Assembly: GCA_965220965.1 (NCBI GenBank) | Contig: OZ244852.1 | Location: forward strand, 824,621 to 888,620 | DNA: 64,000 nucleotides | Source: Candidatus Marinacidobacterium sp. | GTDB lineage: Bacteria > Acidobacteriota > Vicinamibacteria > Marinacidobacterales > Marinacidobacteraceae | Reading direction: 5' to 3' | Shown here: piece after piece, positions 1 through 64,000 of the stretch | Numbering within the stretch: the first letter of the stretch is position 1 | Layout of the letters: each line of letters starts with the position of its first letter | The notes under the pieces: generated by a model | The model's database searches: none | Seen by the model: the letters and a program-made list of their open reading frames with translations, nothing else | What the model was told of the DNA's origin: nothing | Translations under genes and position numbers: made by a program

Positions 1-1
1 G

Positions 2-2404
2 CGCGACTTCGTGTCGGGCGATCCGGGCGTGGACCCGAACCGGCCCCTGCGCCTTCGCCTCGGGGAGGCGGTCCCGACGCTCTCTCCCGTCGAATGGACC
101 TTCGATTACACCCAGCCCTACAACGCCGGACTCAAGGCCAAGGCGGCCCTCCACGCATTGAACCTCGGCGACCCATCCGCCGCGCTCGGGGACATCCACG
201 TTGTGGGCATCGACATGGAGTCCGAGGACTCGCGGGCCGTGACGAACCATCTCGCCTGGATGGCGTCGGACCTCCAGCGCCCGGCGCTTCACGCGGCGGA
301 CCGCGCCGGTTTGCGGGCCGCGGTGGCCGCCGTCCTCGGCGAGGTCACGTTGCCCCGGGGATGGGTGAAGCTGGCCGAACCGCGACTCGCGACGGTGAAG
401 GAGCTGGTGGCGCTCACGCCGGGCCCTGGCTCCGGAGAGACCCCGGTGGCGGAGGGCTCGAACGGTCTGGTCGCCGATCCTGCGGATCCGGAGAGCCTCG
501 CCGAGACGCTCGCGCTGCGGGCGGCGCACCGCGACAACGTGTTCCTGAGCGCGAGCGCGGACCTGGGCGCGCTGGAGGGCCGACTCGCCGCCCTGCCTGT
601 CCCGGAGCGGGGCGGGGTGGTGGATGGCGCGGCGCTCTGGGATGCGGGCGCGCTCCTCGAGGCGCGGGATCCGGACGATCGGCAGATCTGGTTCCACCGG
701 CCGGGGGAAACGCTCCTCCGCCCGTTCACCGTGGACCGGGTCACGCCGACTGACCTCGGCGTGGACATCGGTTATCTCTCCGAACTGGACGGCGTCGGCG
801 CCCGTTCCGCCGCCGACGCCGCCGAGATCGTGGTCCGGCTGATTCGGGGTGAAGAGCTGGCGCTCCACCCCGACTCCGGGTCGATCTATCGCCCCGACGG
901 CGCCCTCCACTTCGTGGGCGGCGCCGGGACCCCCAAGCTCCGGGAGAGCCTGGCCTCGCCGGCCGTGGTGACGTCGCCGCCGAACCGTCCGGAGCGGGGG
1001 GCCGCCTACCAGCGGTTCTTCAGCGACCGGGTGAACCGGCGGACGATGGTCTACCTGCCCACCAGCGGCGGGATGCTCCACGCGTTCTCCGCCGGGACCG
1101 GCGACGAGGTCTTCGCCTTCGTTCCCGCCGATGTCCTGGGGCCGGCGACGGGGGAAGGGGCGCCGGGCGGGCCGTTCCTGCGGGACCTGGCGGTCGTCGG
1201 CGTTCGGGGCGCGCCGGCGCTGCGCCGCGGTCTGGTGAGCCGCTACTCGCTCGCCGGTTCGCCGGTCGCTCGCGACATCCGGGTTCCTGGCGCCGAGCCG
1301 TGGCGCACCGTCCTCGCGTTCGGTCGCTCCCTCGGGGGCCGCGTCGTGACGACGCTCGATGTCACGGCGGTCGGAGGGACGTGGAGCGGAACGCCCGAGC
1401 CGCCGTCGAGGTGGCCGGTCGAGGCGCGCCGGCCCCGCCTGCTCTGGAACCGCGGCGGCTCCGGAGCTCCGGACAGCGGCCTCCCCGGTCTGGGAGAGAC
1501 GCCGGAGCCGGTGTTCGCCGAAGTCCCGGCGCGGGATGGCGGCGAATGGGTCGTGTTCCAGAGCGGTGGAAGCGGGGTGAGCGATGTGGCTCTGTTCGTT
1601 CTGGCCGCGGAGGATGGGCGGCTGCGCCAGCGGTTGCCGCTGGCGTCGGCGCCGGGCGCCCCGATCTCGCCGAACGAAGCCCCGACCGCCGCGGTCGTCT
1701 GGCGGCCCGGTTGGGCGACCCCCGGCGCCTCGAACCTTGTCAGCGCGGCGTACGTCGCCGACCTCCACGGACAGATCCACCGGCTGGACACCGCCGCGTC
1801 GGGCGGATGGGCGCTCCGCGTGGCGCATCGACTGGGCGCGGACCACCCCGTCCAGACCCGGCCGGTCGCGTTTCCGTTTCCGGGGCGCGTCGAGCCGCAT
1901 CTCCTCGTCGTGACGGGGGGGGACCGGCGGCTCCGGAACGGCCCCTCGGACCTCGTCCTCCTCCGGGATCTGGGGACGCACTTCGACGAGGTCTGGCGAC
2001 GGGCGCTCCCCGAAGGCGAGGCGCCCCAGGGGCGTCCGGTGGTCCAGGTCAGCTCTTCCGGGGTCGCGGTCGTGCTCCCGACGATTGCGGCGCAGCCTCC
2101 CGACGACCTTGGCTGCAGCGCGACGCGCACGAACGAGGGGGTCTCGCGGCTGCGGGCGTTCAACGGAATGACCGGCGCCCCGCTGAACGGCCTGCTCGGG
2201 CAGGGGCTGTCCGTCCTGGGATTCGGGGCCGGGCGTCTCCGCGGCGTGTCCATGTCCGGCTCCGGGAACATGGCCTACAGCGTGACGCAGGCGGGGGGCG
2301 ACCTGATCGACACGGTGATCGGGGACTTCCGTTTCCGGGTGCGGGACAGCGCCCTCGAGCCGGTCACCCTCTTCGTCGAGAGCTTCCGGCGCTCGCCCTT
2401 CTGA
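2..2404 (+). CDS. PilY1-like type IV pilus tip-associated protein (beta-propeller); 5' end probably outside the window
   Basis: The frame is open from nt 2 with no stop before the GTG at 11. Motif MVYLPTSGGMLHAFSAGTGDEVFAFVPADVLG matches the conserved PilY1/PilC propeller signature (G-MLHAF-x-TG-E-x-AF-P). A prepilin-type gene follows directly. Confidence 0.55.
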   Translation, partial: RDFVSGDPGVDPNRPLRLRLGEAVPTLSPVEWTFDYTQPYNAGLKAKAALHALNLGDPSAALGDIHVVGIDMESEDSRAVTNHLAWMASDLQRPALHAADRAGLRAAVAAVLGEVTLPRGWVKLAEPRLATVKELVALTPGPGSGETPVAEGSNGLVADPADPESLAETLALRAAHRDNVFLSASADLGALEGRLAALPVPERGGVVDGAALWDAGALLEARDPDDRQIWFHRPGETLLRPFTVDRVTPTDLGVDIGYLSELDGVGARSAADAAEIVVRLIRGEELALHPDSGSIYRPDGALHFVGGAGTPKLRESLASPAVVTSPPNRPERGAAYQRFFSDRVNRRTMVYLPTSGGMLHAFSAGTGDEVFAFVPADVLGPATGEGAPGGPFLRDLAVVGVRGAPALRRGLVSRYSLAGSPVARDIRVPGAEPWRTVLAFGRSLGGRVVTTLDVTAVGGTWSGTPEPPSRWPVEARRPRLLWNRGGSGAPDSGLPGLGETPEPVFAEVPARDGGEWVVFQSGGSGVSDVALFVLAAEDGRLRQRLPLASAPGAPISPNEAPTAAVVWRPGWATPGASNLVSAAYVADLHGQIHRLDTAASGGWALRVAHRLGADHPVQTRPVAFPFPGRVEPHLLVVTGGDRRLRNGPSDLVLLRDLGTHFDEVWRRALPEGEAPQGRPVVQVSSSGVAVVLPTIAAQPPDDLGCSATRTNEGVSRLRAFNGMTGAPLNGLLGQGLSVLGFGAGRLRGVSMSGSGNMAYSVTQAGGDLIDTVIGDFRFRVRDSALEPVTLFVESFRRSPF

Positions 2405-2406
2405 CC

Positions 2407-3759
2407 GTGCCTCCGCTCCCGTTGCCGCGCCGGCGCCCGAGCACCGCGGCAGGATTCACGCTCACCGAAGCGCTGGTGGCGCTTTCGCTCTCGCTCACCC
2501 TGAGCGCCGCCTTCCTCATGCTCTTCCGGCAGGGCGGCCGGACGCTGCGGCTGGAGCCCGAGCTCGCGGTCTTGCGCCATGACGCCGGGCAGGCGCTGGA
2601 TCGGATCGCCGCCGATCTGGCCCGCGCTGGCTCCGGGATTCCTCCCGAGATCCCGGTCTTCAACGACCTGGGGCCGGCCGGGAACGGCGACGTCGACGGG
2701 CTGGATTTCCTCACTGCGCCGGCCCGCATGGCGGGCATCGGCTTCGAGCCGGTCGTCGCGTTCGACGGGACGGAGGCGACCCTGGCGCTTCCCGCATCGC
2801 GGCTGGACCCGGAGTCGCGCCCGTGGGCGGTCGTCTTCAACGACGACAAGTTCATGCCGCGCTGGGTCTTCGGGCAGGTGCTCGCCGTTGGGGGAGGAGG
2901 CGGAGGACTTCTGTCCGGCGCCGTCGCGAGCGCCCGCGACGCACTGGGGGAGGAGTCGGCCCCGGCCGGGGCGACGGTCCGCATCCGTCCGATGGAGACC
3001 GGCTGGCATCGCCGGTTTCACGCCGGGGACGGGGCGAGCTTCTCTCCGGGGCAGGGGGGTCTCGTGGGGAAATCGCTCCAGGCGCTTCTCGGCGGGTTCG
3101 TCGAGTCGGTCTTCCCCGCCGCCGCAAATCCCGCGGTCGCCGCGTTGACCTCGAAGCTCGTCGAGGCGGTGGTCAGCGGCGTCCGGGCCCGACGGGGACG
3201 GGCGGGGACCGGGGTGCGGGCCGCCTCCGCAGACGAGGAGGAAGAGGACGAAGAGGGTTACGGGATGTTCGGGCTCGGGCAGCCCGGGCTGACCCCCGTC
3301 TCCCGCATCCGCTACGAGCTCCGCGCCCCGAATGGCGACGGCGACCGGGTGCTCATGCGACAGGTGGACGCCGAGCCGCCGCAGCCGGTCGCCTTTCTCG
3401 AGGACTTCCAGGTGCGCTACTTCACCGGGGACGACGCGGGGATCGCGCGCGACGATCCTCCGGGTTTCGTCGGGGACATGCGGCGCGCCTCAACGCTCAG
3501 CGCGCACCTCGTGCGCGCGGTGGAAGTCACCGTCCGGGTCCGCTCCACCGCGGGGCGCTTCGCCGCGCTGCCGGGCGAAGGCGGCGGGGACGGCGCCCTG
3601 AGCCGGACCTACACCCGCCGGGTGGGGATCCGGGCGACCGCGGCGGGGGTCGACCGCCGGTTCTGGGAGGAGGCGATGCAGCAGAAGGCGGTGCTGGCCG
3701 ATGTGCCGCGAATTGGCCCGCTGCGATTCCTCAGCGTGATCCTGGACGCGCTGGAGTGA
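2407..3759 (+). CDS. Prepilin-type N-terminal cleavage/methylation domain protein (large minor pilin, PilW/PilX-like)
   Basis: GTG at 2407 lies 3 nt after the PilY1-like stop. The N-terminus ...AAGFTLTEALVALSLSLTLSAAFLMLF is the classic G/FTLxE prepilin motif plus a hydrophobic helix. The 819-aa ORF-track entry (1300..3759) is an out-of-frame upstream extension. Confidence 0.7.
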   Translation: MPPLPLPRRRPSTAAGFTLTEALVALSLSLTLSAAFLMLFRQGGRTLRLEPELAVLRHDAGQALDRIAADLARAGSGIPPEIPVFNDLGPAGNGDVDGLDFLTAPARMAGIGFEPVVAFDGTEATLALPASRLDPESRPWAVVFNDDKFMPRWVFGQVLAVGGGGGGLLSGAVASARDALGEESAPAGATVRIRPMETGWHRRFHAGDGASFSPGQGGLVGKSLQALLGGFVESVFPAAANPAVAALTSKLVEAVVSGVRARRGRAGTGVRAASADEEEEDEEGYGMFGLGQPGLTPVSRIRYELRAPNGDGDRVLMRQVDAEPPQPVAFLEDFQVRYFTGDDAGIARDDPPGFVGDMRRASTLSAHLVRAVEVTVRVRSTAGRFAALPGEGGGDGALSRTYTRRVGIRATAAGVDRRFWEEAMQQKAVLADVPRIGPLRFLSVILDALE

Positions 3760-3764
3760 CCGCG

Positions 3765-3786
3765 CCGCCGGCAGTCCACCCGGCGG
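3765..3786. terminator. GC-only hairpin between convergent genes (bidirectional terminator candidate)
   Basis: CCGCCGG (3765-3771) / CCGGCGG (3780-3786), 7-bp perfect stem, 8-nt loop, in the 30-nt gap between the pilin-like stop and the ubiE stop. Confidence 0.4.
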
Positions 3787-3789
3787 GAC

Positions 3790-4587
3790 TCAGCGCGCGG
3801 CCAGGCGCGCGGTGTGGACCGCGACCGCGCCGAACGACAGGAGACGCCAGGAGACCTGCGGAAAGCCGCTCGCTTCGAGGCGGCGGGCCAGTGTCCCGGG
3901 CTCCGGGAACTCGAGGACGGAGTCCCGGAGGTAGTCGTAGGCGTCGGGTCCGGGGGAGCCCAGTCGGGCCAGCACGGGCACGGCGAGCCGCATCCAGAGG
4001 CGGTGTCCCAGGCGCGCGAGGAACCCCTCGGGCTGCGAGAACTCGAGGATCACGAGCCGCCCCTCCGGCGCCAGCACCCGGCGCATTTCGGAGAAGGCGG
4101 CCGCGTGGTCCGGGAGGTTCCTGACGCCGAACCCCACGATCAGGCGGTCGAAGGCGCCCGTCCGGAACGGCAGCCGTAGCGCGTCTCCGGCGACGACCGG
4201 AAGCCGGATCCCGGCCGCATCCGCCTTCCGCGCGGCCAGCCCGAGCATGGCGGGCGTGAAGTCGCACCCGACGCGAGTGGACCCGGGCGGCATCCCGAGG
4301 GCGAGGTCGCCGGTGCCGCAGCAGAGGTCGAGGGTTCGCGCGCCGGGGGTCGGGGCGAGGTCGCGAAGCGCCGTCCGGCGCCAGCGCTGGTCCATTCCCA
4401 GGCTCAGCACCCGGTTCATCCGGTCGTAGCCGGGCGCCACCGACTCGAACATGCGCCGGATGGCGCCGGGGGTCTGTCTCCGCTCCTCGGGCGCCGGGCG
4501 TCCGCTCTCGGGAACCATCGCCGGAAGTCTCGCATTCCGGACATCGGAGCGGGCGACGGGAAATGCGACCGGCCGTAGCCGTGTCAC
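3790..4587 (-). CDS. ubiE: Demethylmenaquinone/ubiquinone C-methyltransferase (UbiE/MenG family)
   Basis: MFESVAPGYDRMNRVLSLGMDQRWRR and the SAM motif LDLCCGTGD, then VGFGVRNLPD, are typical UbiE signatures. An alternative start is the ATG at 4518 (MVPESG...). Confidence 0.85.
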   Translation of the reverse strand: MTRLRPVAFPVARSDVRNARLPAMVPESGRPAPEERRQTPGAIRRMFESVAPGYDRMNRVLSLGMDQRWRRTALRDLAPTPGARTLDLCCGTGDLALGMPPGSTRVGCDFTPAMLGLAARKADAAGIRLPVVAGDALRLPFRTGAFDRLIVGFGVRNLPDHAAAFSEMRRVLAPEGRLVILEFSQPEGFLARLGHRLWMRLAVPVLARLGSPGPDAYDYLRDSVLEFPEPGTLARRLEASGFPQVSWRLLSFGAVAVHTARLAAR

Positions 4588-4654
4588 CGCGCCGTTTCGT
4601 CCGTCGCTCCATAGAATCTACGGCGTCTTGACTCCCCTCGCCCCCTGGCCGCTC

Positions 4655-5080
4655 ATGATCGGTCCCCTCGGCATGCAGGAGCTGCTCATCATCATGGGCG
4701 TCGCCCTGATCGTCTTCGGGCCGCGGAAGCTGCCCCAGATCGGGAAGACCCTCGGGAACACGGTGCGCGAGTTCCGAAGCCAGAGCCAGCAGTTGCGGAA
4801 CACCCTCGAGCGCGAAGTCCAGATGGAGGACTTCCGCAAGGCCAGGGAAGAGGTCACCGGTCTGGGGCGCGACGTGGCGAAGGGTCTCGACCCCAACGCC
4901 GAGACGCCCAGCGGCCCGGGTTCCGCCTCCGGCGGAGCGCCTCCGAAAACGGAGCGCGCGGAAGCGTCCGCCGCGAAGGAGGGGCCGGCGAACGGCTCGG
5001 GCGCGGCCGAGTCCGCGACCGCCTCCGACGCGGAGGAAGCGCCATCGTCATCCGGCGAGCCGAAGAGCCAGAACTCGTGA
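4655..5080 (+). CDS. tatA: Twin-arginine translocase subunit TatA/TatB family
   Basis: From the ATG at 4655: MIGPLGMQELLIIMGVALIVFGPRKLPQIGKTLGNTVREFR (TM helix, FGP hinge, amphipathic helix). It lies immediately upstream of tatC. The long acidic/Ala-rich tail leaves the TatA versus TatB choice open. Confidence 0.85.
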   Translation: MIGPLGMQELLIIMGVALIVFGPRKLPQIGKTLGNTVREFRSQSQQLRNTLEREVQMEDFRKAREEVTGLGRDVAKGLDPNAETPSGPGSASGGAPPKTERAEASAAKEGPANGSGAAESATASDAEEAPSSSGEPKSQNS

Positions 5081-5111
5081 CCCCCCGAGGGAACGCTGGC
5101 CGCGTCGCGCC

Positions 5112-5909
5112 GTGAACGAACCCGGCGGCCCGGCCGCTTCTCCGAAGGAAGAGCGCGGCGAAGACCGCATGACCTTCCTGGAGCATCTGGACGAGCTCCG
5201 GAAGCGGCTCATTCGGGCGGCGCTCGCCATCCTCGTCGCGTTCGTGGCGTGCTTCTTCTTCTACGAGCAGATCTTCAACTTCCTGATGCAGCCGCTGCGG
5301 GAGGTCATCGAGCCGTACGGGGGAGAGCTGATCGCCACGACGCCGCCGGAGATCTTCATCCTCGGCCTCAAGATGAGCTTCCTGGTCGCGGTCATCGGGT
5401 CGACCCCGGCCTGGCTGGGCCAGGTCTGGGGCTTCGTCGCCCCCGGCCTCTACCGGCACGAGAAGCGCCTCGCGCTTCCGTTCGTGGTGATCGGCTCGGC
5501 GTTCTTCATCTCCGGGGCCGTCTTCTGCCACTACGTCCTGTTTCCGGCGGCGGTCTCGTTCCTCGGGACGTTCGGCGGGGGAGGCGAGGAGATCCAGATC
5601 CGCTACCGGGTCTCCGAGGTCTTCAGCTTCTATGCGCGCCTGGTGCTCGGGACGGCGGTCGTGTTCCAGATTCCGTCGCTGGCGCTGCTGCTCTCGCGAC
5701 TCGGGATCGTCACCCCCCGCTTCCTGCTGCGCTACTTCAAATACGCCGTCCTGGTGATCTTCGTGCTTGCGGCGCTGGTGACCCCGCCGGACCCGACGAC
5801 CCAGATCATCCTCGCGGGGCCGATGATCGTGCTCTACATGCTCTCGATCGGGATCGCCTGGATCGGGAACCGGATGCGCGCGAAGCCCACCGACGAAGAC
5901 CAGAGCTGA
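5112..5909 (+). CDS. tatC: Twin-arginine translocase subunit TatC
   Basis: MTFLEHLDELRKRLIRAALAILVAFVACFFF... and a multi-TM profile match TatC. The start is either the GTG at 5112 or the ATG at 5169 (MTFLEHL). Confidence 0.9.
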   Translation: MNEPGGPAASPKEERGEDRMTFLEHLDELRKRLIRAALAILVAFVACFFFYEQIFNFLMQPLREVIEPYGGELIATTPPEIFILGLKMSFLVAVIGSTPAWLGQVWGFVAPGLYRHEKRLALPFVVIGSAFFISGAVFCHYVLFPAAVSFLGTFGGGGEEIQIRYRVSEVFSFYARLVLGTAVVFQIPSLALLLSRLGIVTPRFLLRYFKYAVLVIFVLAALVTPPDPTTQIILAGPMIVLYMLSIGIAWIGNRMRAKPTDEDQS

Positions 5910-5960
5910 TGGCGCGTCCCCCTCTCCCGCAGTTGATCCGTTCGAATCGAAACCTGGCCT

Positions 5961-6135
5961 AGCAAGTTCCGATTCACGGCCCGCCGGGCCGTGCGGTGGG
6001 AGGGACGGCGTGGCTTGAAGGGGAAGGGAGGTTCGGCGACGGCGCCCCCTCCCGCAATTGGCGCCGTTCATTCGGAACTTGGCGAAGCAAGTTCCGATTG
6101 CTGGCCCGCAGGGCGCCATTCACCGCGGACTTGCT
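5961..6135. repeat. Intergenic array of the motif AGCAAGTTCCGATT (two ~30-nt direct copies plus inverted half-sites) upstream of the S41 protease gene
   Basis: 5961-5990 and 6086-6115 share 25/30 nt (first 14 identical). TCGGAACTTG (6072-6081) is the reverse complement of CAAGTTCCGA (6088-6097), giving a 10-bp stem with a 6-nt loop. A degenerate inverted copy, GGACTTGCT, lies at 6127-6135. Confidence 0.6.
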
Positions 6136-6146
6136 ACGATCTTCCC

Positions 6147-7820
6147 ATGTTGAGGTTGCGGCGCAGGGTTTTGCCGCTGGCGCTCCCGCTGGTCGTGGGA
6201 GTCGCCATCGGCGCAACGGTTCTGGGACCGCGGCCGGCGCCCGGGGTGGCGCCGGATGACGAGTTCGCGCCGCTGATCCAGCAGCACGCCAACGTGCTGC
6301 GCGCCATCGAGACGGCCTACGTCCGCGACGTTCCCTCGGAGACGCTCATCCGGGCCAGCGTCGGGGGCATGCTCCGGCGCCTCGACCCGCACTCGAACCT
6401 CTTCGTGCCCCGGAACTACCGGCAGATGCGCGAGCGCCAGCAGGGCGGCTACGTCGGGCTCGGTATCCGGGTCCAGGAGCGGAACGGCCTGCTCACGGTC
6501 GTCTCGCCCTTCGAGGGCACGCCGGCCTACCGGCTCGGCATCCGGGCGGCCGACGTGATCTCGAGGATCGAGGGGGTGGACGCGACCCAGTACACGATGG
6601 ACGAGGCGGTCAACCTGCTTCGGGGCCCGCGCGGGACGCCGGTCCGCATCACGATCACCCGGCCGGGCTACGACGCTCCGCTGGACTTCACCGTGATCCG
6701 CGACCGGATCCCGCTGAAGAGCGTGCCCTACTTCTTCGTCCTCGACGATCCCGGCGCCTCGGAGAAGACCGGCTACGTCCGGATCTCCGACTTCAACGAG
6801 AACACCGAAACCGAGCTGAACGAGGCGATCGTGGAGCTGCGCCTCGAGGGGGCCACCCGGCTGCTGGTGGATCTCCGCCACAACCCCGGCGGGCTCCTGA
6901 ACCAGGCGGTCGCCGTCTCGGGCGTGTTCCTCGAGAAGGGGGCCGAGGTTGTTTCGATTCGCGGCCGCCATTCGGAGAATGACCAGGTCTTCCAGGTCTC
7001 GGCGGCCAGCCCGCACGCCGACCTGCCGCTGATCGTGCTCGTGTCCCAGGAGAGCGCTTCGGCGTCCGAGATCGTGGCCGGCGCCGTTCAGGACCACGAC
7101 CGCGGGCTGATCCTCGGCGAGAACACCTACGGGAAGGGGCTCGTCCAGTCCGTCTTCCAGTTGCCGCACGGCTACGCGCTCGGCCTGACCTCGGCGGAGT
7201 ACTTCACCCCCAGCGGCCGCCGTCTGCAGCGGGACTACGACTCGGGCGACTTTCTGGCCTACTTCCAGGGCCGGGGAGAGCACGACTCGAACTCCGAAGC
7301 GGGGACGGTCGTTGTCACGGCGCTGGGGCGCGAGATTTCCGGGGGCGGCGGAGTCGCTCCCGACATCGAGGTCCCGTCGCCCGAGATTCCCGAGCCGCTC
7401 ATCGAGGTCGAACAGCACGGGGCGTTTTTCCGCTTCGCCACCCGCTTCGCACCGGCGGACGGGAGGGGTGCGGTCGATGGCGCCGGCGTCCGTCCGGACG
7501 AACTCCAGGCGCGCGGCGATCAGATCCGGTCGGTGGACCAGGATTTTCGCGCCGATGACGCGACGCTCGAGGAGTTCTTCCAGTTTCTCCTCGAGGAGGA
7601 GATCCCCCACGACCGCGCCGGTCTCGAGGACCACCGTGACCGCATCGCGCTCCGCATCGACTCCGAGGTACTGAGTCTCCTCTGGGGACCGGGTCCGGCG
7701 CGCAGCGCCACGCTCGACCGGGACCCCCAGATCCGGGCCGCGCTCGAGGCCATGCCGCGCGCCGCGCTCCTCCTGAACGACCCCGAGGCGTTCATGGCGG
7801 GGGCGTCCGATAACCCTTAG
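6147..7820 (+). CDS. Carboxy-terminal processing (tail-specific) peptidase, family S41, with PDZ domain
   Basis: Signal/TM N-terminus MLRLRRRVLPLALPLVVG. PDZ segment GLGIRVQERNGLLTVVSPFEGTPAYRLGIRAADVISRIEG. S41 motifs DLRHNPGGLL and SASASEIVAGAVQDHDRGLILGENTYGKG. Confidence 0.9.
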   Translation: MLRLRRRVLPLALPLVVGVAIGATVLGPRPAPGVAPDDEFAPLIQQHANVLRAIETAYVRDVPSETLIRASVGGMLRRLDPHSNLFVPRNYRQMRERQQGGYVGLGIRVQERNGLLTVVSPFEGTPAYRLGIRAADVISRIEGVDATQYTMDEAVNLLRGPRGTPVRITITRPGYDAPLDFTVIRDRIPLKSVPYFFVLDDPGASEKTGYVRISDFNENTETELNEAIVELRLEGATRLLVDLRHNPGGLLNQAVAVSGVFLEKGAEVVSIRGRHSENDQVFQVSAASPHADLPLIVLVSQESASASEIVAGAVQDHDRGLILGENTYGKGLVQSVFQLPHGYALGLTSAEYFTPSGRRLQRDYDSGDFLAYFQGRGEHDSNSEAGTVVVTALGREISGGGGVAPDIEVPSPEIPEPLIEVEQHGAFFRFATRFAPADGRGAVDGAGVRPDELQARGDQIRSVDQDFRADDATLEEFFQFLLEEEIPHDRAGLEDHRDRIALRIDSEVLSLLWGPGPARSATLDRDPQIRAALEAMPRAALLLNDPEAFMAGASDNP

Positions 7821-7830
7821 GAAACACGCG

Positions 7831-9138
7831 GTGCGCCCGGCGCGGCTCCTGGCGGCGGCGCTGGCCGCCCTTGCGCTCTCAGCCGGCCCAGCCGTGGCGT
7901 GGGCGGCCCAGTCGAGCGTCGAGGCGCTGTCCGCCCAGCTCGGCAGCAGCGACCCAAGGGTGCGCCGGGAGGCCGTCCGGGCGCTCGCGGACGATCGTTC
8001 GGAGGCCGCGGTGGCTTCGCTGGGGCAGGTCGCGTCGGACTCCGACCGGGAGGTGCGGCGGGTCGCCATCGACGCGCTGACCGCGCTCCGCCGCCCCGAC
8101 GCCGCGCCGGTCCTCGTCGGCTTTCTCGAGGACGAGGAGCGGGACCACCGCCGGAAAGTGGTGAGCGGCCTCGTCGCGATATACCGGGCCGAGGCGCCTC
8201 CCGGCTTTTCGACGCGGGCGGTGAACTGGCTCATGCGGCGCGAGGCCGAGTTCGTGCTCGACCCGCTGCGGCCGGTGGACCCGGCAATCGTGGAGGCGGT
8301 CGTCGGACGACTCGGCGACGAGGACGACGAGGTGCGTCGTCGCGCGGCCGTCGGGCTGGGCGCTCTCCGCCAGGAGTCCACCGCCGCGGCGCTGGCGCAC
8401 GCCGCCTCGAACGACCCGGAGGACCGCGTGGCCCGCGAGGCGGTCCGTTCGCTCGGAGAACTGGGGACCGACGCGGCCGGCGCCCTGCTGCTCGGCTTCG
8501 TGGAGGAGGACCGGGTGCGAGAGGAAGCGCTCGCTGCGCTCGGGCGGTTCGCCTATGCCCCCGCGATCCCGAGGCTCATCCAGATCTACGACCACGATCC
8601 GGGGAATTCCAACGGACGCGCGGCGCTCGCCGCGCTCGCCCGGGCCGGGGCGCCGTTGGCGCGCGGGACCTTCTACCACGAACTCCGGAACCGGGACGCG
8701 CGTCGGCGGGCTTCCGCCGCCGCCGGCCTGGGGCGGCTCGATGACGCCTCGCTGGCCGACGGTCTGATCCGGGACTTCCTCCGCGAGGATGACCGCCGCG
8801 TGCAGCTCGCGTTCTGCTTCGCGCTGGTCCGGCTCGGCGAGACTCCGTTCATCGACCGCCTCGTGCTGTCGCTGGCCGACTCCGACAGGGCCCCGGAGGC
8901 GCGCGACTACCTGCTCGAGCTGGGGCCCGGCGTCATCAACCAGCTCGCCGCTTACCTCGACGATCCCGATCCCGAGCTTCGCCTGGCGCTCATTGCGGTG
9001 CTGGAGCGCCTCGGAGATCCCGCGGCGGTCGCCGCGCTCTCCGGAGCGGCCGAGAGCGCGGATGACCGGACGGCGTCCCGCGCGCGCCTGGCGATCCGTC
9101 GTCTGCAGGCGTCCCCGACTCCTGACGTCGGCTCGTAG
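7831..9138 (+). CDS. Secreted HEAT-repeat (PBS-lyase HEAT-like) protein
   Basis: Signal peptide MRPARLLAAALAALALSAGPAVAWA, followed by many repeats of the D-x-x-VRR-x-A-x-x-AL-G type (DPRVRREAVRAL, DREVRRVAIDAL, DDEVRRRAAVGLGAL, DPELRLALIAVLERLGD). Confidence 0.7.
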   Translation: MRPARLLAAALAALALSAGPAVAWAAQSSVEALSAQLGSSDPRVRREAVRALADDRSEAAVASLGQVASDSDREVRRVAIDALTALRRPDAAPVLVGFLEDEERDHRRKVVSGLVAIYRAEAPPGFSTRAVNWLMRREAEFVLDPLRPVDPAIVEAVVGRLGDEDDEVRRRAAVGLGALRQESTAAALAHAASNDPEDRVAREAVRSLGELGTDAAGALLLGFVEEDRVREEALAALGRFAYAPAIPRLIQIYDHDPGNSNGRAALAALARAGAPLARGTFYHELRNRDARRRASAAAGLGRLDDASLADGLIRDFLREDDRRVQLAFCFALVRLGETPFIDRLVLSLADSDRAPEARDYLLELGPGVINQLAAYLDDPDPELRLALIAVLERLGDPAAVAALSGAAESADDRTASRARLAIRRLQASPTPDVGS

Positions 9139-9249
9139 AGAGGCTCCGCCGGGGTAGGGGACCCGCCTCGGCAACAGCTTCCCGGGACCGGAAGGGCGGC
9201 AGGGCGTCCGGTACTCTCCGCCGCCGACCCGGCCCCCGGCGGAGCAACG

Positions 9250-10590
9250 ATGATCCAGCGTCTCGACCAGTACTTCCAGATCAGCGCCCGGGGCGGCGCC
9301 TTCGGGCGCGAGGTCCTCGGCGGCGTCACGACCTTCGTGACGCTCTCCTACATCGTCCTGGTGAACCCGATCGTCCTGGGGACCACCGGGATGGATCCGG
9401 GCGCGGTGCTGGTGGCGACGGCGCTGGCGGCCGGGCTCGCCACCGCCGCCGCCGGGATCTTCGCCCGGCTCCCGGTCGCGCTGGCGCCCGGGATGGGGCT
9501 CAACTTCTTCTTCGCGTTCACGCTCTGCGCGCCGGTCGCCGCCGGCGGCTACGGCCTCACCTGGCAGCAGGCGCTGGCGGCGAGTTTCCTCGCCGGCGTG
9601 CTGTTCCTGGGCGCGACCGTGTTCCACCTGCGCTCGCGGCTGATCCGGACCGTGCCGGCGCCGCTGCGAAGCGCCATCGTGGCGGGGATCGGGCTCATGA
9701 TCGCCGTCATCGGCCTGCGCTGGGCCGGCATCCTGGTCGCGACCCCGGGTTCCTATATCGGGCTTGGCGACCTTTCGGCGCCGCCGGTGGTCGCCGCCCT
9801 GGTGGGGCTGGGAGTGGGCGCCATCGCGGTCGTGCGAAAGATCCCGGGGGCGCTGATCCTCGGGGCGGGAGCCTCGGCGGCGGTCGCGGCGGGGCTCGGG
9901 CTGACCACGTTCACCGGGGTCGTCTCCGCGCCGGCGTCGCTCGCGCCGACGTTCCTGGCGCTCGACCTCGGGGGTCTGTTCGCCGCTCCCACCTGGGTTA
10001 CGGCGATCATCATCCTCCTCCTCGTGGACATGTTCGACACCGTCGGGACCCTGGTGGGCGTCGGGACGCGGGCCGGCCTGATGCGCGACGGCAGGATGGA
10101 GGGCGCCGAGGCGGCCTTCGCGGCCGACGCCGGCGGGACGGTCGCCGGGAGCCTCCTGGGGACCTCCACGGTCACGACCTACATCGAGAGCGTCGCCGGC
10201 ATCGCGGCGGGGGGCCGCACCGGGTTCGCCGCGCTCGTGACCGGCGCGCTGCTGCTGCTGTGCGTGTTCCTGAACCCGTTGCTCTCGCTGGTGGGCGGGA
10301 CGCCGCTCGGGGACGAGACGATCTACCCGGTGGTGGCGCCGGTGCTCATCCTGGTCGGGGTCTTCATGATGCCGCAGATCCGCGACATCGCCTGGGACCG
10401 GCCGCTCGTCGCCATCCCGGCGTTCGTGACGGTCGCGGGCATGCCGCTCACCACGAGCATCACGACCGGGGTCAGCGCCGGCTTCATCGCCTGGTCGGCG
10501 CTCCACGTCGCGGCCGGCAAGGGGAAGCAGGTCTCCCTCGCCGTCCACGCGCTCGCGGTGGTCTTCCTCGTCCTGATGCTTCTCGAGTGA
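9250..10590 (+). CDS. NCS2/AzgA-family purine (adenine/guanine/hypoxanthine) permease
   Basis: The N-terminus LDQYFQISARGGAFGREVLGGVTTFVTLSYIVLVNPIVL parallels E. coli AdeP/GhxP-type permeases (FKL-x-x-x-T-x-x-EV-x-AG-x-TTF-x-TM-x-YI-x-x-VNP). The rest is polytopic membrane protein. Confidence 0.85.
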   Translation: MIQRLDQYFQISARGGAFGREVLGGVTTFVTLSYIVLVNPIVLGTTGMDPGAVLVATALAAGLATAAAGIFARLPVALAPGMGLNFFFAFTLCAPVAAGGYGLTWQQALAASFLAGVLFLGATVFHLRSRLIRTVPAPLRSAIVAGIGLMIAVIGLRWAGILVATPGSYIGLGDLSAPPVVAALVGLGVGAIAVVRKIPGALILGAGASAAVAAGLGLTTFTGVVSAPASLAPTFLALDLGGLFAAPTWVTAIIILLLVDMFDTVGTLVGVGTRAGLMRDGRMEGAEAAFAADAGGTVAGSLLGTSTVTTYIESVAGIAAGGRTGFAALVTGALLLLCVFLNPLLSLVGGTPLGDETIYPVVAPVLILVGVFMMPQIRDIAWDRPLVAIPAFVTVAGMPLTTSITTGVSAGFIAWSALHVAAGKGKQVSLAVHALAVVFLVLMLLE

Positions 10591-10596
10591 AGCGCT

Positions 10597-10652
10597 GCGG
10601 GGCGGTCGCGGCGTCTCGCATTGCCGCCGCGAACGGGATTTGAACCGCCCCG
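10597..10652 (+). terminator. Compound (nested) hairpin after the permease gene
   Basis: Outer arms GCGGGGCGGT (10597-10606) / ACCGCCCCG (10644-10652). Inner arms CGCGGCG (10607-10613) / CGCCGCG (10625-10631). Begins 7 nt after the permease stop. Confidence 0.35.
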
Positions 10653-12082
10653 GAAACCGTGAGACGATCCCCGAAGTGACTATCCAGGAATCCCGATCCG
10701 TCCTTCGCGTCTCCGGCTCCCCCCTTGTCGCCGGACTTGTCGCCGCCGTCCTGGTGGCGGGGACCGCCGCGGCGGAGCGCCCCTCGCGCGACCAGGTGTG
10801 GTCCGAGGTTCGGAGCGACGGAAAGTCGCTGGTCATCGGCCGTTTCGTCGGAAAGTTCGAGAGTCCCGACTTTCGTTCCCGCCGTCTCGTCGTCCGGAAC
10901 CGCGACACCGGGAAGGAGGAGCGGCTCGCGATCGACGACGGCCTGGGCCTGATCCACGAGCTCGTCGAGCCCGGGGTCTACGAAGTCCGCGCCATCGAGG
11001 CGGTCTACTTCCCGAACGTCCGCCCGATGAACCCCCGGCGGTTCCGCCCGATCCGGCAGCGCTTCGCGGTCGCTCCCCGCGCGCACGAGACGGCGGAGAC
11101 GCTCATCGCCGTGCCCCAGGACCGGCCGGTCTACATCGGCACCATCCGGGCGGCGGCGGAGCGCCAGGGCATGGTCTACGAAGGGCAGAAGCTCCGCGTT
11201 CTGGACGACTTCGACGCCGCCATGGACCGGCTCTCGGTGACCTTCCCGGCGCTCGCCGCCAGCCTTTCGGAGGCGTCGGTGACCCCGCAGCGGCACTTCA
11301 TGCTCCGGCCCACCCGCCCGGACCCGCCGCTCGAGATGGTCGTCGGCATGGAGGACCCGATTCGGCAGGCCCGCCAGTACATCGAGGACGGCAAGTTCGC
11401 CCAGGCGATCAACTGGCTCTCGACCTTCATGCCGGTCTCCGACCGCCATCGCAACGAGGTCCGGCTGCTCGTCGGGGAAGCGCACCTCGGGAGCCGCGAC
11501 CTCGACCTCGCCATCGAGGAACTGGGCGAGGTGCTCCTGCAGAACCCCGCGAATCTCCGCGCCCTCCGGCTACTGGCGCGGGCCCATTCGCTGAACGGGA
11601 ACCTGCTGGACGCCGAGAGCCTCTACCGCGCGCTGCTCGACCTGCGGCCGCGCGACGCGGAGGCGCACCTCCAGTTGGGATTCCTGCATGCCCTCCGGGA
11701 GGAGGCCGCAGAGTCCGAGGCCTCGTTCGAGATCGCCTTCGAGACCGACTTCGACTACCTGATGCATGACCTCGCGCCCTTCCTGGTCGCGGTCCGGAGC
11801 AACGCCGCGGCGGAGGCCGAGTACGTCCCCGCGACTCTCAGGAGCACCGAGGTTCCGCTGCGGGGCGGTGGGGGGTCGCGCCGCTCGTCCGAGCGGGACG
11901 GCGTGATGCTGCTCATCGATCACACCGGGGACGTCAAGTCGGCCCACTTCAACCCGGAGAGCTCGAGCCGCCTCCACCAGACGATGATGTCGCTGCTCCG
12001 CGGACGGTTCCGCCCGGCCACGCTGAACGGGATCGCCATCCCGTCCATCATGGCGTTCGGGAGCTTCACCGCGGACCCCTGA
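10640..12082 (+). CDS. TPR-repeat protein with signal/TM N-terminus and TonB-C-like tail
   Basis: High-GC3 frame. Hydrophobic PLVAGLVAAVLVAGTAAA near the N-terminus. TPR-like helices (LRALRLLARAHSLNGNLLDAESLYRALLDLRPRDAEAHLQLGFLH). The ORF-track TTG start at 10640 lies inside a hairpin, so the in-frame GTG at 10676 is a likelier start. Confidence 0.6.
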   Translation: MNRPGNRETIPEVTIQESRSVLRVSGSPLVAGLVAAVLVAGTAAAERPSRDQVWSEVRSDGKSLVIGRFVGKFESPDFRSRRLVVRNRDTGKEERLAIDDGLGLIHELVEPGVYEVRAIEAVYFPNVRPMNPRRFRPIRQRFAVAPRAHETAETLIAVPQDRPVYIGTIRAAAERQGMVYEGQKLRVLDDFDAAMDRLSVTFPALAASLSEASVTPQRHFMLRPTRPDPPLEMVVGMEDPIRQARQYIEDGKFAQAINWLSTFMPVSDRHRNEVRLLVGEAHLGSRDLDLAIEELGEVLLQNPANLRALRLLARAHSLNGNLLDAESLYRALLDLRPRDAEAHLQLGFLHALREEAAESEASFEIAFETDFDYLMHDLAPFLVAVRSNAAAEAEYVPATLRSTEVPLRGGGGSRRSSERDGVMLLIDHTGDVKSAHFNPESSSRLHQTMMSLLRGRFRPATLNGIAIPSIMAFGSFTADP

Positions 12083-12118
12083 GGATCGCCGCCCTCTCGA
12101 GGCGCAACGCGAAGAACG

Positions 12119-12147
12119 GTCCCGTCCCGCGCGATGCGGGACGGGAC
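12119..12147. terminator. Perfect 12-bp hairpin between convergent genes (bidirectional terminator candidate)
   Basis: GTCCCGTCCCGC (12119-12130), loop GCGAT, GCGGGACGGGAC (12136-12147). It sits between the TPR-protein stop (12082) and the tlpA-like stop (12149). Confidence 0.6.
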
Positions 12148-12148
12148 G

Positions 12149-12907
12149 TCAGCGGCTGTCCAGCAGCCGGTCCACCTCGGCCTCCAGCACCGAGAACGGC
12201 TGGTCGGTGCTGGGCGCCGGATGGAGGAGGCCTTCGCGGTCGATCAGGAAGTTCGCCGGGTAGCGGGCCGTCTGGGTGAAGATGTCGGGCACGAAGCCGT
12301 CCTCCAGCGCCTCGGGGAGGAGGAGGGGGTAGTCCACCTGGACCATGTCGCGGCGGAACGTCTGCTGGACCTCCTCGTCCTCGGTGGAGATGCCGAACAC
12401 CTGGAAGCCCTGATCGGCGCGTTCCTTCGCCAGCCGGTCCAGTTCGGGCATTTCGGCGCGGCAGGGTGGACACCAGGTGGCCCAGATGTTCACCAGTACG
12501 ACCGAGCCGGCGTGGTCGGAGAGCCGGTGACGGTTTCCGTCGAGGTCGGCGGCGAGGAAGTCCGGGGCCGGGACCCCGGCGAGCGCCAGGTTCGCGGCCT
12601 GCCGGGCGCGGCGAACCGCGCCGCCGATCGGGGCCGCGACCAGACCGAGCGAGAGCAGCGCCACCGTGGCGCCGACCCAGCCGGCGCCGGTCATGGCGCC
12701 CGCCCGTCGGGCCTGGAGCGCGCGGCGCAGCGCGAAGACCGGGGGCAGGATCATGACCAGGGCGACGGCGGCGAGCCGGAAGAGGTAGTCCGAGTCCGGG
12801 TCCGGGCTGAGGCGGGTCAGAACCAGGTAGGTTCCGGCGCCGAGGACGGCGGCGACAAAGGGCGAGGCCAGGCCCGACCAGAGCGGAGAGGGCGCGGTTT
12901 TCGTCAT
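12149..12907 (-). CDS. TlpA-like thiol:disulfide oxidoreductase (membrane-anchored thioredoxin fold)
   Basis: Starts at the ATG at 12907 (MTKTAPSPLW...). Several TM helices, then LVNIWATWCPPCRAEMPEL with a WCxxC redox motif. The upstream part of the 753-aa ORF-track entry overlaps the next genes and is rejected. Confidence 0.8.
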   Translation of the reverse strand: MTKTAPSPLWSGLASPFVAAVLGAGTYLVLTRLSPDPDSDYLFRLAAVALVMILPPVFALRRALQARRAGAMTGAGWVGATVALLSLGLVAAPIGGAVRRARQAANLALAGVPAPDFLAADLDGNRHRLSDHAGSVVLVNIWATWCPPCRAEMPELDRLAKERADQGFQVFGISTEDEEVQQTFRRDMVQVDYPLLLPEALEDGFVPDIFTQTARYPANFLIDREGLLHPAPSTDQPFSVLEAEVDRLLDSR

Positions 12908-13917
12908 GGGGAAGCCTCCACGAGGTCCGCGGCCGCGTAGCGGGCGCGGATGCCAGGGACGAGATAGCGGGAGAAGAGGGTCTCCCGGTCGTGCTCCGGG
13001 GCCCAGCCGAAGTCGCGGCGGGCGGCGCTGTCGTCGACCGCCCCGGGCCAGCTCGCGACGATCCGGTCCCGCGCCTCGTCGACCGAGGAGCGCACCACGA
13101 CTCCGGGAAAGTCGCGGCGGACGCGGGCGATGACCTCGTCCGCCGAGAAACTGGGGCCGCCGATGTTGTACGCGTGGCGCCGAAGATCGGCCTTGTCGGC
13201 GTCGGCGAGCTGGAGAAAGCCCCGCACCGCGTCCGGCATGGAGCAGAACGGCAGCCGGGCGTCCGCCCGCACGAAGAAGGCGTAGGGCTCCCCCCGGGCC
13301 GCGGCGTGGAGCAGTTCGGGCGCCCAGTCGCTGGTTCCGCCCTGCGGCGCGGTGTCGCAGGAGATCAGCCCCGGGAACCGGATGGCCCGGAAGTCGAGGC
13401 CGGCGCACTCGCGCTCCATCGCCGCCCCGAGCCGCTCGATGTAGAGCTTCTGGTCGCCGTAGAGCGTGATGGGATCCAGATGGTCTCCCTCGCCGATCGC
13501 GCCCGCCTCCGCCTTGGCGGCCCGGGACCCGAATCCGTAGACCGCGATGGAACTCGGGAACAGGAAGCGGACCGGCGCAGCCGGGGTCGCGTCGCGCGCG
13601 GCCATCTCGAGCAGATGGGCCGCCCCCTCCACGTTGACCCGGTGGGCCAGCGCCGGGACGGTCTCGGCGCGGGTGGAGAGGATGGCCGCGAGGTGAAACA
13701 CCGTCCGCGCCCGGTAGCGCGCGCCGAACGCCGCCCAGAGCTCCCGGTCGAGGATGTCCCCCTGGAAGTGTTCCGTCGGGAGGGCCGCGGCTGCGGCCGG
13801 CGGGGGACGCAGGTCCACCGTCACGACGGCCTCGCCCCGGGCGCGCAGCGAGGTGACCAGCGCGGTTCCGATTTCCCCGGCGGAGCCGGTGACGAGCGTG
13901 ACCGCGCGGCGGCTCAT
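12904..13917 (-). CDS. NAD-dependent epimerase/dehydratase family protein (extended SDR; possibly L-threonine 3-dehydrogenase-like)
   Basis: Rossmann motif VTGSAGEIGTALV, YGDQK (YxxxK) catalytic motif, about 337 aa. 4-nt overlaps with both neighbours. Confidence 0.75.
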   Translation of the reverse strand: MSRRAVTLVTGSAGEIGTALVTSLRARGEAVVTVDLRPPPAAAAALPTEHFQGDILDRELWAAFGARYRARTVFHLAAILSTRAETVPALAHRVNVEGAAHLLEMAARDATPAAPVRFLFPSSIAVYGFGSRAAKAEAGAIGEGDHLDPITLYGDQKLYIERLGAAMERECAGLDFRAIRFPGLISCDTAPQGGTSDWAPELLHAAARGEPYAFFVRADARLPFCSMPDAVRGFLQLADADKADLRRHAYNIGGPSFSADEVIARVRRDFPGVVVRSSVDEARDRIVASWPGAVDDSAARRDFGWAPEHDRETLFSRYLVPGIRARYAAADLVEASP

Positions 13918-14654
13918 GCGCCGCTCTCCTCCGACCCGGGTCGCCCCGCTTCGAGCGTCCGGCGCAGGAACGCTCCGAGAGCCCGGATTTCCTCCTCGCA
14001 GACCTCGTGACCCATGGCGTAGGAGCGGAAGTCCACGTTCCAGCCGTTCGCGCGGAGGGCGTCGCGGGTGGTGGTTCCACCTGCGAAGGGGACGATCTCG
14101 TCGTGGAGTCCGTGCGCCAGGAAAACCGGCGCCGCCACCGGTCCGGCGGGCGCCGCTTCTTCGGGGAACGGGAGGTAGGACGAGAGCGCGGCGAGTCCGG
14201 CGATGGCGGGCGGGGACGCGGCGTCGGGACCACGGGCGGCGGCCGCCGCGAGCGCCACCGCGCCCCCCTGCGAGAAGCCGACGAGCGCGACCCGCTCCGG
14301 GGGGATCCCACGCTCGGCCTCGGCCGCGAGAAGAGCCCGGACCCCGGAAACGACCGCTTCCAGGTGTTCCCGGTTGAGGCGCCGCGAGTCGGCGATCGAC
14401 TCGATGTCATACCAGGCGCGCATCCACATCCCGCCGTTCAGGGTGACCGGCCGGACCGGCGCCTCGGGGAACACGAAGCGGACTCCCAGTGCGGCGGGGA
14501 GGCGCAGCGCGGGCAGCACCGGGACGAAGTCCTGGCCATCGGCCCCGAGTCCATGGAGCCAGAACACGGTCGAGCGGTGGGCGCCGACCGGAGGGATCTC
14601 GACGAGATTCCACGCCGGGAGCGCGGCCGGAGCGGAAGCGGCCGTGGAGGTCAC
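13914..14654 (-). CDS. Alpha/beta hydrolase, phospholipase/carboxylesterase family
   Basis: VFWLHGLGADGQDF, nucleophile elbow GFSQGGAVAL, and later HGLHDEIVP and MGHEV (Ser-Asp-His triad arrangement of the PF02230-type esterases). Confidence 0.75.
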   Translation of the reverse strand: MTSTAASAPAALPAWNLVEIPPVGAHRSTVFWLHGLGADGQDFVPVLPALRLPAALGVRFVFPEAPVRPVTLNGGMWMRAWYDIESIADSRRLNREHLEAVVSGVRALLAAEAERGIPPERVALVGFSQGGAVALAAAAARGPDAASPPAIAGLAALSSYLPFPEEAAPAGPVAAPVFLAHGLHDEIVPFAGGTTTRDALRANGWNVDFRSYAMGHEVCEEEIRALGAFLRRTLEAGRPGSEESGA

Positions 14655-17074
14655 GCTGACTCGCTCAGGATCCGGTCGAGGACTTCGAGGTAGTGGTCGG
14701 CGTCATCGGCGCTGAAGGGCAGAGGGGGCTTGATCTTGATGACGTTCGCGTCCGCGCCGTCCGTGCTGTTCAGGATGTGCGCTCGCCGCATGCGATTCAC
14801 CAGGCGGCTGGCCGTCCCGGTCGCGGGGTCGCGCGACCCGGGGTCGCTCACCAGTTCGAAACCGAGGAAGAGGCCGCGCCCCCGGACCTGCCCGATGACA
14901 GGGTACCGCTTCGCGAGTTCTTCGAGACCGGCGATGAGCCGTCCCCCGACGCGCTCGGCGTGCTCCGCCAGCCCTTCGTCCTCGAGAACGTCGAGCAACG
15001 CGAGCCCGGCGGCGCAGGAAACCGGATTGCCGCCGAAGGTGTTGAAGTACTCCATCCCGGTCTCGAACGAGCGCGCCAGCTCGCGGGTCGTCACGACCGC
15101 CCCCAGCGGGTGTCCGTTTCCGGCGGGCTTGCCCAGGGTCACGATGTCGGGAACGAGCGGCGGGGCGGCGTCCGGCGACGCCTGGACTTCGGCGAAGGCC
15201 CACATCGCGGGACCCACCCGCCCGAACCCGGTCTGGACTTCGTCGGCCACGATGACGCCGCCGGCCTCGCGGGCCGCCTGGTAGACGGCCCGCAGATACC
15301 CCGGAGGAGGAACGACCTGGCCTCCGCACCCCGGGATCGCCTCGGTGATCACCGTCGCCGCTCCCGCCTCGCTGATGCGGCGCTGCGCGTCCTCGATGAG
15401 CGAGCCGGGGAATCCGGGGTCTTCCTCGCGGAAGCGTCCGCGGAAGCCGTCGGGCAGCGGGAGCCGGTGGAGCCAGGGCGGTCCGGGCCGGCCGCCGGGG
15501 CCGTCCAGCTTGTACGGGCTGATCTCGATGAGCGAGGTGAGGTTGCCGTGGTAGGCGCCGTCGAAGACGACGGTGTCCGGGCGCCCGATCCGGCTCCTGG
15601 CGATCCGGAGCGCGAGGTCGTTCGCCTCGCTCCCGGAGTTCGTGAGGAACACGACCTCGAGCGGGTCCGGAAACGTCGCGAGCAGGCGTTCGGCGTAGTC
15701 GGTGAGCTGGCGATAGAGGTAGCGGGTGTTCGTGTTGAGCCGGGCGGCCTGGCGGGCGATCGCCTCCGCCACCCGGGGGTGGGCGTGGCCGACATGGCAG
15801 ACGTTGTTCACCATGTCGAGGTAGGCGCGCCCATCCGCGTCGTAGAGCCGCGCCCCCTCGCCCCCCACCATGTGGATGGGCTCGTCGTAGGACACGCTGA
15901 GCGCCCCACTGAACCGCGCGCGCCGGCTGGCCAGGAGCGCCGCAGCGTCGGGCGCCGGCTCGCCCGGCTGCCGAGAGGACGTTCCGGTTCCGTTGCTGGT
16001 GTGGCCCGCCGCATCGAGGAAGCGCGCGGCGGCGTCCGCTACCGTCGATCCATCGAGTTCCGCCAGCACCCGCCAGACTCCGCTCTCGCTGACCTGCAGG
16101 TCGCTCTCGCCCTCCGCGCCGGAGCCGGGACGCCGGCGGATCGCGGCGATGCCGGCGCTGACCAGCGCCCGCAAGGCGAGCGCCGTCCGGAACGCGGCCG
16201 CCTCCTCCCGCGTCAGCGGCCGCTCCCCGGCGAACCCCGCCAGAACCGAGGCGGCGGCGGTGAGGGGGCTCGCCGCGGGACCGGCGAGATAGAGCGCCGC
16301 GGTGGCCGCCTCCACGATCCCCGGCGCCTCGAGCGCGTCCCCGAAGTCGAGCGCGGCCAGGTCTTCCGGACCGGCGTTGACCGGCGAGCCGGCGGCCAGC
16401 AGCAGGTTGTCGTCGTTCAGGTCGTTGTGGAGCGCAGCCGGGGGAAGCTCGAGGAGACGGCCCAGATCGGAGCGGATCGACTCCGCCACCCGGCGGTAGA
16501 GGCCGGCGCGCTCCGGGGAGGCGATGGCGGTCGCGCCGAGGGCGATGACCCGCCCGGCGTGGCGGGGGGCCCATGGAAGGTCCTGCGCTTCGAGCCCGGG
16601 ATGTCGGAAGCCGGCCAGCGCGCGCTGGAGCCGCCCGGCGAACCGGCCGGCCGCCTCCAGCAGGGCGTCGGTGGGCCGAGGGAAGACCGACAGCGCGACT
16701 CCGTCCTGATGGTGGAGAAGCCGGACGGCGTGGACCCGTCCGGCGAACTCCCGGTGGACGAGGCCCTCGCCGCCGGGCGCCGGCGCGAGGCGGGGCAGGC
16801 GGAGGCGGGGATCCCGCCGCCGGGCGTGCGCCGGCATCGCCGTCTGGAGATCCAGCCGGTCGGCAATTTCCGCCGCGCCCGAGATCTTGAGTACGAACCG
16901 CTCCCCGGACGCGGAGGTCAGGAGGAAGTTCCGGTCGCGCTCGCCGGAGAGAGGGGTCGCCTCCGCTTCGATGCCCCAGACCTCGCGGACGACCGCGGCC
17001 GCTCCGGCGGGATCGAGCGACGGACGTCCGGAGACCGGGTCGAGGAGCGACAGGGGGTCGGCCGGCGACGTCAT
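14651..17074 (-). CDS. Fusion protein: APH/hydroxylysine-kinase-like phosphotransferase (N) + AGXT2L-type class-III PLP enzyme (phospho-lyase/aminotransferase, C)
   Basis: The start ATG at 17074 shares 1 nt with the upstream stop. N-half: ERDRNFLLTSASGERFVLKIS and LHNDLNDDNLL (Brenner-type kinase motif). C-half: YLDMVNNVCHVGHAHPRV, LNTNTRYL, FLTNSGSEANDLALRIAR and DGAYHGNLTSLIEISPYK closely parallel human ETNPPL/PHYKPL. Confidence 0.8.
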   Translation of the reverse strand: MTSPADPLSLLDPVSGRPSLDPAGAAAVVREVWGIEAEATPLSGERDRNFLLTSASGERFVLKISGAAEIADRLDLQTAMPAHARRRDPRLRLPRLAPAPGGEGLVHREFAGRVHAVRLLHHQDGVALSVFPRPTDALLEAAGRFAGRLQRALAGFRHPGLEAQDLPWAPRHAGRVIALGATAIASPERAGLYRRVAESIRSDLGRLLELPPAALHNDLNDDNLLLAAGSPVNAGPEDLAALDFGDALEAPGIVEAATAALYLAGPAASPLTAAASVLAGFAGERPLTREEAAAFRTALALRALVSAGIAAIRRRPGSGAEGESDLQVSESGVWRVLAELDGSTVADAAARFLDAAGHTSNGTGTSSRQPGEPAPDAAALLASRRARFSGALSVSYDEPIHMVGGEGARLYDADGRAYLDMVNNVCHVGHAHPRVAEAIARQAARLNTNTRYLYRQLTDYAERLLATFPDPLEVVFLTNSGSEANDLALRIARSRIGRPDTVVFDGAYHGNLTSLIEISPYKLDGPGGRPGPPWLHRLPLPDGFRGRFREEDPGFPGSLIEDAQRRISEAGAATVITEAIPGCGGQVVPPPGYLRAVYQAAREAGGVIVADEVQTGFGRVGPAMWAFAEVQASPDAAPPLVPDIVTLGKPAGNGHPLGAVVTTRELARSFETGMEYFNTFGGNPVSCAAGLALLDVLEDEGLAEHAERVGGRLIAGLEELAKRYPVIGQVRGRGLFLGFELVSDPGSRDPATGTASRLVNRMRRAHILNSTDGADANVIKIKPPLPFSADDADHYLEVLDRILSESA

Positions 17075-18450
17075 CAGCGGAGTACGCGCCGCAGCACCGA
17101 GAGCTTGCCGCCGTACGGCGGGTAGCGGAGCGGGACGTCCAGCCACCTCGAGGCGGAGAACCAGGCGCGCTGCTGCGAGAGCCGGTCGAAGCCGTGAACC
17201 CCGTGGTAAGCGCCGAAGCCGCTCCGGCCCACGCCCCCGAAGGGAAGCGCGGGGTTGGCGCAGTGGACGACCGCGTCGTTCACCAGCACCGCCCCCGAGC
17301 GCACCGCCGCCGCCGCGGCCCGGACGACCCGCCGGCGGCGGGAGAAGACGTGGAGGACCAGCGGATCGGGATGCCGGGCGAGTTCGGCGAGCGCGTCGTC
17401 CAGCTTCCGGTACGGCAGCAGCGGCAGGATGGGTCCGAAGAGCTCCTCGCTGGCGGCCGGATGCCCCTCCGGCCAGGGGCCCGTCACGGTGGGGGCGAAG
17501 CGGAGCGTTTCCCGGTCCCGCTCTCCCCCGCGGAGCAGCGGCAGGCCGTCCAGCATGCCGGTCAGCCGGTCGAAGTGGGCGCGGTGGACGATCCGGCCGA
17601 AGTCGGGACTGCTGGCGGGGTCCTCCCCGTAGAACCCGTCGAGTGCGCGGAACAGTTCGCTCCGGAAGCGGTCGTATTGGCTCGCCGGGACGAGGACGAA
17701 GTCGGGCGCTACGCAGGTCTGCCCCGCGTTCAGGAATTTCCCCCACGCCAACCGGCGGGCGGCCAGGCGGATATTGGCCTTCTCATCGATCAGGGCCGGA
17801 CATTTTCCTCCCAATTCGAGCGTAACCGGGGTCAAAGTCCGTCCGGCGGCCTCGGCGACGCGCGCTCCCGCGGCGCGGCTCCCGGTGAAGACGATGTGGT
17901 CGAAGGAACCGGAGGAGGCGAGCGCGGCCCCGGTCCGGGCGTCCCCGGAAACGACCTCGATGTGCCCCTCGGCCAGGACTCCCGGAACCCGCGCCGCGAG
18001 CAGCCCCGCGGTCGCCGGGGCGTGTTCCGAGGGCTTCAGCACCACCGTGTTGCCCGCCGCGATCGCCGCGACCGCCGGCCCAAGGCTCAACTGCAGGGGG
18101 TAGTTCCAGGGGGCGATCACCAGGACGACCCCCAGGGGCTCGGAGGTGATCCGGCTGCGCGCCGGCATCGTGGCCAGCGCGGTGGAGACCCGCTGCGGGC
18201 GCATCCAGCGGCGCAGGTTTCGGCGGGCCTGGCGGGCCTCCTGGACGACGAGACCGGTCTGCGCCGCCCACGCCTCGAACGGCGGACACCCGAGATCCTC
18301 CGCCAGCGCCCCCTCCCACGCCGCGCGGTCCTCCACCAGGAGGCGCTCGAGCGCCCGGAGCGCGCCGCGACGGAACGCGATCTCCCGCGGAGCGCCCGAA
18401 GACGCGAGACTCCGGGCCCGCTCGACGGCTCGCGTCAGCCCCTCGTCCAC
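17074..18450 (-). CDS. NAD(P)-dependent aldehyde dehydrogenase (ALDH3/coniferyl-aldehyde-DH-like)
   Basis: ELGGKCP (catalytic Glu) and NAGQTCVAPDFVLV (catalytic Cys), PFGGVGRSGFG near the C-terminus, 458 aa. Confidence 0.85.
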   Translation of the reverse strand: MDEGLTRAVERARSLASSGAPREIAFRRGALRALERLLVEDRAAWEGALAEDLGCPPFEAWAAQTGLVVQEARQARRNLRRWMRPQRVSTALATMPARSRITSEPLGVVLVIAPWNYPLQLSLGPAVAAIAAGNTVVLKPSEHAPATAGLLAARVPGVLAEGHIEVVSGDARTGAALASSGSFDHIVFTGSRAAGARVAEAAGRTLTPVTLELGGKCPALIDEKANIRLAARRLAWGKFLNAGQTCVAPDFVLVPASQYDRFRSELFRALDGFYGEDPASSPDFGRIVHRAHFDRLTGMLDGLPLLRGGERDRETLRFAPTVTGPWPEGHPAASEELFGPILPLLPYRKLDDALAELARHPDPLVLHVFSRRRRVVRAAAAAVRSGAVLVNDAVVHCANPALPFGGVGRSGFGAYHGVHGFDRLSQQRAWFSASRWLDVPLRYPPYGGKLSVLRRVLR

Positions 18451-18495
18451 CTCGGCCGCGCAGTATAGGGGGCGCGGGTAGACTCGCGGGCCGCC

Positions 18496-19164
18496 GTGTC
18501 GTATCCGATTCCTGACTCAGCTCTCCCGTCGCCACGGGCCGCGCTTCCTGGCCGCGCCGAGGCGATGCCGGTTCCCGCGCGCCACTTCGTGCTGGACGCC
18601 CCGCTCACTCCGCCCTGGCCCGAGGGCGTTGCGGAGACCTTCTTCGGCATGGGGTGCTTCTGGGGCGCCGAGCGGCTGTTCTGGAAGATTCCCGGGGTCT
18701 ACACCACGGCCGTCGGCTTCGCGGGCGGCGTCACTCCGAACCCCTCCTACCGCGAGGTGTGCACCGGCGCCACCGGGCACGCCGAGATCGTGCGCGTCGT
18801 CTTTCGACCGGAGCAGGTCTCGTTCGTCGAGCTGTTGCGCACCTTCTGGGAGCAGCACGACCCGACGCAGGGGATGCGGCAGGGGAACGACATCGGGACG
18901 CAGTACCGCTCCGCCATCTATGCCGTGGGCGGGGAGCAGCTCCGGGAGGCGCGCGCCGCGCAGGGCGTCTACGCCGAGCGGCTCGGCGCCGCCGGGTTCG
19001 GCGCGATCACGACCGAGATCCGCGACGCGCCGGACTTCTTCTACGCCGAGGAATACCACCAGCAGTACCTCGCGAAGAACCCGGCCGGATACTGCGGGAT
19101 CGGGGGAACCGGGGTGTCCTGCCCGGCGCCTCCCCCGAACGGCGCGGGCGCCAACGGGGCGTGA
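18496..19164 (+). CDS. msrA: Peptide-methionine (S)-S-oxide reductase MsrA
   Basis: [11 protein letters not shown]...[54 protein letters not shown]...[17 protein letters not shown]...[24 protein letters not shown] is collinear with E. coli MsrA. Confidence 0.95.
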
Positions 19165-19577
19165 GCGCCTCGTCCGCGAGCCCCGCCGGGACGGGGGACG
19201 CTGACCCCCGCGACGAGGCTTCGGAGGCCGCCCTCAAGGCCCGGTCGCTCGGGCTCGGCGGCGTCCGGCGGCACATCTTCCTGTGCGCCGACGCCTCGAA
19301 CCCCAAGTGTTGCCCTCCGGACCTCGCCGACCGGTCCTGGCGCCACCTGAAGGCGCGCCTCGACGAGCTGGGCCTGGCCTGCGGGCCCGCCGGCGGCCCC
19401 GTCGCCCGCACCAAGGCCAATTGTCTGCGGATCTGCGCCGAGGGGCCGATCGCGGTCGTCTACCCGGAGGGCGTCTGGTACCGGGGCATGACCCCCGAGG
19501 CGCTCGACCGGGTCATCGAGAGCCACCTCGCCGGCGGCGCGCCGGTTCCCGAGCACCGCATCCCGACGCCCCGCTGA
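19161..19577 (+). CDS. Thioredoxin-like [2Fe-2S] ferredoxin family protein
   Basis: GTG at 19161 overlaps the msrA stop (GTGA). [14 protein letters not shown]...[22 protein letters not shown] shows the Cys pattern and fold signature of TRX-like ferredoxins / sucrase-ferredoxin-like proteins. Confidence 0.65.
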
Positions 19578-19593
19578 GCCCCGGGGGCCGCCG

Positions 19594-22500
19594 CTACAGG
19601 ACGCGGCGGAGGAGCGTCTCCGCCTCGGCGGGCGTGATGCCGCGCCGGGCGGCGTAGTCCTCGAGCTGGTCCCTCCCGATCCTGCCGACCGAGAAGTAGC
19701 GGGCCTCGGGGCTCGCGAAGTAGAGCCCGGCGACCGACGCGGTCGGGGTGATCGCGAAGGACTCGGTGAGACGGACGCCGATCGCCGCCTCGGCGTCGAG
19801 GGCGTCGAAGATCTCGCGCGCGATCCCGGGGTCCGGGGTCCCCGGGTAGCCGGGAGCGGGCCGGATCCCGCGGTAGCGCTCGCGGAGGAGGTCCTCGGGT
19901 TCCAGGTTTTCCTCTTCGCCGTACCCCAGCTCGCGGCGCGCCGTCTCGTGGAGCTTCTCGGCGAGCGCCTCGGCGAGCCGGTCGGCGAGCGACCGCAGGA
20001 GGAGCGCGTCGTAGTCGTCGCTGGCGCGTTCGGCGGCGGCCACCGCCGTCTCGAGGCCGAGGCCGGCGGTGACGGCGAACATGCCGACCACATCCGCCCC
20101 TCCGGCGGCCGGGGCGCCGGCGCCGCCGTCCCCGAGGAAGTCGGCGAGCGCCAGGCGGGGCCCCTTCCGGTCTTCCTGCTGGCGAAGCGTCGGGATCCGG
20201 AACCGGGGCGGGCCGGACGCCGAGCGCGGTTCCCACACCAGGATGTCGTCGCCCTCCCGCGCGGCCGGGAAGAACCCGTAGACCGCGGCGGCGCGCAGTT
20301 CGTCGCCGGTGGCGAGCGCCGCGGCCCGGGCGCGGGCGGCGGCGAGCAGCTCGCGGGCCGCCGATCCGGAGTCCGGGTGATCCAGCAACGCCGGGAAGGT
20401 TCCCCGGAACTGCCAGGCGTGGAAGAACGGGGTCCAGTCGATGTAGGGGAGCAGCTCCCGGATCGCGATCTCGCGCAGGACGCGCACCCCCAGGAACCGG
20501 GGCCGGACATCCGTGGCCCGGGGGAAGCGGGGCGCGCGCCGGCGGGCCTCGGCGAGCGACAGCAGCGGCGGCCGCCCCTCCTCGCCGCGCTCGCGCAGCC
20601 GGCTCTGGGACCGCCGCAGTTCGGCGACATAGTCCTCCCGCTCGTCGCCCAGCAGGGACCGCGCGACCCCGGACGCCAGCGAGGCGTCCCGGACGTGGAC
20701 CACCGGGCCGGAGCGGGTGGGGGCGAGGCGCAGCGCGGTGTGGCGCGCCGAGGTCGTGGCGCCGCCGATGAGGAGCGGCCGGTGGTCGCCGCGGCGCTCC
20801 ATCTCGACGGCGAACCGCTCCATCTCGGCGAGCGACGGGGTGATGAGTCCGGAGAGCCCGACGAGCGCCGCGCCCCCGGCGTTGGCGCGCTCGAGGATCC
20901 GGTCGGCGGGGACCATGACCCCGAGGTCGTCGACCTCGTAGCCGTTGCACGCCAGCACGATCCCCACGATGCTCTTCCCGATGTCGTGAACATCCCCCTT
21001 CACGGTGGCGAGGACGATCCGGTCGCGGCGATCCGCGGCCTGCTCGTCGTTCCGCATGAAGGGTTCGAGCCGGGCGACCGCCCGCTTCATGACGCGGGCG
21101 CTCTTGACCACCTGGGGCAGGAACATCCGTCCATCGCCGAACCGCTCGCCCACGACCCGCATCCCGTCCATCAGCGGTCCCTCGATCACCCCGAGGGCCG
21201 ACCCGATCCCGGCGAGCGCCTCGTCGGTGTCGGCCTCGATGAAGTCGGTGAAGCCCTGAACGACGGCGTGGGCGAGCCGCTCTTCGACCGGCAGCGCGCG
21301 CCAGGCGTCGTCCGCGCCGCGGCTGGAAGCCTGGGCGCGGGCCTCCGAGGCCACCTCGAGAAGCCGCTCCGACGCGTCCGGTCGGCGCGCCAGGACCACA
21401 TCCTCCACCCGCTCGCGCAGGTCTTCGGGGATGTCGTCGTAGGCCGGGAGGCGGCCGGCGTTCACGATCCCCATATCGAGGCCGGCGGCGATGGCGTGGT
21501 GGAGGAACACCGCGTTCATCGCCTGTCGCACGCCCTCGTTGCCGCGGAAGGCGAACGAGAGATTCGAGACCCCCCCGGAGAGCAGCGATCCGGGACAGGC
21601 CTCGCGGATCCGGGGAAGCGCGTTCAGGAACTCGAGCGCATAGCGGTCGTGCTCCGCGATCCCGGTGGCGACCGCGAGGACGTTCGGGTCGAAGGCGATG
21701 TCCCCCGGCGGAACCCCGATGCCGGTGAGGAGGCGGTAGGCGCGGGCGCAGATCGCGGTCTTGCGGTCGGCGTCGACCGCCTGGCCCTCCTCGTCGAACG
21801 CCATCACGATGAGCGCGGCGCCGTAGCGGCGCACCCGCCGCGCGGAGTCGAGGAAAGCCTCCTCCCCGTCCTTGAGCGAGAGCGAGTTCACCACGCCCTT
21901 GCCGGGAAGCTGGCGGAGCCCGGCCTCGATCACGTCGAGGTCGGAGCTGTCCACGACCACCGGCAGCCGGGCGATGTCCGGCTCCATCGCCACCAGCCGC
22001 AGGAACCGGCTCATGCAGCCGGCCGAGTCGAGGAGCGCCTCGTCCATGTTGACGTCGATGAGGTTCGCGCCCCCGGCCACCTGATCCTGCGCCACGCCGA
22101 TGGCGGCCTCGAAGCGCTCGCGCCGGATGAGCCGCGCGAACCGGCGCGAGCCGGTGACGTTCGTGCGTTCGCCGACGATGAGGAAGGCCCGCTCCGGCCG
22201 CACCAGTGGCTCGTTTCCGGCGAGGCGCAGTCCGGACCGGGCGGCGGGGACCTCGCGCGGCGCCGCGCCCCGGAGCGCCTTCCGGACGGCGTCGATGTGC
22301 TCCGGCGTCGTGCCGCAGCAGCCCCCGGTGAAGTTGAGCAGGCCCTGGCGCGCGAGGTCCCGGAGCGCCGACGCGGTGGCGACGGGGATCTCGTCGTAGC
22401 CGCCGAGTTCGTTCGGCAGTCCGGCGTTCGGGACGGCGCCCACCGGGACCGGGGCGTAGCGCGCCATGCGCTCCAGGATCGGACCCATCGCCTCCGCGCC

Positions 22501-23250
22501 GAGCGAGCAGTTCACCCCGGCCGCCGTGACGCCGGCGTGCTCGACGGACACCCAGAACGCCTCGGCGTCCTGCCCCGTCAGGTTCCGGCCTCCCTGATCC
22601 ACCGCGGTGAACGAGACCAGGAGCCCGGGGTCACCGGGGGCCTCGGACATCGCCTCGGCGCAGGCGTCGAGCGCCGCCTTGGCGTTCAGCGTGTCGAAGC
22701 AGGTCTCGACCAGCAGCAGGTCCGCCCCGCCGGCGAGGAGCCCTCGCGCCTGTTCCAGGTAGGCGGCGCGGAGTTCCTCCCAGCCGATGGCCCGGTACGC
22801 CGGATCGGCCACATCGGGCGACACGCTGAGCGTCCGGTTCGTCGGGCCCATCGAGCCCAGCACGAACACCGGCCGGTCGGGCTGGAACGCCTCGATGGCG
22901 CGACGGGCGACGCGGGCGCCGGCGCGGTTGATCTCGAACGCGAAGTCCTCGAGGCCGTAGTCGGTGAGGGAGACCGCGGTCCCGTTGAACGTGTTCGTGG
23001 TGAGCGCATCGGCGCCCGCCGCGAGGTAGTCCAGGTGGACGCGCTCCACGAGCTCCGGACCGGTGAGGCAGAGGACGTCGTGAAGCCCCGCGAGCGGTTT
23101 CGGGTGTTCCCGGAGCCGGTCGCCGCGGAAGGCGGACTCCTCCAGCCGCAGCGCCTGAAGCATCGTCCCGATCGCCCCGTCGAACACGAGGATGCGCTCG
23201 CCGAGCGCCTCCCGGAAGGCGGCCCGGCCGCCGCGCGCCGCGCCGCTCAT
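19594..23250 (-). CDS. metH: Cobalamin-dependent methionine synthase MetH
   Basis: Hcy-binding domain ([24 protein letters not shown]), pterin-binding domain, B12-binding GDVHDIGK (DxHxxG), and C-terminal reactivation domain. The most plausible start is the ATG at 23250 (MSGAARGG...). The ORF-track start at 23388 adds 46 non-conserved residues. Confidence 0.95.
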
Positions 23251-23386
23251 GCTGGCGCGCAGTCTAGGGCGGCCCCAGTCGGTCTCCGGGCCGCCCGGTA
23301 CCATCCCCGAGCCTCGCCGGATGGCCGGGCGGGCCGCTCCGGAGCCCGTCCCGCCCGGGCGGGCGTTGACAACAGGCTCCCCGCTC

Positions 23387-24625
23387 ATGCCCCTTCATCT
23401 CTGGGTCGCCGTCGCCATCGTGGGCGGCATCGCGACCGGCGTCGCGCTCGGCGAGACGGCGGCGCTCCTGCAGCCGATCGCGGACCTGTTCGTCCAGCTC
23501 CTGCGGATGCTCATCGCGCCGTTGATCTTCATCACGCTCTCGCTGGCGATCATCGGGATCCGCGGGCGCACCGCCGGGAGCATCGGTCTGCGGGTCTTCC
23601 TCTACAACCTCGCGACCCTCGGCGCGGCGCTCGTCATCGGGATCGGTTTCGCGGTCTGGATCGGGCCCGGCGTCGGCGTCGACCTGTCGGCGCTCGGAGG
23701 CGTACCGGATGACCCCGGAACCGGGGCGGCGCCCACCGGCCGATCCTTCGGCGACATCCTCGTCGGCATCGTGCCTTCGAGCATCGGTCGCGCCTTCGTG
23801 GAAGGCGATGTGCTCCAGGTCCTGTTCCTGTCGATCGTGTTCGGCTTCGCGGTGAACGCGTTGGGCGCCGAGCGGACAAAGCCGCTGGTGGCTGTCCTGC
23901 GCGCCGTGAACGACGTCCTCTACCGGGTCGTCGGGTGGGTCGTGCGGCTCGCGCCGCTGGGCGTCTTTGCGATCCTCGCCGCAGTCGTTGGCCAGTCGGG
24001 CCTCGGAGTGCTGGGCGCGCTCGGCTGGTACATGGGGGTCTGCCTCATCGCCGCGACCGTGCAGGTGGTGGGCGTTCACGGGGGCGCGGTGCGGCTCCTG
24101 GCCGGGCAACCGATCCGGAACATGCTGCGGGCGCTGCGCGAGCCGCTCCCGGTCGCGTTCGCCTCGGTCTCCACCGCCGCGGCCCTCCCGGTGTCCATGG
24201 CCTCGGTCCCGGAGGCGACCGGGATCTCCCGCCGGGTCGCGGGGTTCGCGCTCCCGTTCGGCGCGGCGGTGGGCCGCGACTCGAGCGGGATCTACCAGGT
24301 CGTCTCGGTCGTCACGATCGCGCAGCTCGTCGGGGAGCCGCTCGCCGGCGTCCAGTTCGCGGTGCTCTGGGTCACCGCGATCCTCAGCTCCTGGGCGGTG
24401 TCGGCGGTTCCCGGCGCCAGCTTCGTGAATCTCACGATCCTGCTCGGCGCGATGGGCCTACCGCTCCACCTCTCGGTCCTCGTCCTCGCGGTGGAGCGCC
24501 CGCTCGACCACCTGCGCACCTCGGGGAACCTCATCGGTCAGCTCTCGAACGCGGTCTTCACCGGGGCCACGTCCGGGGAGATCGGCCCTCCGGGCCGGAG
24601 CAGGACCGCCGCTCCGGTGACCTGA
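23387..24625 (+). CDS. Dicarboxylate/amino acid:cation symporter (DAACS/GltP-DctA family)
   Basis: From the ATG at 23387: [22 protein letters not shown]...[18 protein letters not shown], polytopic, with [18 protein letters not shown] and SAVPGASFV segments typical of the family. Confidence 0.8.
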
Positions 24626-24638
24626 CCGGGGGCTGGCG

Positions 24639-25652
24639 ATGGTTCAGCGGGCGCGTCCGGTTCTGATCGCCCTGGCGTGGCTGGGTCTGCTGGCGGCGGG
24701 GTGCGGGGGCGACCCGGCCAGCGGGCCCGCGGTTCCCGCCGGACCGGTTCCGGCGGACGCCAGCGTCCGGGGGGTCGTGACCGCCACCGTGACCGGCGGA
24801 CCGGTGGCGGGGGCCGTCTTCACCGTCGGCGGGAGCGTGGCGGGCCGGTCGGGAAGCGACGGATCGTTCGGCCTCGAGCTTGCCGATGGCGTCCACCAGG
24901 TCACGGTTGCGGCGCCGGGCTACGTCGAGCGGGTCACGCGGATCCGGTCTCCCGCCACCGACGTTGCGGTGGACGTGATCCCCGAGGCGGCGCCGTGGAC
25001 GCTCGAGTTCTATCGGGAACTGGCCCGGAACGGCGCCGGGGGCGGCGAACTCGAACCGCTCGTCCGGTGGGAGGTCGAACCGGTCTTCTACATCGACACC
25101 CGCCCGGAGCCCGCCACCAGGGAGGCGATCCCGCCGGAGACCGTCGCCTTCGTCCGCGAGGCGATCCGGGTCTCGGTGTCGCTGCTCACCGGCGGCCGGT
25201 TCACCGGGGAACAGGTCCATGTGACCAATGAGCCGCCTCCGGATCTGACCCCCGGGACGGTCGTTCTTCGCTGGGACGCCAGGGAAGTGGCCGATGTCGC
25301 CGGGACCGCAAACGCCTTCGCCTTCCACGTCGGCGGTCCGGCGAATGTCGTGGTGTTCCGGCACATCGAGCAGACCTGGGCGGTCCACCATGAAATCGGC
25401 CACGTGATGGGGCTCTATCACCCGCTCGGGGGGTACCGCCCGACGCACATGTGGTACTCGGGCAACCTCGAGCCGCCCCACTTCACCGAGTGGGATCTGT
25501 TCCACGCGCGGGTGCTCTACTCGCGCCCTCCGGGGAACGTGGATATCGACCGGGACCCTCCCGGCTTCGCGCTCGGCGGCCCGGCAGCGACGACGGGAGC
25601 GGTCGCCGCCCCGCGCGGTCCGGTGATCTGCCCGCCGTCGCCGGCGCGCTGA
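24639..25652 (+). CDS. Lipoprotein zinc metalloprotease (HExxH) with N-terminal carboxypeptidase-regulatory-like beta domain
   Basis: Lipobox LGLLAAGCGG; VRGVVTATVTGGPVAGAVFTVGG (CarboxypepD_reg-like); zinc motif HHEIGHVMGLYHP. Confidence 0.65.
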   Translation: MVQRARPVLIALAWLGLLAAGCGGDPASGPAVPAGPVPADASVRGVVTATVTGGPVAGAVFTVGGSVAGRSGSDGSFGLELADGVHQVTVAAPGYVERVTRIRSPATDVAVDVIPEAAPWTLEFYRELARNGAGGGELEPLVRWEVEPVFYIDTRPEPATREAIPPETVAFVREAIRVSVSLLTGGRFTGEQVHVTNEPPPDLTPGTVVLRWDAREVADVAGTANAFAFHVGGPANVVVFRHIEQTWAVHHEIGHVMGLYHPLGGYRPTHMWYSGNLEPPHFTEWDLFHARVLYSRPPGNVDIDRDPPGFALGGPAATTGAVAAPRGPVICPPSPAR

Positions 25653-25667
25653 CGAGAACGGACTGCG

Positions 25668-27320
25668 CTAGCCGAGCAGCAGGTTCCGGGCCCGCCGGTC
25701 GGCGCGCGGGTCCTCGAACGACGCGAGCAGCCAGTTCGCGAACCCGGGGCCGTAGCGGTTCCGGAAGACCGCCGGGCTGAGTCGGCGCTCCTGGGGGACG
25801 CCTTCGGGAAACAGACCGTTGCGGGCGCGCAGGAAGCGGGCCCGGCGCTCCTCGTCGCGCCGCTTGGCGGCGCGCACCGCCCGTTTTTCCAGTCCGTCCA
25901 GGATCGCGAGCATCTTCCCCCGGGTTCGTTGCGCCGTGGGGCCGAGGCTGTGGTCGAGCGCCTCGACGGCGGACTCGACGGCCCGAAGGCCGGCGTCGAG
26001 ATCGGCGCGGGTGGCGGCGATCGCCGCGGCGACTCCGGGGTCTTCGGTCACCCGGTTCAGCGCCGCCTCGTCCCGGGCGGCCAGTTCGTCGAAATCGATC
26101 CCGTCGCGGTCCACGACGCGAAGCTGCGAGGCGTTCATCACCGTCACCTGGTGGCGGGGCGTGACCAGCGGGCGCGGGATCCCGTGGAGCCCGTAGAGGC
26201 CGCCGATCTGGGCGTGGTAGGCGATCTCGGACGGGCCGGCGACGTAGGCGAGCGTCGGAAGCAGGAAGTCCTGGATCAGCGGGCGGAGCAGGACCGCGGC
26301 GCTGAGCCGCTCCGGCGCGGCCCGGAGCGCATCGGGCGCCAGCTCTTCGGCGCGCGCTCTCCGGCGGGCGCCCGACTCGTCGGTCACGAAGACGCCGTAT
26401 CCCTCGGGCGTCGCCTGCCCGGAGTAGCCGGCGGCCTCGATGCGGGCGGTGCTCCTCCGGATGCGTCGACGCCCGTCCTCCCCGGCGGCGGCCCGTTCGT
26501 ACACCGCCAGAGCGGACTGCTTGAAGACCGGAGCGCCGCCGTCCATCGCGACGAGCCCGGTTCCGCGGGTCAGGCGCAGGACGAATCGGGTGAAGGCCTC
26601 GCCGAGGGAGTGGCCGGGCGCATAGGCGGCGTGAAGCGCCTCCGCGACCTCGCCCGAGAAGTCGGTCGCCGGAAGCGCTTCGGTGAAGGCGGAGACGAGG
26701 TCGGGGATCGACTCGTCCAGAAGTCGGCGGGCCGCCGGGAGGCGGAGCGCCGCGTCGGCGGGCTCGTAGCGGAACACGCGGGCTTCCCCGGCGGGGTCGA
26801 GCAGCCAGGCGTCGCGCACCTCTTCGAAGTCGTGGTCGTCCGACTCGACCCAGAAGACCGGAACGACCGGGTTCCCGACGATGGCTTCGAGTTCGCGGGC
26901 GGTCGCGACCGCCGACATGGCCTTGGCCAGCGAGTAGAGCGGACCGCCGAAGAGGCCGGCCTGCTGTCCGGTGACGACCACCAGGACGCCGGGCTCGGCG
27001 ATCCGGGCGGCGGCGGCCACCGCGAGCGCGTCGCCGCCGAGGGTCTCGTTCGTGTGGACGAGCGCGGCTGCGGTGGCCTCGCGCGGATGGGGGAACGCGC
27101 TCACCGAGGCGGCCGTCCGCTCCGCCACCGCAGGATCGAACGGGTCGGGGAGCAGATCGGCGAAGGCTCCGGGGTCCGCGGCCCAGGCGGGGAAGAACCC
27201 GCGGGCGGCGCCGGGCGGAACGAGCGGCAGCGTGCGCAGGAAGCCGCTCCCGGCGGCTCCGGGGAGGCCCGCAGCGGGGGCGGCGGACTCGCGCGGCGAG
27301 GTGACGGCGCCTCCGTTCAT
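25668..27320 (-). CDS. bshC: Bacillithiol biosynthesis cysteine-adding enzyme BshC
   Basis: ATG at 27320 (MNGGAVTSP...). About 550 aa. Hallmark LVVVTGQQAGLFGGPLYSLAKAMSAV, and a C-terminal coiled region as in BshC/YllA. The upstream 199 codons of the ORF-track entry overlap lepB out of frame. Confidence 0.75.
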   Translation of the reverse strand: MNGGAVTSPRESAAPAAGLPGAAGSGFLRTLPLVPPGAARGFFPAWAADPGAFADLLPDPFDPAVAERTAASVSAFPHPREATAAALVHTNETLGGDALAVAAAARIAEPGVLVVVTGQQAGLFGGPLYSLAKAMSAVATARELEAIVGNPVVPVFWVESDDHDFEEVRDAWLLDPAGEARVFRYEPADAALRLPAARRLLDESIPDLVSAFTEALPATDFSGEVAEALHAAYAPGHSLGEAFTRFVLRLTRGTGLVAMDGGAPVFKQSALAVYERAAAGEDGRRRIRRSTARIEAAGYSGQATPEGYGVFVTDESGARRRARAEELAPDALRAAPERLSAAVLLRPLIQDFLLPTLAYVAGPSEIAYHAQIGGLYGLHGIPRPLVTPRHQVTVMNASQLRVVDRDGIDFDELAARDEAALNRVTEDPGVAAAIAATRADLDAGLRAVESAVEALDHSLGPTAQRTRGKMLAILDGLEKRAVRAAKRRDEERRARFLRARNGLFPEGVPQERRLSPAVFRNRYGPGFANWLLASFEDPRADRRARNLLLG

Positions 27321-27952
27321 CGACCGGTTCCTCCCGGCGGTTCGGGGTCCTCGCCGCACAGTTCGCGCGCCAGCGCGACCGCGGGGTCGATCCGCCCCAT
27401 GCGCTCCGGCGGGTACACCCGCCACCTCGCCTTGCCCAGGATCAGCTCCTCGGGAAGCGGCCCCCAGTGGCGGCTGTCGCTGCTGCGGACCCGGTTGTCG
27501 CCGACCACGAAGTACTCGCCCGCATCCAGGGCGATCTCGACGCTCTCCGGACGATCCGCCAGAACGGACGCGCCGCCCCCGGAAGCCCCCGGACACGGCT
27601 GGAGGTTCGCTCCGGTCGGGGCGAGCACCAGCACCTCGTCCTCGTGGAAGCGCACGGTGTCCCCCGGCAGGCCGGCCACCCGCTTCACCAGGATAGCGCC
27701 GGATCCCCCGGGATCGCGGAACACGAGGACATCGCCGCGATCCAGCGCGCCGAACCGCACGGCGATCTTGTCGACGAGAACCCGTTCGCCCGATTCGAGC
27801 GCGGGGTCCATGCTGGCCCCCTGGATCCGGAACACCTGAACTCCGTACGTCAGGACAAGCCAGGCGCAGATCCCGGACAGGGCGCCGGTCCGGGCCAGGC
27901 GGAGGGCGGACCGCCACCGGCGGCGACCGCTCCGAACCGGGGGAGGGATCAC
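27317..27952 (-). CDS. lepB: Signal peptidase I
   Basis: TM anchor, then IQGASMDPALESGERVLVDK (Ser box), VKRVAGLPGD (Lys box) and VVGDNRVRSSDSRHWGPLP (box E). Confidence 0.9.
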   Translation of the reverse strand: MIPPPVRSGRRRWRSALRLARTGALSGICAWLVLTYGVQVFRIQGASMDPALESGERVLVDKIAVRFGALDRGDVLVFRDPGGSGAILVKRVAGLPGDTVRFHEDEVLVLAPTGANLQPCPGASGGGASVLADRPESVEIALDAGEYFVVGDNRVRSSDSRHWGPLPEELILGKARWRVYPPERMGRIDPAVALARELCGEDPEPPGGTGR

Positions 27953-29877
27953 ATCCGCTCCGGGACCGGGATCCCCAGAAGCTCCAGCCCGAGTCGGTGC
28001 TGCCAGTAGAACATCGTCACGCCGTAGGCCCGGAGTTCCCGGACCTCGGGGTCGGGTTCTCCCGCCACCTGGTGGCGGTGGTAGAAGGCGTTGAACCGCT
28101 GCGCCCCCTCGTAGGCCCAGCGCGCGAGCACCTGGGGGTCCTCCTGTTCCGCCGCCCGCGCCGCCGCTGCGCCGAGGCCGGCTGCCTCGCGCAACAACAC
28201 CCAGAGGTCCCCGGCGTCCTCCGGCGGGAGCGCGTCGAGGCGGGCGTCGAGGTCCGGGAGCGGGGCGGGGAAGCGCTCCGGAACCGGGATGTCGAGCCGG
28301 GCGAGGATGTTCTTCGCGCGAACCGCGGCGTACTGGAGGTAGGGGCCGGTGGCCCCGTCGAAGCTGAGCGCCTCCTCGAGGTCGAAGACGATGCCCTGGT
28401 TCTTCGTGACGCGGACCATAAGGTACCGGAGCGCGCCGACCGCGATGTCGCGGGCCAGTTCGGTGCGCCGTCCCTCGTCGAGGTCCGGGTTCCTCGAACC
28501 GACCTCGTTCCGGGCCCGGTCGATCAGCGCGTCCAGGAAGTCGTCCGCCTTGACCCCGACGCCCTTCCTTCCGGAGACCTCGACCGCGCCGTCGTCTCCG
28601 TCGTCGAGGCCGCCGAGACCAAGCGCCTCCACCGTCGCCCGGGTCAGCGACACCATCTCGTAAGCGAGGTGGCGGGTCCGCGCCCGGTCCGCCTCGGTGG
28701 TGAGGCGGGCGACCGCTTCCTGGACGATCTGCTGGGGATAGGTCTGGCGGGTGTCGATGACGTGGTGGGCGATCGCCGCTCCCCCGAAGCGGGGCGCCGG
28801 ATCGTCACCGGTGTCCTCCGTCGTGATCCAGGCGTCGGCGGTTCCGCCTGCGGCGTCCTGGTACCCGAAGAACCGCCGGTAACGGAAGGCGCGGTCCAGG
28901 AGCCCGAGCTGCCACATGTGGTAAGCGATGTCCTTGCCGACGTAGGTGACGGTTCCGTTCGAGCGCACGATGACCTTCTCGCCGTCCTGCGCCAGATCGG
29001 TCTCCATGACCCAGCACCCGCGGTTCTTTCCGTCCTCGCGGTAGCGGACCGCGCCGGTCTCGCGCAGCCGCTCGAAGGCGTGGTCCCAGAAGGAGAGCCG
29101 CAGGATCGTCTTCTCGCAGGCGAGCAGGTCGTAGCGCACGCCGATCCGCTCCATCGTCTCGAGGTGGCGGCGCGCCACCGCCTCGGCTACGACCTCTCCG
29201 ATGGCGGACCATGGCGGCTCGCCGCGTTCCATGCCGTGGAGCGCCTCGCGCCGCAGCGCGGCGGCCTTCGGGTCGGCGGCGATCCAGCGGGAGACCTCGG
29301 TGTAGAGATCCCAGCAGAGGTAGTCGAAACGCGGCGCTTCGGTGAGTTGCCTGACCTCGGCTTCGCCTTCCTTCCGGAGCGCCTGGAACCCGAGCGCCAC
29401 GTCCGCCACCTGGACGCCGGTGTCGTCGATGTAGTTCTGGACTTCCACCCGGCGCCCCAGGTATCGCAGGATGCGGGCGAAGGAGTCCCCCAGCGCCGCG
29501 TTCCGCAGGTGGCCGATGTGCGCCGCCTTGTTCGGGTTGATGCTGGTGTGCTCGACGATGTGGACCCCGTCGTGCGGTTCCGGGTCGTTCGGCCGCTCGG
29601 CGGCGGCGAGCCACGCCGCCCGGCGCACGAAGACGTTCACGTAGCCGGGCCCGGCGACCTCGACCCGCGCCACCTCCGGGCGCGCCTCGAGCGCCCCGGC
29701 GATCAGCGGCGCGATGGCGCGCGGCGACTTCCTGAGGACCCGGGCCAGGCCGAAGGCTGCGGGGAACGCGATGTCGCCCAGCGCCGGGGAGGGCGGCGTC
29801 TCGGCCGCCACCGCAAAATCGGGCGCCCCCGCCTGCGCCGCCGCCCGCCGCACGACCTCTTCCAGAACAGACTGCAT
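27949..29877 (-). CDS. argS: Arginine--tRNA ligase
   Basis: HTSINPNKAAHIGHLRNAALGD (HIGH motif), DTGVQVADV, and an anticodon-binding C-terminal domain ending ...GIPVPERM, as in ArgS. Confidence 0.9.
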   Translation of the reverse strand: MQSVLEEVVRRAAAQAGAPDFAVAAETPPSPALGDIAFPAAFGLARVLRKSPRAIAPLIAGALEARPEVARVEVAGPGYVNVFVRRAAWLAAAERPNDPEPHDGVHIVEHTSINPNKAAHIGHLRNAALGDSFARILRYLGRRVEVQNYIDDTGVQVADVALGFQALRKEGEAEVRQLTEAPRFDYLCWDLYTEVSRWIAADPKAAALRREALHGMERGEPPWSAIGEVVAEAVARRHLETMERIGVRYDLLACEKTILRLSFWDHAFERLRETGAVRYREDGKNRGCWVMETDLAQDGEKVIVRSNGTVTYVGKDIAYHMWQLGLLDRAFRYRRFFGYQDAAGGTADAWITTEDTGDDPAPRFGGAAIAHHVIDTRQTYPQQIVQEAVARLTTEADRARTRHLAYEMVSLTRATVEALGLGGLDDGDDGAVEVSGRKGVGVKADDFLDALIDRARNEVGSRNPDLDEGRRTELARDIAVGALRYLMVRVTKNQGIVFDLEEALSFDGATGPYLQYAAVRAKNILARLDIPVPERFPAPLPDLDARLDALPPEDAGDLWVLLREAAGLGAAAARAAEQEDPQVLARWAYEGAQRFNAFYHRHQVAGEPDPEVRELRAYGVTMFYWQHRLGLELLGIPVPERM

Positions 29878-29972
29878 CGGCGGCGCGCCCGGGAGTGTAG
29901 TGGGATAACCGGGGCGGCCGACGCGGAGCGCCCCGCTCCCGATCTGTAAGCTCCCCGGACTCCGCCGGAACG

Positions 29973-31817
29973 ATGACCCGCGCCGAATTCACCGCGTTCC
30001 TGCGCGAACGCCCCCGGGTCGGCGACGGCGCGATGGGGACCGCGCTCTACAACGCGGGCGTCGGCGTCCGGCGATGCTTCGATGATCTGAACCGGTCCGA
30101 GGCGGACCGGGTTCGCGCGATCCACGCCGCCCACATCGAGGCTGGCGCCGACGTCGTCACGACGAACACCTTCGGCGCGAACCGGATCAAGCTGTCGCGG
30201 CACGGTCTCGCCTCGGATGTCCGGGCGATCAACGCCGCCGGGGTGCGGGTGGCGCGGCGGGCGGCCGGGCCCGAGATCCTGGTTCTGGGTTCTGTCGGGC
30301 CCACCGGAGTCGAGGTGCGGCTCTCCGAAGCGGAGGTCAGGGAGTCGGTCGAGGGCGCCTTCCGGGAGCAGATCGAGGCTCTCGCCGAAGCCGGCGTCGA
30401 CGCTCTGCTCATCGAGACCTTCACGAGCGTTGACGAGTGTGAACTCGCCCTGGAGACGGCGCGGGGAATCGCGCCCGACCTCGGGGTCGCGGCGCTCCTG
30501 ACGCTGACCGACCAGGCCGAGACGCCGCTCGGGATGCGCGCCGAGGTGGCGGCCCACCGGCTCGTCGCCGCCGGGGCCGACGCCGTGGGGCTGAACTGCG
30601 GGGTGGGGCCCGACAGCACGTTCACCGCGCTCCAGGCGATCAGCGGTTCGGTGAGCGTCCCGCTGATCGCGCAGCCGAACGCCGGGATCCCGGCCACGCT
30701 CGAAGGGCGGTTCCTCTACCCCTCCTCGCCGGACTACGTGGCGCACTATGCGAAGCGCTACCTGCGCCTCGGGGTCTCGCTCATCGGGGGCTGCTGCGGC
30801 ACCGGTCCCGAGCACATCGGGGCGGTCGCCGGCGTCGTCCGGGCCGCGACTGCGGGCCGTCCGGCGAAGCCGGTGGCGCCGACGCGCCCGGCGGAATCAG
30901 CGGCCGGCAAGGAGCCCGCGCCCCCGGCCGAGCGGTCCCGGCTCGCCCGGGAACTCACGGACGGGCGGTTCTGCGTCTCGGTGGAGATGGACCCGCCCCG
31001 GGGCGGCGACGCCGAGGTGTTTCGCGAGGCGGCGAGGCGACTCGCAGACGCCGGGATCCACTATGTGAACGTGGCCGACGGTCCGCGGGCGTCGGCGCGC
31101 ATGAGCGCGATCGCGTTTGCGGCGCTGCTCGAGCGCGACGGGGCGGTCGAGACGATCCTCCACTACCAGTGCCGGGACCGGAACCTGATCGGCATCCAGG
31201 CGGACCTCCTCGGCGCTCACGCGCTCGGGATCCGGAACCTGCTCGCCGTGACCGGAGATCCGCCGAAGCTCGGGGACTACCCGCACGCGACCGCCGTGTT
31301 CGACGTGGACTCCGTCGGGCTGGTCCGGATCGTGGAGGGGCTGAACCGCGGCCTCGATCTCGCCGGCAACGCGCTCCCGTCCGTGCTGCCCTTCTTCCCC
31401 GGAGTCGGAGTGAATCCGGCGGCGGCGGATCCCGAGGCGGAGATCCGCAAGTTCCACCGCAAGAAGGAGGCGGGCGCCCGGTACTGCCTGACGCAGCCGG
31501 TCTACGAACCGCGGCTTCTCGAGGACTTTCTGGATCGGATCGGCGGCCGGGACATCCCGGTGCTCGTGGGGATCCTGCCGCTCGTGAGTTCGCGGAACGC
31601 CGAGTTCCTCCACAACGAGGTTCCGGGCATGACGGTGCCCGACGCGGTCCGGCGGCGTCTGGCGGAGGCCGGAACCCGCAAGCAGGCGCGGGCCGTCGGC
31701 GTTGCGGTGGCGCGGGAGATGGTCGAGGCGGCGCGCGGGATCGCCGACGGCGCCTACATCATGCCGCCCTTCCAGCGCTTCGACCTCGCGGTCCGTTGCG
31801 TGGAGGGGCTGCTGTGA
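29973..31817 (+). CDS. Bifunctional homocysteine S-methyltransferase / 5,10-methylenetetrahydrofolate reductase (YitJ-like)
   Basis: N-half: GDGAMGTALY...NTFGANR...GLNCGVGP...GGCCGTGPEHI (Hcy/Zn-binding domain). C-half: FCVSVEMDPPRG...HYQCRDRN...LLAVTGDPP (MTHFR). Confidence 0.85.
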   Translation: MTRAEFTAFLRERPRVGDGAMGTALYNAGVGVRRCFDDLNRSEADRVRAIHAAHIEAGADVVTTNTFGANRIKLSRHGLASDVRAINAAGVRVARRAAGPEILVLGSVGPTGVEVRLSEAEVRESVEGAFREQIEALAEAGVDALLIETFTSVDECELALETARGIAPDLGVAALLTLTDQAETPLGMRAEVAAHRLVAAGADAVGLNCGVGPDSTFTALQAISGSVSVPLIAQPNAGIPATLEGRFLYPSSPDYVAHYAKRYLRLGVSLIGGCCGTGPEHIGAVAGVVRAATAGRPAKPVAPTRPAESAAGKEPAPPAERSRLARELTDGRFCVSVEMDPPRGGDAEVFREAARRLADAGIHYVNVADGPRASARMSAIAFAALLERDGAVETILHYQCRDRNLIGIQADLLGAHALGIRNLLAVTGDPPKLGDYPHATAVFDVDSVGLVRIVEGLNRGLDLAGNALPSVLPFFPGVGVNPAAADPEAEIRKFHRKKEAGARYCLTQPVYEPRLLEDFLDRIGGRDIPVLVGILPLVSSRNAEFLHNEVPGMTVPDAVRRRLAEAGTRKQARAVGVAVAREMVEAARGIADGAYIMPPFQRFDLAVRCVEGLL

Positions 31818-31861
31818 GCGGCGGCGGCCCGGAATGAAGCGAAGGTGAAAGAATCGGAGGG

Positions 31862-32881
31862 GTGAACTCCGGCCCTGTTCCCGCCCGGCGTCCCGGGCGG
31901 ACAGCCTTCTGGTGGGGAGCGGGCGTGACGTCTCTTGCCCTTGCGTTCGCCGCAACCGCCGCCGGCGGCGGCGCGCAGCAGGTCTTCCAGTTCGAGTCGG
32001 GAGTCGATCTGGTCTCCGTCCCGGTGGCGGTGATCGGCGAGGACGGCGCCTTCATCGGCGGACTCGAGGTCTCCGACTTCCGGGTGCTCGAGGACGGGGT
32101 GGAGCAGGAAATCGTGGTGTTCGGCGCCGGGCTCGACGAGTCCTGGGTGGATCTTCCCCCGGACCAGAAGGAAGAGCTCTCCCGGCGGCAGGTGATCGGG
32201 CTGCTGCTCGACGCCTCGGGCAGCATGGAGGAGGACATGTCGCTCCTCCACGAGGCCGCGATCAAGTTCCTCACGAACATCCCCCGCACCGAGCATCTGT
32301 TCGTGATCAGCTTCGACGAGAACATCCGCCTCTCCGAGTACTCCTCCGATGACCAGCGGACCATCTCGAACCGGATCTACGACATCGAGGCGGAGGGCTG
32401 GACCGCGCTCTACGACGCGGTCGCGACGTTCCTGGACCGCGTCTGGGATTACGACGGCCGCAAGACGCTCGCGGTGTTCAGCGACGGGGCGGACTCGCGC
32501 TCGACGCTGAGCTACGCCGACGCGCTGGACCTGGTGCGGCTCGGCGACGCCACGATCCACTCGATCCATTTCGGGGACCGCACGCGCCACTCCGAGGTGT
32601 TCCAGAACGCGCGGTTCCTGCGCGCGATCTCGGAGACCACCGGGGGTTCCTACGCGCTCGCCTCATCGCTCGAACAGATCGACGAGCTCTACGACCGGAT
32701 CCTCGACGAGCTCTACAGCCAGTACAGCATCGGCTACGTCTCGAACAACCTGCGCCGCGAAGGGCGCTACCGCGAGATCGAGGTCGAACTGACCCGTCCC
32801 GATCTCAGGGACGCCGAGGTCCGCGCCCGAAAGGGCTATTACGGACCACTCGATCCGCCTGAGCCGCCTGGAAGCCGATAG
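31862..32881 (+). CDS. Secreted VWA domain protein (TIGR03436 'VWFA-related Acidobacterial domain' type)
   Basis: Signal peptide, then QQVFQFESGVDLVSVPVAVIGEDGAFIGGLEVSDFRVLEDGVEQEIVVFG followed by a VWA core (LLLDASGSM ... TALYDAV ... AVFSDGADSRS). Confidence 0.75.
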   Translation: MNSGPVPARRPGRTAFWWGAGVTSLALAFAATAAGGGAQQVFQFESGVDLVSVPVAVIGEDGAFIGGLEVSDFRVLEDGVEQEIVVFGAGLDESWVDLPPDQKEELSRRQVIGLLLDASGSMEEDMSLLHEAAIKFLTNIPRTEHLFVISFDENIRLSEYSSDDQRTISNRIYDIEAEGWTALYDAVATFLDRVWDYDGRKTLAVFSDGADSRSTLSYADALDLVRLGDATIHSIHFGDRTRHSEVFQNARFLRAISETTGGSYALASSLEQIDELYDRILDELYSQYSIGYVSNNLRREGRYREIEVELTRPDLRDAEVRARKGYYGPLDPPEPPGSR

Positions 32882-32929
32882 CGATACGGCCGGAACGCCG
32901 GGGACGCTCGGCCCGGAGGAAGCGCCTCC

Positions 32930-33250
32930 TCAGCCGGCGTCGTATCCCGTGACCCAGCGGTGGTCCACGATGAAGTCGAAGCCGCTTCGCAGCGGCCTCA
33001 GGCCGAGTTCCGCCACGAAGGAGCGGGCGAACGCCGCGCCCAGCACGTCGTCGGCGCCGCCGCGCTTCCCGGCTTCCTCGACGGCCAGGTCGGTGACCTG
33101 CAGCCGCCCTTCGATCGGGCCCGGGTCAGCGTCGGGACCGCTCGCCTGGATGCGGACGGTCCAGGGGTTGTGCTTGTCGTCTTCCGACTTCTCGGCCGGT
33201 GCGGCCTCGCCGCGGTAGGTGAGGCCGCGGCCCTCGAAGCTGAATTCCAT
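32930..33250 (-). CDS. Hypothetical small protein (106 aa)
   Basis: Strong G/C bias at the third codon position in this frame only, ATG start, no recognisable motif. Confidence 0.55.
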   Translation of the reverse strand: MEFSFEGRGLTYRGEAAPAEKSEDDKHNPWTVRIQASGPDADPGPIEGRLQVTDLAVEEAGKRGGADDVLGAAFARSFVAELGLRPLRSGFDFIVDHRWVTGYDAG

Positions 33251-33281
33251 CGGTTCGGTCCTTGCGCCGTGTTCCGTTCGG

Positions 33282-34367
33282 TTACGGGAGGTCGGGGGGG
33301 CTGAAGATCTGCGCGCCGCTCTGGCACTCGAGCGTGCCGAGGAACGCCAGGATGTCGGCGATCTGAGCGTCGTCCAGGTTGCGGTCCTGCAGCTCGTCGC
33401 GGTCGATGTAGGGGTTGTCGAGGCCGCCGCTGGCCATGATCCGCACCGCCTCTTCCAGCGTCGCCACGCTGCCGTTGTGGAAGTAGGGGGCGCTCTTCGT
33501 GATGTCCCGCAGCGTGGGCGTCTTGAACGCTCCCTGGCAGGCCTCGTCCTCCGTCGTGCTGCACCGGTCGGCTTCGGTGACGACCCATCGGCCCAGATCG
33601 GGATCCTCGGCGTCCATCCCGATCCCCACGTTGTGGTAGAGCATGTCGGTGAACAGCACGCCGGAGTGGCACACCGCGCATCCGGCCTCCGCGGTGAAGA
33701 GTTCGGCGCCCCGCTGGGCCGCTTCAGGGATGGTCGACTCGCCGCGGCGCCAGCCGTCGTAGGCGGTGTCGCCGCAATAGAAGGCGTCGCGCTCGAACGA
33801 GGCGATGGCCTGCACGACGTTCTCGGGAGTGGCCGGACCGCCGAACACCGCCTCGAACTGCTCCCGGTACCCGGGGATGGCGTTCAGCGATTCGACGACC
33901 GCGTCCGCGTCGGCGCCCATGTTGCCGCCGGTCCAGGCCGCCATCGCCTGCGCCTCGAGCGAGCCGCTGCGCCCGTCCCAGTAGAACTCGGTGTGGTAGG
34001 CGATGTTCCAGAGCGTCGGGCTGGAGCGCGTGAGCACCCGGCCGAGAGCCCCTTCCGCGACCGGCAATCCGTCGGTCAGCCCGTTCTCGACGAGGTGGCA
34101 GCTATAGCAGGAGCGCGTCCCATCGGCGGAGAGCCGGGTGTCGAAGTAGAGCTGCTTGCCGAGCGCCACCTTTTCGGGCGTCTGCGGATTGTCCGGCGGG
34201 ATGACCGGCGCCGCGAAGTCGGCGGGAGGTCCGGGAACGAACGCCGTCTCCTCGGGGACATCCTCCGCGACCGGATCCTCGCCGGCCGGCGCGCAGCCGA
34301 TCACGAAGCCGCCGACGGCGAGTGCGATCCCCAGGGACAGGAGGGCAAACAGGACGAATGGACGCAT
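33282..34367 (-). CDS. Di-haem cytochrome c peroxidase (CcpA/MauG family), lipoprotein
   Basis: ATG at 34367 gives MRPFVLFALLSLGIALAVGGFVIGC (lipobox). Two haem-binding sites, CYSCH and CAVCH, with FKTPTLRDI and PYFHNGS conserved blocks. Confidence 0.85.
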   Translation of the reverse strand: MRPFVLFALLSLGIALAVGGFVIGCAPAGEDPVAEDVPEETAFVPGPPADFAAPVIPPDNPQTPEKVALGKQLYFDTRLSADGTRSCYSCHLVENGLTDGLPVAEGALGRVLTRSSPTLWNIAYHTEFYWDGRSGSLEAQAMAAWTGGNMGADADAVVESLNAIPGYREQFEAVFGGPATPENVVQAIASFERDAFYCGDTAYDGWRRGESTIPEAAQRGAELFTAEAGCAVCHSGVLFTDMLYHNVGIGMDAEDPDLGRWVVTEADRCSTTEDEACQGAFKTPTLRDITKSAPYFHNGSVATLEEAVRIMASGGLDNPYIDRDELQDRNLDDAQIADILAFLGTLECQSGAQIFSPPDLP

Positions 34368-34506
34368 GAAGTGGAACCTCCTGGGGATCCCGGGGAGACG
34401 GGACCCGGGCGCGGGAACGCGAAATGCTACCAGCCGTTCCGGCCGGTTCCGGGGCGTTCCGCCGTTGCTGGAACGGCCCCCGCCGTTCCGCGATAGGCTC
34501 TGCTTC

Positions 34507-35403
34507 GTGCGTCGCCCGGCCCGCGGAAGAGTCATCGGGGGCGGCCTGTTGCTTGTGGCGCTCGCGGCCGCGGGGGTCGCCGCCTCGGGCGCGCTTTCGC
34601 CGTTCACCGCGTGGCAGGCGCCGCCGCCGCCGGCCGCGCCCTCGGGCCTCGCCCTCCAGCCCAGCAGGCAGGAGCTTCGCGAGATGATCGCGGCGGCCAC
34701 CGGAAGAGGGCGCCGGGGGCGCGACCGGGACCCGTTCGGGGTGGGCCCGAAGGGCATCCACGACTTCTATTTCACCCGCGCCGCCTACTCGAGTTACGGA
34801 TGGCGGGGCTGGCAGGTGGACTACCCGAAGGCCGACCGGCAATTCCTGATCGGCCTCCAGCGCCTGACCAATCTGGACTCCTACGCGATGGAAAACGGGG
34901 TCCTGCTCACCGACCCCGACCTGGGCCGCTTCCCCTTCCTCTACGCGGTCGAGGTGGGCCACATGCAGATGTCCGAGCCCGAGGTTCTGGCGCTCCGCCG
35001 GTATCTGCATCAGGGCGGCTTCCTGGTGGTGGACGACTTCTGGGGAACCTACGAGTGGCTCAACTTCGCGGGTGAAATGGGCCGCGTCCTCCCGGGCCGC
35101 CCGATCGAGGACATCCCGCTCGACCACCCGCTGTTCCACTCGTTCTACCAGGTGGACGAGATCGTTCAGGTGCCCAACGTGGGGCAGGGGATCCGGGGCG
35201 GTCCGACCTGGGAGCGGGATGGCTACACCCCGGTGGTCCGGGGCATCTTCGACGACGAGCGGCGGCTCATGGTGCTCATCAACTGGAACACCGACCTCGG
35301 GGACGCCTGGGAGTGGGCCGAGGACCCGCGTTACCCGCTGACGTATTCGCTCTACGCCTACGAGATGGGAATCAACTTCATCATCTACGCCATGACCCAC
35401 TGA
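34507..35403 (+). CDS. DUF4159 domain protein (copy 1)
   Basis: Signal-like N-terminus from the GTG at 34507. WQVDYPKADRQFL...FPFLYAVEVGHMQMSEPEVLALRRYLHQGGFLVVDDFWG...INWNTDLGDAWEW...GINFIIYAMTH is collinear with the second copy at 41525..42394. Confidence 0.7.
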   Translation: MRRPARGRVIGGGLLLVALAAAGVAASGALSPFTAWQAPPPPAAPSGLALQPSRQELREMIAAATGRGRRGRDRDPFGVGPKGIHDFYFTRAAYSSYGWRGWQVDYPKADRQFLIGLQRLTNLDSYAMENGVLLTDPDLGRFPFLYAVEVGHMQMSEPEVLALRRYLHQGGFLVVDDFWGTYEWLNFAGEMGRVLPGRPIEDIPLDHPLFHSFYQVDEIVQVPNVGQGIRGGPTWERDGYTPVVRGIFDDERRLMVLINWNTDLGDAWEWAEDPRYPLTYSLYAYEMGINFIIYAMTH

Positions 35404-35452
35404 GCGCCCCCCGGCGGCGGTGCGCTCTCTCTCGTAAATCCGGTCCGGATCG

Positions 35453-37792
35453 ATGTTCTCCCGCGCGGTCGAGTGGCTCTTCGGAAGCCCCCCGGTCGCC
35501 TTCTCCCGGGGAGATCTCGACCTCCTCGTGGCGTGGCCGGCGTATTTCGCGGGCGTCGTCCTCATCGCGGCGGTCGTGTGGTTCCTCCTCGGGTATCGCG
35601 CCGCCGGCGTCCGGGTCCGGCCCGTCGAGCGCATCCTGCTGGCCGCGGCCCGGGCGGGCGCGATCGCGCTCGCCGCGCTGTGCCTGCTTCGGCCCCAGCT
35701 CGTGGTGTCGCTCACCGTGCCGCAGGAGAACCTCGTCGCGGTCCTCCTCGACGACTCGGCCAGCATGGGAATCCGCGATGTCGCGGGCGGCGAACAGGCC
35801 CGGAGCGACGCGCTGCTGGCGGCGTTCCCGGCCGACCCGGACGAGGACCCCGATGCGCTGGGACCCCGCCTCGAAGAGGAGTTCGTCACCCGCTTCTTCC
35901 GTTTCGCCGGGGACTCGGGACGGATCGACTCGCCCCGGGACCTCACGTTCTCCGGCGCGCGCACCGACCTCGCCCGCGCGCTCACCCGCGCGGTGGACGA
36001 GCTGGCATCGCTGCCGCTCGCTGGCGTCGTCCTGCTGACCGACGGGGCGCAGACGGTCGGAGGCGAGGCGGACGAGGGGCTCGAGGAGGCGCTGCTCGAC
36101 CTGCGGGGACGCGGATTGCGCGTCTACCCGGTGGCGTTCGGGGAGTCGAGCGCGGAGGCCGACCTGGAACTGGTCAGCCCGGATCTCCCGGCGCGCGTCG
36201 TCCAGGGCTCGCTCGTCGAGGTGCGGGCGCGGATCCGCGCCCGGGGACTCGCCGGCCGGACGGCGCGCTTCGAGGTGCTCGACGAAGGGCGCATCCTGAC
36301 CCAGGAGACGGTCCGCTTCGGCTCGGACGACGAAGAGACGACCGTTGTCGCGTTCGCCCCGGCGAACGACCCGGGCGCCCGGCGACTCCGGCTTCGCGTC
36401 GCCCCGTTCACCGGGGAGACCGTCGTGCGGAACAACGAGCAGCGCGCGCTCCTGCTCGTCGAGGATCGCCCGGCGCGGATCCTCTACTTCGAGGGGCAGC
36501 CCCGCTGGGAGATGAAGTTCCTGCGGCGCGCCGTCGAGGCGGATGAGGGACTCCAGGTCGCGAGCCTGCTCCGGACCGCGGAGGGCAAGTTCTACCGGCT
36601 GGGCGTCAGCGGACCCGACGAGCTCGCCGGAGGCTTCCCGGACACCCGGGAGGAGCTGTTCGAATACGACGCCATCATCCTCGGGGGCGTCGAGGCCGGG
36701 TTCTTCACCCAGGACCAGCTCAACATGCTCCGCGACTTCGTCAGCCAGCGCGGCGGCGGCCTGCTCACCCTCGGCAGCGGGCGCTCCTACGGGAGGGGCG
36801 GGTACCGGGGCACGCCGCTCGCCGAGATCCTCCCGCTGACGCTCCCCGACGCCATGGAGACCGGGTCCGGGCCGCGTCCGGAGGATCTCCGCGAACTGCA
36901 GGTCCAGCCGACCCGGGCGGGGGCCAGCCATCCGGTCGTGCGGCTCGACCCCGATCCCGGACTCAACGCCTCCCGCTACCGCGAGCTGCCCCTGCTGTCC
37001 ACGGTGAACCTGGCGATGACCGCGAAACCCGGCGCCATCACCCTGCTCGAGGGGACCGGACCCGGCGGGGAGAGCGAGCCGGTCCTGCTGTTCCAGCGCT
37101 TTGGCCGCGGCCGGGTGGCGAGTCTCACCGTCCAGGACCTCTGGCTCTGGCAGATGGACGTCTCGGTCCCGCTCGAGGACGAGACACACGAGACGCTCTG
37201 GAGGCGGCTGCTGCGCTGGCTGGCGGCCGACGCGCCCCGCCGGGTCGAGGCCTCGCTGGCGCCGGTCCGGTCGCTCCCGGGAGAGCCGGTGACGATCCGG
37301 GCGCGCGTCGAGGACGAACGGTTCCTCGCGGTGAACAACGCCGAGGTCGAGGCGTGGATCACCGCGCCCGACGGCGAGTCGCCGCCGGTCCCGCTCCTGT
37401 GGACGGGCGAGGCCGACGGCGAGTACTCCGGAGTCTTCGTCCCGGCCACCGCCGGGCTCCACCAGGTCGAGGTGCGCGCCGCCGGCGGCTTCGTCGGGGA
37501 GGGCGCGGCGCCGGGGAGCGCCGAGGCCTGGGCCGAGGTCGGGGCGGTGGATGACGAGTTCTTCGGCGCCGGGACCGACCGGGAGCTGCTTCGCCGGATC
37601 GCCGACTCGACCGGAGGCCAGATGTTCGAGGTGGACGGCGCCGAGGACCTGGTGGACCATCTGAGCATCGGCGAATCGGGCGCCACCGTCGTGGAGCGGC
37701 GCGATCTGTGGAACCAGCCCGGGGTGTTCCTCCTGCTGCTTGCGCTTCTCGCGGCGGAGTGGTGCGGTCGCTCGCTCCGCGGGATGGCCTGA
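35453..37792 (+). CDS. Membrane protein with VWA-like domain and class-I glutamine-amidotransferase-like (DUF1355-type) domain
   Basis: N-terminal TM helices. VAVLLDDSASMG (VWA DxSxS). ILYFEGQPRWEMKFLRRA...YDAIILGGVEAGFFTQDQLNMLRDFVSQRGGGLLTLG (GATase1-like fold seen in Bat-type clusters). C-terminal TM helix. Confidence 0.65.
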   Translation: MFSRAVEWLFGSPPVAFSRGDLDLLVAWPAYFAGVVLIAAVVWFLLGYRAAGVRVRPVERILLAAARAGAIALAALCLLRPQLVVSLTVPQENLVAVLLDDSASMGIRDVAGGEQARSDALLAAFPADPDEDPDALGPRLEEEFVTRFFRFAGDSGRIDSPRDLTFSGARTDLARALTRAVDELASLPLAGVVLLTDGAQTVGGEADEGLEEALLDLRGRGLRVYPVAFGESSAEADLELVSPDLPARVVQGSLVEVRARIRARGLAGRTARFEVLDEGRILTQETVRFGSDDEETTVVAFAPANDPGARRLRLRVAPFTGETVVRNNEQRALLLVEDRPARILYFEGQPRWEMKFLRRAVEADEGLQVASLLRTAEGKFYRLGVSGPDELAGGFPDTREELFEYDAIILGGVEAGFFTQDQLNMLRDFVSQRGGGLLTLGSGRSYGRGGYRGTPLAEILPLTLPDAMETGSGPRPEDLRELQVQPTRAGASHPVVRLDPDPGLNASRYRELPLLSTVNLAMTAKPGAITLLEGTGPGGESEPVLLFQRFGRGRVASLTVQDLWLWQMDVSVPLEDETHETLWRRLLRWLAADAPRRVEASLAPVRSLPGEPVTIRARVEDERFLAVNNAEVEAWITAPDGESPPVPLLWTGEADGEYSGVFVPATAGLHQVEVRAAGGFVGEGAAPGSAEAWAEVGAVDDEFFGAGTDRELLRRIADSTGGQMFEVDGAEDLVDHLSIGESGATVVERRDLWNQPGVFLLLLALLAAEWCGRSLRGMA

Positions 37793-38802
37793 TGATCGCG
37801 GCCGCGGCGCTGATCGCCGGCCTCTCGCTGGCCCCGTCCGCGGCGATGGCGAGCGACCGGGCTCTCATCGTCGTGGCCGGCGTCGGGGGCAGCCCCGAGC
37901 ACCGCGAGCGGTTCACCGGCTGGGCGGTCTCGCTGTGTGAGGCCGCGCACCTCGGCCCCCGACCGCCGCGAGTCGAGCTGCTGGTCGAGCGGCCCGACCC
38001 CGAGGCTTCGGGCGTGTGCGCCCCCACCGGGCGCAGCCGCCGCGAGGAGATCGCCGCCCGGCTCTCCGCCGCCCGCGAGGACGAGGAGCTGATGCTCGTG
38101 CTCATCGGGCACGGCAGCCGCGATCCCGGGGCGCGCTTCAACCTTCCCGGGCCCGACCTCTCGCCCGCCGATCTTGCCGGCATGCTCGACGGCTACGGCG
38201 GCGAGGTCACGGTGGCGCACCTCGGAAGCGCCTCCGGCGCGTTCCTCCCCGCGCTCTCCGGTCCGCGGCGGGTCATCCTCACCGCGACCACCGCCACCCA
38301 GGCGAACGAGACCCGGTTCCCGAAGCATTTCGTCGAGGCGCTCACCGCGCGCGACGGGGAGGACGACCTCGACGCCGACCGGAACAAGGACGGGGTGCTG
38401 ACCGCCCTCGAGGCCTTCGACTTCGCCCGCGCCGCGGTGGAGCGCGAGTACGAGGAGGCCGGCCTGCTGCGGACCGAGCACCCGCTCCTCGACGACAACG
38501 GCGATGGCGCGGGCAGCCGCGAGCCCGGAACCGATCCGGGCGCGGACGGCGTTCTCGCCTCCCGCACCGCCGTGCTCCTCCTCGAGGGGACCGCGGCGCT
38601 CGAGGCGGCGGCGGCGGAAGACAACGAGGAGTTGCGCGCGCTCCTCGAGCGGCGCGACGAGCTGGCGGCGCAGGTGGACGTGCTCCGGGCGACGCGCGAC
38701 GCGATCGACGAGGAGACCTACCTCAACGAACTGGAGGATCTGCTCCTCGAGATCGCCGCTCTCAACGAGGAGATCAGCGCCCTCCGGGAGCCGGGCTCGT
38801 GA
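37792..38802 (+). CDS. Secreted legumain/caspase-fold (peptidase C13-like) protein with C-terminal coiled coil
   Basis: ATG at 37792 shares 1 nt with the upstream stop. ALIVVAGVGG ... LMLVLIGHGS ... VAHLGSASGAFLP ... VILTATTATQ follows the C13 His-Gly / Ala-Cys block order. Ser occupies the expected Cys position. Confidence 0.5.
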   Translation: MIAAAALIAGLSLAPSAAMASDRALIVVAGVGGSPEHRERFTGWAVSLCEAAHLGPRPPRVELLVERPDPEASGVCAPTGRSRREEIAARLSAAREDEELMLVLIGHGSRDPGARFNLPGPDLSPADLAGMLDGYGGEVTVAHLGSASGAFLPALSGPRRVILTATTATQANETRFPKHFVEALTARDGEDDLDADRNKDGVLTALEAFDFARAAVEREYEEAGLLRTEHPLLDDNGDGAGSREPGTDPGADGVLASRTAVLLLEGTAALEAAAAEDNEELRALLERRDELAAQVDVLRATRDAIDEETYLNELEDLLLEIAALNEEISALREPGS

Positions 38803-41528
38803 GGCTCGGACTCTTCGCGCTCGCCGGGGCGCTCGGGTTCGGCCTGTCGGGCCCGTCGGCGGCGTCCGGCTGGCCGGAGGGACCGGAGGCGGCGGCCGCG
38901 GCCCTGCGAAGCGGGGACTGGGAGGCCGCCGAACGCGAGTACCGCGGCTTCGTGGAGGGCCCTGGCTGCGCGCGCGACGCGGCCGCTGGCGAGAGCTGCA
39001 TCGCGGCGCGCCGCGGCCTCGCCGAGACGCTGCGCCTCACCGGTCGCTACGCCGACGCCGTCGAGGTCCTCGAAGCGGAGGCGGCGTCGTCGTCGCCCGG
39101 CGTCCTGCTGGACCGGGCCCGGATCCATCTGGAGGTCGGGGAAGCGGGCGCCGCGTCCGGGCTGCTCCGGCGGCTGCTGGTGGCGCCCGGCCCCGGTTCG
39201 CTCTCCGAGACGGTCGAGGCGGCGTCGCTTCTCGGGCGCCTCGAACTGCGGCTCGGGGAGCGCGAGTCCGGGCTGGCCCGCCTCGACGGGGTGCTGGACG
39301 CCTACAACACCGCGCCGGTCGCGGCGTTCACGCCGCGCGGCCTGGTCGCGGTGGGGACCGCGGCGGCGACCCTCGGCTTCCAGAGCTCGGGCCTCTTCCG
39401 CGACGCGCTTCGCGTCTTCGACGACGCGGCGGCGCTCGATCCCGACGACCCGGCCCCCCGCATCGCCGCCGGGGAGCTTCTCCTGTCCAAGTTCAACAGC
39501 GCCGAGGCGCTCGAGAGCTTCCAGGCGGTCCTTTCCGGGAACCCCCGGCATCCGGAGGCGCTCTTCGGTGTGGCGCGGATCCCGGCGGCGATGCGCGGCC
39601 CCCAGATCCCCGGCGCCGCGCCCGACGGGGCCGGCGGCCCCCTGGAGCGGGCGCTCGAGGCGAACCCGGTCCACCCGCCGGCGCGGGCGCTCGAGATCCA
39701 CCGGCTCCTCGAGGCCGGACGCCTCGAAGAAGCCCGGGCCCGGGCGGAGGATGCGGCGGAGGCGCTGCCGAAGGCCTCCGAAGTCCTGGTCGCGCTCGGC
39801 GCGGTTCGGTTCGTCGGTGACGACCAGGACGCGCTGCGGGACATCGAGGCGCGATTCGTCGCGGCGTGGCCGGGCGACCCGGCGTTCCACATCGGGATGG
39901 CGGAGGCGGCGGAACGCCAGCGCCTCTACCGGGAGGCGGGGGAACGGGCGAGGGCGGCGCTCGCGCTGGCGCCCGCTTCGGCGGGGGCGGCGCGGCTCCT
40001 CGGGCTGAACCAGCTTCGTCTCGGCGACATCGAGGACGGCCGGCAGACCCTCGCCGCCGCCTTCGAGCGGGATCCGTTCGACGCGCTGCTCAAGAACAAC
40101 CTCGACCTGCTCGACGAGCTCGCCGGGTTCGAGGCGCTGGAGGCGCCGCCGTTCGACATCGCGCTGCCCGCCGACGAGGCGGAGCTTCTCGGCCCCTACG
40201 TCGCCGAGGTCGCCGCCGAGGCGCTCGAGACGTTCCGGGACCGCTACGGATTCGAGCCGCAGGAGACGATCCGGATCGAGATGTACGACCGGTCGGCGGA
40301 TTTCTCGGTGCGCACCGTCGGCATCCCGGGCATCGGGGCCCACGGGGTCTGTTTCGGAGTGGTGGTCGCGATGGAGTCGCCCTCGGCGCGCGAGGTGGGG
40401 AGCTACCACTGGGCATCCACGCTGTGGCACGAGCTGGCCCATGCGGTCCACATGGGCATGACCGGCAACCGGGTTCCGCGCTGGTTCACCGAGGGCCTCA
40501 GCGTCCTTGAGGAGCGTCGCCGCTTCGGCGACGGCGCTCCGTTCCTCTTCTACGCGGCGCTTCGCGACGACCGGCTGCTCGACCTGCCGCACCTCGACGA
40601 GGGCTTCATCCGTCCGACATGGCCGGGGCAGGTGGGCGTGTCCTACTTCCACGCCTCGCTGGTGCTCGAGACGATGGAGGACCTCTACGGCTTCGGGTCG
40701 ATTCTCGCGGCGCTCAAGGGCTTCCGCGAGGGGCGCGACTTTTCGGAGACGCTCCAGGAGACCGCCGGAGTGTCCGCCGAGGAGCTCGACGAGCTGGTGG
40801 ACGCGGTGATCGAGGAGCGCTACGGCGCGGCGGCCCGGAACCTCTCGCAGCCTCCGGGCCCGCGCGGCGGGGTTGGGCCGCCGGCGCCGGCGGCTCCGGC
40901 GCAAGGGGCGGTTGGCGGTCCGGACGAGCTGCTGGCGGCGGCCGACGCCGCGCCGGAGGACTTCGTGCGCCAGTTGCGCGCCGGAGCGGCGCTCGCCGAG
41001 GCCGGGCGGGACGAGGAGGCGGAGGAGCGCCTGATGCGCGCGCTGGAGATCGCCCCCGGCTACGGGGGAGCGGACGGGCCCCGGCTCTTCCTGTCGCGGA
41101 TCCACGAGCGCGCCGGGCGAACCCTCGAGGCGGAGCGGGCGCTCTCGGAACATCTGGCCCGGGCGCCGGCCGCTTACGAGGAGTGGGTCCGGCTCGCCGC
41201 CTTGCGCCGCGACGCCGGCAACCTCCGCGGGGCGGCGGCCGCGCTGACCGCCGCCGGGGGGGCGTACCCGTTCTTTCCCGAGTCCCACATCCAGCTCGCG
41301 GATCTGGCGGCCGAACTCGGTGAGACCGGTCTCGAGATCAGGGAGCGCGAGGCGGTTCTCGCCTCGGGCGCTCCCGACCGCGCCGAAGCCCTCTACCGCC
41401 TGGCGCTCGCCCACGCCCGCGCCGGGGAACCGGCGAGAGCTCGTCGCCGGGTTCTCGAGGCGCTCGAGATCGCGCCGACCTACGACCCGGCGCTGCGGCT
41501 GCTGGTGGATCTCCGGAGCGCGCGATGA
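38799..41528 (+). CDS. Secreted TPR-repeat protein with embedded MA-clan (HExxH) peptidase-like domain
   Basis: GTG at 38799 overlaps the upstream stop (GTGA). Signal peptide VRLGLFALAGALGFGLSGPSAASG. Many TPR-like helices. WHELAHAVHMGMTGNRVPRWFTEGLSVLEE (HExxH plus downstream Glu). Confidence 0.7.
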   Translation: MRLGLFALAGALGFGLSGPSAASGWPEGPEAAAAALRSGDWEAAEREYRGFVEGPGCARDAAAGESCIAARRGLAETLRLTGRYADAVEVLEAEAASSSPGVLLDRARIHLEVGEAGAASGLLRRLLVAPGPGSLSETVEAASLLGRLELRLGERESGLARLDGVLDAYNTAPVAAFTPRGLVAVGTAAATLGFQSSGLFRDALRVFDDAAALDPDDPAPRIAAGELLLSKFNSAEALESFQAVLSGNPRHPEALFGVARIPAAMRGPQIPGAAPDGAGGPLERALEANPVHPPARALEIHRLLEAGRLEEARARAEDAAEALPKASEVLVALGAVRFVGDDQDALRDIEARFVAAWPGDPAFHIGMAEAAERQRLYREAGERARAALALAPASAGAARLLGLNQLRLGDIEDGRQTLAAAFERDPFDALLKNNLDLLDELAGFEALEAPPFDIALPADEAELLGPYVAEVAAEALETFRDRYGFEPQETIRIEMYDRSADFSVRTVGIPGIGAHGVCFGVVVAMESPSAREVGSYHWASTLWHELAHAVHMGMTGNRVPRWFTEGLSVLEERRRFGDGAPFLFYAALRDDRLLDLPHLDEGFIRPTWPGQVGVSYFHASLVLETMEDLYGFGSILAALKGFREGRDFSETLQETAGVSAEELDELVDAVIEERYGAAARNLSQPPGPRGGVGPPAPAAPAQGAVGGPDELLAAADAAPEDFVRQLRAGAALAEAGRDEEAEERLMRALEIAPGYGGADGPRLFLSRIHERAGRTLEAERALSEHLARAPAAYEEWVRLAALRRDAGNLRGAAAALTAAGGAYPFFPESHIQLADLAAELGETGLEIREREAVLASGAPDRAEALYRLALAHARAGEPARARRRVLEALEIAPTYDPALRLLVDLRSAR

Positions 41529-42394
41529 GACCCCGGCTCGTCGTCGTCGCGGTGGTCGCCGCCCTGCTCGTCGGCGCCGGCGGTCTGGTCGCGGCGGGCT
41601 GGGCCACCGCCGGCTGGAGCGTGGCCGGGCTGCCCGGAATCGGGGTGGCCGGATCCGGCGCCGACGAGCTGACCGCGACCTTCCGCCCCGATCCGAACGC
41701 TGTAGAGCTGCCTCTCGACTACGAGAACCGGCGCTACGACGATGAGTTCACCTTCGCGCGCATCCGGTTCGAGCCGCCCGCCTACCGCCGGGGCCGGTTC
41801 TACTGGGGCCTCGACCTGAAGTGGAACCACGACTACCCCTGGGGCGAGGAGAACCTTGCGCTCATCCTCTCCGAGTACACGTCGATCCAGGTGAAGCAGG
41901 GCGTGGGGGATATCTGGTCCCTCAACGAGCCCGAACTCTTCCGCCGTCCCTTCGCCTACCTCTGCGAGGTGGGGTTCTGGCATCCGAGCCCGCAGGAGGC
42001 CGAGAACCTGCGGGCCTGGCTCCTCAAGGGGGGCTTCCTCGTCGTGGACGACTTCTTCGAGCCGTTCGCGCTCGGGAACTTTCTCGAGCAGATGGAGCTG
42101 GTTCTGCCCGGCTACGATGCGGTGAGGCTGGACGTGACCCATCCGGTCTTCGACTCCTTCTTCCACATCGAGACCCTCGATTTCGAGCACCCGGGGCTGC
42201 CCCACCTCGTTCCCGAGTACTACGGTTTCTTCGAGGACAACGATCCGACCCGGCGACTCATGCTGATCGCCAACTACAACCACGACATCGGCGACTACTG
42301 GGAGCACTCGGGGAGCGACTTCTGGCCGGTCGCGCTGACGAACGAGGCGTTCAAGTTCGGTGTCAACTACGTCATCTACGGGATGACGCACTGA
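41525..42394 (+). CDS. DUF4159 domain protein (copy 2)
   Basis: ATGA overlap with the upstream gene. WNHDYPWGEENL...FAYLCEVGFWHPSPQEAENLRAWLLKGGFLVVDDFF...ANYNHDIGDYWEH...GVNYVIYGMTH parallels 34507..35403. Confidence 0.7.
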   Translation: MRPRLVVVAVVAALLVGAGGLVAAGWATAGWSVAGLPGIGVAGSGADELTATFRPDPNAVELPLDYENRRYDDEFTFARIRFEPPAYRRGRFYWGLDLKWNHDYPWGEENLALILSEYTSIQVKQGVGDIWSLNEPELFRRPFAYLCEVGFWHPSPQEAENLRAWLLKGGFLVVDDFFEPFALGNFLEQMELVLPGYDAVRLDVTHPVFDSFFHIETLDFEHPGLPHLVPEYYGFFEDNDPTRRLMLIANYNHDIGDYWEHSGSDFWPVALTNEAFKFGVNYVIYGMTH

Positions 42395-42424
42395 CGGGCC
42401 CTGAGCCCGGACAAGGAGATCTCC

Positions 42425-43516
42425 TTGACTGAAGACGCAAGGGAAGCCGGCGGCGCCGCGCTCGCCGCCGCCCCCGACGAGACCGCGATCGAGGCTCCCG
42501 CCGGGGGGGCCCTCACCGTGTCCGACGCCGATATCGCCGGACAACTGCGGGACGCCACCGAGCGGATCACCGCCGAGATCGGCAAGCGGATCATCGGCCA
42601 GGAGACAGCGCTCGAGCAGGTCCTCATCAGCCTCTTCGTCGGGGGCAACAGCATCATCACCGGCGTTCCCGGCCTCGCCAAGACGCTCATCGTGCAGACG
42701 CTCTCCGAGGTGCTGTCGCTCGATTTCCGGCGCATCCAGTTCACCCCGGACCTGATGCCCTCGGACATCACCGGCACCGACATCATCCAGGAGAACCCCG
42801 AGACCGGGAAGCGGAACCTGGTCTTCGTGAAGGGCCCGGTCTTCTCGAACATCGTGCTGGCGGACGAAATCAACCGGACGCCTCCGAAGACGCAGTCGGC
42901 GCTCCTGGAGGCGATGCAGGAGCACCAGGTCACGGTGCAGGGCCGGACCTACCCGCTCCCCGAGCCCTACTTCGTCTTCGCCACGCAGAACCCCATCGAG
43001 CTCGAGGGGACCTACCCGCTCCCCGAGGCCCAGCTCGACCGTTTCCTGTTCAACATCATCATCGACTACCTGCCGGTGGAGCAGGAACGCGAGGTCGTGC
43101 GCGAGACGACCTCGGACGAGACCGCCGAGCTCCGGCAGGTCCTCTCCGGCGAGCAGATCGTCGAGTTCCAGCATCTGGTCCGCCGGGTGCCGGTGACCGA
43201 TGCGGTGCTGGCCTACGCGGTGGATCTGGCGCGGCGCACCCGGCCCGGATCGTCGGCGGCGCCGGCGTTCATCCGCGAGCAGGTGGAGTACGGCGCGAGC
43301 GTCCGGGCGGCCCAGTTCGCCATCCTCGCCGGGAAGGCGCGCGCGCTCATGCGGGGCCGTCATCACGTGGCGGTCGAGGACATCCGCGCGCTCGCCGCGC
43401 CCATCTTCCGCCACCGCATCCTGCCCAGCTTCCAGGCGCGGGCCGAGAAGATCGACTCCGAGGCGATCATCGCCCGCGTTCTCGAGGAGACGCCGCTCCC
43501 GGCGTCCCGGATGTAG
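42425..43516 (+). CDS. moxR: MoxR-family AAA+ ATPase
   Basis: TTG start preceded by AAGGAG (42411-42416). IIGQETALEQVLISLFVGGNSIITGVPGLAKTL (Walker A), VLADEINRTPPKTQSALLEAMQE (Walker B/sensor), FVFATQNPIELEGTYPLPEAQLDRF. Confidence 0.95.
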   Translation: MTEDAREAGGAALAAAPDETAIEAPAGGALTVSDADIAGQLRDATERITAEIGKRIIGQETALEQVLISLFVGGNSIITGVPGLAKTLIVQTLSEVLSLDFRRIQFTPDLMPSDITGTDIIQENPETGKRNLVFVKGPVFSNIVLADEINRTPPKTQSALLEAMQEHQVTVQGRTYPLPEPYFVFATQNPIELEGTYPLPEAQLDRFLFNIIIDYLPVEQEREVVRETTSDETAELRQVLSGEQIVEFQHLVRRVPVTDAVLAYAVDLARRTRPGSSAAPAFIREQVEYGASVRAAQFAILAGKARALMRGRHHVAVEDIRALAAPIFRHRILPSFQARAEKIDSEAIIARVLEETPLPASRM

Positions 43517-43568
43517 GAATCGGGCTTGAACTCCAGCGCTCGTCGGCGCGCGGTATCCGCGAGGAACG

Positions 43569-44522
43569 ATGGATAGCGCCCGGTTCGTGGACCCGGTCGC
43601 GCTCGCGCGGATCGGCAACCTGTCGCTGGTGGCCCGGATGGTCGTCCAGGGGTTCATCAGCGGGCTTCACCGCTCCTCGGTTCTGGGCCGCTCGATCGAC
43701 TTCGCCGAGCACCGGCCCTACATGCCGGGGGACGACATCCGCCGCCTCGACTGGCGGCTGTTCGCACGCTCCGACCGGTTCCACGTGAAGGAGTTCGAGG
43801 CGGACACCAACGCCAACTTCGTGGTGGCGCTCGACGCTTCGCGCTCGATGGACTACGGCCTCGCCGGCGCCAGAAAACTCGACTACGCCCGGATGCTGGC
43901 GGGCAGCCTGACGGCCTTCTCCCGCTCGCAGCGCGACCGGGTGGGCCTCGGGGTGTTCGACGACGACCTGCTCGAGTTCGTCCCGCCGTCGGCCCGCCAT
44001 CTGGACACCGTGCTCGAGCATCTGGCGCGCGCGGAGCCTCCCCCGGGCGCCGCCTCGGGCGGGGAGGGGTCGCGGCTCTCCCGGCCGCTCCGGAGCCTGG
44101 GGGCCGCGCTCGGCCGGCGAGGCCTGGTGGCGGTCGTCTCTGACCTCTACGAGTCGCCGGAGGACATCCTCACCGCGTTCGACGCGCTGCGGGCCACCGG
44201 CCACGACCTTATGGTCTTCCACGTCCTCGACCCCTCCGAGCTGGACCTCGATCTGAGCGGAACCCCCGGCTTCGAGGAGTCGGGCGCGCGGTTCCAGGAT
44301 CTGGAGTCCGGCGCGGTGCTCGACCTGTCCCCCTCGAAAGCGCGCGCCGCCTATCGGTCCGCGATGGAGGAGCACATCGCCGAGTTGCGCGCCGGCTTCG
44401 GCCGCGCCGGCGTGGACTACATCCTGACGGACACTTCGGTCCCGCTCGACTTCGTGCTGTTCCGCTATCTCGTCGAGCGCGAGAACCGGATCGGCGCCCG
44501 GAGAGGGGCCCAGCGGCAGTGA
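43569..44522 (+). CDS. DUF58 protein (MoxR-associated, VWA-like)
   Basis: GLHRSSVLGRSIDFAEHRPYMPGDDIRRLDWRLFARSDRFHVKEFEADTN is the DUF58 signature. It sits in the canonical position after moxR. Confidence 0.9.
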   Translation: MDSARFVDPVALARIGNLSLVARMVVQGFISGLHRSSVLGRSIDFAEHRPYMPGDDIRRLDWRLFARSDRFHVKEFEADTNANFVVALDASRSMDYGLAGARKLDYARMLAGSLTAFSRSQRDRVGLGVFDDDLLEFVPPSARHLDTVLEHLARAEPPPGAASGGEGSRLSRPLRSLGAALGRRGLVAVVSDLYESPEDILTAFDALRATGHDLMVFHVLDPSELDLDLSGTPGFEESGARFQDLESGAVLDLSPSKARAAYRSAMEEHIAELRAGFGRAGVDYILTDTSVPLDFVLFRYLVERENRIGARRGAQRQ

Positions 44523-46594
44523 GTTTCCTCGCCCCCCTCTTCCTGCTCGGCGGCCTGCTCGTCGCGCTCCCCATCGTCCTGCATCTGACGCGGCGGCGCC
44601 GCGAGCCGATCCCGTTCCCGTCGTTCCTGCTGCTCCGCGCCACGGCGGCCACCGCCCGCTGGAAGCGCCGGCGGTTCCGCCACATCCCGCTCCTGATCCT
44701 GCGCTGCCTCGCGCTCGCGCTCATCGCCGCCGCCTTCGCCCGGCCGCTGATGGAGCGGGACGAGACGGATCCGGCCAGCGCCGCGGCGCCGCTGGACCTC
44801 GCAGTGCTGCTCGACCGCTCGGCGAGCATGGCGATCCCGGGGCGCATGGACGCGGCGCGGGCGGCCGCGCTCGAGGAGCTCGGCGCGCTCGGCCGCGGAG
44901 ACCGCGCGCTCGTCGCCTCCTTCGCCGACCGGGCGGTGGGGCTCTCGGAACTCACCGAGGACATCGACGCGCTCCGCGCTGAAGTCGACCGGATCGTCCC
45001 CGGCGACGGCGCCACCCGGTTCTCGGCGGCGCTCGGCCTCGCCGGAAGACTGCTCCCCGCAACCCGCGGCCGGCGGCGGGAGGTCGTGTTGATTTCCGAC
45101 CTGCAGCGCACCGGTTTCGAGGACGGGATCCCGTCCCCGAGCCTGCCGCCGGGCGTCGGGCTTCGCGTCCGCCGGGTCGGAGGCGAGCCGCCGCGCAACC
45201 TCGGGGTTCGCGAGGTCCAGGTCGCGGCCGACGGCGGAGATCGGATCGCGGTCACCGCCTCGCTCCAGGTCGCCGGCGTCGCACCGGAGGAGACGGTCGA
45301 GGCCACGGCGGAGCTTTGGGTCGCGGGCGAGGCGGTGGACCGGCAGACGGTTTCGCTCGCCGGGGACCGCGCCGCGAGCGTGCGGTTTGCCTCGACCCCC
45401 GCGCCCACCGAGGCGCGCGAGGCCGAGGTCCGGCTGCCCGAAGATGCGTTCGCCGCGGACAACCGGTTGCGGTTCGTGATCCCGAGCGAGGCCGCGCTTC
45501 CGGTCACCGATCTCGGGGACGCGGACGCGCTCCACGTCCGTGAGGCGCTCGCGGTCGGGGTCGCTCCGGCCTTCGCGGTGTCCTCGGGACCGCTTCGGGG
45601 CGAGTCGGCGGTGGGCGCGGCGCTCGGCGGCGCCCGCGCGGCGCTCCTTCGGGATCCGGGTCGGCTGGACACCGGGGGCGCCCGCGCCGTGGCCGATTTC
45701 GTGCGCGGCGGCGGCGGAGTCGTGGCGGCGGTCGGATCCCGACGCATCCCGGATGCGGTGTGGGCGGAGCTCGAGGGGGTGTTTCCGGCGGCGGTCGGCG
45801 GCGTCGTGGACCGGGAGCCCGCCGGGCGCATCGGCGAGCTGAGCCGGCACCCGGTGTTCGCTCCGTTCACCGGGGAAGCGGCGTCTTCGCTGTCCCGCTC
45901 CGCGGTGTACCGCTACCGGGCGCTCTCCGAGCTGGCGGAAGGCGTCGAGACGCTGGCCCGCTTCGACGACGGCCGCCCGGCGCTTCTTTCGCGACGGACC
46001 GGAGAGGGGGTCGTCCTGCTGTTCGCCTCCTCGCTGGACGCCCGCTGGAACGATCTGCCGCGCCGACCGGCGTTCGTGCCGTTCCTGCACCGGATGGTGG
46101 AAGTGGCGGCCCGCCACGAGCGCCTCCCGGTGGCCTATCGGGTGGGCGACAGCGTCGAGCCGGTCCGGGCGTTCGGGTTGTCCGCGCCCGACGGCGACGC
46201 CGAGGTCCTCGTCGAGTCCCCCTCCGGCGAACGGGTCGTGATCCCGGACGCCGGCGCGCTGCGGATGGAGGAGGCCGGGTTCTTCCGCGGCCGGCGGACC
46301 GGCGCGGTGGGCGGAGCCCCGATTGCGGCGAACCCCGCTCCCGGGGAGGCCGACCTGCGGGTCTTCGACGTCGAGGAGGTTCGCCTCGGGGCGGCGGCGC
46401 GGGGGGTGGAGGCTGGTCCGGAGGGCGAGGCGGACGCCGCCGCGGACGCCGGATTCCTCCCGGGGACTCCGCTCTGGTGGGCGCTCCTCGTGGTCCTCGG
46501 CTTGCTCCTCGTGGTCGAGGTCATGACCGCGAACCGTTTCACGCCGTCGCGCGCCCGCGCCGGGCGCGATCCCGGCTCCTATACTGTGGCCTGA
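44519..46594 (+). CDS. BatA_N (TIGR02226 double-TM N-terminal) + VWA domain membrane protein
   Basis: GTGA overlap with DUF58. MSFLAPLFLLGGLLVALPIVLHLTRRRREPIPFPSFLLL is the aerotolerance-regulator N-terminal domain. LAVLLDRSASM is a VWA MIDAS motif. C-terminal TM helix. Confidence 0.8.
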   Translation: MSFLAPLFLLGGLLVALPIVLHLTRRRREPIPFPSFLLLRATAATARWKRRRFRHIPLLILRCLALALIAAAFARPLMERDETDPASAAAPLDLAVLLDRSASMAIPGRMDAARAAALEELGALGRGDRALVASFADRAVGLSELTEDIDALRAEVDRIVPGDGATRFSAALGLAGRLLPATRGRRREVVLISDLQRTGFEDGIPSPSLPPGVGLRVRRVGGEPPRNLGVREVQVAADGGDRIAVTASLQVAGVAPEETVEATAELWVAGEAVDRQTVSLAGDRAASVRFASTPAPTEAREAEVRLPEDAFAADNRLRFVIPSEAALPVTDLGDADALHVREALAVGVAPAFAVSSGPLRGESAVGAALGGARAALLRDPGRLDTGGARAVADFVRGGGGVVAAVGSRRIPDAVWAELEGVFPAAVGGVVDREPAGRIGELSRHPVFAPFTGEAASSLSRSAVYRYRALSELAEGVETLARFDDGRPALLSRRTGEGVVLLFASSLDARWNDLPRRPAFVPFLHRMVEVAARHERLPVAYRVGDSVEPVRAFGLSAPDGDAEVLVESPSGERVVIPDAGALRMEEAGFFRGRRTGAVGGAPIAANPAPGEADLRVFDVEEVRLGAAARGVEAGPEGEADAAADAGFLPGTPLWWALLVVLGLLLVVEVMTANRFTPSRARAGRDPGSYTVA

Positions 46595-46615
46595 CCGGCA
46601 AGGAGCGCCCCTTCC

Positions 46616-49600
46616 ATGGAGACCCTCGGGCTCGACCCCACTCCCCGCAGTCCTTTCGAACCGACGCCCGGGGAGCGGTATGAGGAGCTGATCCGGGTCA
46701 TCCGGCGCGTGCGCTCGCGCTGGCGCACCCGGCGGCTGCTCCTCGGCGGCGCGGCGCTCGCGGTGGCGGGGGTGGTGCTGGTCGGCGGTTCGTCGGCCAT
46801 CCTCGAGGCGGCGCGCTATGCGCCGTGGGCGGTCCGGGGGCTCGCGGCGCTGACCTGGACGCTGCTCGCCATCGCGGTCTGGCGGTTCGTTGCGAGGCCG
46901 CTCCGCTCCCGGGTGAGCGACCGGCGGGTCGCGCTCTACGTCGAGGAGCACGACCCGACGCTTCGCGAGGCGGTCATCAGCGGCGTCGAGCTGGGGAAGG
47001 AGCTCGACCACAAGGGAGGGGCGAGGCCGGGGTTCTCCCCGGAGCTGACCCGGCTGGTCGTCGAGGAGGCGATCCGGCGCTGTGAGGAGATGGACGCCGG
47101 CCGGAACATCGAGACCGGCGGCCTCCGCCGCGCCGCGGGCGCGCTCGCCACCGCGGTGGGCGTGGCCTTCGTGGCCTCCATCCTCGCGCCGTCCGACCTC
47201 TGGCGCGGGGTTTCGCTGCTGGTCGCTCCCTGGGGGGACATCGACGACCGGAACCCCTACCGGGTTCTCGTCGAGCCGGGCGATGCGGCGATCGCGCGGG
47301 GATCCGACATGTGGATCTCGGCGACCCTCGAGGGCTTCGACACCGAGAGGGTGGATCTCCACCTCCAGGCGGCGGACGGGGAAGGCTGGGAGGTCCTCGG
47401 GATGACTCCGGACCCCGAAGCGGGCGGGTTCCGCCATCTGCTGCTTGGCGTGCCGGAGGCCACCGATTACTTCGTCGACGCCGATGGCGTCCGGTCCCCG
47501 ACCTTCCGGATCGAGGTTGAGGACGCGCCCTACGTGGCGCGCATCGGGGTGCGCTACGAGTATCCGGCGCACACCGGGCTGACGCCGCGCGAGGTCGAAG
47601 AGGGCGGCGACCTGGTCGCGGTCGGGGGCACCCGGGTCACGCTCCACGTGGAGTCGACGATCCCGGCGTCCAGCGGCGTGCTGCGGCTGGATCCGGGTGA
47701 AGAAGAGCTGCCGCTCGTTCCGGTGGCGCCCGACGAAGAGGCCGCGCCGGCCGGAAGCCGTCCGGCGATGACCGCCGAACTCGTGCTGCGCGAGAGCGGC
47801 GCCTACCGGATCTCGCTCGCCGGCCCGGATGGCGCGCTCCGGACCGCCTCGCGCGACTACCGCATCGAGGTGCTGGAGGATCTCCCCCCGATCGTCCGGT
47901 TCCTGCGGCCCGGAAGGGATCTGACCTCGAGTCCGGTGGAGGAGGTCTTCACCGAGGTCGCCGCCGAGGACGACTTCGCGCTGGACCGGGTCGAGATCCG
48001 GCTCTCGGTCAACGGGGGAGAGGAGAGCGGGTTCGTGCTGGCTTCGGGCGGCGCCCGTTCCGAAGTCCAGTCGGGGCACACCATCTTCCTCGAGGAGCAC
48101 GACCTCGTTCCCGGGGATCTCGTCTCGTATTACGCGCTGGCGCGCGACGGGGCCGGCGCCGAGTCCTCGACCGACATGTATTTCGTGGCGGTGCGGCCGT
48201 TCGACCGGACCTACCGCCAGGCGGATGCGATGCCCGGCGGTGGGGGCGGCGCCGGTGGCGGGGAAGGGCTCGACGGGACGCTCACCCTGCGGCAGCGGCA
48301 GATCGTGGTGGCGACCTTCAAGGTGCTGCGCGACCGCGAGCGGATGACCGACGCGGCGGTTTCGGAGACGGTCGCCACGCTCGGGCTCGCCCAGGGCCGG
48401 CTCCGCGAGCAGGTCGGCACGCTGAACCGGCGGCTCCAGAACCGCGGCATCGGCCTCTCGCCGGAGTTCGGCGAGATCGTCCAGCACCTCGACGCCGGGC
48501 TCATCGAGATGACAGCCGCCGAGGAGTCCCTGGTCGGCGGCGACCCGGAGGCCGCGCTCCCGAGGGAACAGAAGGCCTTGACCCACCTGCAGCGCGCCGA
48601 CGCAGTGTTCCGGGATGTCCAGGTCGCCTTCAACCAGGGCGGCGGTGGAGGCGGTGGCGGCGGCGCTCCGCCCCAGGCGGAGGATCTGGCCGATCTCTTC
48701 GAGCTCGAGATGGACAAGCTCCGGAACCAGTACGAGACGGTGGAGCAGTCCCAGCGGGCTTCGTCCGACAACGAGGTGGACGAGATCCTCGAACGGCTCG
48801 CGGAGCTGGCGCGCCGTCAGGAGCAGGAGAACGAGCGGCTCCGCCGGGGCATGCAGGCGCCTCCCGGCGCGGGCGGCGGCAACGGGCAGGATCAGCTCGC
48901 CGCCGAGACCGAGGACATGGCCCGCCGGCTGGAGCGCCTCGCCCGTGAGCGGTCCCGTCCGGACCTCGCGGCCGTCTCCCGGCGCCTGCGGGAAGCGGCC
49001 TCGGAGATGCGGGCGGCGAACAGCCGGAACCCCGGCGAGGGCCTCGAGAGCGGCATGTCGGCCGCCAGTTCGCTGCGCGGCGCGCGGCGCGATCTGGACC
49101 GCGGGCGGCGGGATCGTCTCGCTCGCGACGTGGAGTCCGCCGAGGAGGAGGCCAAGCGCCTCCGGTCGGCGCAGGACCGGATCCGTTCGGCGGTGCAGGA
49201 TCTCGAGGGCGAGCGGACCCGCCAGGCCGTCGACGCGATCTCGGAGCAGAAGGAAGAGCTTGTGGAGCGCGTCCAGGATCTGGAGCGGCGCCTCGACGAG
49301 GTCAGCCGCGACTGGAGCGGCGACGAGCCCGAGGCCGCGCGCGCGGTGGGCGCCGCCGCCGACGGCATCCGCGACCGGAAACTGAAGGAGAAGATCCACT
49401 ACTCCCGGGGGGTGGCCGCCCAGCGCTCGACCGACTACGCCGACCAGTTCGAGGAGATGATCGGCCGCGACCTCGAGGCGCTCGAGGAAGATCTCGCCTC
49501 CGCGCGCCGCGCGGTCGAGGGCTCGGACCGGGCGGAGCAGGATTCGGTGCTCGAGCGCGCCGAGTCGCTGGTGCGCGGTCTGGAGGCCATGCGGAACCGG

Positions 49601-50161
49601 CTCGCCGAACGCAAGGAGCCGGGACGCGAGAGCCGGGAGGGGCAGGAGGGCTCGTCCGGGCAGCAGGGTGAGGCGCAATCCGGAGAGGGCCAATCTGGCG
49701 AGGGGCAGTTCGGGGAAGGACAGGCCGGCGAGGGGCAGCCCGGGGAAGCGGCCTCCCGGCAGGCCGATGGGCGCGGTGGAGGCGGCGGCCCCGGCGGATC
49801 CCGCAACGAAGTCCGCCAGCTCCGGAGCGAACTGGACCGCCGGGTCCGCGACGCCGAGGCGCTCCGGCGCGAGATGACCGGCATCGGCGCCTCCGGGGAG
49901 TTCGGCGCCGAGCGGCTGGATCAGGTCGCCGCCGCGCTCAGGGGACTGAACCCGGAGCGGCTCATCGGCGACCCCCGGGGCATGGAGATCCTCGAGGCCG
50001 AAGTCCTCGACACCCTGCGCGAGCTCGAGTTCGACCTGAGGCGGGCGCTCACCGGCGGCGAGGTCGCCGATGTCCTCACCGGGGACGCCGGCCGCGCCCC
50101 CGAGGCCTACCGCGAGATGGTCGAGGAGTACTTCCGCAACCTGAGCCGCAACCCGGGGTAG
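46616..50161 (+). CDS. Very large membrane-anchored coiled-coil protein (DUF4175-like) with low-complexity Gly and GEGQx repeats
   Basis: 1181 aa. Two N-terminal TM helices after RRVRSRWRTRRLLLGGAALAVAG, then VALYVEEHDPTLREAVISGVEL (as in DUF4175 proteins of MoxR/Bat clusters). Long Arg/Glu-rich helical C-half. The family name is from memory only. Confidence 0.6.
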   Translation: METLGLDPTPRSPFEPTPGERYEELIRVIRRVRSRWRTRRLLLGGAALAVAGVVLVGGSSAILEAARYAPWAVRGLAALTWTLLAIAVWRFVARPLRSRVSDRRVALYVEEHDPTLREAVISGVELGKELDHKGGARPGFSPELTRLVVEEAIRRCEEMDAGRNIETGGLRRAAGALATAVGVAFVASILAPSDLWRGVSLLVAPWGDIDDRNPYRVLVEPGDAAIARGSDMWISATLEGFDTERVDLHLQAADGEGWEVLGMTPDPEAGGFRHLLLGVPEATDYFVDADGVRSPTFRIEVEDAPYVARIGVRYEYPAHTGLTPREVEEGGDLVAVGGTRVTLHVESTIPASSGVLRLDPGEEELPLVPVAPDEEAAPAGSRPAMTAELVLRESGAYRISLAGPDGALRTASRDYRIEVLEDLPPIVRFLRPGRDLTSSPVEEVFTEVAAEDDFALDRVEIRLSVNGGEESGFVLASGGARSEVQSGHTIFLEEHDLVPGDLVSYYALARDGAGAESSTDMYFVAVRPFDRTYRQADAMPGGGGGAGGGEGLDGTLTLRQRQIVVATFKVLRDRERMTDAAVSETVATLGLAQGRLREQVGTLNRRLQNRGIGLSPEFGEIVQHLDAGLIEMTAAEESLVGGDPEAALPREQKALTHLQRADAVFRDVQVAFNQGGGGGGGGGAPPQAEDLADLFELEMDKLRNQYETVEQSQRASSDNEVDEILERLAELARRQEQENERLRRGMQAPPGAGGGNGQDQLAAETEDMARRLERLARERSRPDLAAVSRRLREAASEMRAANSRNPGEGLESGMSAASSLRGARRDLDRGRRDRLARDVESAEEEAKRLRSAQDRIRSAVQDLEGERTRQAVDAISEQKEELVERVQDLERRLDEVSRDWSGDEPEAARAVGAAADGIRDRKLKEKIHYSRGVAAQRSTDYADQFEEMIGRDLEALEEDLASARRAVEGSDRAEQDSVLERAESLVRGLEAMRNRLAERKEPGRESREGQEGSSGQQGEAQSGEGQSGEGQFGEGQAGEGQPGEAASRQADGRGGGGGPGGSRNEVRQLRSELDRRVRDAEALRREMTGIGASGEFGAERLDQVAAALRGLNPERLIGDPRGMEILEAEVLDTLRELEFDLRRALTGGEVADVLTGDAGRAPEAYREMVEEYFRNLSRNPG
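49667..49741 (+). repeat. In-frame 15-nt tandem repeat encoding (G-E-G/A-Q-x)x5
   Basis: ggtgaggcgcaatcc ggagagggccaatct ggcgaggggcagttc ggggaaggacaggcc ggcgaggggcagccc = GEAQS GEGQS GEGQF GEGQA GEGQP inside the DUF4175-like CDS. Confidence 0.8.
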
Positions 50162-50440
50162 CCGGCCTGCCCGCGGTTACAGTGCGAGTGCGGAACAAGA
50201 CGGCGACATCGAGCGGCGAGGCGGCGGGAGTCCCACAGAGCCTCCCTTGGTGACGGGTTGGAGGGCGGAGCGCGACGCCATCCAGTCGAACCAGGCTCAG
50301 CTTGCGGTGACTCGGCTCCGTTGTGAGCGACCATCGGACCTCCAGACACTGCGACGGCGTTCCTTTTGTGGTCGTGGGATGCGGGCCGCCTTGGGACACG
50401 ATCTTGACCTCGATGAGTCAGACGAAATGAACTCTCAGCC

Positions 50441-52132
50441 GTGATTCGCGGAGTGTGGAGCGACTTCGGTCGGTGGAAGGATGGTTGGGATGAAATCCAG
50501 ACAGTGGGCGGCGGTGGACAGGGGAACGGTTACCGTGCGCGTCGCCAGTCAGATGGCCGGGAGGCCTTCGTCAAGGTGATCAAGTCCAAGCGCGACGCCG
50601 AGCGTCGGAGACGCTTCTTTCGCGAGGCGACAGCCTATGACACGGTTCGCAGCAGTGGCGTTCCGCGACTGATCGAGAGCAACGCCCATCTCCACGAAGC
50701 CGCAGAGATCGAGCCGTATATCGCGACAGAGTTCATCGAGGGGCCAACGTTGAGAATCTGGCGGGACGGACGGCATGAGGTTGAACTCGCCACCGCCCTA
50801 AGATTGGTCCGGTCTCTCCTCGCGGCGATCGGCGACTGTCACCACGGCGGTGTCGTTCACCGCGACATCAAGCCAGACAACATCATCCTGAGAGGTGGGA
50901 ATCCGTCCCAGCCTGTGCTTCTGGATTTTGGCCTGAGCTTCAAGGTGACGCAGACCAGTGAGGCCGTGACCGAAGACGGGCAGGAAATCGGCAATCGTTT
51001 TCTGCGCTTGCATGAGCTCTCCGCCGGTAGTCAACTTAAGCAGGATCCCCGGTCGGACTTGTCGTTTGCTGGTGGAATCCTGTTCTACTCCCTGACGGGC
51101 AGGAATCCCGACATCCCAGAGGATGCGGAGGGTCGTCTCCCTCACCAACGGAGGGATGTGCGTTCGCAGCTTCGACACATCGCCGGTGAGCGGTTGGAGC
51201 GGTTGCTGTCCATATTCGACAGCGCCTTCGCACCAAGAATCCACGACCGGTTCGTGAACGTCGAGGCAATGGTTGCAAGTCTGGAGAACCTCACGGAATC
51301 GCGGCGTGTTGTGGTGGGCACGTTGGATCATGATCGAGACGCCATCCGTGAGGCGTTGAACACTGCGTCGGCACAGCGGTCATCAGAGAGTCTTGACAGA
51401 CTCACGCACGCTCTCGAAGAGCTGCATCGAGTTGACGATGAAGCAGCGACGTGGTTGGACTGTCCTCTAACTCTGACACGAGGCGGACGGCACGTAGATG
51501 CCGACTTGGGAAGAAACACTGTGTCCTGGCGTAAGCGAGGAATGACCGACGATGTGTTACGAGTACAGCAGGAGGTCCGGGAGGTAGGCGGTGAACTCGT
51601 CATCAAGCTGTCGGGCGAAGCGGTCTGGCGGACGGCGGTGAACGCACCGACGTATGGAGAGTGCTTTGCCGAGAGAATTCGGAGATGGCTGGTCGGGAGA
51701 CTCCGCGAGGCTATCGCGAATCCGGAGGCGCTGCCGCCCGAGGCCAGCTATTTCCAGGAAGAGCCGCCGCTCGGGTCGCTAACGGAAGCGCAGGAGCGAG
51801 CGCGCCGAGAGGACCGCCACGTTCTGGCGTTCGTGTATGACCCGGCGCAGAAGGAGCGCGGCGAACGCGGCAAATTGGAGTGGTGTCTGAGCAACTTCCT
51901 TGAGAACCGCAGGACGCGCGAAACGCTCCGCGCAGCGTTTGTTCTAGCGCTCGTGCCACTGTCTCAAGTAAGTGCGGTCACAGACGAGCTCAGTGGCGAG
52001 TCGATGGAGACTTCACGCTGGGTCGTCTTTGATGCGGACCTCGCACCCAAGCGGCACGAAGTCATCTATGCGAACCCGCAGATGGCGGAGAGTCTCGCCG
52101 GTGAGCTGTCCGACGAGTTCGGTCGCCGATAG
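50441..52132 (+). CDS. Ser/Thr protein kinase domain fused to an uncharacterised ~290-aa C-terminal region
   Basis: GTG start. G-loop GGGGQGNGY, EAFVKVIK (VAIK-like Lys), HRDIKPDNIIL (catalytic loop), DFGLSF (DFG). The C-terminal half has no motif I recognise. The gene is visibly lower in GC than its flanks. Confidence 0.8.
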   Translation: MIRGVWSDFGRWKDGWDEIQTVGGGGQGNGYRARRQSDGREAFVKVIKSKRDAERRRRFFREATAYDTVRSSGVPRLIESNAHLHEAAEIEPYIATEFIEGPTLRIWRDGRHEVELATALRLVRSLLAAIGDCHHGGVVHRDIKPDNIILRGGNPSQPVLLDFGLSFKVTQTSEAVTEDGQEIGNRFLRLHELSAGSQLKQDPRSDLSFAGGILFYSLTGRNPDIPEDAEGRLPHQRRDVRSQLRHIAGERLERLLSIFDSAFAPRIHDRFVNVEAMVASLENLTESRRVVVGTLDHDRDAIREALNTASAQRSSESLDRLTHALEELHRVDDEAATWLDCPLTLTRGGRHVDADLGRNTVSWRKRGMTDDVLRVQQEVREVGGELVIKLSGEAVWRTAVNAPTYGECFAERIRRWLVGRLREAIANPEALPPEASYFQEEPPLGSLTEAQERARREDRHVLAFVYDPAQKERGERGKLEWCLSNFLENRRTRETLRAAFVLALVPLSQVSAVTDELSGESMETSRWVVFDADLAPKRHEVIYANPQMAESLAGELSDEFGRR

Positions 52133-52349
52133 GTCGGTACCAACGGGCCTGGTCCGGCGTCTGCTCGCGATGCCGTCCGCTGCTGTTGGGGTACAGGCCT
52201 CGCTCGAACGATCCCCGACGCCGGGCGGCCCGTGCGATGCGGGGGCTCCATCTCCGTCCGACGCGCAGGCGCAAAGCGCCGCGGATGAGGCACCCGGTCA
52301 CGGGATGTCCCAGACTCGCCTCGGCGGGCTGGCGGCGTCCCGGCCCCCG

Positions 52350-52841
52350 TCAGGACGACGTGTGGTCGTGGGCGATCCGGAGGCCCTCGGGGGTCTTCTC
52401 GAAGAGGAGCGTGAAGAGGCCGGTCGGGGCGTCGGCCTCGCGCTCCAGGTTGTAGCGCCCGAACACGAACACGAACTCCGGCGACAGCACCCGGATGTCG
52501 AGGTCGGAGAAGTGGAGCTGGCCCATGGCGGCCCGGTCGGGGTAGTTGGTCTGGTAGCGCTCGAGCAGATCCGCGGTTCCCATCCGCACCGTGTTGCCCG
52601 AGACGAACCGCATCCGGGGTGAGTCGAGGTAGTCGCTGACGAAGGTCGGCAGGTCCCCCTCGTTCCAGGCCCGGGTCTGGCGTTCGAGCACCTCGCGGAC
52701 TTCGGCGGCGAGGGCGTCGCGCTCCTCGGTCGTGAGCGCGACCCGGGTCGGGGCGGCGGAGGTGGTCTCCGGCGGGGCCGCGCCCGGCCCGGCGCAGGCC
52801 AGCGAGAGCAGCAGGAGCGAGGCGGGAAGAACGTGTCGCAT
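52350..52841 (-). CDS. SnoaL-like / DUF4440 (NTF2-fold) lipoprotein
   Basis: Lipobox LLLLSLACAG. ERQTRAWNEGDLPTFVSDY ... typical NTF2-like pattern. 163 aa. Confidence 0.65.
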   Translation of the reverse strand: MRHVLPASLLLLSLACAGPGAAPPETTSAAPTRVALTTEERDALAAEVREVLERQTRAWNEGDLPTFVSDYLDSPRMRFVSGNTVRMGTADLLERYQTNYPDRAAMGQLHFSDLDIRVLSPEFVFVFGRYNLEREADAPTGLFTLLFEKTPEGLRIAHDHTSS

Positions 52842-52901
52842 CTGGAGAGACTACAGAACCCCCGCGCTACGATTCGTTCCCGGTTCGGGGAGGAGTTTGC
52901 G

Positions 52902-53999
52902 ATGGCGCTTTATGGAAATTCGGGAGGCAACGGGCCGTGGGATCGGTCCGGCGGCTCCCGCCCGGAGGTCCCGGGGCTCCAGGATCTGGAGGCCCTGATC
53001 TCCCGGTTCGGCGGGATGCGCCGGGCGATCGGATGGGGGGCCGGCGGACTCGCCGCGCTCATCCTGTTCTTCGCCTCGGTCTACCAGATCCAGCCCGACG
53101 AGGCCGGGGTCGTCACCCGGTTCGGCCGCTACGTCCGGGTGAGCGATCCGGGGCTCCACTTCATCGTCCCCTTCGTGGAGAACGTCACGAAGGTCCCGGT
53201 GGAGCGGCAGCTCAAGGAGGAGTTCGGCTTCCGCACCGCGGAGGCGGGCGTCCGCACGGTCTACGACCAGCGGAACTTCCTCGAGGAGTCGCTCATGCTG
53301 ACCGGCGACCTGAACGTCGCCGTCGTCGAGTGGATCGTCCAGTTCAAGGTGCAGGACCCCCGGGCCTACCTCTTCAACGTCCGGGACATCCAGTCCACCT
53401 TCCGCGACATGAGCGAGGCGGCGATGCGGGACGTCGTCGGCGACCACAGCGTGGATGAGGTCCTCACCGTCGGACGCGAGCGGATCGCGGCCCAGGCGAA
53501 GGACCTGCTCCAGGACATGAACGACCGCTACGAGACCGGGATCAGCGTCCAGCAGCTCGTGCTTCAGGACGTGAACCCGCCCGACCTCGTGAAGCCTTCC
53601 TTCAACGAAGTGAACGAGGCGATCCAGGAGAAGGAGCGGCTCACCAACGAGGCCCTCGCCGAATACAACCAGGCGATCCCGAGAGCCCGGGGTGACGCCC
53701 AGCGCGTCATCCAGGAGGCCGAGGGATACGCCGCCGAGCGGGTGAACCGCGCCCAGGGCGAGGCCACCCGGTTCGAGGCGATCTACGCCGAGTACCGGAA
53801 CGCGCCGAGGGTGACCCGGTCGCGGATGTACCTCGAGACGCTCTCCGAGGTCATGCCGAAGCTTGGCCAGAAGGTCATCCTCGACGAGAGCGGCGCGAAC
53901 GTGCTCCCGCTCCTGAACCTGACGAACGGACAGTCGCCGGCCCGGCCCAGCGGCTCGTCCGGCGGACCGGGGAACGACCCCGGGGAGGACCGGCGATGA
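52902..53999 (+). CDS. hflK: FtsH protease modulator HflK (SPFH/band-7)
   Basis: ATG at 52902 preceded by GGGGAGGAG. TM helix then YQIQPDEAGVVTRFGRYVRVSDPGLHFIVPF..., and a C-terminal EAEGYAAERVNRAQGEATRF. Followed by hflC with an ATGA overlap. Confidence 0.9.
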   Translation: MALYGNSGGNGPWDRSGGSRPEVPGLQDLEALISRFGGMRRAIGWGAGGLAALILFFASVYQIQPDEAGVVTRFGRYVRVSDPGLHFIVPFVENVTKVPVERQLKEEFGFRTAEAGVRTVYDQRNFLEESLMLTGDLNVAVVEWIVQFKVQDPRAYLFNVRDIQSTFRDMSEAAMRDVVGDHSVDEVLTVGRERIAAQAKDLLQDMNDRYETGISVQQLVLQDVNPPDLVKPSFNEVNEAIQEKERLTNEALAEYNQAIPRARGDAQRVIQEAEGYAAERVNRAQGEATRFEAIYAEYRNAPRVTRSRMYLETLSEVMPKLGQKVILDESGANVLPLLNLTNGQSPARPSGSSGGPGNDPGEDRR

Positions 54000-54934
54000 A
54001 GACGCGCGGCATCACCCTCGCGGGATCGGTCCTCGGACTGGTCCTCCTCTTCGCATCCACCTACACGATCCGGGAGACCGAGCAGGCGATCATCACCCAG
54101 TTCGGCGAGCCGGTCGGCGGAGCGGTGACCGACCCCGGTCTCCACTTCAAGCTCCCCTTCATCCACACGGTGACCCGCTTCGACCAGCGCTGGCTGCCGT
54201 GGGACGGGGACGCGAACCAGATCACCACCCGCGACAAGAAGTTCATCTGGGTGGACACCTACGCCCGCTGGCGGATCTCGGACCCGCTGCTCTTCTTCCA
54301 GTCGGTGCGCGACGAACGCGGCGCGCAGAGCCGTCTCGACGACATCATCGACGGGGAGACCCGGAACGCGGTCGCGACCTACGACCTGATCGAGATCGTC
54401 CGGATCACGAACCGGGACTTCGAGATCACCGAGGACCTGGTCTCGTTCGCGAGCGAGGGCGAGGAGCCGGTGGGCGAGATTGAGTTCGGCAGGAACGCCA
54501 TCACCCGCAGCATCCTCGAGAAGGCGTCCGAGGTGACGCCCAGCTTCGGGATCGAGCTGGTGGATGTGCGGATCAAGCGCGTGAACTACGTCGAGGAGGT
54601 CCGCGCCAAGGTCTACGAGCGGATGATCTCCGAGCGCCAGCGGATCGCCGAGCGGAGCCGTTCCGAAGGGCAGGGAAGGGCCGCCGAGATCCGGGGCCAG
54701 CGCGAGCGCGAGCTCAAGTCGATCGAGTCGGAGGCGTTCCGGCAGGCCGAGGAGGTCCGCGGCCGCGCCGACGCCGAGGCCTCCGCGATCTACGCCAGCG
54801 CCTACCAGCGGGACGCCGACTTCTACCGCTTCATGAAGTCGCTCGAGACCTACCGGTCGGCGCTCGATGAGGGCGTGACGCTCGTCATCGGCAGCGACAG
54901 CGAGTTCCTCGACTTCCTCCGGCGTTCCCGCTAA
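53996..54934 (+). CDS. hflC: FtsH protease modulator HflC (SPFH/band-7)
   Basis: TM helix then YTIRETEQAIITQFGEPVGGAVTDPGLHFKLPFIHTV..., RAAEIRGQRERE..., YRFMKSLETY. Confidence 0.9.
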   Translation: MKTRGITLAGSVLGLVLLFASTYTIRETEQAIITQFGEPVGGAVTDPGLHFKLPFIHTVTRFDQRWLPWDGDANQITTRDKKFIWVDTYARWRISDPLLFFQSVRDERGAQSRLDDIIDGETRNAVATYDLIEIVRITNRDFEITEDLVSFASEGEEPVGEIEFGRNAITRSILEKASEVTPSFGIELVDVRIKRVNYVEEVRAKVYERMISERQRIAERSRSEGQGRAAEIRGQRERELKSIESEAFRQAEEVRGRADAEASAIYASAYQRDADFYRFMKSLETYRSALDEGVTLVIGSDSEFLDFLRRSR

Positions 54935-54947
54935 GCGGGCCGGGGCG

Positions 54948-55787
54948 GTGAGCCGGGACGATCGGATCGTCCTGCTCACCGCTCCGGACGACCCGGAGTT
55001 CGAAGCCTGGGCCGAGGGGCTGCTCGGCCCCGCCGACCGCGCCCGCGCCGCAAGGCGGCGGCATCCGGTGGGGCGTCGCCGGACGGTGATCTCGAGGGGT
55101 CTTCTGCGCGTGCTGGCGGGGGAGCTTCTGGGGGTCGAACCTTCCGACGTCTGGACCGGGACGAGCCCGGGCGGGGCGCCCCAGGCGGGGGAGGCGGAGC
55201 CCGAAGGAGGGAGGCCCCCACGGCGCCTCGGCATCAGCATCGCCCACACCGTCTCCACCGTTGTGGTGGCGGCGAGCTTCTCGGAGCGCCGCCTGGGAGT
55301 GGATGTCGAGCTCCTCGACCGGCGCACCCGCCCCGAGGCGCTCGCCCGCCGCTACTACGCCCCGGGAGAGGCGGAAGAGCTCGAAGCGCTTCCCGCGCCG
55401 CGTCGTCCGGCGGCGTTCCTCCGCGCCTGGACGCTCAAGGAGGCGTGGGGGAAGGCGGCCGGCGTCGGGGTCCCGCGCGCCCTACCGCTCGTGGGGTTCT
55501 CGATGGGCGAGCTCGCCGGTTCGCGGGCGCTCACCGCGCGGAGGCTCCACTTCGTCGACCCGGCGGCGGCTTCGCGCGCGGGCGACGGGTGGCGGTTCTG
55601 GACGGTCGCGGCGGGGACCGCCTCCTTCGGCGTGGTGGCCGGTGAGATCTCCCGGGAGCCCACCGATGGGGAGCGGCCGTTGCCCCTTTTCGCCGGTTCC
55701 GCCATGATTGAACGGTTCGACAGCGGCTGGCCGGACCCCTCCGGCGCGCCGGTCGAAGTCTTCCGGATGGTTTCGCCTCCCCCCTGA
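54948..55787 (+). CDS. 4'-phosphopantetheinyl transferase (Sfp-type)
   Basis: ISIAHTVSTVVVAAS, GVDVELL (Mg-binding) and FLRAWTLKEAWGKAAGVG (WxxKEAxxK) motifs. Confidence 0.75.
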   Translation: MSRDDRIVLLTAPDDPEFEAWAEGLLGPADRARAARRRHPVGRRRTVISRGLLRVLAGELLGVEPSDVWTGTSPGGAPQAGEAEPEGGRPPRRLGISIAHTVSTVVVAASFSERRLGVDVELLDRRTRPEALARRYYAPGEAEELEALPAPRRPAAFLRAWTLKEAWGKAAGVGVPRALPLVGFSMGELAGSRALTARRLHFVDPAAASRAGDGWRFWTVAAGTASFGVVAGEISREPTDGERPLPLFAGSAMIERFDSGWPDPSGAPVEVFRMVSPPP

Positions 55788-55816
55788 ACTCCCGCTACCG
55801 GGAAAGGACCCACTTC

Positions 55817-58408
55817 ATGTCGCAGCTTCGCCGTTTCCGGTTCCGGGTCGCGCTCCTCGCCGTCGCTTCTCTGCTGGTCGCCGGGTTGGCCGGCGCGCAG
55901 GACGCGCCGCCGGCCATCCCGTCGATCGCGGACAAGACCTCCGGCATGACAGCGATCGACGGCTTCGTCCCGCTCCACTGGGACGAACGCACCGGGAAGA
56001 TCTACGCCGAGCTGGGTCCGATGGAGGAGGAGTTCCTCTACCAGGTCTCGGCCGGTTCGGGCCTCGGCAGCAACCCGGTCGGTCTGGACCGCGGCCAGTT
56101 GAGCATGACGGCGGTGCTCCGTCCGATGCGGATCGGGCCGCGGGTGCTCCTCATGGAGCCCAACTACCGGTTCCGCGCGATCAGCGACAACCCCGACGAG
56201 GTCCGCGCCGTCCGCGATGCGTTCGCGCCCTCGGTGCACTGGGGATTCCAGGTGGAGGCCGAGACCGGAGACCGGGTCCTGGTGGACATGACCGACTTCT
56301 TCCTGCGCGACACCCACGGCGCCATCGCCCGGCTGGCCCGCGCCCGGCAGGGGACCTACCGGCTCGACCGCGACCGCAGCGCCTTCTACCTGGAGAACAC
56401 CAAGGGCTTCCCCGACAACACCGAGGTCGAGACCCTGCTCACGTTCACTTCGGACAATCCGGGACCGCTCGTCCAGGCGACGGCCGCCAGCGGGGAAGCG
56501 GTGACGCTGCGCCAGCACCACTCGCTCGTCCGCCTTCCCGGCCCCGGCTTCGAAATGCGCATCGCCGACCCGAGGATCGGCGTGAACGGCCCGCAGTACA
56601 TGGACTACGCGACCGCGATCGACGAGCCGATGACCGTCCGGCTCACCGCCCGGCACCGCCTCGAGAAGCGCGATCCCTCGGCGGAGCGTTCCGAGGTGGT
56701 CGAGCCGATCGTCTACTACCTCGACCGGGGCGCTCCCGAGCCGATCCGGAGCGCGCTCCTCGAGGGGGCCCGCTGGTGGAACGAGGCGTTCGAGGCGGCC
56801 GGCTTCATCGACGGCTACCGGGTCGAGGTCCTTCCGGAAGGCGCCGACGCCCAGGACGTCCGCTACAACATGATCCACTGGACGCACCGGCGAACTCGCG
56901 GCTGGTCCTATGGCGGTTCGGTCCAGGACCCGCGCACCGGGGAGATCATCAAGGGGAACGTGAACCTCGGGAGCCTGCGGCTGCGGCAGGACCACCTCCT
57001 CGGGGTCGGCATGGTCGCGCCGTATGTCGGGGGCTCGGGCGCCGCGCCGGCCGGCCACGACCACGGGATGCACGGCCTTCCGCCGGACCCCGGCGGCCCG
57101 CACTCCTGCGGCCTCTCCGCGACGCCGGGATTCGGGTATCTGGCGCAGATCAGCCCGGACGCCGACCCGGTGGAGCTGGCGCTGGCCCGCGTGCGGCAGC
57201 TCTCCGCCCATGAGGTGGGCCACACGCTGGGATTCCCGCACAACTACATGTCGTCCACCTACGACGGCCGCGCCAGTGTCATGGACTATCCGGCGCCGCT
57301 GGCGACGCTGGAAGACGACGGGACGGTCTCGCTGAGCGACGCCTACGGCGTCGGCGTGGGCTCCTACGACATCCTCTCGGTCCGCTGGGCCTACGCCCAC
57401 GTCCCGCCCGCCGAGACTGCGGCCACGCTCGACCGGATCATGCAGGAAGGGCTCATGGCGGAGACCCGGTTCATGGCCCACACCGACAACTACATCGGGG
57501 CGGGCGCGCACCCGCTGGCCTCCGTCTGGGACAACGGCGGCGATCTGGTCCGCCACCTCGGCCGCGAGATCGACATCCGGCAGGCGGGTCTGGACGCCTT
57601 CGGCGAGCGCGTGATCCGGGTGGGCGAACCGATGTCACGGCTCGAGCCGGTTCTGATGCCGCTCTATCTCCACCACCGCTTCCAGATGAAGGCGGCGATG
57701 AACACCATCGGCGGGCAGGAGTACTACTACGCGGTCCGGGGCGACGGGCAACGCCCGGTGAACGCCGTCCCCGGCGACCGCCAGCGCGAAGCCCTTGACA
57801 CCGTCCTGAGGACGCTCGACACGAGCTTCCTGGCCCTTCCGAGGCGCATCGTCGAGATGATCCCCCCGCCTGCCTACCGGGAGCGGGGAACGGAGACCTT
57901 CGACGGGCACACCGGCGTCGTCTTCGACCCGCTGGCGGCGGCGGACACTTCCGCCGACTACACCGTCGAGCTGCTGCTCCACCCCGAGCGGATGGCGCGG
58001 CTGGTGAACAACCACGCGCTCGACCCGGACCAGCCCGGACTGAGCGAGGTCCTCGACCGGCTCACAGAGGCCACCTGGGGAGAGGACGAGCCGGATGACA
58101 CCTACCACCGCGCCGTCCAGGACGCCGCCGAGCGCAGCGTGCTGAACGGGATGATGCGGGAAGCGCTGAACCCGGACAACCCGGCGCGCGTTCGCGCCGT
58201 CATCGAGGACCGGCTCGTCGCCCTCGGAGAGAGCCTGGGCGAGATGGACGACCGCAGCCCGCACGAGGAGCTGGCGTGGATGGACATCGACCGCTTCCTC
58301 GACCGGGACGACAGTCTCGACCCCAACGCCCGCCGTCCGGCCCTCCCGCCGGGCTCCCCCATCGGCGGCGCCTCGGCGTCAGGGGAGCGCATCCACCCGG
58401 GCCACTGA
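55817..58408 (+). CDS. Secreted zinc-dependent metalloprotease (DUF5117/DUF4953-type)
   Basis: Signal peptide. DGFVPLHWDERTGKIYAEL N-terminal block. Zinc site SAHEVGHTLGFPHNYMSS...SVMDYP. 863 aa. Confidence 0.8.
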   Translation: MSQLRRFRFRVALLAVASLLVAGLAGAQDAPPAIPSIADKTSGMTAIDGFVPLHWDERTGKIYAELGPMEEEFLYQVSAGSGLGSNPVGLDRGQLSMTAVLRPMRIGPRVLLMEPNYRFRAISDNPDEVRAVRDAFAPSVHWGFQVEAETGDRVLVDMTDFFLRDTHGAIARLARARQGTYRLDRDRSAFYLENTKGFPDNTEVETLLTFTSDNPGPLVQATAASGEAVTLRQHHSLVRLPGPGFEMRIADPRIGVNGPQYMDYATAIDEPMTVRLTARHRLEKRDPSAERSEVVEPIVYYLDRGAPEPIRSALLEGARWWNEAFEAAGFIDGYRVEVLPEGADAQDVRYNMIHWTHRRTRGWSYGGSVQDPRTGEIIKGNVNLGSLRLRQDHLLGVGMVAPYVGGSGAAPAGHDHGMHGLPPDPGGPHSCGLSATPGFGYLAQISPDADPVELALARVRQLSAHEVGHTLGFPHNYMSSTYDGRASVMDYPAPLATLEDDGTVSLSDAYGVGVGSYDILSVRWAYAHVPPAETAATLDRIMQEGLMAETRFMAHTDNYIGAGAHPLASVWDNGGDLVRHLGREIDIRQAGLDAFGERVIRVGEPMSRLEPVLMPLYLHHRFQMKAAMNTIGGQEYYYAVRGDGQRPVNAVPGDRQREALDTVLRTLDTSFLALPRRIVEMIPPPAYRERGTETFDGHTGVVFDPLAAADTSADYTVELLLHPERMARLVNNHALDPDQPGLSEVLDRLTEATWGEDEPDDTYHRAVQDAAERSVLNGMMREALNPDNPARVRAVIEDRLVALGESLGEMDDRSPHEELAWMDIDRFLDRDDSLDPNARRPALPPGSPIGGASASGERIHPGH

Positions 58409-58422
58409 GCGGCTCACGGGAC

Positions 58423-58446
58423 CTCCCGGAGCCAAGACTCCGGGAG
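58423..58446. terminator. Perfect 9-bp hairpin between convergent genes (bidirectional terminator candidate)
   Basis: CTCCCGGAG (58423-58431), loop CCAAGA, CTCCGGGAG (58438-58446), followed by TT. It sits between the metalloprotease stop (58408) and the helicase stop (58482). Confidence 0.55.
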
Positions 58447-58481
58447 TTCCGCTCCGCGGTCAGAGGTTCAGGTCCGCCCAC

Positions 58482-61400
58482 CTATCCGCGGGATAGCGCC
58501 TGTTCGATCTCATTCAGGGCGAATTTGCGGTTCAGGTGTGGGTGCAGCCACTGATTCCGATAACTCCTGAGGCACCCATAGCAGCTCGCGTCGCAACCGC
58601 AGTCGCCGCGCACACGCGTTCGCGCAAGTTCCAGCACGAGGCGGAAACTCTCCCTGTTGGTGAGTTGGCCTACGAGTCCAGCGCCGCCAGGAACATCGTC
58701 GTAGAGAACCACTCCGTCCACGGTAAGGGTGACGTTCAGGTCGCGTTCGGGGACGGCAACGGCATCGGCAGCTCCATGGAGAAGCGCGTACCCGAGCGAA
58801 TACCGAACCCACTTCTGGCGCCCCGGCAGCTCAACCTTGACCACATCTGTGACAAGCTCGTGACCCAACGCGTAGCTGGAGAAGGTACCTCGGCAGGGAC
58901 GCCCGTCCGCTGTCTTGTGGCCGCGCGCCCGTGGGTTCGCGTCGTGTAGTCCGCAGTCCTCGCACAGCAAGAAGTTGCGCTGACCCTGACCCTCACAGAG
59001 AACCACTAACCTGCCTGGCAGAGCCTCTGCGACATCGAGCCCGAAGAGTCTCTTCTTGTGGGCCTTGCGCGCCCCAGCGGAATACCCCTGGAAGAACGGC
59101 TTCGTCGTATACTGACGGCGCGGTCGGCGCACCGGAGGGCGTGGGTCGGTCTGGAGGTCGGTAGTAAAGCCCCAACGTGGGACGAGATAGCGACCTGAGT
59201 ACTGTGCACCTTCCTCCTTCTCCGCGTCATTTGAGGATTCGAAGGCGCCCTCCTCGTTCCAGAAGTACCAGCGGACGGTGGGAGCCTGCCCCTCGACCCT
59301 CCGAATACCCACAGACTTCCACTCCAGCTTGTCGGCGACTACGCTGCTCCCAGGCGCGTATTCGGCAAGCGCGAGTGAGAGATCACGGTCGAGCTCTATG
59401 TTCTGGCCATTCTTGGTCGCTCCCGTTTGCAGCTCGACCACATCCACCGGAAATCCGTATTTTGGGATGATGGCGTGTCGCGCCAGAAACGAAATCGCCA
59501 TCTCCCGCTCCATCGCGTTCAATCGGTCCTCCAACCGATAGCGCCTCCTTCGTTCAGTGCGAGTGGCATTCAGATCCGCCAGGATCCGTTCGATCTGAAG
59601 ATACTCGGCGCACCGATCGGCGACGGCGCGGGCGAGTCTGCTCTCGCTCCCGGTAAGCCGTCGAACCCATTTCTGTCCATCGACCCCGACGCTCTCCCGC
59701 AGCGTCGCCGGAACGACGTCGTGCAGGACTCGCGGCAGCGCGTCGTCGTTGCGGCAGAACTCGCCGAAAGCATCACACACATCGGGGTGTCGCCAGTCCT
59801 CGCCAATGAAATCCTTGACTCGTCCGGCGCGAATACGATGCGCCGGCTGCCGGAAGAAGTGTGATAGGGCGACCGCGGTCATGTGCCTTTGGACGATCTG
59901 AGGATTTGTCAGGCGAAGGATCGGCGGTCGGACCCGACCAGAGATCATCTCCTGCTGATGTCGGAAGTAGTGGAGGTCATGGGAGTTGCGGCGACAGTAG
60001 GTGACGGCAAGACCTGCCTTCCCCCGCCGGCCGGCGCGGCCGACTCGTTGTGTGTAGTTGAACGGTTCGGGTGGCACGTTACGAAGAAACGTCAGGCGAA
60101 GATCACCGAGGTCGACACCGACTTCGAACGTAGTGGACGAACTGAGCAGGTGCACCCGATCCCGCTGAAAATCGCGCTGGACGCTGCGCGCTTCCTCCGG
60201 AGTCAACTGCGCTGTGTGTTCGGCCGTTCTGAAGTCTGCTGGAAGGTCCGATGCGAGGTAGAGGCGTCGGTAGTGGTTGTCCTCGTGCGTGCTCTTCACC
60301 CGACCGAGTCGTCCCGTGCAGCGAGGACGGGGACAGAGGCCGCGAAGGGCTATGGCAGTGACCCGGTCGCACCTACGACACCGCCAGAGGTCGGATGACG
60401 AGGCCGGACGGACACGGAGCCACTCGGCGCGCAGCCGGAAGCCGTTAGTCCTGCGATCGATGGACAGGAGAGCGGCGCTGGACGAGCGTCGCGACTGAGC
60501 GACGAGGTGATCCCAGACACGAACCATCACATCTTGGGCGGCGAACACGGGGTCCGTCTCACCATTGACTAGTTTGGGAAGATAGTCGCGAACAAGGCCG
60601 CCCTGCGGTGAGCCCCACTGGCGCAGATGACGGCGTCCGTGCGGACGATCTTGGCTGAAGGCGAGTTGGGGCCTCTCTGGCTTTATGACGGACCACGTGG
60701 GCAGATCCGGATCGGTGGAGGGCAGCTCCACCGCGTCGTTTCTGAGGAACTCGGCGAGCAGCAATTGCAGGAGCGCACTGGCCTCCGCCGGGTTCAACCG
60801 CCAGGGAGTCTCCTGGAACACTGGCGGGAGATTCATGCCCGGAGGCAGTGCGACATGCCAGCGGCAGAGGCCGACCCCCGCCAGCGACAGCCGCGTGTCA
60901 TCGGTCACGGCTTCACGAAGCACTGCCGCATAGGCATCTCTGTAGCGCTGTGCTCCAGTCTCCGACGGTGCGTGAACCCCCAGCTCCGACCGGACTCTCT
61001 CGAGTCTCTGCGCGAGATCGGCCACGGACAACTCGCAGTGACTCGCGCCACGCGGTGAAGCCTTCTGTCGAAGGGCGCGGAGCAACAGGTTGCGCGTGAG
61101 CAGAGTCCGGTAGGAGTCCTCCGCATACCAAGCAAAGAAAGCTGCGTCCTGTCGGCTATCCGCGAAGGCAAGGATCTTCTTCTCATCCTCGGGAAGAAAC
61201 CGGTGCATGGCCGTAGCCAGAACGGCGTTGGGGGCGTCGGCGCCGTGGACGATCGCCTGAACGGGATCGCCAACGCCACCTCGGCTGTAGCTACAGACCG
61301 CGCACCTCTTCAGTTGATCCCGGTACTCCGGTTGCTGTCGGTTCTCACTCCGTTCAACACGGATCGCCGCTCCACAGCGGCACGTCAGCTCGTCGCTCAG

Positions 61401-62738
61401 CGCACCGCAGATACGGCAGAGCAGAAGGGAACCCTCCTCGGCGGGCAGGTAGAACTCGACCCCGAACTCCTCGCGCGACGGATCCCGGCAGGCTTCCAGG
61501 AGGAACCCTCCGGTACGGCGGCCAACGTAGTAGTGCTGGCCACACTCGCGGCACAGCGCTATCTCGATATAGGCCGACTTGCCAGCCTCATCCCCGACAT
61601 GACCGCGGTTCAGCGTGACCCGGTCCTGCCCATGATGGTGATGCAGGAAAGCGCCTTCAAGCGCCCTTGCAAACACGTGGTAGCGACGTACGTGCGCACT
61701 CGTCCTGGCCCGTGTAGTGTCCTCCTGACCGAAGATCACGCACTCGGGAGCGAAGGGCTCACCGAACAGGGCACTCGCAAATCGAGCCACGGATGCCCGA
61801 GCATCGGCATCGTGTGTCGACGCGATGGTGGCGCTCGTGGCGACGCATCGAAATGACCCCGACCGGCCGCCTCGCCGCAGTCGATTCGTGAGACGGCGCA
61901 GCAGCATCGCCATCTCGATCCCCCTTGCACCGCGATACATGTGCGCCTCGTCGAGGACCAGAAACCGCCAGTGAGCGGCCCGGCCGGCATCGAACAAAGG
62001 GCTGTCATCCGGCCGGAGGAGCAGATGCTCGAGCATCGAGTAGTTGGTAAACAGAAGGTGCGGCGGCCGCGCCCGCATATCCTCGCGGAATACTGTTTCG
62101 CCGGGGAGCGCGCTCTCAGCGCGCGCGCGACCGTGCCGGCGTCGGTCTCTGATGTTCTCCGGTGTCTGCCCGATGTACTGTCCAAAGGAGAATCGGAAGT
62201 CGGAGCGGTCCGCAGCGAGGTTGCCGCAGAGCGCGCCGATCCGCTCGCGCTGGTCGTTGACCAGGGCGTTCATGGGATAGAGAACGAGGGCGCGGACGCC
62301 GGGGTCGCCCAGCGTGCCGGCCAGGTGTTCTCCGTAGAGGGAGAACAGAATGGGATAAAGGAAGCACTCGGTCTTCCCGCTGGCTGTGCCGCTCGCCACG
62401 GCGATGTTGGACTGTGCGAACGCGCTCTGTCGAATGGCCTCCTCCTGATGTGCATAGAGCGCGCCGGAGTGCAGAGCAGGTAAGAGCGCGCCTGCCCGGC
62501 CAGGAAACGCCGCCTCGGCGAGAGCGGGAGCCTCGACCCCGAGCCGAAAATACCGGCCGTATTCCGGAACAGGTTCGGTGACCAGTGTGCCCTCGGCTTC
62601 GAGCGCGGTGCGGAAGGACTCGCGTAGTTGGGGATCTCGGAAATGGAAAGATGTTGTGAGGTACCTGAGGTAGCTCGAACGCAGACGTCGGACCCACCCG
62701 GCGATCTCCGCGTCGGAATGGGGTTGGGTGACGCTCAT
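58482..62738 (-). CDS. Large SF2 DEAD/DEAH-box helicase with C-terminal DUF1998/MZB zinc-binding domain (YprA-MrfA / DrmAB / DruE-like)
   Basis: ATG at 62738. Motif I VASGTASGKT (62370-62399), motif II DEAH (61941-61952), TSATI, motif VI QRVGRAGRRG. C-terminal GDCGCDASCYGCLRSYRNQ (about 58567-58611) is the DUF1998 4-Cys cluster. Extra CxxC pairs lie between the RecA lobes. The first 126 codons of the ORF-track entry overlap the upstream gene out of frame. Confidence 0.85.
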   Translation of the reverse strand: MSVTQPHSDAEIAGWVRRLRSSYLRYLTTSFHFRDPQLRESFRTALEAEGTLVTEPVPEYGRYFRLGVEAPALAEAAFPGRAGALLPALHSGALYAHQEEAIRQSAFAQSNIAVASGTASGKTECFLYPILFSLYGEHLAGTLGDPGVRALVLYPMNALVNDQRERIGALCGNLAADRSDFRFSFGQYIGQTPENIRDRRRHGRARAESALPGETVFREDMRARPPHLLFTNYSMLEHLLLRPDDSPLFDAGRAAHWRFLVLDEAHMYRGARGIEMAMLLRRLTNRLRRGGRSGSFRCVATSATIASTHDADARASVARFASALFGEPFAPECVIFGQEDTTRARTSAHVRRYHVFARALEGAFLHHHHGQDRVTLNRGHVGDEAGKSAYIEIALCRECGQHYYVGRRTGGFLLEACRDPSREEFGVEFYLPAEEGSLLLCRICGALSDELTCRCGAAIRVERSENRQQPEYRDQLKRCAVCSYSRGGVGDPVQAIVHGADAPNAVLATAMHRFLPEDEKKILAFADSRQDAAFFAWYAEDSYRTLLTRNLLLRALRQKASPRGASHCELSVADLAQRLERVRSELGVHAPSETGAQRYRDAYAAVLREAVTDDTRLSLAGVGLCRWHVALPPGMNLPPVFQETPWRLNPAEASALLQLLLAEFLRNDAVELPSTDPDLPTWSVIKPERPQLAFSQDRPHGRRHLRQWGSPQGGLVRDYLPKLVNGETDPVFAAQDVMVRVWDHLVAQSRRSSSAALLSIDRRTNGFRLRAEWLRVRPASSSDLWRCRRCDRVTAIALRGLCPRPRCTGRLGRVKSTHEDNHYRRLYLASDLPADFRTAEHTAQLTPEEARSVQRDFQRDRVHLLSSSTTFEVGVDLGDLRLTFLRNVPPEPFNYTQRVGRAGRRGKAGLAVTYCRRNSHDLHYFRHQQEMISGRVRPPILRLTNPQIVQRHMTAVALSHFFRQPAHRIRAGRVKDFIGEDWRHPDVCDAFGEFCRNDDALPRVLHDVVPATLRESVGVDGQKWVRRLTGSESRLARAVADRCAEYLQIERILADLNATRTERRRRYRLEDRLNAMEREMAISFLARHAIIPKYGFPVDVVELQTGATKNGQNIELDRDLSLALAEYAPGSSVVADKLEWKSVGIRRVEGQAPTVRWYFWNEEGAFESSNDAEKEEGAQYSGRYLVPRWGFTTDLQTDPRPPVRRPRRQYTTKPFFQGYSAGARKAHKKRLFGLDVAEALPGRLVVLCEGQGQRNFLLCEDCGLHDANPRARGHKTADGRPCRGTFSSYALGHELVTDVVKVELPGRQKWVRYSLGYALLHGAADAVAVPERDLNVTLTVDGVVLYDDVPGGAGLVGQLTNRESFRLVLELARTRVRGDCGCDASCYGCLRSYRNQWLHPHLNRKFALNEIEQALSRG

Positions 62739-62787
62739 CGATCCGTGGCGCGGAGCATCCGATCGCAGACCCGGGTCCAGGCGTGCC

Positions 62788-64000
62788 TCATCGGGACGTG
62801 AGGGCCCGAAGGGCCGCGACGGCGGCGTTGACGACGTGGGCGCGGGACCCGATGGAACGAACGCGAATGCTTCGGATGCCTGCGGTCTCCAAGAGCGCCC
62901 GTAGACGGCCACGGGCGTGAACGCCCGAGTCGGCGCTCGCGGGCCGCAGCAGAAGGCGCGAGGAGCCATAGGCGCCAACCGTGGCGCGCGGAATGGTGTT
63001 GTGGGAGATCGGGACGACGAACAGGGCGCGTCGAGCCCGATGCTCGGCCCGGGCACATGCTCTTCGAGGTGTGCTCTCGCATGCGCGTCCGACGCCGAGT
63101 CGGCCGTTGCGATCACCCACGGCTACGAGCGCCACGAATCGTCGGTGTCGAGGCGCTACGGCCCGCCGTGAGAGCGGTCGGAGCGTGAGAAGGCGAGGGG
63201 TCAGCGCCGGTGGAGATTGGGAGGGGGACGGGTGGGAAGGAAGTTCGAGGAGGAGTGCCGGCAGAGTGTGCGAGCCAGCCCGTAGCCTGAGTTCCCCGGA
63301 CGCTGGCTCGGATTGGACAGAGAGGAGGTCGGCGAAAGAGCCCAGCGGAATCGAGACGGCCGTCTTGTGCGGAAACTGGGCAGCAAGGCCACTGTCGGCC
63401 TCGTGGCGGTAGCGTCCGGGCTGACCGTCAGCGAAGGCCGCCTCGATCGTCCGCTCCGTGGGTGGCGCCAGAACCTCCAGTGCGGCGTGTCGCCGATAGG
63501 TTCGGCGAAGCGGTCGTCGCTCCCAGCAGGAGTCACCCGCCATCCGCCACCAGAGGCGCGGCAGATCCAGGACAATCGGGAGGCTGTCGTCGCCGTCGCG
63601 CAGTTCAAGGCGCACCCGATCGGTCTTGGGGGAGTACGGCACCCGCGCCTCTCGAGTGCGAACGGCCACATCGCGCGTGCCGGTGTTGAGCTGCAGCGAC
63701 CGACCATGGCTGTCTTCGATCGTGATGTAGTCCTCGTCGCGGTCGTCTGGCAAGAGGAGTCGGAGACCCTCGAATGGCAGTCCGTTCACCAGAATCCTCT
63801 TGAGGCCTGGCCAGTAGCGGAACGTGGTCGTGTCGGCGAGATGAGTGTGGCCGCTCTGATACGTGCGAAGAAAGAACTCGCCGCGCCTGTTCCCAATGCG
63901 CACGGGTGTTGGCTGCTCTGTGAGTTCGAAGTTCTTGCCCTTCCACGGTTCGTCGGCTGGCCCCGCGTGGCGCCCGGCGGCGCGGGGGTGCTCCTCTCCG
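62788..64000 (-). CDS. Unknown protein (5' end beyond window) with C-terminal ribosomal-protein-S5-homology domain
   Basis: The frame stays open to nt 64000 (no stop upstream of the GTG at 63903). The last ~135 aa (62791..63195) align end-to-end with bacterial S5: RRFVALVAVGDRNGRLGVGRA.., NTIPRATVGAYGSSRLLLRPASADSGVHARGRLRALLETAGIRSI, IGSRAHVVNAAVAALRAL. The N-terminal >=260 aa are unrecognised. Confidence 0.75.
   Translation of the reverse strand, partial: GEEHPRAAGRHAGPADEPWKGKNFELTEQPTPVRIGNRRGEFFLRTYQSGHTHLADTTTFRYWPGLKRILVNGLPFEGLRLLLPDDRDEDYITIEDSHGRSLQLNTGTRDVAVRTREARVPYSPKTDRVRLELRDGDDSLPIVLDLPRLWWRMAGDSCWERRPLRRTYRRHAALEVLAPPTERTIEAAFADGQPGRYRHEADSGLAAQFPHKTAVSIPLGSFADLLSVQSEPASGELRLRAGSHTLPALLLELPSHPSPSQSPPALTPRLLTLRPLSRRAVAPRHRRFVALVAVGDRNGRLGVGRACESTPRRACARAEHRARRALFVVPISHNTIPRATVGAYGSSRLLLRPASADSGVHARGRLRALLETAGIRSIRVRSIGSRAHVVNAAVAALRALTSR

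What the first reader, a model, noticed from the sequence alone, without database searches (positions are those of the whole stretch)
14651..18450. Fused APH-type kinase + AGXT2L-type PLP phospho-lyase, start/stop-coupled to an aldehyde dehydrogenase: a predicted hydroxylysine / amino-alcohol catabolic module
The C-terminal half shows near-diagnostic identity blocks with mammalian ETNPPL/PHYKPL (NNVxHVGHxHP, LNTNxRxL, NSGSEANDLALRxAR, AYHGxLxSLIEISPYK). Those enzymes are phospho-lyases acting on phosphoethanolamine or 5-phosphohydroxylysine, not true aminotransferases. The N-terminal half is an APH/hydroxylysine-kinase-like phosphotransferase. Kinase followed by phospho-lyase yields an aldehyde plus ammonia and phosphate. 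The ALDH encoded immediately upstream (its stop shares a base with the fusion's ATG at 17074) would oxidise that aldehyde. This gives a coherent three-step pathway. The true substrate in this organism is unknown.
Basis: partly seen in the sequence, partly recalled or inferred. Interest (0 to 1): 0.5.

Follow-up and report, generated by a model that had tools for sequence, protein, structure and literature searches.

The report
Amino-alcohol kinase/phospho-lyase fusion operon
The window carries a real gene fusion of a small-molecule kinase to an ETNPPL-type PLP phospho-lyase; it is an untested member of a bacterial family already noted in 2012, and it sits in a five-gene operon whose other genes point away from hydroxylysine as the substrate in this lineage.

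Summary
An 807-aa ORF (14651-17074, minus strand) fuses an APH/homoserine-kinase-II-type kinase to a class-III PLP domain. The closest solved relatives of that domain are human ETNPPL (48% identity) and the Arthrobacter phospho-lyase A1RDF1. Its ATG shares one base with the stop codon of an upstream ALDH.

The kinase, phospho-lyase, ALDH logic is supported by homology and by intact catalytic residues. The unit is larger than reported. It is a five-gene overlapping operon: class-3 ALDH, fusion, Abhydrolase_2 esterase, GalE-like threonine-3-dehydrogenase homologue, TlpA-like redoxin. The first four genes are conserved across Acidobacteriota.

Most acidobacterial relatives carry a peptidase M23 domain between kinase and lyase. 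That domain is degenerate in close relatives and absent here.

In Proteobacteria the same fusion sits beside beta-galactosidases, galactose genes, saccharopine-pathway genes and a bona fide piperideine-6-carboxylate dehydrogenase. That context fits glycosylated hydroxylysine from collagen. None of those genes accompanies the acidobacterial form.

The substrate here is therefore open. My estimates are threonine-derived 1-aminopropan-2-ol about 0.35, hydroxylysine about 0.25 and ethanolamine about 0.15.

This is a new member of a known but biochemically untested bacterial family. Interest is moderate.

The parts
17074..18450 (-). Class-3 aldehyde dehydrogenase, 458 aa, first gene of the operon. 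The catalytic Glu (ELGGK) and Cys (GQTCVAPD) are present.
   Evidence: Pfam Aldedh, E 2e-80. Best PDB matches are rat ALDH3A1 1ad3 (355 bits), human ALDH3A1 3sza and human fatty aldehyde dehydrogenase 4qgk (330 bits). The NCBIfam L-piperidine-6-carboxylate dehydrogenase model is not among its 25 best of 44 hits. Sequence.
16040..17074 (-). Kinase domain of the fusion (residues 1-345). It is of the APH / homoserine-kinase-II / aminopropanol-kinase type, with K63, H216-x-D218-x4-N223 and D243-F-G-D246.
   Evidence: Pfam APH, E 1e-10. Catalytic residues are invariant across 30 homologues. A family profile hits 2ppq homoserine kinase (1e-17), 6ef6 (1e-11) and amicoumacin kinase; one search names 6ef6 the microcompartment-associated aminopropanol kinase. 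The AF2 model has pLDDT 90.7, and its best Foldseek matches are the same three.
15953..16039 (-). Low-complexity linker (about residues 346-374). It occupies the position of the ~250-aa peptidase M23 domain found in most acidobacterial relatives.
   Evidence: The linker is 29-41 aa in window/L001/L002, against 238-282 aa in trifunctional relatives. M23 motifs in the relatives are analysed.
14651..15952 (-). PLP-dependent phospho-lyase domain of the fusion (residues 375-807, plus stop). It is ETNPPL-type, with Schiff-base Lys649 (TLGKPAGNGHP), Asp611 (ADEVQ) and the clade motifs NNVxHVGH and LNTNxRYL.
   Evidence: Pfam Aminotran_3, E 1e-74. PDB matches: 6tor ETNPPL 406 bits, 5g4i A1RDF1 312 bits, next best 196 bits. 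Identity is 48% to ETNPPL and 36% to racemases. Clade-specific invariant residues are listed.
13914..14654 (-). Abhydrolase_2 carboxylesterase/lysophospholipase-type hydrolase, 246 aa, with a GFSQG nucleophile elbow. Its GTG start overlaps the fusion's stop (GTGA).
   Evidence: Pfam PF02230, E 2e-38. PDB matches: Pseudomonas carboxylesterases 3cn7/1auo (~146 bits) and acyl-protein thioesterase 1 (100 bits). Sequence. Present next to the fusion in 30/30 acidobacterial loci.
12904..13917 (-). GalE-like (extended SDR) L-threonine-3-dehydrogenase homologue, 337 aa, with GxxGxxG and YGDQK. Its ATG overlaps the previous stop (ATGA).
   Evidence: Pfam Epimerase, E 3e-30. The 18 best PDB matches are all structures of GalE-like threonine-dehydrogenase-type enzymes: most are deposited as L-threonine 3-dehydrogenase, natural or artificial (183-123 bits), and a few (3wmw, 3a1n, 3a9w, 5y1d) under generic epimerase names. 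The next best hit scores 55 bits. Motifs HLAAILS, PSSIA, PGLIS..T.P.GGTSDWA, MPDAVR and SWP..DDS.AR.D.GW are shared with the aligned TDHs. Homologues at ~50% identity are named threonine 3-dehydrogenase by JGI. Present in 28/30 acidobacterial loci.
12149..12907 (-). TlpA/ResA-like thioredoxin-fold protein, 252 aa, with an N-terminal stretch rich in hydrophobic residues (my reading of the translation; no topology prediction was run) and a WCPPC motif. It is the last gene of the operon, and its ATG overlaps the previous stop (ATGA). Its role in the pathway is unknown; it may only be co-transcribed.
   Evidence: Translation. NCBIfam TlpA/ResA hits are below cut-off. Syntenic in Vicinamibacteria only.
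12119..12147 (.). Perfect 12-bp inverted repeat (GTCCCGTCCCGC / GCGGGACGGGAC, 5-nt loop). It lies between the convergent ends of the operon and the TPR gene and is a likely bidirectional terminator hairpin without a T-run.
   Evidence: The consensus terminator scan found nothing.

Best explanation
The region is a five-gene, translationally coupled catabolic operon for a vicinal (1,2-) amino alcohol.

Proposed steps:
1. The N-terminal domain of the 807-aa fusion phosphorylates the hydroxyl group next to a terminal aminomethyl group, using a nucleoside triphosphate.
2. The C-terminal PLP domain forms an external aldimine with the amine, removes the alpha proton and eliminates the beta-phosphate. 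Hydrolysis of the resulting enamine/imine releases ammonia, phosphate and an aldehyde. This is the chemistry of ETNPPL and PHYKPL.
3. The class-3 ALDH encoded immediately upstream oxidises the aldehyde to the acid.
4. The co-transcribed threonine-dehydrogenase-type SDR acts on the same NH3+-C-C-OH motif. It either makes the substrate (L-threonine to 2-amino-3-oxobutyrate, then spontaneous decarboxylation to aminoacetone, then 1-aminopropan-2-ol) or interconverts aminoketone and amino alcohol.
5. The Abhydrolase_2 esterase probably frees the substrate from, or processes, an acylated precursor.

What is shown: gene order and overlaps, domain identities, clade membership, intact catalytic residues, and conservation of the ALDH-fusion-esterase-SDR set across Acidobacteriota.

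What is inferred: every catalytic activity and the substrate.

Substrate estimates for this lineage: 1-aminopropan-2-ol/aminoacetone from threonine about 0.35; 5-hydroxylysine about 0.25; ethanolamine/phosphoethanolamine about 0.15; another 1,2-amino alcohol about 0.2. The confidence given below is for the generic kinase, phospho-lyase, ALDH mechanism.
For: Lyase domain: human ETNPPL (406 bits) and the A1RDF1 phospho-lyase (312 bits) are far ahead of all transaminases and racemases (at most 196 bits). The phospho-lyase clade has 100/100 bootstrap support. Thirty-eight clade-invariant residues differ from both racemase outgroups, including NNVxH, NTNxR, YK and EYFN. The Schiff-base Lys and the PLP-binding Asp are present.

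Kinase domain: K63, HxDxxxxN and DFGD are all conserved. The nearest solved relatives are hydroxy-amino-acid and amino-alcohol kinases: homoserine kinase 2ppq and the microcompartment-associated aminopropanol kinase 6ef6.

Operon: TGATG, GTGA, ATGA and ATGA overlaps join all five genes. ALDH3, fusion, ABH2 and SDR stay together in 28-30 of 30 acidobacterial loci, with neighbour identity down to 45-50%.

SDR: it matches only GalE-like threonine-dehydrogenase-type structures in the PDB and keeps their motifs. No KBL gene was found among the ORFs scanned in the window, which cover most of the likely genes up to 54 kb. TDH product that is not taken by KBL decarboxylates to aminoacetone (PMC9814548).

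Precedent, from my own knowledge: dehydrogenase + APH kinase + class-III phospho-lyase + ALDH is the enzyme set of the Mycobacterium RMM aminoacetone/aminopropanol pathway, and of the Pseudomonas amino-alcohol pathway of Jones and Turner (1973).

Family-level support for kinase then lyase then aldehyde: in Proteobacteria the fusion is flanked by an equivalog-level piperideine-6-carboxylate dehydrogenase (814 and 809 bits, cut-off 730) and by saccharopine-pathway genes. The predicted product of hydroxylysine kinase plus lyase, 2-aminoadipate semialdehyde, is the substrate of that dehydrogenase.
Against: No activity was measured. The step from aminoacetone to aminopropanol has no dedicated enzyme in the operon unless the TDH homologue performs it. 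Class-3 ALDHs are best known for medium-chain, long-chain or aromatic aldehydes, not for propanal or acetaldehyde. The esterase, the M23 domain of relatives, and the Exo_endo_phos and AbgT genes of soil relatives have no role in a simple threonine/aminopropanol scheme. They hint instead at a conjugated precursor, an ester, amide or phosphodiester. The kinase domains of distant Acidobacteria are as similar to the hydroxylysine-context proteobacterial kinases (32-38%) as the latter are to one another across classes (31%). The lyase shares DMVNNVCHVGH with the hydroxylysine-context clade rather than with ETNPPL or A1RDF1. Hydroxylysine is therefore not excluded. Homologues of the SDR at 50% identity occur in unrelated contexts.
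Confidence: 0.75

Rival explanations
1. The operon is specifically a 5-hydroxylysine module, as the family appears to be in Proteobacteria. In this reading the kinase is a hydroxylysine kinase, the lyase is a 5-phosphohydroxylysine phospho-lyase giving 2-aminoadipate semialdehyde, and the class-3 ALDH is a non-orthologous replacement for piperideine-6-carboxylate dehydrogenase. The M23 domain of relatives would release hydroxylysine from collagen-derived peptides.
For: Of 51 non-acidobacterial loci, 33 carry at least one of GH2/GH42 beta-galactosidase, P6C dehydrogenase or saccharopine-pathway genes next to the fusion. Two unrelated beta-galactosidase families (GH2 and GH42), a YgjK-type GH63 glucosidase and Leloir genes fit the collagen glycan Glc-alpha1,2-Gal-beta-Hyl (glycan structure in PMC8537180 and PMC12003778). 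Kinase divergence does not separate the two context classes, and the lyase shares several residues with the hydroxylysine-context clade. Many of the closest relatives are marine MAGs; some record titles carry names I recognise as sponge-metagenome bins, which is my reading and is not stated in the tool output. Sponges are collagen-rich hosts (own knowledge).
Against: None of the 30 acidobacterial loci has any of the hydroxylysine-context genes within the flanks. The ALDH is class 3 and not P6C-dehydrogenase-like. The TDH homologue and the esterase have no place in the known hydroxylysine route. The M23 domain has lost its zinc ligands in close relatives and is deleted here.
Confidence: 0.25
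2. The operon recycles ethanolamine or phosphoethanolamine from phospholipid head groups. The esterase deacylates lysophospholipid, a phosphodiesterase (present in soil relatives) frees ethanolamine or its phosphate, the kinase and lyase give acetaldehyde, and the ALDH gives acetate. Alternatively the ALDH handles a fatty aldehyde from ether lipids.
For: The two characterised closest relatives of the lyase, ETNPPL and A1RDF1, are named or deposited as (ethanolamine-phosphate) phospho-lyases; that both act on phosphoethanolamine is from my own knowledge. The esterase family includes lysophospholipases such as APT1. Soil relatives add an Exo_endo_phos gene, and another lineage adds a PF01663 phosphodiesterase, directly next to the fusion. 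Class-3 ALDHs include fatty aldehyde dehydrogenase.
Against: The window lineage has no phosphodiesterase or ethanolamine permease in the operon. The TDH homologue is unexplained. Class-3 ALDHs are poor acetaldehyde enzymes (own knowledge).
Confidence: 0.15
3. The C-half is a conventional omega-transaminase, and the kinase domain has an unrelated or regulatory role.
For: The Pfam and NCBIfam family names are 'aminotransferase class III' and 'aspartate aminotransferase family'. All PLP-binding residues are shared with transaminases.
Against: There is a score gap of more than 200 bits between ETNPPL and the best transaminase or racemase (406 vs 196 bits; A1RDF1 leads by about 115 bits). The clade has 100% bootstrap support and clade-specific motifs. 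The kinase catalytic residues are conserved across about 80 genomes. The fusion, or adjacency in Undibacterium, is maintained across phyla.
Confidence: 0.04
4. The fusion is an assembly or indel artefact, and the organism really has separate kinase and lyase genes.
For: Another assembly of the same population has two extra bases (window 16268 and 16188) that split the ORF. Separate adjacent kinase and lyase genes do exist naturally in Undibacterium.
Against: That assembly has 3.5x coverage and also breaks the ALDH gene. Only the window's frame keeps conserved residues P270, A274, G280, P286, E291, R302, S306 and S329 in register with homologues. Independent MAGs L001 and L002 have the same continuous 805-aa architecture.
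Confidence: 0.03

Closest known systems
Human ETNPPL (AGXT2L1) and PHYKPL (AGXT2L2) with hydroxylysine kinase HYKK (AGPHD1); Veiga-da-Cunha et al., J Biol Chem 2012 (cited in PMC8154272; content from memory)
   Same: The lyase chemistry and fold are the same. Identity to ETNPPL is 48% over 408 residues, with all signature motifs. The logic is also the same: a kinase makes the phospho-ester that the lyase destroys. By my recollection, the bacterial bi- and tri-functional fusions were the clue for identifying the human enzymes.
   Different: Here the two activities are on one polypeptide. The partner ALDH is class 3. The operon adds a TDH-type SDR and an esterase. The substrate is unproven. HYKK and PHYKPL could not be compared directly.
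A1RDF1 phospho-lyase of Arthrobacter aurescens TC1 (PDB 5g4i/5g4j)
   Same: It is a bacterial class-III 'transaminase' homologue deposited as a phospho-lyase. It is the second-best solved relative (312 bits, 43% identity).
   Different: A1RDF1 is a stand-alone lyase and branches outside the fusion proteins in the NJ tree (76/100). It differs in the NNVxHVGH neighbourhood.
RMM (Rhodococcus/Mycobacterium) microcompartment aminoacetone / 1-amino-2-propanol pathway; aminopropanol kinase PDB 6ef6 (pathway details from memory)
   Same: The four enzyme functions are the same: amino-alcohol dehydrogenase, APH-type kinase, class-III phospho-lyase and aldehyde dehydrogenase. 6ef6 is among the three best solved relatives of the kinase domain.
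   Different: No shell-protein genes were found among the ORFs scanned in the window. Here the kinase and lyase are fused. The dehydrogenase is a GalE-like TDH homologue rather than a classical SDR, and the ALDH is class 3.
NCBIfam PRK06148 / PRK06149 (APH + peptidase M23 + class-III aminotransferase, ~1000 aa, 'hypothetical protein' / 'aminotransferase')
   Same: These are the best family models for both halves: 763 bits for the whole protein and 181 bits for the N-half alone. Most acidobacterial relatives have this three-domain form.
   Different: The window protein lacks the M23 domain and scores below the family cut-off of 1128 bits. No function is attached to these models.
Proteobacterial bifunctional fusions in galactosidase / P6C-dehydrogenase / saccharopine loci (e.g. 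Colwellia piezophila L044, Thalassotalea castellviae L057, Shewanella L069)
   Same: The two-domain architecture is the same, at about 770-800 aa. The lyase halves are 50-54% identical and the catalytic residues are the same.
   Different: The kinase halves are only 22-31% identical. The gene neighbourhood is completely different. The signature residues Y45/Y128/D167 of that group are E/L/P here.

Membership tests
ETNPPL/PHYKPL-type phospho-lyase clade of class-III (fold-type I) PLP enzymes | Aminotran_3 fold with Schiff-base lysine and PLP-binding aspartate | tested here: met
   PF00202, E 1e-74. K649 lies in TLGKPAGNGHP and D611 in ADEVQTGFGR.
ETNPPL/PHYKPL-type phospho-lyase clade of class-III (fold-type I) PLP enzymes | Groups with characterised phospho-lyases to the exclusion of transaminases, racemases and decarboxylases | tested here: met
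   6tor 406 bits and 5g4i 312 bits, against at most 196 bits for all others. NJ bootstrap 100/100 against two racemase outgroups. Only ETNPPL and A1RDF1 were available as references; PHYKPL was not.
ETNPPL/PHYKPL-type phospho-lyase clade of class-III (fold-type I) PLP enzymes | Clade-specific motifs (NNVxHVGHxHP, LNTNxR, SPYK, MEYFNT) | tested here: met
   All are present. They are invariant in at least 97% of 83 clade members and differ in both outgroups.
ETNPPL/PHYKPL-type phospho-lyase clade of class-III (fold-type I) PLP enzymes | 1,2-elimination of phosphate and ammonia instead of transamination | not testable with these tools
   This needs an enzyme assay.
APH-fold small-molecule kinases (homoserine kinase II / aminopropanol kinase / HYKK group) | ATP-binding Lys, Brenner motif HxDxxxxN and metal-binding DFG-type Asp | tested here: met
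   K63, H216/D218/N223 and D243-F-G-D246 are invariant or nearly so across 30 and 26 homologues.
APH-fold small-molecule kinases (homoserine kinase II / aminopropanol kinase / HYKK group) | Closest solved structures are hydroxy-amino-acid or amino-alcohol kinases rather than antibiotic or protein kinases | tested here: met
   The family profile hits 2ppq at 1e-17 and 6ef6 at 1e-11, against APH(2'') at about 1e-3. Foldseek TM-scores are 0.62-0.66. The single sequence alone gave no PDB hit.
APH-fold small-molecule kinases (homoserine kinase II / aminopropanol kinase / HYKK group) | Orthology with vertebrate hydroxylysine kinase HYKK | not testable with these tools
   There is no HYKK structure in the PDB, the AlphaFold library was unavailable and the 2012 paper is not held.
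NCBIfam PRK06148 (APH-M23-aminotransferase trifunctional protein) | Full-length match above the curated cut-off, including the central peptidase M23 domain | tested here: not met
   763 bits against a cut-off of 1128, in two separate stretches. There is no PF01551 hit. The linker is about 30 aa, against about 250 aa in relatives.
L-piperidine-6-carboxylate (2-aminoadipate semialdehyde) dehydrogenase, the ALDH expected for a hydroxylysine pathway | Match to NCBIfam NF050084 at or above 730 bits | tested here: not met
   The model is not among the window ALDH's 25 best of 44 NCBIfam hits. The ALDHs beside the proteobacterial fusions score 814 and 809 bits. They are 26-31% identical to the window ALDH.
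Class-3 aldehyde dehydrogenases | Closest relatives are ALDH3 enzymes; about 450-aa form; catalytic Cys and Glu | tested here: met
   1ad3 355 bits, 3sza 352 bits, 4qgk 330 bits. ELGGK and GQTCVAPD are present.
GalE-like (SDR) L-threonine 3-dehydrogenase | GxxGxxG, catalytic Ser/Thr + YxxxK, and the TDH-typical PGLIS..T.PGGT(T/S)D(Y/W)A and SWP..DDS.AR.DWGW segments | tested here: met
   Alignments to five TDH structures. The 18 best PDB hits are all GalE-like TDH-type structures, some deposited under generic epimerase names.
GalE-like (SDR) L-threonine 3-dehydrogenase | [quoted passage not shown] | tested here: not met
   There is no Aminotran_1_2/KBL gene in the operon or among the ORFs scanned elsewhere in the window.
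RMM-type aminoacetone/aminopropanol utilisation locus | Dehydrogenase + APH kinase + class-III phospho-lyase + ALDH encoded together | tested here: met
   Homology to the actual RMM proteins was tested only for the kinase (6ef6).
RMM-type aminoacetone/aminopropanol utilisation locus | Bacterial microcompartment shell genes in the locus | tested here: not met
   None of the 40 window ORFs scanned with Pfam has a BMC domain. ORFs at 52350-52841 and beyond 54 kb were not scanned.

The most novel reading that the evidence does not exclude
The acidobacterial gene set is a distinct, undescribed amino-alcohol pathway rather than a copy of the hydroxylysine route. The set comprises a class-3 ALDH, the kinase/(M23)/phospho-lyase, an Abhydrolase_2 esterase and a GalE-like threonine-dehydrogenase homologue, with Exo_endo_phos and AbgT added in soil lineages. 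One possibility is a shell-less, KBL-independent route from threonine via aminoacetone and 1-aminopropan-2-ol phosphate to propionate. Another is the breakdown of an esterified, amidated or phosphodiester-linked amino alcohol. In parallel, the proteobacterial branch of the same family would mark an undescribed utilisation locus for collagen's glycosylated hydroxylysine: GH63 glucosidase, GH2/GH42 galactosidase, kinase/lyase, then P6C dehydrogenase.
Probability: 0.35. Interest if true: 0.6.

Novelty: new member of a known kind. Interest (0 to 1): 0.4.

Why it matters
By my recollection, bacterial kinase/phospho-lyase fusions were the clue that identified human HYKK, PHYKPL and ETNPPL. I found no report of an assay on the bacterial proteins themselves: ten full-text searches found none, and NCBI still names the family 'hypothetical protein' or 'aminotransferase'.

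This work shows that the family falls into at least two context classes.

1. One class, in marine and freshwater Proteobacteria, gives a directly testable model for how bacteria consume glycosylated hydroxylysine released from collagen.
2. The other class, in Acidobacteriota including this window, couples the same chemistry to a threonine-dehydrogenase-type enzyme, an esterase and a class-3 ALDH. It probably handles a different amino alcohol.

Either result would correct thousands of 'aminotransferase' annotations and add a route to nitrogen and carbon cycling of amino alcohols. For the window itself the finding is a well-supported functional prediction, not a surprise.

Tried and rejected
1. 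Actinomycete origin. I assumed this from the 73% GC, but the genome scan places the closest relatives in Acidobacteriota (Vicinamibacteria / 'Ca. Marinacidobacterium').

2. The 1031-aa reading of the ORF. Rejected on codon-position GC and on homologue starts.

3. Single-sequence PDB search with the N-half. It found nothing; a family profile was needed.

4. Direct comparison with HYKK and PHYKPL. The 2012 paper is not held, the AlphaFold libraries were unavailable, and no names were attached to the listed homologues.

5. Literature on bacterial hydroxylysine catabolism or characterised bacterial fusions. Nothing relevant turned up in ten searches.

6. An independent link between the fusion and medium-chain (Zn) threonine dehydrogenases. 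The ADHs near the fusion in Litorilinea (L082) and L086 score far below the TDH cut-offs, and the nearby aminotransferase in L086 is a cysteine-desulfurase-like protein, not KBL.

7. Whether the SDR subfamily is always tied to the fusion. Homologues at 50% identity sit in unrelated contexts.

8. Specificity-determining positions in the lyase and kinase halves. These gave mixed signals and cannot be mapped without coordinates.

9. The deep branching order of the lyase tree. It is unresolved: acidobacterial clade 15/100.

10. Sigma-70 promoter and intrinsic-terminator scans. They found nothing. There is no Rfam element in the window.

11. A sphingoid-base reading (kinase plus lyase on sphingosine-type 2-amino-1,3-diols). 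I considered and dropped it, because beta-elimination there would give a ketone, leaving the ALDH without a substrate. This is reasoning only.

Full report
**What is in the sequence.**

The window has about 73% GC, so long spurious ORFs occur on both strands. Codon-position GC and domain searches single out a minus-strand chain of five genes whose start and stop codons overlap:

| Gene | Coordinates |
|---|---|
| ALDH | 17074-18450 |
| 807-aa fusion | 14651-17074 |
| Abhydrolase_2 hydrolase | 13914-14654 |
| Extended SDR | 12904-13917 |
| TlpA-like thioredoxin-fold protein | 12149-12907 |

- The junctions are TGATG, GTGA, ATGA and ATGA.
- A perfect 12-bp hairpin at 12119-12147 lies between this operon and a convergent TPR gene.
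- Upstream, MsrA is divergent and MetH follows. The rest of the scanned window is housekeeping and holds no microcompartment shell, KBL, glycosidase or lysine-catabolic gene.

**Is the fusion real?**

A public contig of the same population (ENA ERZ26695579, 3.5x coverage) is identical to the window over 13 kb except for four one-base indels. Two of them (window 16268 and 16188) split the kinase and lyase into overlapping genes in that assembly, and one (17513) breaks the ALDH. Three points favour the window's reading:

- The window's frame keeps the conserved residues of kinase helices 269-345 in register with homologues.
- Two independent MAGs (L001, L002; 71% identity) have the same uninterrupted 805-aa architecture.
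- More than 300 genomes encode fused relatives.

I take the fusion as real and the low-coverage contig as erroneous. Read mapping would settle it.

**The lyase half.**

- Residues 375-807 are a class-III PLP domain.
- Against all PDB sequences, the best match is human ethanolamine-phosphate phospho-lyase (6tor; 406 bits, 48% identity). Next is the Arthrobacter phospho-lyase A1RDF1 (5g4i; 312 bits). Everything else (racemases, GabT, dialkylglycine decarboxylase) scores 196 bits or less.
- In an NJ tree of 81 fusion-family lyase domains plus ETNPPL, A1RDF1 and two racemases, the phospho-lyase clade has 100/100 support.
- Thirty-eight residues are at least 97% invariant in the clade and differ in both outgroups. 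They include the NNVxH, NTNxR, YK and EYFN blocks.
- The Schiff-base lysine (K649) and the PLP aspartate (D611) are present.
Deeper nodes are unresolved (acidobacterial clade 15/100), so the position of ETNPPL inside the clade is not informative.

**The kinase half.**

- Pfam APH is modest (E 1e-10), and the single sequence finds no solved structure.
- An alignment of 30 homologues shows the catalytic set intact: K63, H216-x-D218-x4-N223 and D243-F-G-D246.
- A profile of that alignment finds type-II homoserine kinase 2ppq (1e-17), 6ef6 (1e-11) and amicoumacin kinase, well ahead of antibiotic kinases. One search identifies 6ef6 as the microcompartment-associated aminopropanol kinase.
- An AlphaFold model (pLDDT 90.7) gives the same ranking by Foldseek.
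- Orthology with vertebrate HYKK could not be tested.

**Relatives and their architecture.**

- The nearest relatives are Acidobacteriota (Vicinamibacteria, 'Ca. Marinacidobacterium'), many of them from marine metagenomes.
- Most are about 1000-1060 aa with a peptidase M23 domain between kinase and lyase. This is the NCBIfam PRK06148 architecture, which the window protein matches only below cut-off.
- The M23 zinc and catalytic motifs (HxxxD, HxH) are intact in distant Acidobacteria and in L023/L028.
- They are degenerate (QxxxE; HLR, RLE, QLQ) in L003, L005, L013 and L017.
- The domain is absent in window/L001/L002, which form an 86% clade inside the 100%-supported Vicinamibacteria clade.
- I infer decay followed by deletion of M23 in this lineage.

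**Gene context splits the family in two.**

- *Acidobacterial loci.* In 28-30 of 30 loci the fusion is flanked by the class-3 ALDH, the Abhydrolase_2 gene and the SDR, with neighbour identity down to 45-50%. Soil lineages add an Exo_endo_phos gene upstream and an AbgT transporter downstream. One lineage has a PF01663 phosphodiesterase instead.
- *Other phyla.* In 33 of 51 loci, mainly Gamma- and Betaproteobacteria, the two-domain fusion lies next to at least one of the following. In Undibacterium the kinase and lyase are separate adjacent genes.
  - a GntR regulator with a LacZ-type GH2 beta-galactosidase, or a GH42 one in Rhodanobacter;
  - a YgjK-type GH63 glucosidase;
  - GalK, GalT, GalM and a sodium-solute symporter;
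  - the two saccharopine-pathway genes;
  - an ALDH that passes NCBI's equivalog cut-off for L-piperidine-6-carboxylate dehydrogenase (814 and 809 bits against 730).
- *What the proteobacterial context means.* Collagen hydroxylysine carries Glc-alpha1,2-Gal-beta (PMC8537180, PMC12003778). Hydroxylysine kinase plus phospho-lyase yields 2-aminoadipate semialdehyde, which is the substrate of P6C dehydrogenase and the product of saccharopine dehydrogenase. This context is therefore strong indirect evidence that the proteobacterial fusions are hydroxylysine kinase/phosphohydroxylysine phospho-lyases.
- None of these genes accompanies any acidobacterial fusion.

**What the window's partners say.**

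- The ALDH is class 3: rat and human ALDH3A1 at about 353 bits, and human fatty aldehyde dehydrogenase at 330 bits. It is only 26-31% identical to the P6C dehydrogenases.
- The hydrolase resembles Pseudomonas carboxylesterases and acyl-protein thioesterase/lysophospholipase and has a GFSQG nucleophile elbow.
- The SDR is the most specific clue.
  - Its 18 best PDB matches are all GalE-like threonine-dehydrogenase-type structures (183-123 bits), and the next hit scores 55 bits.
  - It keeps the TDH-typical segments around the catalytic Ser/Tyr/Lys and the GGT(T/S)D(Y/W)A and SWP..DDS.AR.DWGW loops.
  - Canonical tdh is paired with kbl. Without KBL the product decarboxylates to aminoacetone (PMC9814548). 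No kbl is present among the ORFs scanned here.
- From my own knowledge, a dehydrogenase, an APH-type kinase, a class-III phospho-lyase and an ALDH form the Mycobacterium RMM aminoacetone/1-amino-2-propanol pathway. The same set forms the older Pseudomonas amino-alcohol pathway.

**Best reading.**

- I have high confidence (about 0.75-0.85) that the operon degrades a 1,2-amino alcohol by phosphorylation, PLP-dependent elimination of phosphate and ammonia, and oxidation of the aldehyde.
- The substrate is not settled.
  - I favour threonine-derived aminoacetone/1-aminopropan-2-ol (about 0.35). The TDH homologue, the absence of KBL and the non-P6C ALDH point that way.
  - Hydroxylysine remains possible (about 0.25). 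The kinase halves of distant Acidobacteria are no more different from hydroxylysine-context kinases than those are among themselves, and the lyase shares residues such as DMVNNVCHVGH with that clade.
  - Ethanolamine from phospholipid head groups (about 0.15) would explain the esterase and the phosphodiesterases of relatives.
- No scheme explains the esterase, M23, Exo_endo_phos and AbgT well. Together they suggest that the amino alcohol arrives as a conjugate.

**Comparison with what is known, and novelty.**

- The fusion type is known. It has NCBIfam models, and by my recollection Veiga-da-Cunha et al. 2012 used it as a guide to the human enzymes.
- I found no biochemical characterisation of any bacterial fusion in the held literature.
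- The window gene is thus a new member of a known kind, in a lineage-specific operon variant.
- The more interesting by-products lie partly outside the window: the two context classes, the M23 decay series, and the apparent glycosylated-hydroxylysine utilisation loci of marine Proteobacteria.

Noticed in passing
L057 338-14400; L044 2677-10963; L069 4520-11064; L080 4668-13139; L053 5157-12239: Proteobacterial relatives of the fusion lie in loci that read like an undescribed utilisation system for collagen's Glc-Gal-hydroxylysine. The loci contain a YgjK-type GH63 glucosidase, a GntR regulator, a GH2 (or GH42) beta-galactosidase, the kinase/lyase, an equivalog-level P6C dehydrogenase, saccharopine-pathway genes, Leloir genes, an NhaC-type carrier, a TonB receptor and an S9 peptidase.
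   Followed up: partly
L003, L005, L013, L017 versus L023, L028, L035, L040, L041, L073, L081 (central ~250 aa of the fusion); window 15953-16039: The peptidase M23 domain between kinase and lyase shows a decay series. Its zinc and catalytic motifs are intact in some Acidobacteria, mutated in the window's close relatives and deleted in window/L001/L002.
   Followed up: partly
window 18472, 17513, 16268, 16188 (L087 = ENA ERZ26695579 ctg116337): A public 3.5x-coverage assembly of the same population differs by four one-base indels. They fragment the ALDH and split the fusion in its gene calls, so protein databases hold a 472-aa 'aminotransferase' (P0007) and a 345-aa 'APH' for this organism.
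   Followed up: yes
L043, L047, L049, L053, L054, L065, L031: In Undibacterium and other Oxalobacteraceae the kinase and the lyase are separate adjacent genes preceded by P6C dehydrogenase. This is a natural unfused version of the same pair.
   Followed up: partly
L081, L084, L085 (5738-16088); L086 (8001-12136): Soil acidobacterial relatives extend the operon with an Exo_endo_phos family gene upstream and an AbgT-family transporter downstream. Another lineage places a PF01663 phosphodiesterase directly after the fusion, near a GalK-like kinase, a nucleotidyltransferase and an SSF symporter.
   Followed up: partly
window 19594-23388 (-) and 29973-31817 (+): A full-length cobalamin-dependent methionine synthase (MetH) lies in the window. 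So does a separate fusion of a homocysteine S-methyltransferase domain to methylenetetrahydrofolate reductase. MetH synteny next to the operon is conserved across Vicinamibacteria.
   Followed up: no
window 25668-27917 (-): An unusually long (749-aa) BshC-like protein, related to bacillithiol biosynthesis, occurs in this acidobacterium. The Pfam match starts only at residue 277.
   Followed up: no
window 41525-50161 (+): There is a MoxR AAA+ / DUF58 / VWA-BatA / DUF4175 gene row (Bat-like 'aerotolerance' operon), preceded by a DUF4159 gene and a 1170-aa TPR/peptidase-MA protein.
   Followed up: no
window 50001-52000 and 58001-64000: GC content drops from about 0.73 to 0.62-0.67 in these stretches. 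There is no Rfam family anywhere in the window. The genes there were not examined.
   Followed up: no
L022 3285-7640: In a planctomycete contig the longest ORF containing the fusion is 1451 aa, with about 680 residues upstream of the kinase domain and no Pfam match there. It may be an over-extended ORF call in high-GC DNA or an additional N-terminal domain.
   Followed up: no

Follow-up and report, generated by a model that had tools for sequence, protein, structure and literature searches.

Druantia ranks among the most widespread anti-phage systems, and how it works is still under study. To our knowledge, mechanistic work to date has dealt with the DruH-DruE pair only. Within this pair, DruE unwinds double-stranded DNA that carries a 3′ overhang and DruH binds single-stranded DNA via its Ig5 and C-terminal domains (10.64898/2026.05.12.722862), with DruH being the likely sensor (PMC13192584). 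Druantia III-A, represented in E. coli and Marinobacter, consists of a DruH of the YjiT/STY4851/ECs_5259 family and a DruE of ~2100 aa. Druantia III-B has a compact DruE without PLD domains (10.64898/2026.05.13.724758), and for its representative helicase, GIH50614.1, the published supplement annotates the DruE domains only (PMC12458937).

The DNA analysed here (the window) is a stretch of 64,000 nt from Candidatus Marinacidobacterium sp.; sequence past 64000 was taken from an identical public contig, and positions above 64000 are extended coordinates. At its right end, the window has a low-GC block that is very probably a horizontally acquired two-gene anti-phage operon, encoding a compact DruE and a partner protein with a uS5 tail. 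Judged by its sequence, this cassette of ~6.9 kb (58482-65337 in extended coordinates, two genes on the minus strand) is a variant of Druantia type III in which DruE is combined with a different partner family. Its anti-phage role is predicted from gene content and from the neighbours of related loci.

The DruE-type helicase

The downstream gene (58482..62738, minus strand) specifies a 1418-aa SF2 helicase of the YprA/MrfA family that Pfam, PADLOC and PDB matches identify as a compact DruE, the signature helicase of Druantia. Its start codon was picked in frame, 49 nt past the stop codon of the partner gene, and public gene calls hold the identical 1418-aa product. The hallmark domains of DruE are all present on the minus strand, namely a DEAD domain (61815-62453; Pfam, 2e-17), a Helicase_C domain (60021-60239; Pfam, 3e-10) and an MZB/DUF1998 zinc module (58569-58793; Pfam, 6e-10). 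Motif I (GTASGKT, aa 117-123), motif II (DEAH, aa 263-266) and the cysteine cluster of the MZB module are intact. The protein matches the PADLOC models DruE1 (1.3e-143, 478 bits), DruE3 (7e-135) and DruE2 (4e-124), and its PDB matches are 9tu7 (2.7e-65), 9wae (1.2e-49) and the YprA structure 6znp (1.4e-18).

The locus shares with Druantia III-A the helicase family and the gene order, but the match to the DruE3 profile ends at position 1676 of 2055, leaving out the last ~380 profile positions that correspond to the two PLD-like nuclease domains of the III-A enzyme. Pfam likewise finds no nuclease or PLD domain in the protein, which stops 28 aa past the MZB module. The helicase thus has the III-B trait of a compact DruE without PLD domains, and both its size and its domain content agree with III-B enzymes (~1400-1670 aa; DEAD/DEAH, Helicase_C and DUF1998/MZB, with no PLD nuclease). 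The layout is also that of type III: a single partner gene lies directly upstream on the same strand, as in the two-gene operon of III-B, and is separated from the helicase by a spacer of 49 nt (62739..62787, minus strand; partner stop to helicase ATG at 62738, read from the sequence).

Other relatives of this helicase are more distant. The MrfA/YprA repair helicases have the same SF2 DEXH core and C-terminal MZB/DUF1998 zinc module, but YprA is ~750 aa long, has no large RecA1-RecA2 insertions and is paired with the MrfB exonuclease, and its match is far weaker than that of DruE (E 1.4e-18 versus 1e-143). The DISARM system (DrmA/DrmB) also has a related YprA-family helicase core and a DUF1998, but these are carried on separate proteins and occur together with a methyltransferase and a PLD protein; at the present locus the DrmA match is weak (E 2e-17) and the DISARM partner genes are absent.

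The partner protein and its uS5 tail

The upstream gene (62788-65337 in extended coordinates, minus strand) encodes a protein of 849 aa. The window holds 62788..64000, which is the 3′ 1213 nt specifying aa 447-849, and the remaining 1337 nt run past the window. A disordered, Pro/Arg/Ala/Ser-rich N-terminus (aa 1-253, outside the window) is followed by a conserved all-beta, FN3/Ig-like core (aa 254-697, 63247-64578), a dsRBD-like ribosomal S5 N-terminal domain (aa 715-776, 63010..63195; Pfam PF00333, 4.8e-09) and a ribosomal S5 C-terminal domain (aa 788-847, 62797..62976; Pfam PF03719, 7e-11), all on the minus strand. The tail, a complete uS5 copy, aligns to residues 12-146 of the 167 of bacterial uS5 (PDB 7nhn; E 2e-22) and thereby covers both S5 domains. 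It is nevertheless S5-like rather than the product of a ribosomal gene, because it scores 86 bits against the NCBIfam model rpsE_bact (TIGR01021), for which the cut-off is 164 bits. A stand-alone uS5 is ~160-220 aa long and scores above this equivalog cut-off, whereas here the domain occupies aa 715-847 of 849, is fused C-terminally to a defence-operon protein outside the ribosomal operon, and is changed at several conserved positions (GKA.EV to RACEST, for example).

The upstream gene occupies the DruH slot of type III Druantia, but sequence and profile searches detect no relationship of its product to DruH. PADLOC returned no match to the partner at E<=1. Both the partner and the III-A DruH are rich in FN3/Ig-like beta-sandwich domains and have a C-terminal region (ssDNA-binding in DruH), but the N-terminus of the partner consists of 250 disordered residues instead of a globular domain. 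The partner likewise differs from the III-B description in its shorter length (849 aa), in the ribosomal-protein domain at its end and in not being detectably a DruH by PADLOC or hhalign. The published III-B 'DruH' may itself be a member of the partner's family; if so, the system has already been named.

A partner family with exchangeable tails

The core of the partner defines a family of 838 representative clusters at 50% identity. In its members a disordered N-terminus precedes an all-beta FN3/Ig-like core of ~440 aa that is conserved, and the C-terminal domain is exchangeable. The family is absent from PADLOC 2.0, and neither a description nor an anti-phage test of it was found in the literature searched. 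At all seven loci examined (L001, L002, L003, L005, L086, L087 and L089) a family member lies directly upstream of a DEAD/Helicase_C/MZB helicase, which is complete (1406-1418 aa) at six and cut by the contig end at the seventh. Among 58 family members, Pfam assigns the tails L13e (18), S5_C (5), S5_N (3), KH_5 (3), S6 (2) and TrcR (2). The L13e-type (eL13-like) motif occurs in 110 of 150 sampled members (~73%), and a PDB profile search with this tail matches eL13 chains only; an eL13-like domain is not known as a part of the bacterial ribosome. The other tails are uS5, bS6, NusA-type KH and TrcR, with the S5 tail found at two separate positions on the tree of the family core.

A rival account is that the cassette is an ordinary Druantia III-B, just another instance in which the partner is a very divergent DruH of the YjiT/STY4851 family, and we consider this unlikely. 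None of the 58 family members matches any PADLOC model, those for DruH (E<=0.01) included. By contrast, the authentic DruH of a Marinobacter plasmid, used as a positive control, matches 11 DruH models with a best E of 0, and hhalign gives a probability of 0.2% for the family profile against this Marinobacter DruH. The partner is also shorter (849 aa versus 1117-1132 aa for DruH), and DruH is reportedly without annotated domains, whereas the partner family has recognisable L13e, S5, S6 and KH tails. The FN3/Ig folds of the partner were not counted as homology to DruH because such folds are ubiquitous.

A housekeeping role, in which the gene pair encodes a YprA/MrfA-type DNA-repair helicase or a ribosome-associated RNA helicase recruited to the 30S subunit by the S5 domain, is quite improbable. 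The MZB domain is named for the repair helicase MrfA, YprA (6znp) is detectably related to the helicase, and the S5, S6, L13e and NusA-KH tails all derive from the translation and transcription machinery. Against these points stand the DruE match of 478 bits (1e-143) versus 69 bits for YprA, the patchy distribution and foreign composition of the genes, the score of the S5 tail under the rpsE cut-off, and the defence-type neighbours found at other loci, which include toxin-antitoxin genes, an SNF2/NOV_C helicase, a CD-NTase, and AAA/PDDEXK and Schlafen-AlbA genes.

Composition and boundaries of the low-GC block

The sequence-only reading of this DNA had proposed a sharp drop in GC content at the convergent junction after the metalloprotease gene, coinciding with a hairpin at 58423-58446. 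This junction is a 73-nt intergenic spacer (58409..58481) between the stop codon of a Met-zincin gene (55817-58408, plus strand), the host gene to the left of the island, and that of the helicase, and it forms the left edge of the island. The maximum-likelihood GC change point, sought between 55000 and 62000, falls at 58460 (2*deltaLL = 59; GC 71.8% to its left and 63.2% to its right within this range), which is in the same spacer and 14 nt past the hairpin, so that both parts of the proposal are borne out. Successive 500-nt windows fall from 0.718 (58001-58500) through 0.668 to 0.624 (58501-59000). The hairpin has a 9-bp stem (CTCCCGGAG-CCAAGA-CTCCGGGAG) and a fold of -38.2 kcal/mol over 81 nt (z -2.6); it lacks a U-tract, and the terminator scan did not flag it.

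The size of the contrast was overstated. Two 60-nt lines had been quoted to suggest ~55% GC against ~73% in core genes, and these lines do contain 55% and 56.7% GC, but they are extremes: the mean is 64.6% for 58409-64000 versus 72.6% for 1-50000, a real difference of ~8 points and not 18, and 60-nt lines average 64.4 +/- 5.3% within the region and 72.6 +/- 5.8% elsewhere. The claim that third codon positions are less G/C-saturated holds, as GC3 is 0.72 in the helicase gene (GC 63.5%, z -6.5) and 0.745 in the partner gene (GC 67.3%, z -5.6), compared with 0.909 +/- 0.029 (minimum 0.848) in 32 core genes. These two genes are the only GC3 outliers at the locus, with flanking genes on both sides at 0.87-0.96, and their GC1 and GC2 are near host values. 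Tetranucleotide usage deviates as well, both as L1 distance from the 1-50 kb background (z up to 11.4) and after GC normalisation (z -3.5 to -4.8), and is back at background level by ~66 kb. The block is unlike its host in GC3, in tetranucleotides and in GC-normalised usage.

Elsewhere in the window, a second GC dip of equal strength that the earlier reading had missed lies at 50.3-52.1 kb (GC 0.59-0.62; GC3 0.688, z -7.5). The window also contains a full-length PD-T4-6 kinase, another low-GC defence gene, which the gene caller of the contig had missed.

The right boundary lies beyond the window, as had been anticipated, with the island ending at ~65.3-66.1 kb against a decayed higB′/higA pair and a host-like TonB receptor gene. 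In this HigBA toxin-antitoxin remnant (65.6-66.0 kb, past the window), HigA is intact, sharing 75% identity with that of L087, and HigB is reduced to a 21-aa C-terminal remnant that ends 14 nt ahead of higA. Counting the remnant, the island measures up to 7.7 kb; whether higA arrived together with the cassette is uncertain, because its GC3 (0.885) is host-like. Hallmarks of mobility are missing: the window contains no tRNA, gene calls between 48.5 and 72.7 kb on the contig include no integrase or transposase, and direct repeats flanking the block are short and at chance level. The earlier reading had noted the lack of an integrase, transposase or tRNA at the left boundary; with the sequence past 64000 included, no integrase or att site was found either.

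Comparison with relatives and horizontal acquisition

Approximately 25 Vicinamibacteria/Acidobacteriota relatives, with Met-zincins that are 76-89% identical, preserve the gene order of the left flank (DUF4175-DUF4440-Band7-Band7-(PPTase)-Met-zincin), and in all of them the helicase, the partner and the HigA gene are absent at or near the locus. Since no relative carries the cassette, the case of the same genes being present at this locus in all relatives does not arise. The right flank is kept in L007 only, the nearest complete relative, where the same two flanking genes lie ~9.9 kb apart and the genes between them are ordinary and host-like in GC3; a replacement or rearrangement may therefore have taken place instead of a simple insertion. 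The DNA downstream of the Met-zincin differs in each relative examined, so that synteny confirms the absence of the cassette but does not yield a clean empty site. In L018, for example, the same junction is occupied by a different low-GC defence block (methyltransferase/ATPase/RmrA-like).

The two-gene module is found in unrelated genomic contexts that, as with III-B, resemble defence islands and are horizontally mobile, and in three of them its GC3 is below that of its neighbours: 0.61/0.67 versus 0.83-0.92 in L005, 0.71/0.71 versus 0.78-0.88 in L086, and 0.57/0.63 versus 0.63-0.83 in L089, where an adjacent SNF2/NOV_C gene is equally low (0.63). Anti-phage defence modules undergo rapid horizontal turnover. 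Composition, synteny, the unrelated contexts and the class of defence genes, as four independent lines, support the earlier proposal that the helicase/S5-fusion module was acquired horizontally.

If the genes were native, their low GC3 would have to reflect weak expression of, or relaxed codon selection on, two genes that are long and rarely used, and we regard this as very improbable. The absence of an integrase, a tRNA and flanking repeats and the near-host GC1 and GC2 are in its favour, but GC3 lies 5.6-6.5 sd under that of the 32 core genes while other genes of >1000 aa have values of 0.91-0.94, GC-normalised tetranucleotide usage deviates too, the cassette is missing from the relatives with the same left flank, and homologous cassettes in unrelated contexts are compositional outliers there as well. 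Finally, a chimeric join to a foreign organism's DNA in this metagenome-assembled genome, for which the metagenomic source and a contig name suggesting ~4.3x coverage might speak, is barely credible given that host-like genes lie on both sides of the block in a single contig, that L007 has a 76%-identical counterpart of the right-flank TonB receptor, in the same orientation and ~10 kb from the Met-zincin, and that the same proteins are on record in a 50-kb ENA contig and a 2.88-Mb NCBI contig.

Proposed mechanism

As a horizontally acquired Druantia-type operon, the cassette most likely entered by recombination at the variable, defence-prone convergent 3′ end of the Met-zincin gene, given the lack of an integrase, tRNA or repeats. 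From operon position and fold class, and by analogy with DruH-DruE, we infer that the partner is an infection sensor or adaptor. Its beta-sandwich array would recognise protein, and its small nucleic-acid-binding tail would hold RNA or single-stranded DNA, in the way that E. coli DruH binds ssDNA through its C-terminal region. The effector would be DruE, which would load where phage replication or recombination intermediates expose ssDNA or have 3′ overhangs and would then unwind them in the 3′-to-5′ direction with ATP. As the DruE of this locus has no nuclease, clearance would fall to the partner or to host nucleases, RecBCD for example.

A more speculative extension, and a decidedly unlikely one, is that the partner family makes up a class of Druantia sensors that has gone unrecognised, with tails that are copies captured from the host's translation and transcription proteins and that serve as baits or integrated decoys, in the manner of the decoys integrated into plant NLR receptors. 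A phage factor binding or modifying a ribosomal protein or NusA would then engage the tail and license DruE; alternatively, docking of the sensor on ribosomes or nascent RNA through the tail would have the same outcome. Repeated tail swaps on a conserved core would, on these terms, record an arms race over the host component attacked by phage.

Implications

The compositional island is routine in itself, as defence genes are often transferred horizontally, and the interest of this locus lies in what the island contains. A practical point also illustrated by the locus is that the gene caller of the contig missed another defence gene of the window, the full-length PD-T4-6 kinase. The same helicase chassis that is known from Druantia is here paired with a different and large partner family, and the exchange of tails on a conserved core amounts to a set of natural domain swaps from which to learn what Druantia-type sensors recognise. 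A further idea, open to test, is that decoys of host proteins may be carried by some of the immune sensors of bacteria.

Composition and edges of the segment

The drop in GC content at the convergent junction downstream of the metalloprotease (Met-zincin) gene is real, sharp and well placed, but its size had been overstated. GC content is 71.4% over the whole window, 72.6% over positions 1-50000 and 64.6% over 58409-64000. The sequence-only reading claimed a contrast of about 55% against about 73%, and the 60-nt lines that it quoted do stand at 55% and 56.7%, with 73.3% for the comparison line; these lines are, however, extremes of distributions that average 64.4 +/- 5.3% in the region and 72.6 +/- 5.8% elsewhere, so that the drop amounts to ~8 points rather than 18. 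In 500-nt steps the GC content falls from 0.718 (58001-58500) to 0.624 (58501-59000), and the maximum-likelihood change point (searched over 55-62 kb; 2*deltaLL = 59) lies at position 58460, within the 73-nt spacer that separates the convergent stop codons of the Met-zincin and helicase genes. The claimed coincidence of this boundary with a hairpin is borne out, as the change point is 14 nt beyond CTCCCGGAG/CCAAGA/CTCCGGGAG (58423-58446). The hairpin region folds at -38.2 kcal/mol over 81 nt (z -2.6). The hairpin has no U-tract and received no call in an intrinsic-terminator scan, so that it is at most a putative terminator.

The exact 1418-aa helicase product is on record for two public contigs, one of 50 kb in ENA and one of 2.88 Mb at NCBI. 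The fetched locus matches window positions 48482-64000 with 0 mismatches in 15519 nt and extends the coordinates to 72738. The host-like Met-zincin gene (55817-58408, + strand) is followed by the helicase gene (58482-62738, - strand), a 49-nt intra-operon spacer (62739-62787) and a partner gene encoding 849 aa (62788-65337, - strand), and both genes of this two-gene cassette have a low GC content at third codon positions (GC3). Beyond a non-coding stretch of 387 nt (65338-65724) are a helix-turn-helix (HTH) gene for a HigA-type antitoxin (65725-66036, + strand; GC3 0.885), a TonB-dependent receptor gene (66106-68520, - strand; GC3 0.92), and COXG, beta-lactamase-family, FmdA and VWA genes (68567-72434; GC3 0.91-0.96).

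Genes in this high-GC genome were recognized by the order GC3 > GC1 > GC2. Third positions between 58.5 and 64 kb are, as had been proposed, much less G/C-saturated than elsewhere: GC3 is 0.72 in the helicase gene (z -6.5) and 0.745 in the partner gene (z -5.6), against 0.909 +/- 0.029 (minimum 0.848) in 32 core genes, and flanking genes on both sides stay at 0.87-0.96 throughout. Measured against the 1-50 kb background, the L1 distance of tetranucleotides reaches a maximum of z = 11.4, and composition-normalised tetranucleotide usage also deviates (z -3.5 to -4.8), so the anomaly exceeds a plain GC effect; by ~66 kb both measures are again at background. GC3 is low in all three parts of the partner gene (0.74, 0.76 and 0.70), which places the gene-level right boundary at the partner start codon (65337), outside the window as anticipated. 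Milder GC dips (0.65-0.69) at window positions 5001-7000, 32001-33000 and 42001-43000 contain genes that keep a host-like GC3 (0.85-0.94), and these dips therefore reflect amino-acid or intergenic composition rather than islands.

A second low-GC island consists of a single gene (window 50441-52132, + strand; GC change points at 50280 and 52075; GC 0.59-0.62; GC3 0.688, z -7.5; tetranucleotide z 8.8). Its product is a full-length PD-T4-6 Ser/Thr-kinase anti-phage protein (PADLOC PDLC04063, E 7e-196, aa 4-560 of 563); the public gene call for the contig breaks this reading frame up, giving a fragment of 196 aa and a spurious gene of 71 aa.

The Met-zincin junction in related genomes

The Met-zincin protein was used as a query to collect 80 loci from species-representative genomes, the closest being those of Vicinamibacteria/Acidobacteriota metagenome-assembled genomes (MAGs) with 76-89% identity. 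The left-flank order DUF4175-DUF4440-Band7-Band7-(PPTase)-Met-zincin is kept in ~25 relatives, and all of these lack the helicase, partner, HigA and PD-T4-6 kinase genes at this locus; the DUF4175/DUF4440 slot that holds the kinase here measures 0.03-1.7 kb in relatives. The horizontal acquisition proposed for the helicase and its S5-fusion partner is thus supported by composition and by absence from the syntenic loci of these relatives. No tRNA gene is present in the window and no integrase or transposase is found among the genes called at 48.5-72.7 kb, in agreement with the sequence-only reading of the left boundary, and direct or inverted att-like repeats around the cassette are limited to short, imperfect matches at chance level. 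A plasmid vector was considered and finds no evidence, because the best match of the helicase in a plasmid search has 34% identity over 48% of the protein.

In many relatives with ~80% identity, the Met-zincin gene is followed by a convergent gene for a 501-aa TrkA-like protein and then by a conserved minus-strand block. In the closest complete relative (L007, 88% identity) it is followed by genes of host-like GC3 for a CitMHS transporter, an outer-membrane receptor, a spermidine-synthase/TPR protein and RimK; these ordinary genes are found neither in other relatives nor in the window. The 3′ end of a TonB receptor gene, 76% identical to ours and in matching orientation, lies ~9.9 kb from Met-zincin in L007, and its last 38 aa are the only match to the right-flank genes in tblastn and tblastx searches of the 80 loci. 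L007 also has a low-GC3 gene of its own (7191-9488, + strand; GC3 0.76; 765 aa), inserted between PPTase and Met-zincin, which Pfam and PADLOC leave without a match and which none of the other loci contains.

A low-GC block is also found exactly at the post-Met-zincin junction of another relative (L018, 12566-19447; GC 0.57-0.67; Met-zincin 80% identical), and encodes a type II DNA methyltransferase (PADLOC 2.5e-60), a HATPase_c_3 ATPase, a Methyltransf_35 protein and an HTH/Peptidase_M78 RmrA-like regulator. Relatives thus differ in what follows Met-zincin, and its 3′ end is a variable junction at which at least two lineages have acquired foreign DNA of the defence type. The block in L018 suggests a recurrent integration hotspot for defence genes. 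No clean empty site is definable among the 80 loci, and in this genome the cassette may have replaced other DNA instead of being simply inserted. In a Longimicrobiales (Gemmatimonadota) MAG (L051), a distant YprA/DruE-like helicase gene (3-4115, - strand; 29-32% identity to ours) is found ~6 kb upstream of the Met-zincin homologue, which adds another defence-type helicase near the same core gene, although the proximity is probably coincidental.

At the right edge, the HTH gene had been considered as a regulator of the cassette. This role now appears less likely, as its product is 75% identical to the HigA antitoxin of a homologous cassette locus (L087), in which a HigB-like toxin gene and then higA lie directly beside the cassette. 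Here higB is reduced to its last 21 codons (WSAMFRLDDGEATDVDLINQH*, 65645-65710), and higA begins 14 nt later; the HTH gene is therefore more probably what is left of a toxin-antitoxin module than a regulator dedicated to the cassette. The remnant as a whole (65645-66036, or 6703-7095 of the fetched locus) retains an intact higA, which is missing from every relative's locus examined. The accessory segment between the two host genes, made up of the cassette and this remnant, is thus at most ~7.7 kb long, and the resemblance to the intact HigBA pair of L087 means that higBA may have travelled with the cassette, though the GC3 of higA is host-like.

A compact DruE-type helicase

The helicase contains DEAD, Helicase_C and MrfA zinc-binding (MZB; DUF1998) Pfam domains, and its best PADLOC matches are DruE1 (1.3e-143), DruE3 (7e-135) and DruE2 (4e-124), with DpdJ, DrmA and BrxH far weaker (1e-20 or worse). 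Among solved structures it matches the DruE-type proteins 9tu7 (2108 aa; 2.7e-65) and 9wae (1.2e-49), whereas the repair helicase YprA (6znp) reaches just 1.4e-18. A G.GK[ST] Walker-A pattern finds nothing and had suggested an inactive enzyme; this was dropped, since the YprA-type variant GTASGKT is present as motif I (aa 117-123). With motif II (DEAH, aa 263-266) and the MZB cysteine cluster also intact, the DruE-type helicase is apparently active.

The protein ends 28 aa past MZB, and its alignment to the DruE3 profile stops at position 1676 of 2055, which indicates that both PLD-like nuclease domains are missing. It differs in this from type III-A DruE, which has the two domains, and agrees with the 'compact DruE' of the III-B or type III-like branch (PMC12458937; 10.64898/2026.05.13.724758).

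The partner protein is not detectably related to DruH

In Druantia type III, DruE is paired with DruH, which belongs to the YjiT family and is the likely infection sensor (PMC13192584). DruH is described as six Ig-like subdomains flanked by a globular N-terminal and a C-terminal domain, with ssDNA bound between Ig5 and the latter (10.64898/2026.05.12.722862). The partner protein described here begins with a disordered, Pro/Arg/Ala/Ser-rich region (aa 1-253, pLDDT below 50), which is followed by an all-beta core with a confident AlphaFold2 model (aa 260-700, pLDDT 85-97) and a tail with Ribosomal_S5 (aa 715-776) and Ribosomal_S5_C (aa 788-847) Pfam matches. The tail aligns with residues 12-146 of the 167 of bacterial uS5 (E 2e-22) and scores 86 bits against an rpsE cut-off of 164, which makes it a complete but divergent S5 module and not a ribosomal gene. 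AlphaFold2 models this tail poorly (pLDDT below 55) because most alignment rows have other tails, and its identity was taken from sequence evidence instead.

The partner resembles DruH in operon position and general fold class, with no detectable homology. It has no PADLOC match even at E<=1, none of 58 sampled family members matches a PADLOC model, and hhalign of the 58-member profile against a true DruH gives a probability of 0.2%. That DruH, an 'STY4851/ECs_5259 family protein' whose gene lies on a Marinobacter plasmid (L091) upstream of one for a 2088-aa helicase, came from the plasmid search with the helicase and served as positive control; it matches 11 DruH models, the best with E = 0. 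A very divergent DruH is accordingly an unlikely identity for the partner. A Clostridium butyricum plasmid (pNPD4_2; L090, 2723-10608) has a compact DruE of 1559 aa (PADLOC DruE1 6e-177) with an upstream 1069-aa hypothetical protein that gives no match to PADLOC DruH models or to the partner family (hhalign 0.2%), and that may represent a third partner family for compact DruE helicases.

A partner family with variable tails

Word-indexed searches, run once with the whole partner and once with aa 1-714, returned three proteins each, corresponding to two other members. The extreme rarity that this implied was an artefact of such searches, as an exhaustive profile search with the core alone returned 838 representative clusters, of which 375 reach E<=1e-30. 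In all seven contexts examined (L001, the locus described here, L002, L003, L005, L086, L087 and L089) the partner is directly upstream of a DEAD/Helicase_C/MZB helicase of 1406-1418 aa where complete, that of L002 being cut by the contig end. Neighbours of the cassette elsewhere include HigB/Phd toxin-antitoxin, SNF2/NOV_C helicase, CD-NTase, AAA/PDDEXK and Schlafen-AlbA genes. By sequence identity the helicases co-vary with their partners, the two nearest cassettes having helicases 57% and 49% identical to ours and partners 32-35% and 29-31% identical.

At its C-terminus the family consensus has an Ig-like domain and then the motif 'GKGFS..EL..AGL ... D.RRRS.H..N'. Of 150 members, 110 contain the L13e-type motif, and the PDB matches of the family profile are eL13 chains only (best 6.5e-09). 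Among the 58 members, which were picked to cover all non-consensus tails, Pfam assigns Ribosomal_L13e to 18, Ribosomal_S5_C to five, Ribosomal_S5 to three, NusA-like KH_5 to three, Ribosomal_S6 to two (best E 6.6e-25), TrcR to two, and DUF4389, MacB_PCD and PIN to one each. Tails of P0040, P0062, P0064, P0048, P0156, P0021, P0101, P0124, P0128, P0020 and P0085 have no Pfam match at E<=0.001, and some of these look, by eye, like domains of the winged-helix or HARE-HTH type; tail diversity exceeds the six Pfam-confirmed types.

On a core-only neighbour-joining tree, a rough distance tree without support values, KH tails group in a single clade, S6 tails share a clade of three with one other protein, and TrcR tails and some Pfam-unassigned tails are nested inside L13e clades. 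S5 tails occur at two places, four by the KH clade and one among L13e-tailed members. This scatter of tail types over the core tree points to recurrent tail replacement.

Proposed mechanism and significance

The cassette is an operon of two genes with foreign composition and a restricted phylogenetic distribution; it encodes a DruE-type helicase together with a conserved partner that combines a beta-sandwich core with a predicted nucleic-acid-binding tail. By analogy with published work on DruH and DruE, the partner would act as a sensor or adaptor, and DruE as an ATP-driven 3′-to-5′ helicase effector on ssDNA-containing intermediates of phage replication or recombination; because this DruE has no nuclease, destruction of phage DNA would be left to the partner or to host nucleases. 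The tails are most simply read as interchangeable small RNA- or ssDNA-binding modules. A less probable alternative is that the family is an unrecognised class of Druantia sensor, the tails of which are decoys of host proteins targeted by phages. The literature searched contains no paper linking L13e, eL13 or S5 with Druantia or defence systems, and for III-B the supplement of the YprA survey annotates no domains other than those of DruE (PMC12458937). The ribosomal-protein tails of the partner family, which we have not found described anywhere, give the finding its moderate interest; the module that carries them resembles Druantia type III but has a partner not detectably related to DruH.

Follow-up and report, generated by a model that had tools for sequence, protein, structure and literature searches.

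A compact DruE-family helicase and a partner with a uS5-derived tail: a probable Druantia type III-like module in Candidatus Marinacidobacterium sp.

Organisation of the gene pair and its neighbourhood

The window analysed here is a stretch of 64,000 nucleotides from Candidatus Marinacidobacterium sp. (GCA_965220965.1 OZ244852.1:824621-888620), which carries two co-directional genes on its minus strand (Table 1). The downstream gene is an intact ORF that starts with an ATG and encodes a 1418-aa SF2 helicase, and a separate gene prediction for the source contig yielded the same 1418-aa protein. A longer frame starting with a GTG (to 63116) overlaps the partner gene and resembles a translation of non-coding high-GC DNA. 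The upstream partner frame is open up to the window end at 64000, and the full gene found on the contig encodes a protein of 849 aa. The 49-nt gap between the two genes suggests that they belong to one operon.

Table 1. Features of the helicase-partner locus in window coordinates
Feature	Position	Strand	Basis
Compact DruE-like helicase gene, 1418 aa, YprA/MrfA family, no nuclease domain	58482..62738	-	ORF, Pfam, PADLOC, PDB
C-terminal zinc module: CEDCG (aa 1259-1263), then MZB/DUF1998 (aa 1316-1390) with CGCDASCYGC	58569..58964	-	Pfam MZB; positions
RecA2 lobe core, aa 834-906, motif VI	60021..60239	-	Pfam Helicase_C 2.6e-10; motif position
Third Cys4 ribbon, aa 787-807 (C787/C790/C802/C807), just before RecA2	60318..60380	-	Invariant in alignment
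Cys-rich zinc-ribbon cluster in inter-RecA insert, aa 396-485	61284..61553	-	C396/C399/C441/C444 and C453/C455/C479/C482, eight invariant Cys
RecA1 lobe (aa 96-308), motifs I, II, III	61815..62453	-	Pfam DEAD; motif positions; 40% identity to E. coli DruE RecA1
Gap, partner stop codon to helicase ATG, 49 nt	62739..62787	-	Coordinates
3' part (last 404 codons) of DruH-like partner gene	62788..64000	-	Full gene L001:7402-9951, starts outside the window
uS5-derived C-terminal module of partner, aa 711-849	62791..63207	-	Pfam, TIGR01021, PDB, Foldseek
In-window part of partner all-beta Ig-like repeat core, aa 446-700 (whole core aa 258-700)	63238..64000	-	

The two genes are regularly paired. In nearly all of ~70 loci, a large ORF of the same direction lies directly upstream of the helicase, the partner and the helicase being 13 nt apart or overlapping in related loci, and the same combination of partner and ~1400-aa helicase is seen in all close loci for which genes were called (L002-L005, L086-L091 and L094). 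The flanking genes of these related loci are not conserved with those of the window. The GC content of the locus (0.64-0.67) is lower than that of the background (0.73), a full-length PD-T4-6 defence kinase is encoded 6 kb away, and related loci have toxin-antitoxin pairs and type I restriction-modification genes as neighbours, so that the context fits a defence island. Against this reading count two observations: no tRNA or integrase marking an island was found at the locus, and the subclade occupies one syntenic chromosomal site in several genomes, where it looks vertically inherited rather than mobile.

A compact helicase of the DruE family

All four helicase motifs inspected are intact, namely motif I (GTASGKT, aa 117-123), motif II (DEAH, aa 263-266), motif III (SAT, aa 302-304) and motif VI (QRVGRAGRRG, aa 897-906), and Pfam recognises the DEAD (aa 96-308, 1.6e-17), Helicase_C (aa 834-906, 2.6e-10) and MZB (aa 1316-1390, 4.8e-10) domains. 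The CGCDASCYGC cluster lies at aa 1380-1389 and the listed cysteine pairs at aa 396/399, 441/444, 453/455, 479/482, 787/790, 802/807 and 1259/1262. A Cys-rich insert of ~500 aa with three invariant Cys4 sets separates the two RecA lobes. All of the listed cysteines are invariant in an alignment with nine homologues (49-58% identical), so that a chance occurrence is an unlikely explanation for the putative zinc ribbons. The Cys4 ribbons are a family-wide trait, and a zinc-binding module has been described in the DruE of Druantia III (supplement, PMC12458937); the unusual part of the locus is the partner. In DruE proteins, the large insert that follows RecA1 comprises a BrxA-like helical domain besides the zinc-binding module.

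Seven PADLOC DruE models match the helicase at 7e-144 to 2e-100 over both its N- and C-terminal halves (best models: DruE1, 7e-144, and DruE3, 4e-135), and the solved DruE structure 9tu7 matches it at 2.7e-65 in a PDB search. The protein is collinear with E. coli DruE from RecA1 (40% identity) through MZB (25%), and this alignment stops at residue 1729 of 2114. The protein ends 28 aa past MZB, right where the PLD nuclease region of E. coli DruE would follow, which explains why it is shorter; Pfam finds no PLD domain in it. In a neighbour-joining tree, it falls into a compact clade, apart from the 1550-1700-aa and the 2000-2100-aa forms, and relatives of ~1400 aa number in the thousands. The helicase is therefore a DruE-family protein of a compact clade lacking the nuclease domain, and there is nothing exceptional about it within this large and already known family. 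The first-pass annotation had quoted these motifs and cysteine clusters, had read the additional CxxC pairs as a sign of several inserted zinc ribbons and of a long insertion between the RecA lobes, had named DruE, DrmA with DrmB and MrfA as the nearest architectures, and had considered the protein shorter than DruE proteins; all of this is borne out, with DruE by far the best match.

The two other architectures fit poorly. Like the MrfA/YprA-MrfB repair pair, the helicase combines an SF2 core with an MZB/DUF1998 zinc domain. Unlike in that pair, however, it carries the 500-aa insert with zinc ribbons, the MrfA/YprA match is limited to RecA1 (PDB 6znp, 1.4e-18), the NCBIfam scores are far below their cut-offs (TIGR03817: 115 bits versus 874), and gene calls on the contig show no MrfB-like exonuclease as a neighbour, a pairing that would have spoken for a repair system; a MrfA-MrfB pair was thus rejected. 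DISARM (DrmA, DrmB, DrmC and a methyltransferase) also has both a helicase and a DUF1998 protein, but here the two are fused into one protein, the DrmA model of PADLOC reaches only 1e-17, and neither a methyltransferase, nor a DrmC/PLD gene, nor DrmD is present in the 24-kb locus, so that DISARM was rejected too.

A partner with an exchangeable tail

The partner consists of an N-terminal amphipathic helix, a 240-aa disordered acidic linker, an all-beta Ig-like core and a uS5 module. In this last module, Pfam detects Ribosomal_S5 (1.6e-09) and S5_C (2.3e-11), a PDB uS5 matches at 2e-22 over S5 residues 12-146, and Foldseek relates it to uS5 with a probability of 1.0. As in uS5 (rpsE), both S5 domains are present and in order. 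In contrast with rpsE, the module follows 700 unrelated residues in the same polypeptide, it lies outside any r-protein operon and among genes of other kinds, it scores 84-86 bits with TIGR01021 (rpsE equivalog cut-off: 164), and it has lost the conserved KVVKGG loop, scoring only 83 bits in the PDB uS5 comparison; a functional rpsE was therefore rejected. In uS5, this loop contacts 16S rRNA. The uS5 module of the window is thus complete but degenerate. No recognisable nuclease was found in either the helicase or the partner.

The core of the partner defines a family of 1023 clusters (E<=1e-30), whose C-termini differ. About 80% carry an archaeal-type eL13-like tail, the subclade of the window carries a uS5 tail, single cases end with a full bS1 or with an RNA polymerase alpha N-terminal domain, and other tails are Zn ribbons, K/R-rich stretches or TrcR. 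The bS1 tail scores 690 bits, above the equivalog cut-off, and in a full-length comparison with B. subtilis uS5, a uS5 tail in the family reaches 197 bits. The partners of L088 and L090 keep only S5_C. The helicases of L087 (bS1 tail) and L091 (uS5 tail) are 83.5% identical, showing that tails swap between very close systems. The partner C-terminus is thus an exchangeable cassette, and we found no description of such swapping among uS5, bS1, eL13 and part of RNA polymerase alpha in the literature searched. Between L002 and L086, the uS5 module is 84% identical, compared with 51% for the partner core and 69.5% for the helicase, so that a native-like S5 surface seems to be required rather than generic binding.

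Any relationship of this partner to DruH would be a distant one. Neither the partner nor 13 of its relatives matched any of 11 PADLOC DruH models or NCBIfam YjiT_fam; as a positive control, E. coli DruH hit both with E=0. A comparison of the partner with E. coli DruH by hhalign gave only 1.5%, and both an r-protein tail and an eL13-like motif are absent from the E. coli protein. With the partners of ~1600-aa actinobacterial helicases, the core aligned by hhalign at 88% (E 3e-6, 341 columns); a plain HMM search gave no match between the two. On the grounds of their size and taxon alone, we infer that these actinobacterial partners are DruH of the M. smegmatis type. Judged by sequence, the partner would then remotely resemble DruH-type proteins, and its core is a chain of Ig-like domains like E. 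coli DruH, for which Ig-like domains and the binding of ssDNA at the C-terminal region have been reported (10.64898/2026.05.12.722862). DruH has otherwise been described without annotated domains (PMC12458937; 10.64898/2026.05.13.724758; PMC13316683).

A probable Druantia type III-like module

The closest known system is Druantia III-B, also called "type III-like" (Bell et al. 2025, PMC12458937; Himpich et al. 2026, 10.64898/2026.05.13.724758). The M. smegmatis MSMEG_1253/1254 pair agrees with it in size, a system of that ~1600-aa-helicase size being experimentally antiphage in M. smegmatis (PMC13316683). Both the locus and Druantia III-B consist of two co-directional genes with the partner first and exactly one extra large protein, and both have a DruE-family helicase in which a zinc-rich insert and MZB are present and PLD nuclease domains are absent; hhalign relates the partner core remotely to the middle part of the actinobacterial partners. 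However, the helicase here is ~1400 aa instead of 1550-1700 aa, is only 27-33% identical and forms a separate clade, and its partners are 600-900 aa instead of ~1100 aa, with a disordered linker and a ribosomal-protein tail in place of the two terminal regions of the actinobacterial proteins. Druantia III-A (E. coli DruH/YjiT and DruE) shares the gene order, the collinear helicase and a partner built around Ig-like domains, but its DruE has ~385 extra C-terminal residues corresponding to the PLD domains and its DruH shows no detectable sequence relationship to the partner; III-A was rejected on the lack of these nuclease domains and on a partner outside the DruH / YjiT (STY4851/ECs_5259) family. 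The initial annotation had pointed to the S5 domain of the partner and to a Druantia III-like two-gene layout, both of which hold, and had proposed a distinct or variant system: the variant stands, its partner being unusual and unassigned by any tool, whereas a new helicase system does not, because a compact nuclease-less DruE variant was already named in 2025-26 (PMC12458937; 10.64898/2026.05.13.724758).

On this comparative analysis, we give a probability of roughly two in three to a Druantia type III-like (III-B-like) anti-phage module of two genes, in which the exchangeable tail of the partner binds nucleic acid. The sequence data themselves show the domain content, the family to which the helicase belongs, the conserved pairing of the genes and the exchange of tail modules; a defence function, DNA as the substrate and the role of the tail are inferred. 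By analogy with the DruE proteins studied so far, which act on DNA (10.64898/2026.05.13.724758), the compact DruE would be an ATP-driven SF2 DNA helicase that loads on exposed 3' single-stranded DNA and unwinds 3'-to-5', its target being replicating or recombining phage genomes; phage protection has been tested in M. smegmatis and E. coli systems only (PMC13316683; 10.64898/2026.05.13.724758). The Ig-like core may be a fast-evolving recognition or scaffold part, and the uS5 module an exchangeable nucleic-acid-binding tail that would keep the partner on the nucleic acid worked by the helicase, in parallel with the C-terminal nucleic-acid- and ssDNA-binding part of E. coli DruH (10.64898/2026.05.12.722862; PMC13192584). 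Such a role is proposed because most tails (eL13-like, uS5, bS1, Zn ribbons, K/R-rich and TrcR) are nucleic-acid binders; the RNA polymerase alpha N-terminal domain, which is not one, counts against it, as does the strong conservation of the uS5 module between L002 and L086. The module reading as a whole is weakened by the absence of a recognisable nuclease from both proteins and by the partner's failure to match DruH models.

The same tails could instead be integrated decoys, an alternative that we regard as unlikely: the uS5, bS1 and RNA polymerase alpha tails of a DruE-based defence system would be baits for phage takeover proteins, and a phage effector binding or modifying the bait would activate the helicase, as with the integrated decoy domains of plant NLR receptors. 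The modifying enzymes of T4 and T7 classically act on S1 and RNA polymerase alpha, and the bS1, near-canonical uS5 and alpha N-terminal domain tails are complete host proteins rather than mere binding motifs. [quoted passage not shown] However, the uS5 copy of the window is so degenerate that it would be a poor mimic, and some tails consist of nothing more than Zn ribbons or K/R-rich stretches. To our knowledge, eL13 is absent from bacterial ribosomes, so that the tail of ~80% of the family cannot mimic a bacterial host target, and uS5 is not known to us as the target of any phage effector.

Docking onto the expression machinery appears less likely still. Here, the r-protein or RNA polymerase alpha module would make the partner a physical part of ribosomes or RNA polymerase, or bind it to them, so that the pair patrols coupled transcription-translation sites or reports the translation state, possibly shutting translation down. 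The uS5, bS1 and alpha N-terminal domain tails all derive from assembly-competent subunits of that machinery, and near-canonical uS5 modules are strongly constrained. Natural uS5 proteins tolerate long N-terminal extensions, which fits the lengths of the PDB uS5 matches (220 aa in M. tuberculosis, 308 aa in a chloroplast). On the other hand, the window module falls far short of the rpsE cut-off (84 versus 164 bits) and has lost the rRNA-contact loop, L088 and L090 retain only S5_C, and we know of no site for an eL13-like tail on bacterial ribosomes. The toxicity of DruH alone in M. smegmatis (PMC13316683) agrees with docking, but the substrate of the studied DruE proteins is DNA (10.64898/2026.05.13.724758).

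A housekeeping MrfA/YprA-type repair helicase with an accessory protein, which would not serve in defence, is very improbable: the RecA core and MZB shared with MrfA and the conserved chromosomal position of the subclade favour it, but the MrfA similarity stops at RecA1 with a TIGR03817 score far below its cut-off, there is no MrfB-like neighbour, DruE models match the whole helicase length, Druantia helicases fall into a defence branch apart from the repair branch (Bell et al., PMC12458937), the GC content is below that of the surroundings, and a fast-evolving, module-swapping partner is typical of conflict genes.

Helicase gene and family

The helicase motifs and cysteine clusters quoted in the first-pass annotation were all found in the translated open reading frame (table below), and its reading of a DruE-like helicase in a Druantia III-like pair proved essentially right, given matches to PADLOC DruE models, matches to DruE structures and collinearity with E. 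coli DruE. A longer frame from a GTG at position 63116 was rejected, as it overlaps the gene of the upstream partner, its extra 126 aa resemble a non-coding translation and the contig caller picked the ATG. The Pfam domain positions place about 500 residues between the two RecA lobes, and an alignment with 8 homologues that are 49-58% identical to the helicase showed that the cysteines of all the listed pairs and of the C-terminal cluster are invariant.

Coordinates of the main features (window positions, or residues of the 1418-aa helicase where marked aa)
Feature	Position	Strand	Remarks
Helicase ORF	58482-62738	-	ATG start, 1418 aa; the gene caller on the source contig gives exactly the same protein
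Motif I, GTASGKT	aa 117-123		
Motif II, DEAH	aa 263-266		
Motif III, SAT	aa 302-304		
Motif VI, QRVGRAGRRG	aa 897-906		
CxxC pairs	aa 396/399, 441/444, 453/455, 479/482, 787/790, 802/807, 1259/1262		
CGCDASCYGC cluster	aa 1380-1389		
Pfam DEAD	aa 96-308		
Pfam Helicase_C	aa 834-906		
Pfam MZB/DUF1998	aa 1316-1390		
PD-T4-6 defence kinase	50441-52132	+	563-aa Ser/Thr kinase; full-length match to PADLOC PDLC04063, 7.4e-196; 6 kb from the pair
Run of large ORFs	41525-50161	+	co-directional
Last ORF of the run	46616-50161	+	weak DUF4175 match on the contig copy

Seven PADLOC DruE models match the helicase at 7e-144 to 2e-100, against 1e-20 or weaker for the DpdJ, SngC, DrmA and BrxH models, and its best PDB matches are two DruE structures (9tu7, 2.7e-65; 9wae, 1.2e-49). 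The full E. coli Druantia III locus, used for comparing both helicase and DruH, was obtained via K-12 yjiT; the DNA of another compared locus (L067), tried as a route to E. coli DruH, gave no match. E. coli DruE and the window helicase are collinear from RecA1 (40% identity) to MZB (25%), RecA2 included, and the alignment stops at residue 1729 of the 2114 residues of E. coli DruE, so that the window helicase lacks the PLD nuclease region. This layout agrees with that of the compact DruE described by Bell et al. (PMC12458937) and Himpich et al. (10.64898/2026.05.13.724758). At the K-12 yjiT-yjiV site itself (L092:6415-10856), a decayed Druantia III lies beside mcrBC, with a 505-aa yjiT fragment and a yjiV pseudogene; the same site of strain MS 198-1 (L093) carries an intact 1096-aa DruH and the 2114-aa DruE.

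The helicase family is abundant, with more than 6500 relatives found, the best 120 of which are all 1395-1435 aa long and 48-58% identical to the window protein. In a neighbour-joining tree of 54 helicases, the window helicase falls within a compact clade (1400-1580 aa), as the basal member of one of its subclades, and this clade stands apart from the 1550-1700-aa forms of actinobacteria, Firmicutes and archaea as well as from those of 2000-2100 aa. By sequence, the helicase can be classed as an ordinary member of the recently named compact Druantia branch.

The upstream partner and its relation to DruH

The frame of the partner, on the (-) strand, is open to base 64000 and thus runs past the window end. 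An exact-match look-up led to the 50-kb source contig (L001, ENA ERZ26695579), and a 2.88-Mb contig carries the same protein; on L001, the partner is 849 aa long and its gene ends 49 nt before the helicase start. AlphaFold2 modelling with 93 family sequences gave a short N-terminal helix (aa 3-17), disorder to about aa 225 and an all-beta region at aa 258-700 that was modelled confidently (pLDDT about 90). In the part that lies outside the window (L001:7402-8170, partner aa 1-257), the family starts with a conserved amphipathic helix containing a Trp, possibly a peptide for docking or membrane binding, followed by a P/E/D/S-rich disordered linker of 150-250 aa and then by a basic PRxIGGRRG-like motif ahead of the core.

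Word-index searches for homologues of the partner returned only 3, then 11 proteins, and the size of the family became visible only by an exhaustive profile search, which yielded 9407 cluster representatives at E<=0.001 and 1023 at E<=1e-30. The partner family is large and without annotation. Its core was found upstream of all the close helicases examined. Current defence finders would detect the helicase only, labelled 'druantia_other' or an orphan DruE, and would overlook the partner. At two loci, stop-to-stop frames (L011:1785-6011 and L012:1938-6011) hold sigma-70 regions 2, 3 and 4 before the partner core, which probably reflects an adjoining sigma-factor gene read through by a crude ORF call rather than a fusion.

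Membership in the E. coli-type DruH/YjiT family was rejected, since neither the partner nor its relatives match PADLOC DruH or NCBIfam YjiT_fam, both of which match the E. coli DruH control at E=0; hhalign of E. coli DruH against the partner gave only 1.5%. A weakly positive result came from the ~1100-aa partners of the ~1600-aa actinobacterial helicases, to the middle of which the partner core aligns (88% probability, E 3e-6, 341 columns). In size, these proteins resemble DruH (1132 aa) and DruE (1667 aa) of M. smegmatis, which experiments have shown to be antiphage (PMC13316683), and we infer that the actinobacterial partners are orthologous to the M. smegmatis proteins. Ig-like domains are also at the heart of E. 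coli DruH (10.64898/2026.05.12.722862; PMC13192584), an architecture that it has in common with the partner. By its architecture and position, the partner is best described as DruH-like rather than as a proven family member, its link to III-B DruH consisting of one profile-profile match.

Exchangeable tails in the partner family

The final 140 residues of the window partner form a complete ribosomal protein S5, with both the N-terminal and the C-terminal Pfam S5 domains and a PDB uS5 match (2e-22) that covers S5 residues 12-146. This module is degenerate: it scores 84-86 bits against an rpsE cut-off of 164, its conserved KVVKGG loop is replaced and it is just 31-35% identical to other uS5 tails, suggesting that this copy is under weak constraint.

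A census of tails was made on 165 representatives and loci, out of about 1000 clusters. An eL13-like tail of 60 residues ends 130 of them (~80%), uS5 ends 6 and a complete bS1 ends a single one (L087); another 22 carry other tails, namely an RpoA N-terminal domain, TrcR, MacB_PCD, zinc ribbons or K/R-rich stretches. The profile of the eL13-like tail matches eL13 chains in the PDB at 7e-14 to 4e-7 (eL13 residues ~56-120) and the archaeal L13e model at 1.2e-12 (positions 24-74 of 83), so that this tail can be taken as a bona fide homologue of ribosomal protein eL13; a match to IcmE/DotG was set aside as not meaningful, being due to short GFSxxELKxAG repeats. The motif GKGFSxGELRxAGL...IPVDxRRRxxH..NV is seen at the C-terminus in L005:1135-3615 (protein P0003), L007-L012, L016 and L053, as well as in L044, L070 and L077, and it also ends partners with unrelated cores beside ~1600-aa helicases, two archaeal loci among them.

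Nine loci have a helicase at least 56% identical to that of the window, and eight of them carry uS5 (the window, L002/L003, L086, L088, L089, L090 and L091), the tail that marks the window's subclade; the ninth, L087, has bS1 instead. There (L087:2083-5877, partner of helicase P0010), an Ig-like core as in the window is followed by a complete bS1 with six S1 domains, which scores 690 bits with NF004952 (cut-off 524) and covers positions 13-516 of the 516 of the rpsA model. The helicases of L087 and L091, with bS1 and uS5 tails respectively, are 83.5% identical, pointing to a recent tail swap. Only the S5 C-terminal domain is left in the tails of L088 and L090. Between L002 and L086, the uS5 module is 84% identical, compared with 51% for the core and 69.5% for the helicase, and the L002 module matches B. 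subtilis uS5 over its whole length with 197 bits; some uS5 copies thus appear to be under strong constraint.

The tail of a further partner, P0273 (L094:265-2889 and L095:152-2776), is an RpoA N-terminal domain (RNA_pol_A_bac, 89 bits; RNA_pol_L, 65 bits), which serves in dimerisation and assembly. Four metagenome samples contain this protein, and the gene immediately downstream of it encodes a helicase with 46% identity to that of the window over the full length. Ribosomal proteins are not mentioned in three reports on Druantia (PMC12458937 with its supplement, 10.64898/2026.05.13.724758 and 10.64898/2026.05.12.722862), and full-text literature searches returned nothing relevant joining DUF1998 with ribosomal protein S5, or L13e with phage defense. 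A partner with a ribosomal-protein tail cassette appears to be undescribed.

Possible roles of the tails and setting of the pair

Altogether, the locus holds an intact DruE-type helicase without nuclease in a conserved operon with an Ig-repeat partner that ends in a modular C-terminal cassette. Work of 2025-26 resolved only part of the mechanism of Druantia, which is a widespread system. DruE loads on 3' ssDNA and unwinds it 3'-to-5', and its PLD domains were dispensable in one study (10.64898/2026.05.13.724758). The role of DruH is disputed between ssDNA binder, phage-protein sensor and nuclease: one study places ssDNA binding by the E. coli protein where Ig5 meets the C-terminal domain and finds that ATP competes with it (10.64898/2026.05.12.722862), and another describes DruH as sensing late phage structural proteins and as having a nuclease activity that depends on dimers (PMC13192584). 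In M. smegmatis, the pair stops phage DNA from circularising and replicating (PMC13316683).

We propose that the window pair is an anti-phage module of the DruE/DruH type, in which the Ig-like core would be the variable recognition or scaffold part of the partner and the uS5 tail, with its dsRBD-like N-terminal domain, would be a putative nucleic-acid-binding module replacing the C-terminal binding site of DruH. Such a role would suit most tail types (eL13-like, uS5, bS1, zinc ribbons, K/R-rich and TrcR), but it explains neither the RpoA N-terminal domain tail nor why the near-canonical uS5 copies are so very strongly conserved. Two rivals were therefore kept: as an integrated decoy, the tail may be bait for phage takeover factors, or it may dock the partner by binding ribosomes or RNA polymerase. 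That the tails, as copies of host gene-expression proteins (uS5 here; bS1, the RpoA N-terminal domain and archaeal-type eL13 in relatives), are such baits or docking modules has, in our estimate, roughly one chance in five. If so, the pair would parallel, in prokaryotes, the integrated decoys of plant NLRs, and would link DNA-helicase immunity directly to the translation and transcription machinery. A housekeeping repair role of the pair is unlikely, as the DruE models match the helicase whereas its match to MrfA/YprA (PDB 6znp) is confined to RecA1.

The locus is part of a large branch without annotation, whose second protein has shrunk to an Ig-like scaffold with an exchangeable tail; in repeated cases this tail is an entire ribosomal protein or a domain of RNA polymerase. 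With such a natural domain-swap series (eL13-like, uS5, bS1, RpoA N-terminal domain, zinc ribbons), what the partner C-terminus does can be tested directly.

The last 6 kb of the window have a GC content of 0.64-0.67, compared with about 0.73 elsewhere. The PD-T4-6 kinase gene, a match to a single-gene defence system, lies in the lowest-GC patch of the window (0.62), and on the contig copy the gene caller gave only a 196-aa C-terminal piece of it (L001:20607-21197). PhdYeFM/PIN toxin-antitoxin pairs and type I restriction-modification genes adjoin related loci. In several related genomes, the pair sits at one common site beside a beta-lactamase-family gene, which would count against mobility; neither a tRNA (24-kb locus) nor an integrase was found around the pair. 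No Rfam family was found in the window, and a promoter/terminator scan stayed at background level. A divergent upstream HTH_31 gene was rejected as a component of the system, as it is not conserved in related loci. In four loci of the uS5/bS1 subclade, the helicase is followed by a hydrophobic protein rich in Gly and Ala, ~200 aa long and with 58-68% identity between these loci (L086:16270-16932, L087:10368-10973, L088:10299-10907 and L089:10151-10786). The window lacks this protein and has a convergent metalloprotease gene after the helicase instead, so that the protein was rejected as a system part and attributed to host synteny. Judged by eye, the run of large ORFs upstream of the kinase gene seems to encode a MoxR-type AAA ATPase, a DUF58-like protein and large transmembrane proteins; it looks like ordinary housekeeping context, which supports the defence genes being insertions in a core region.
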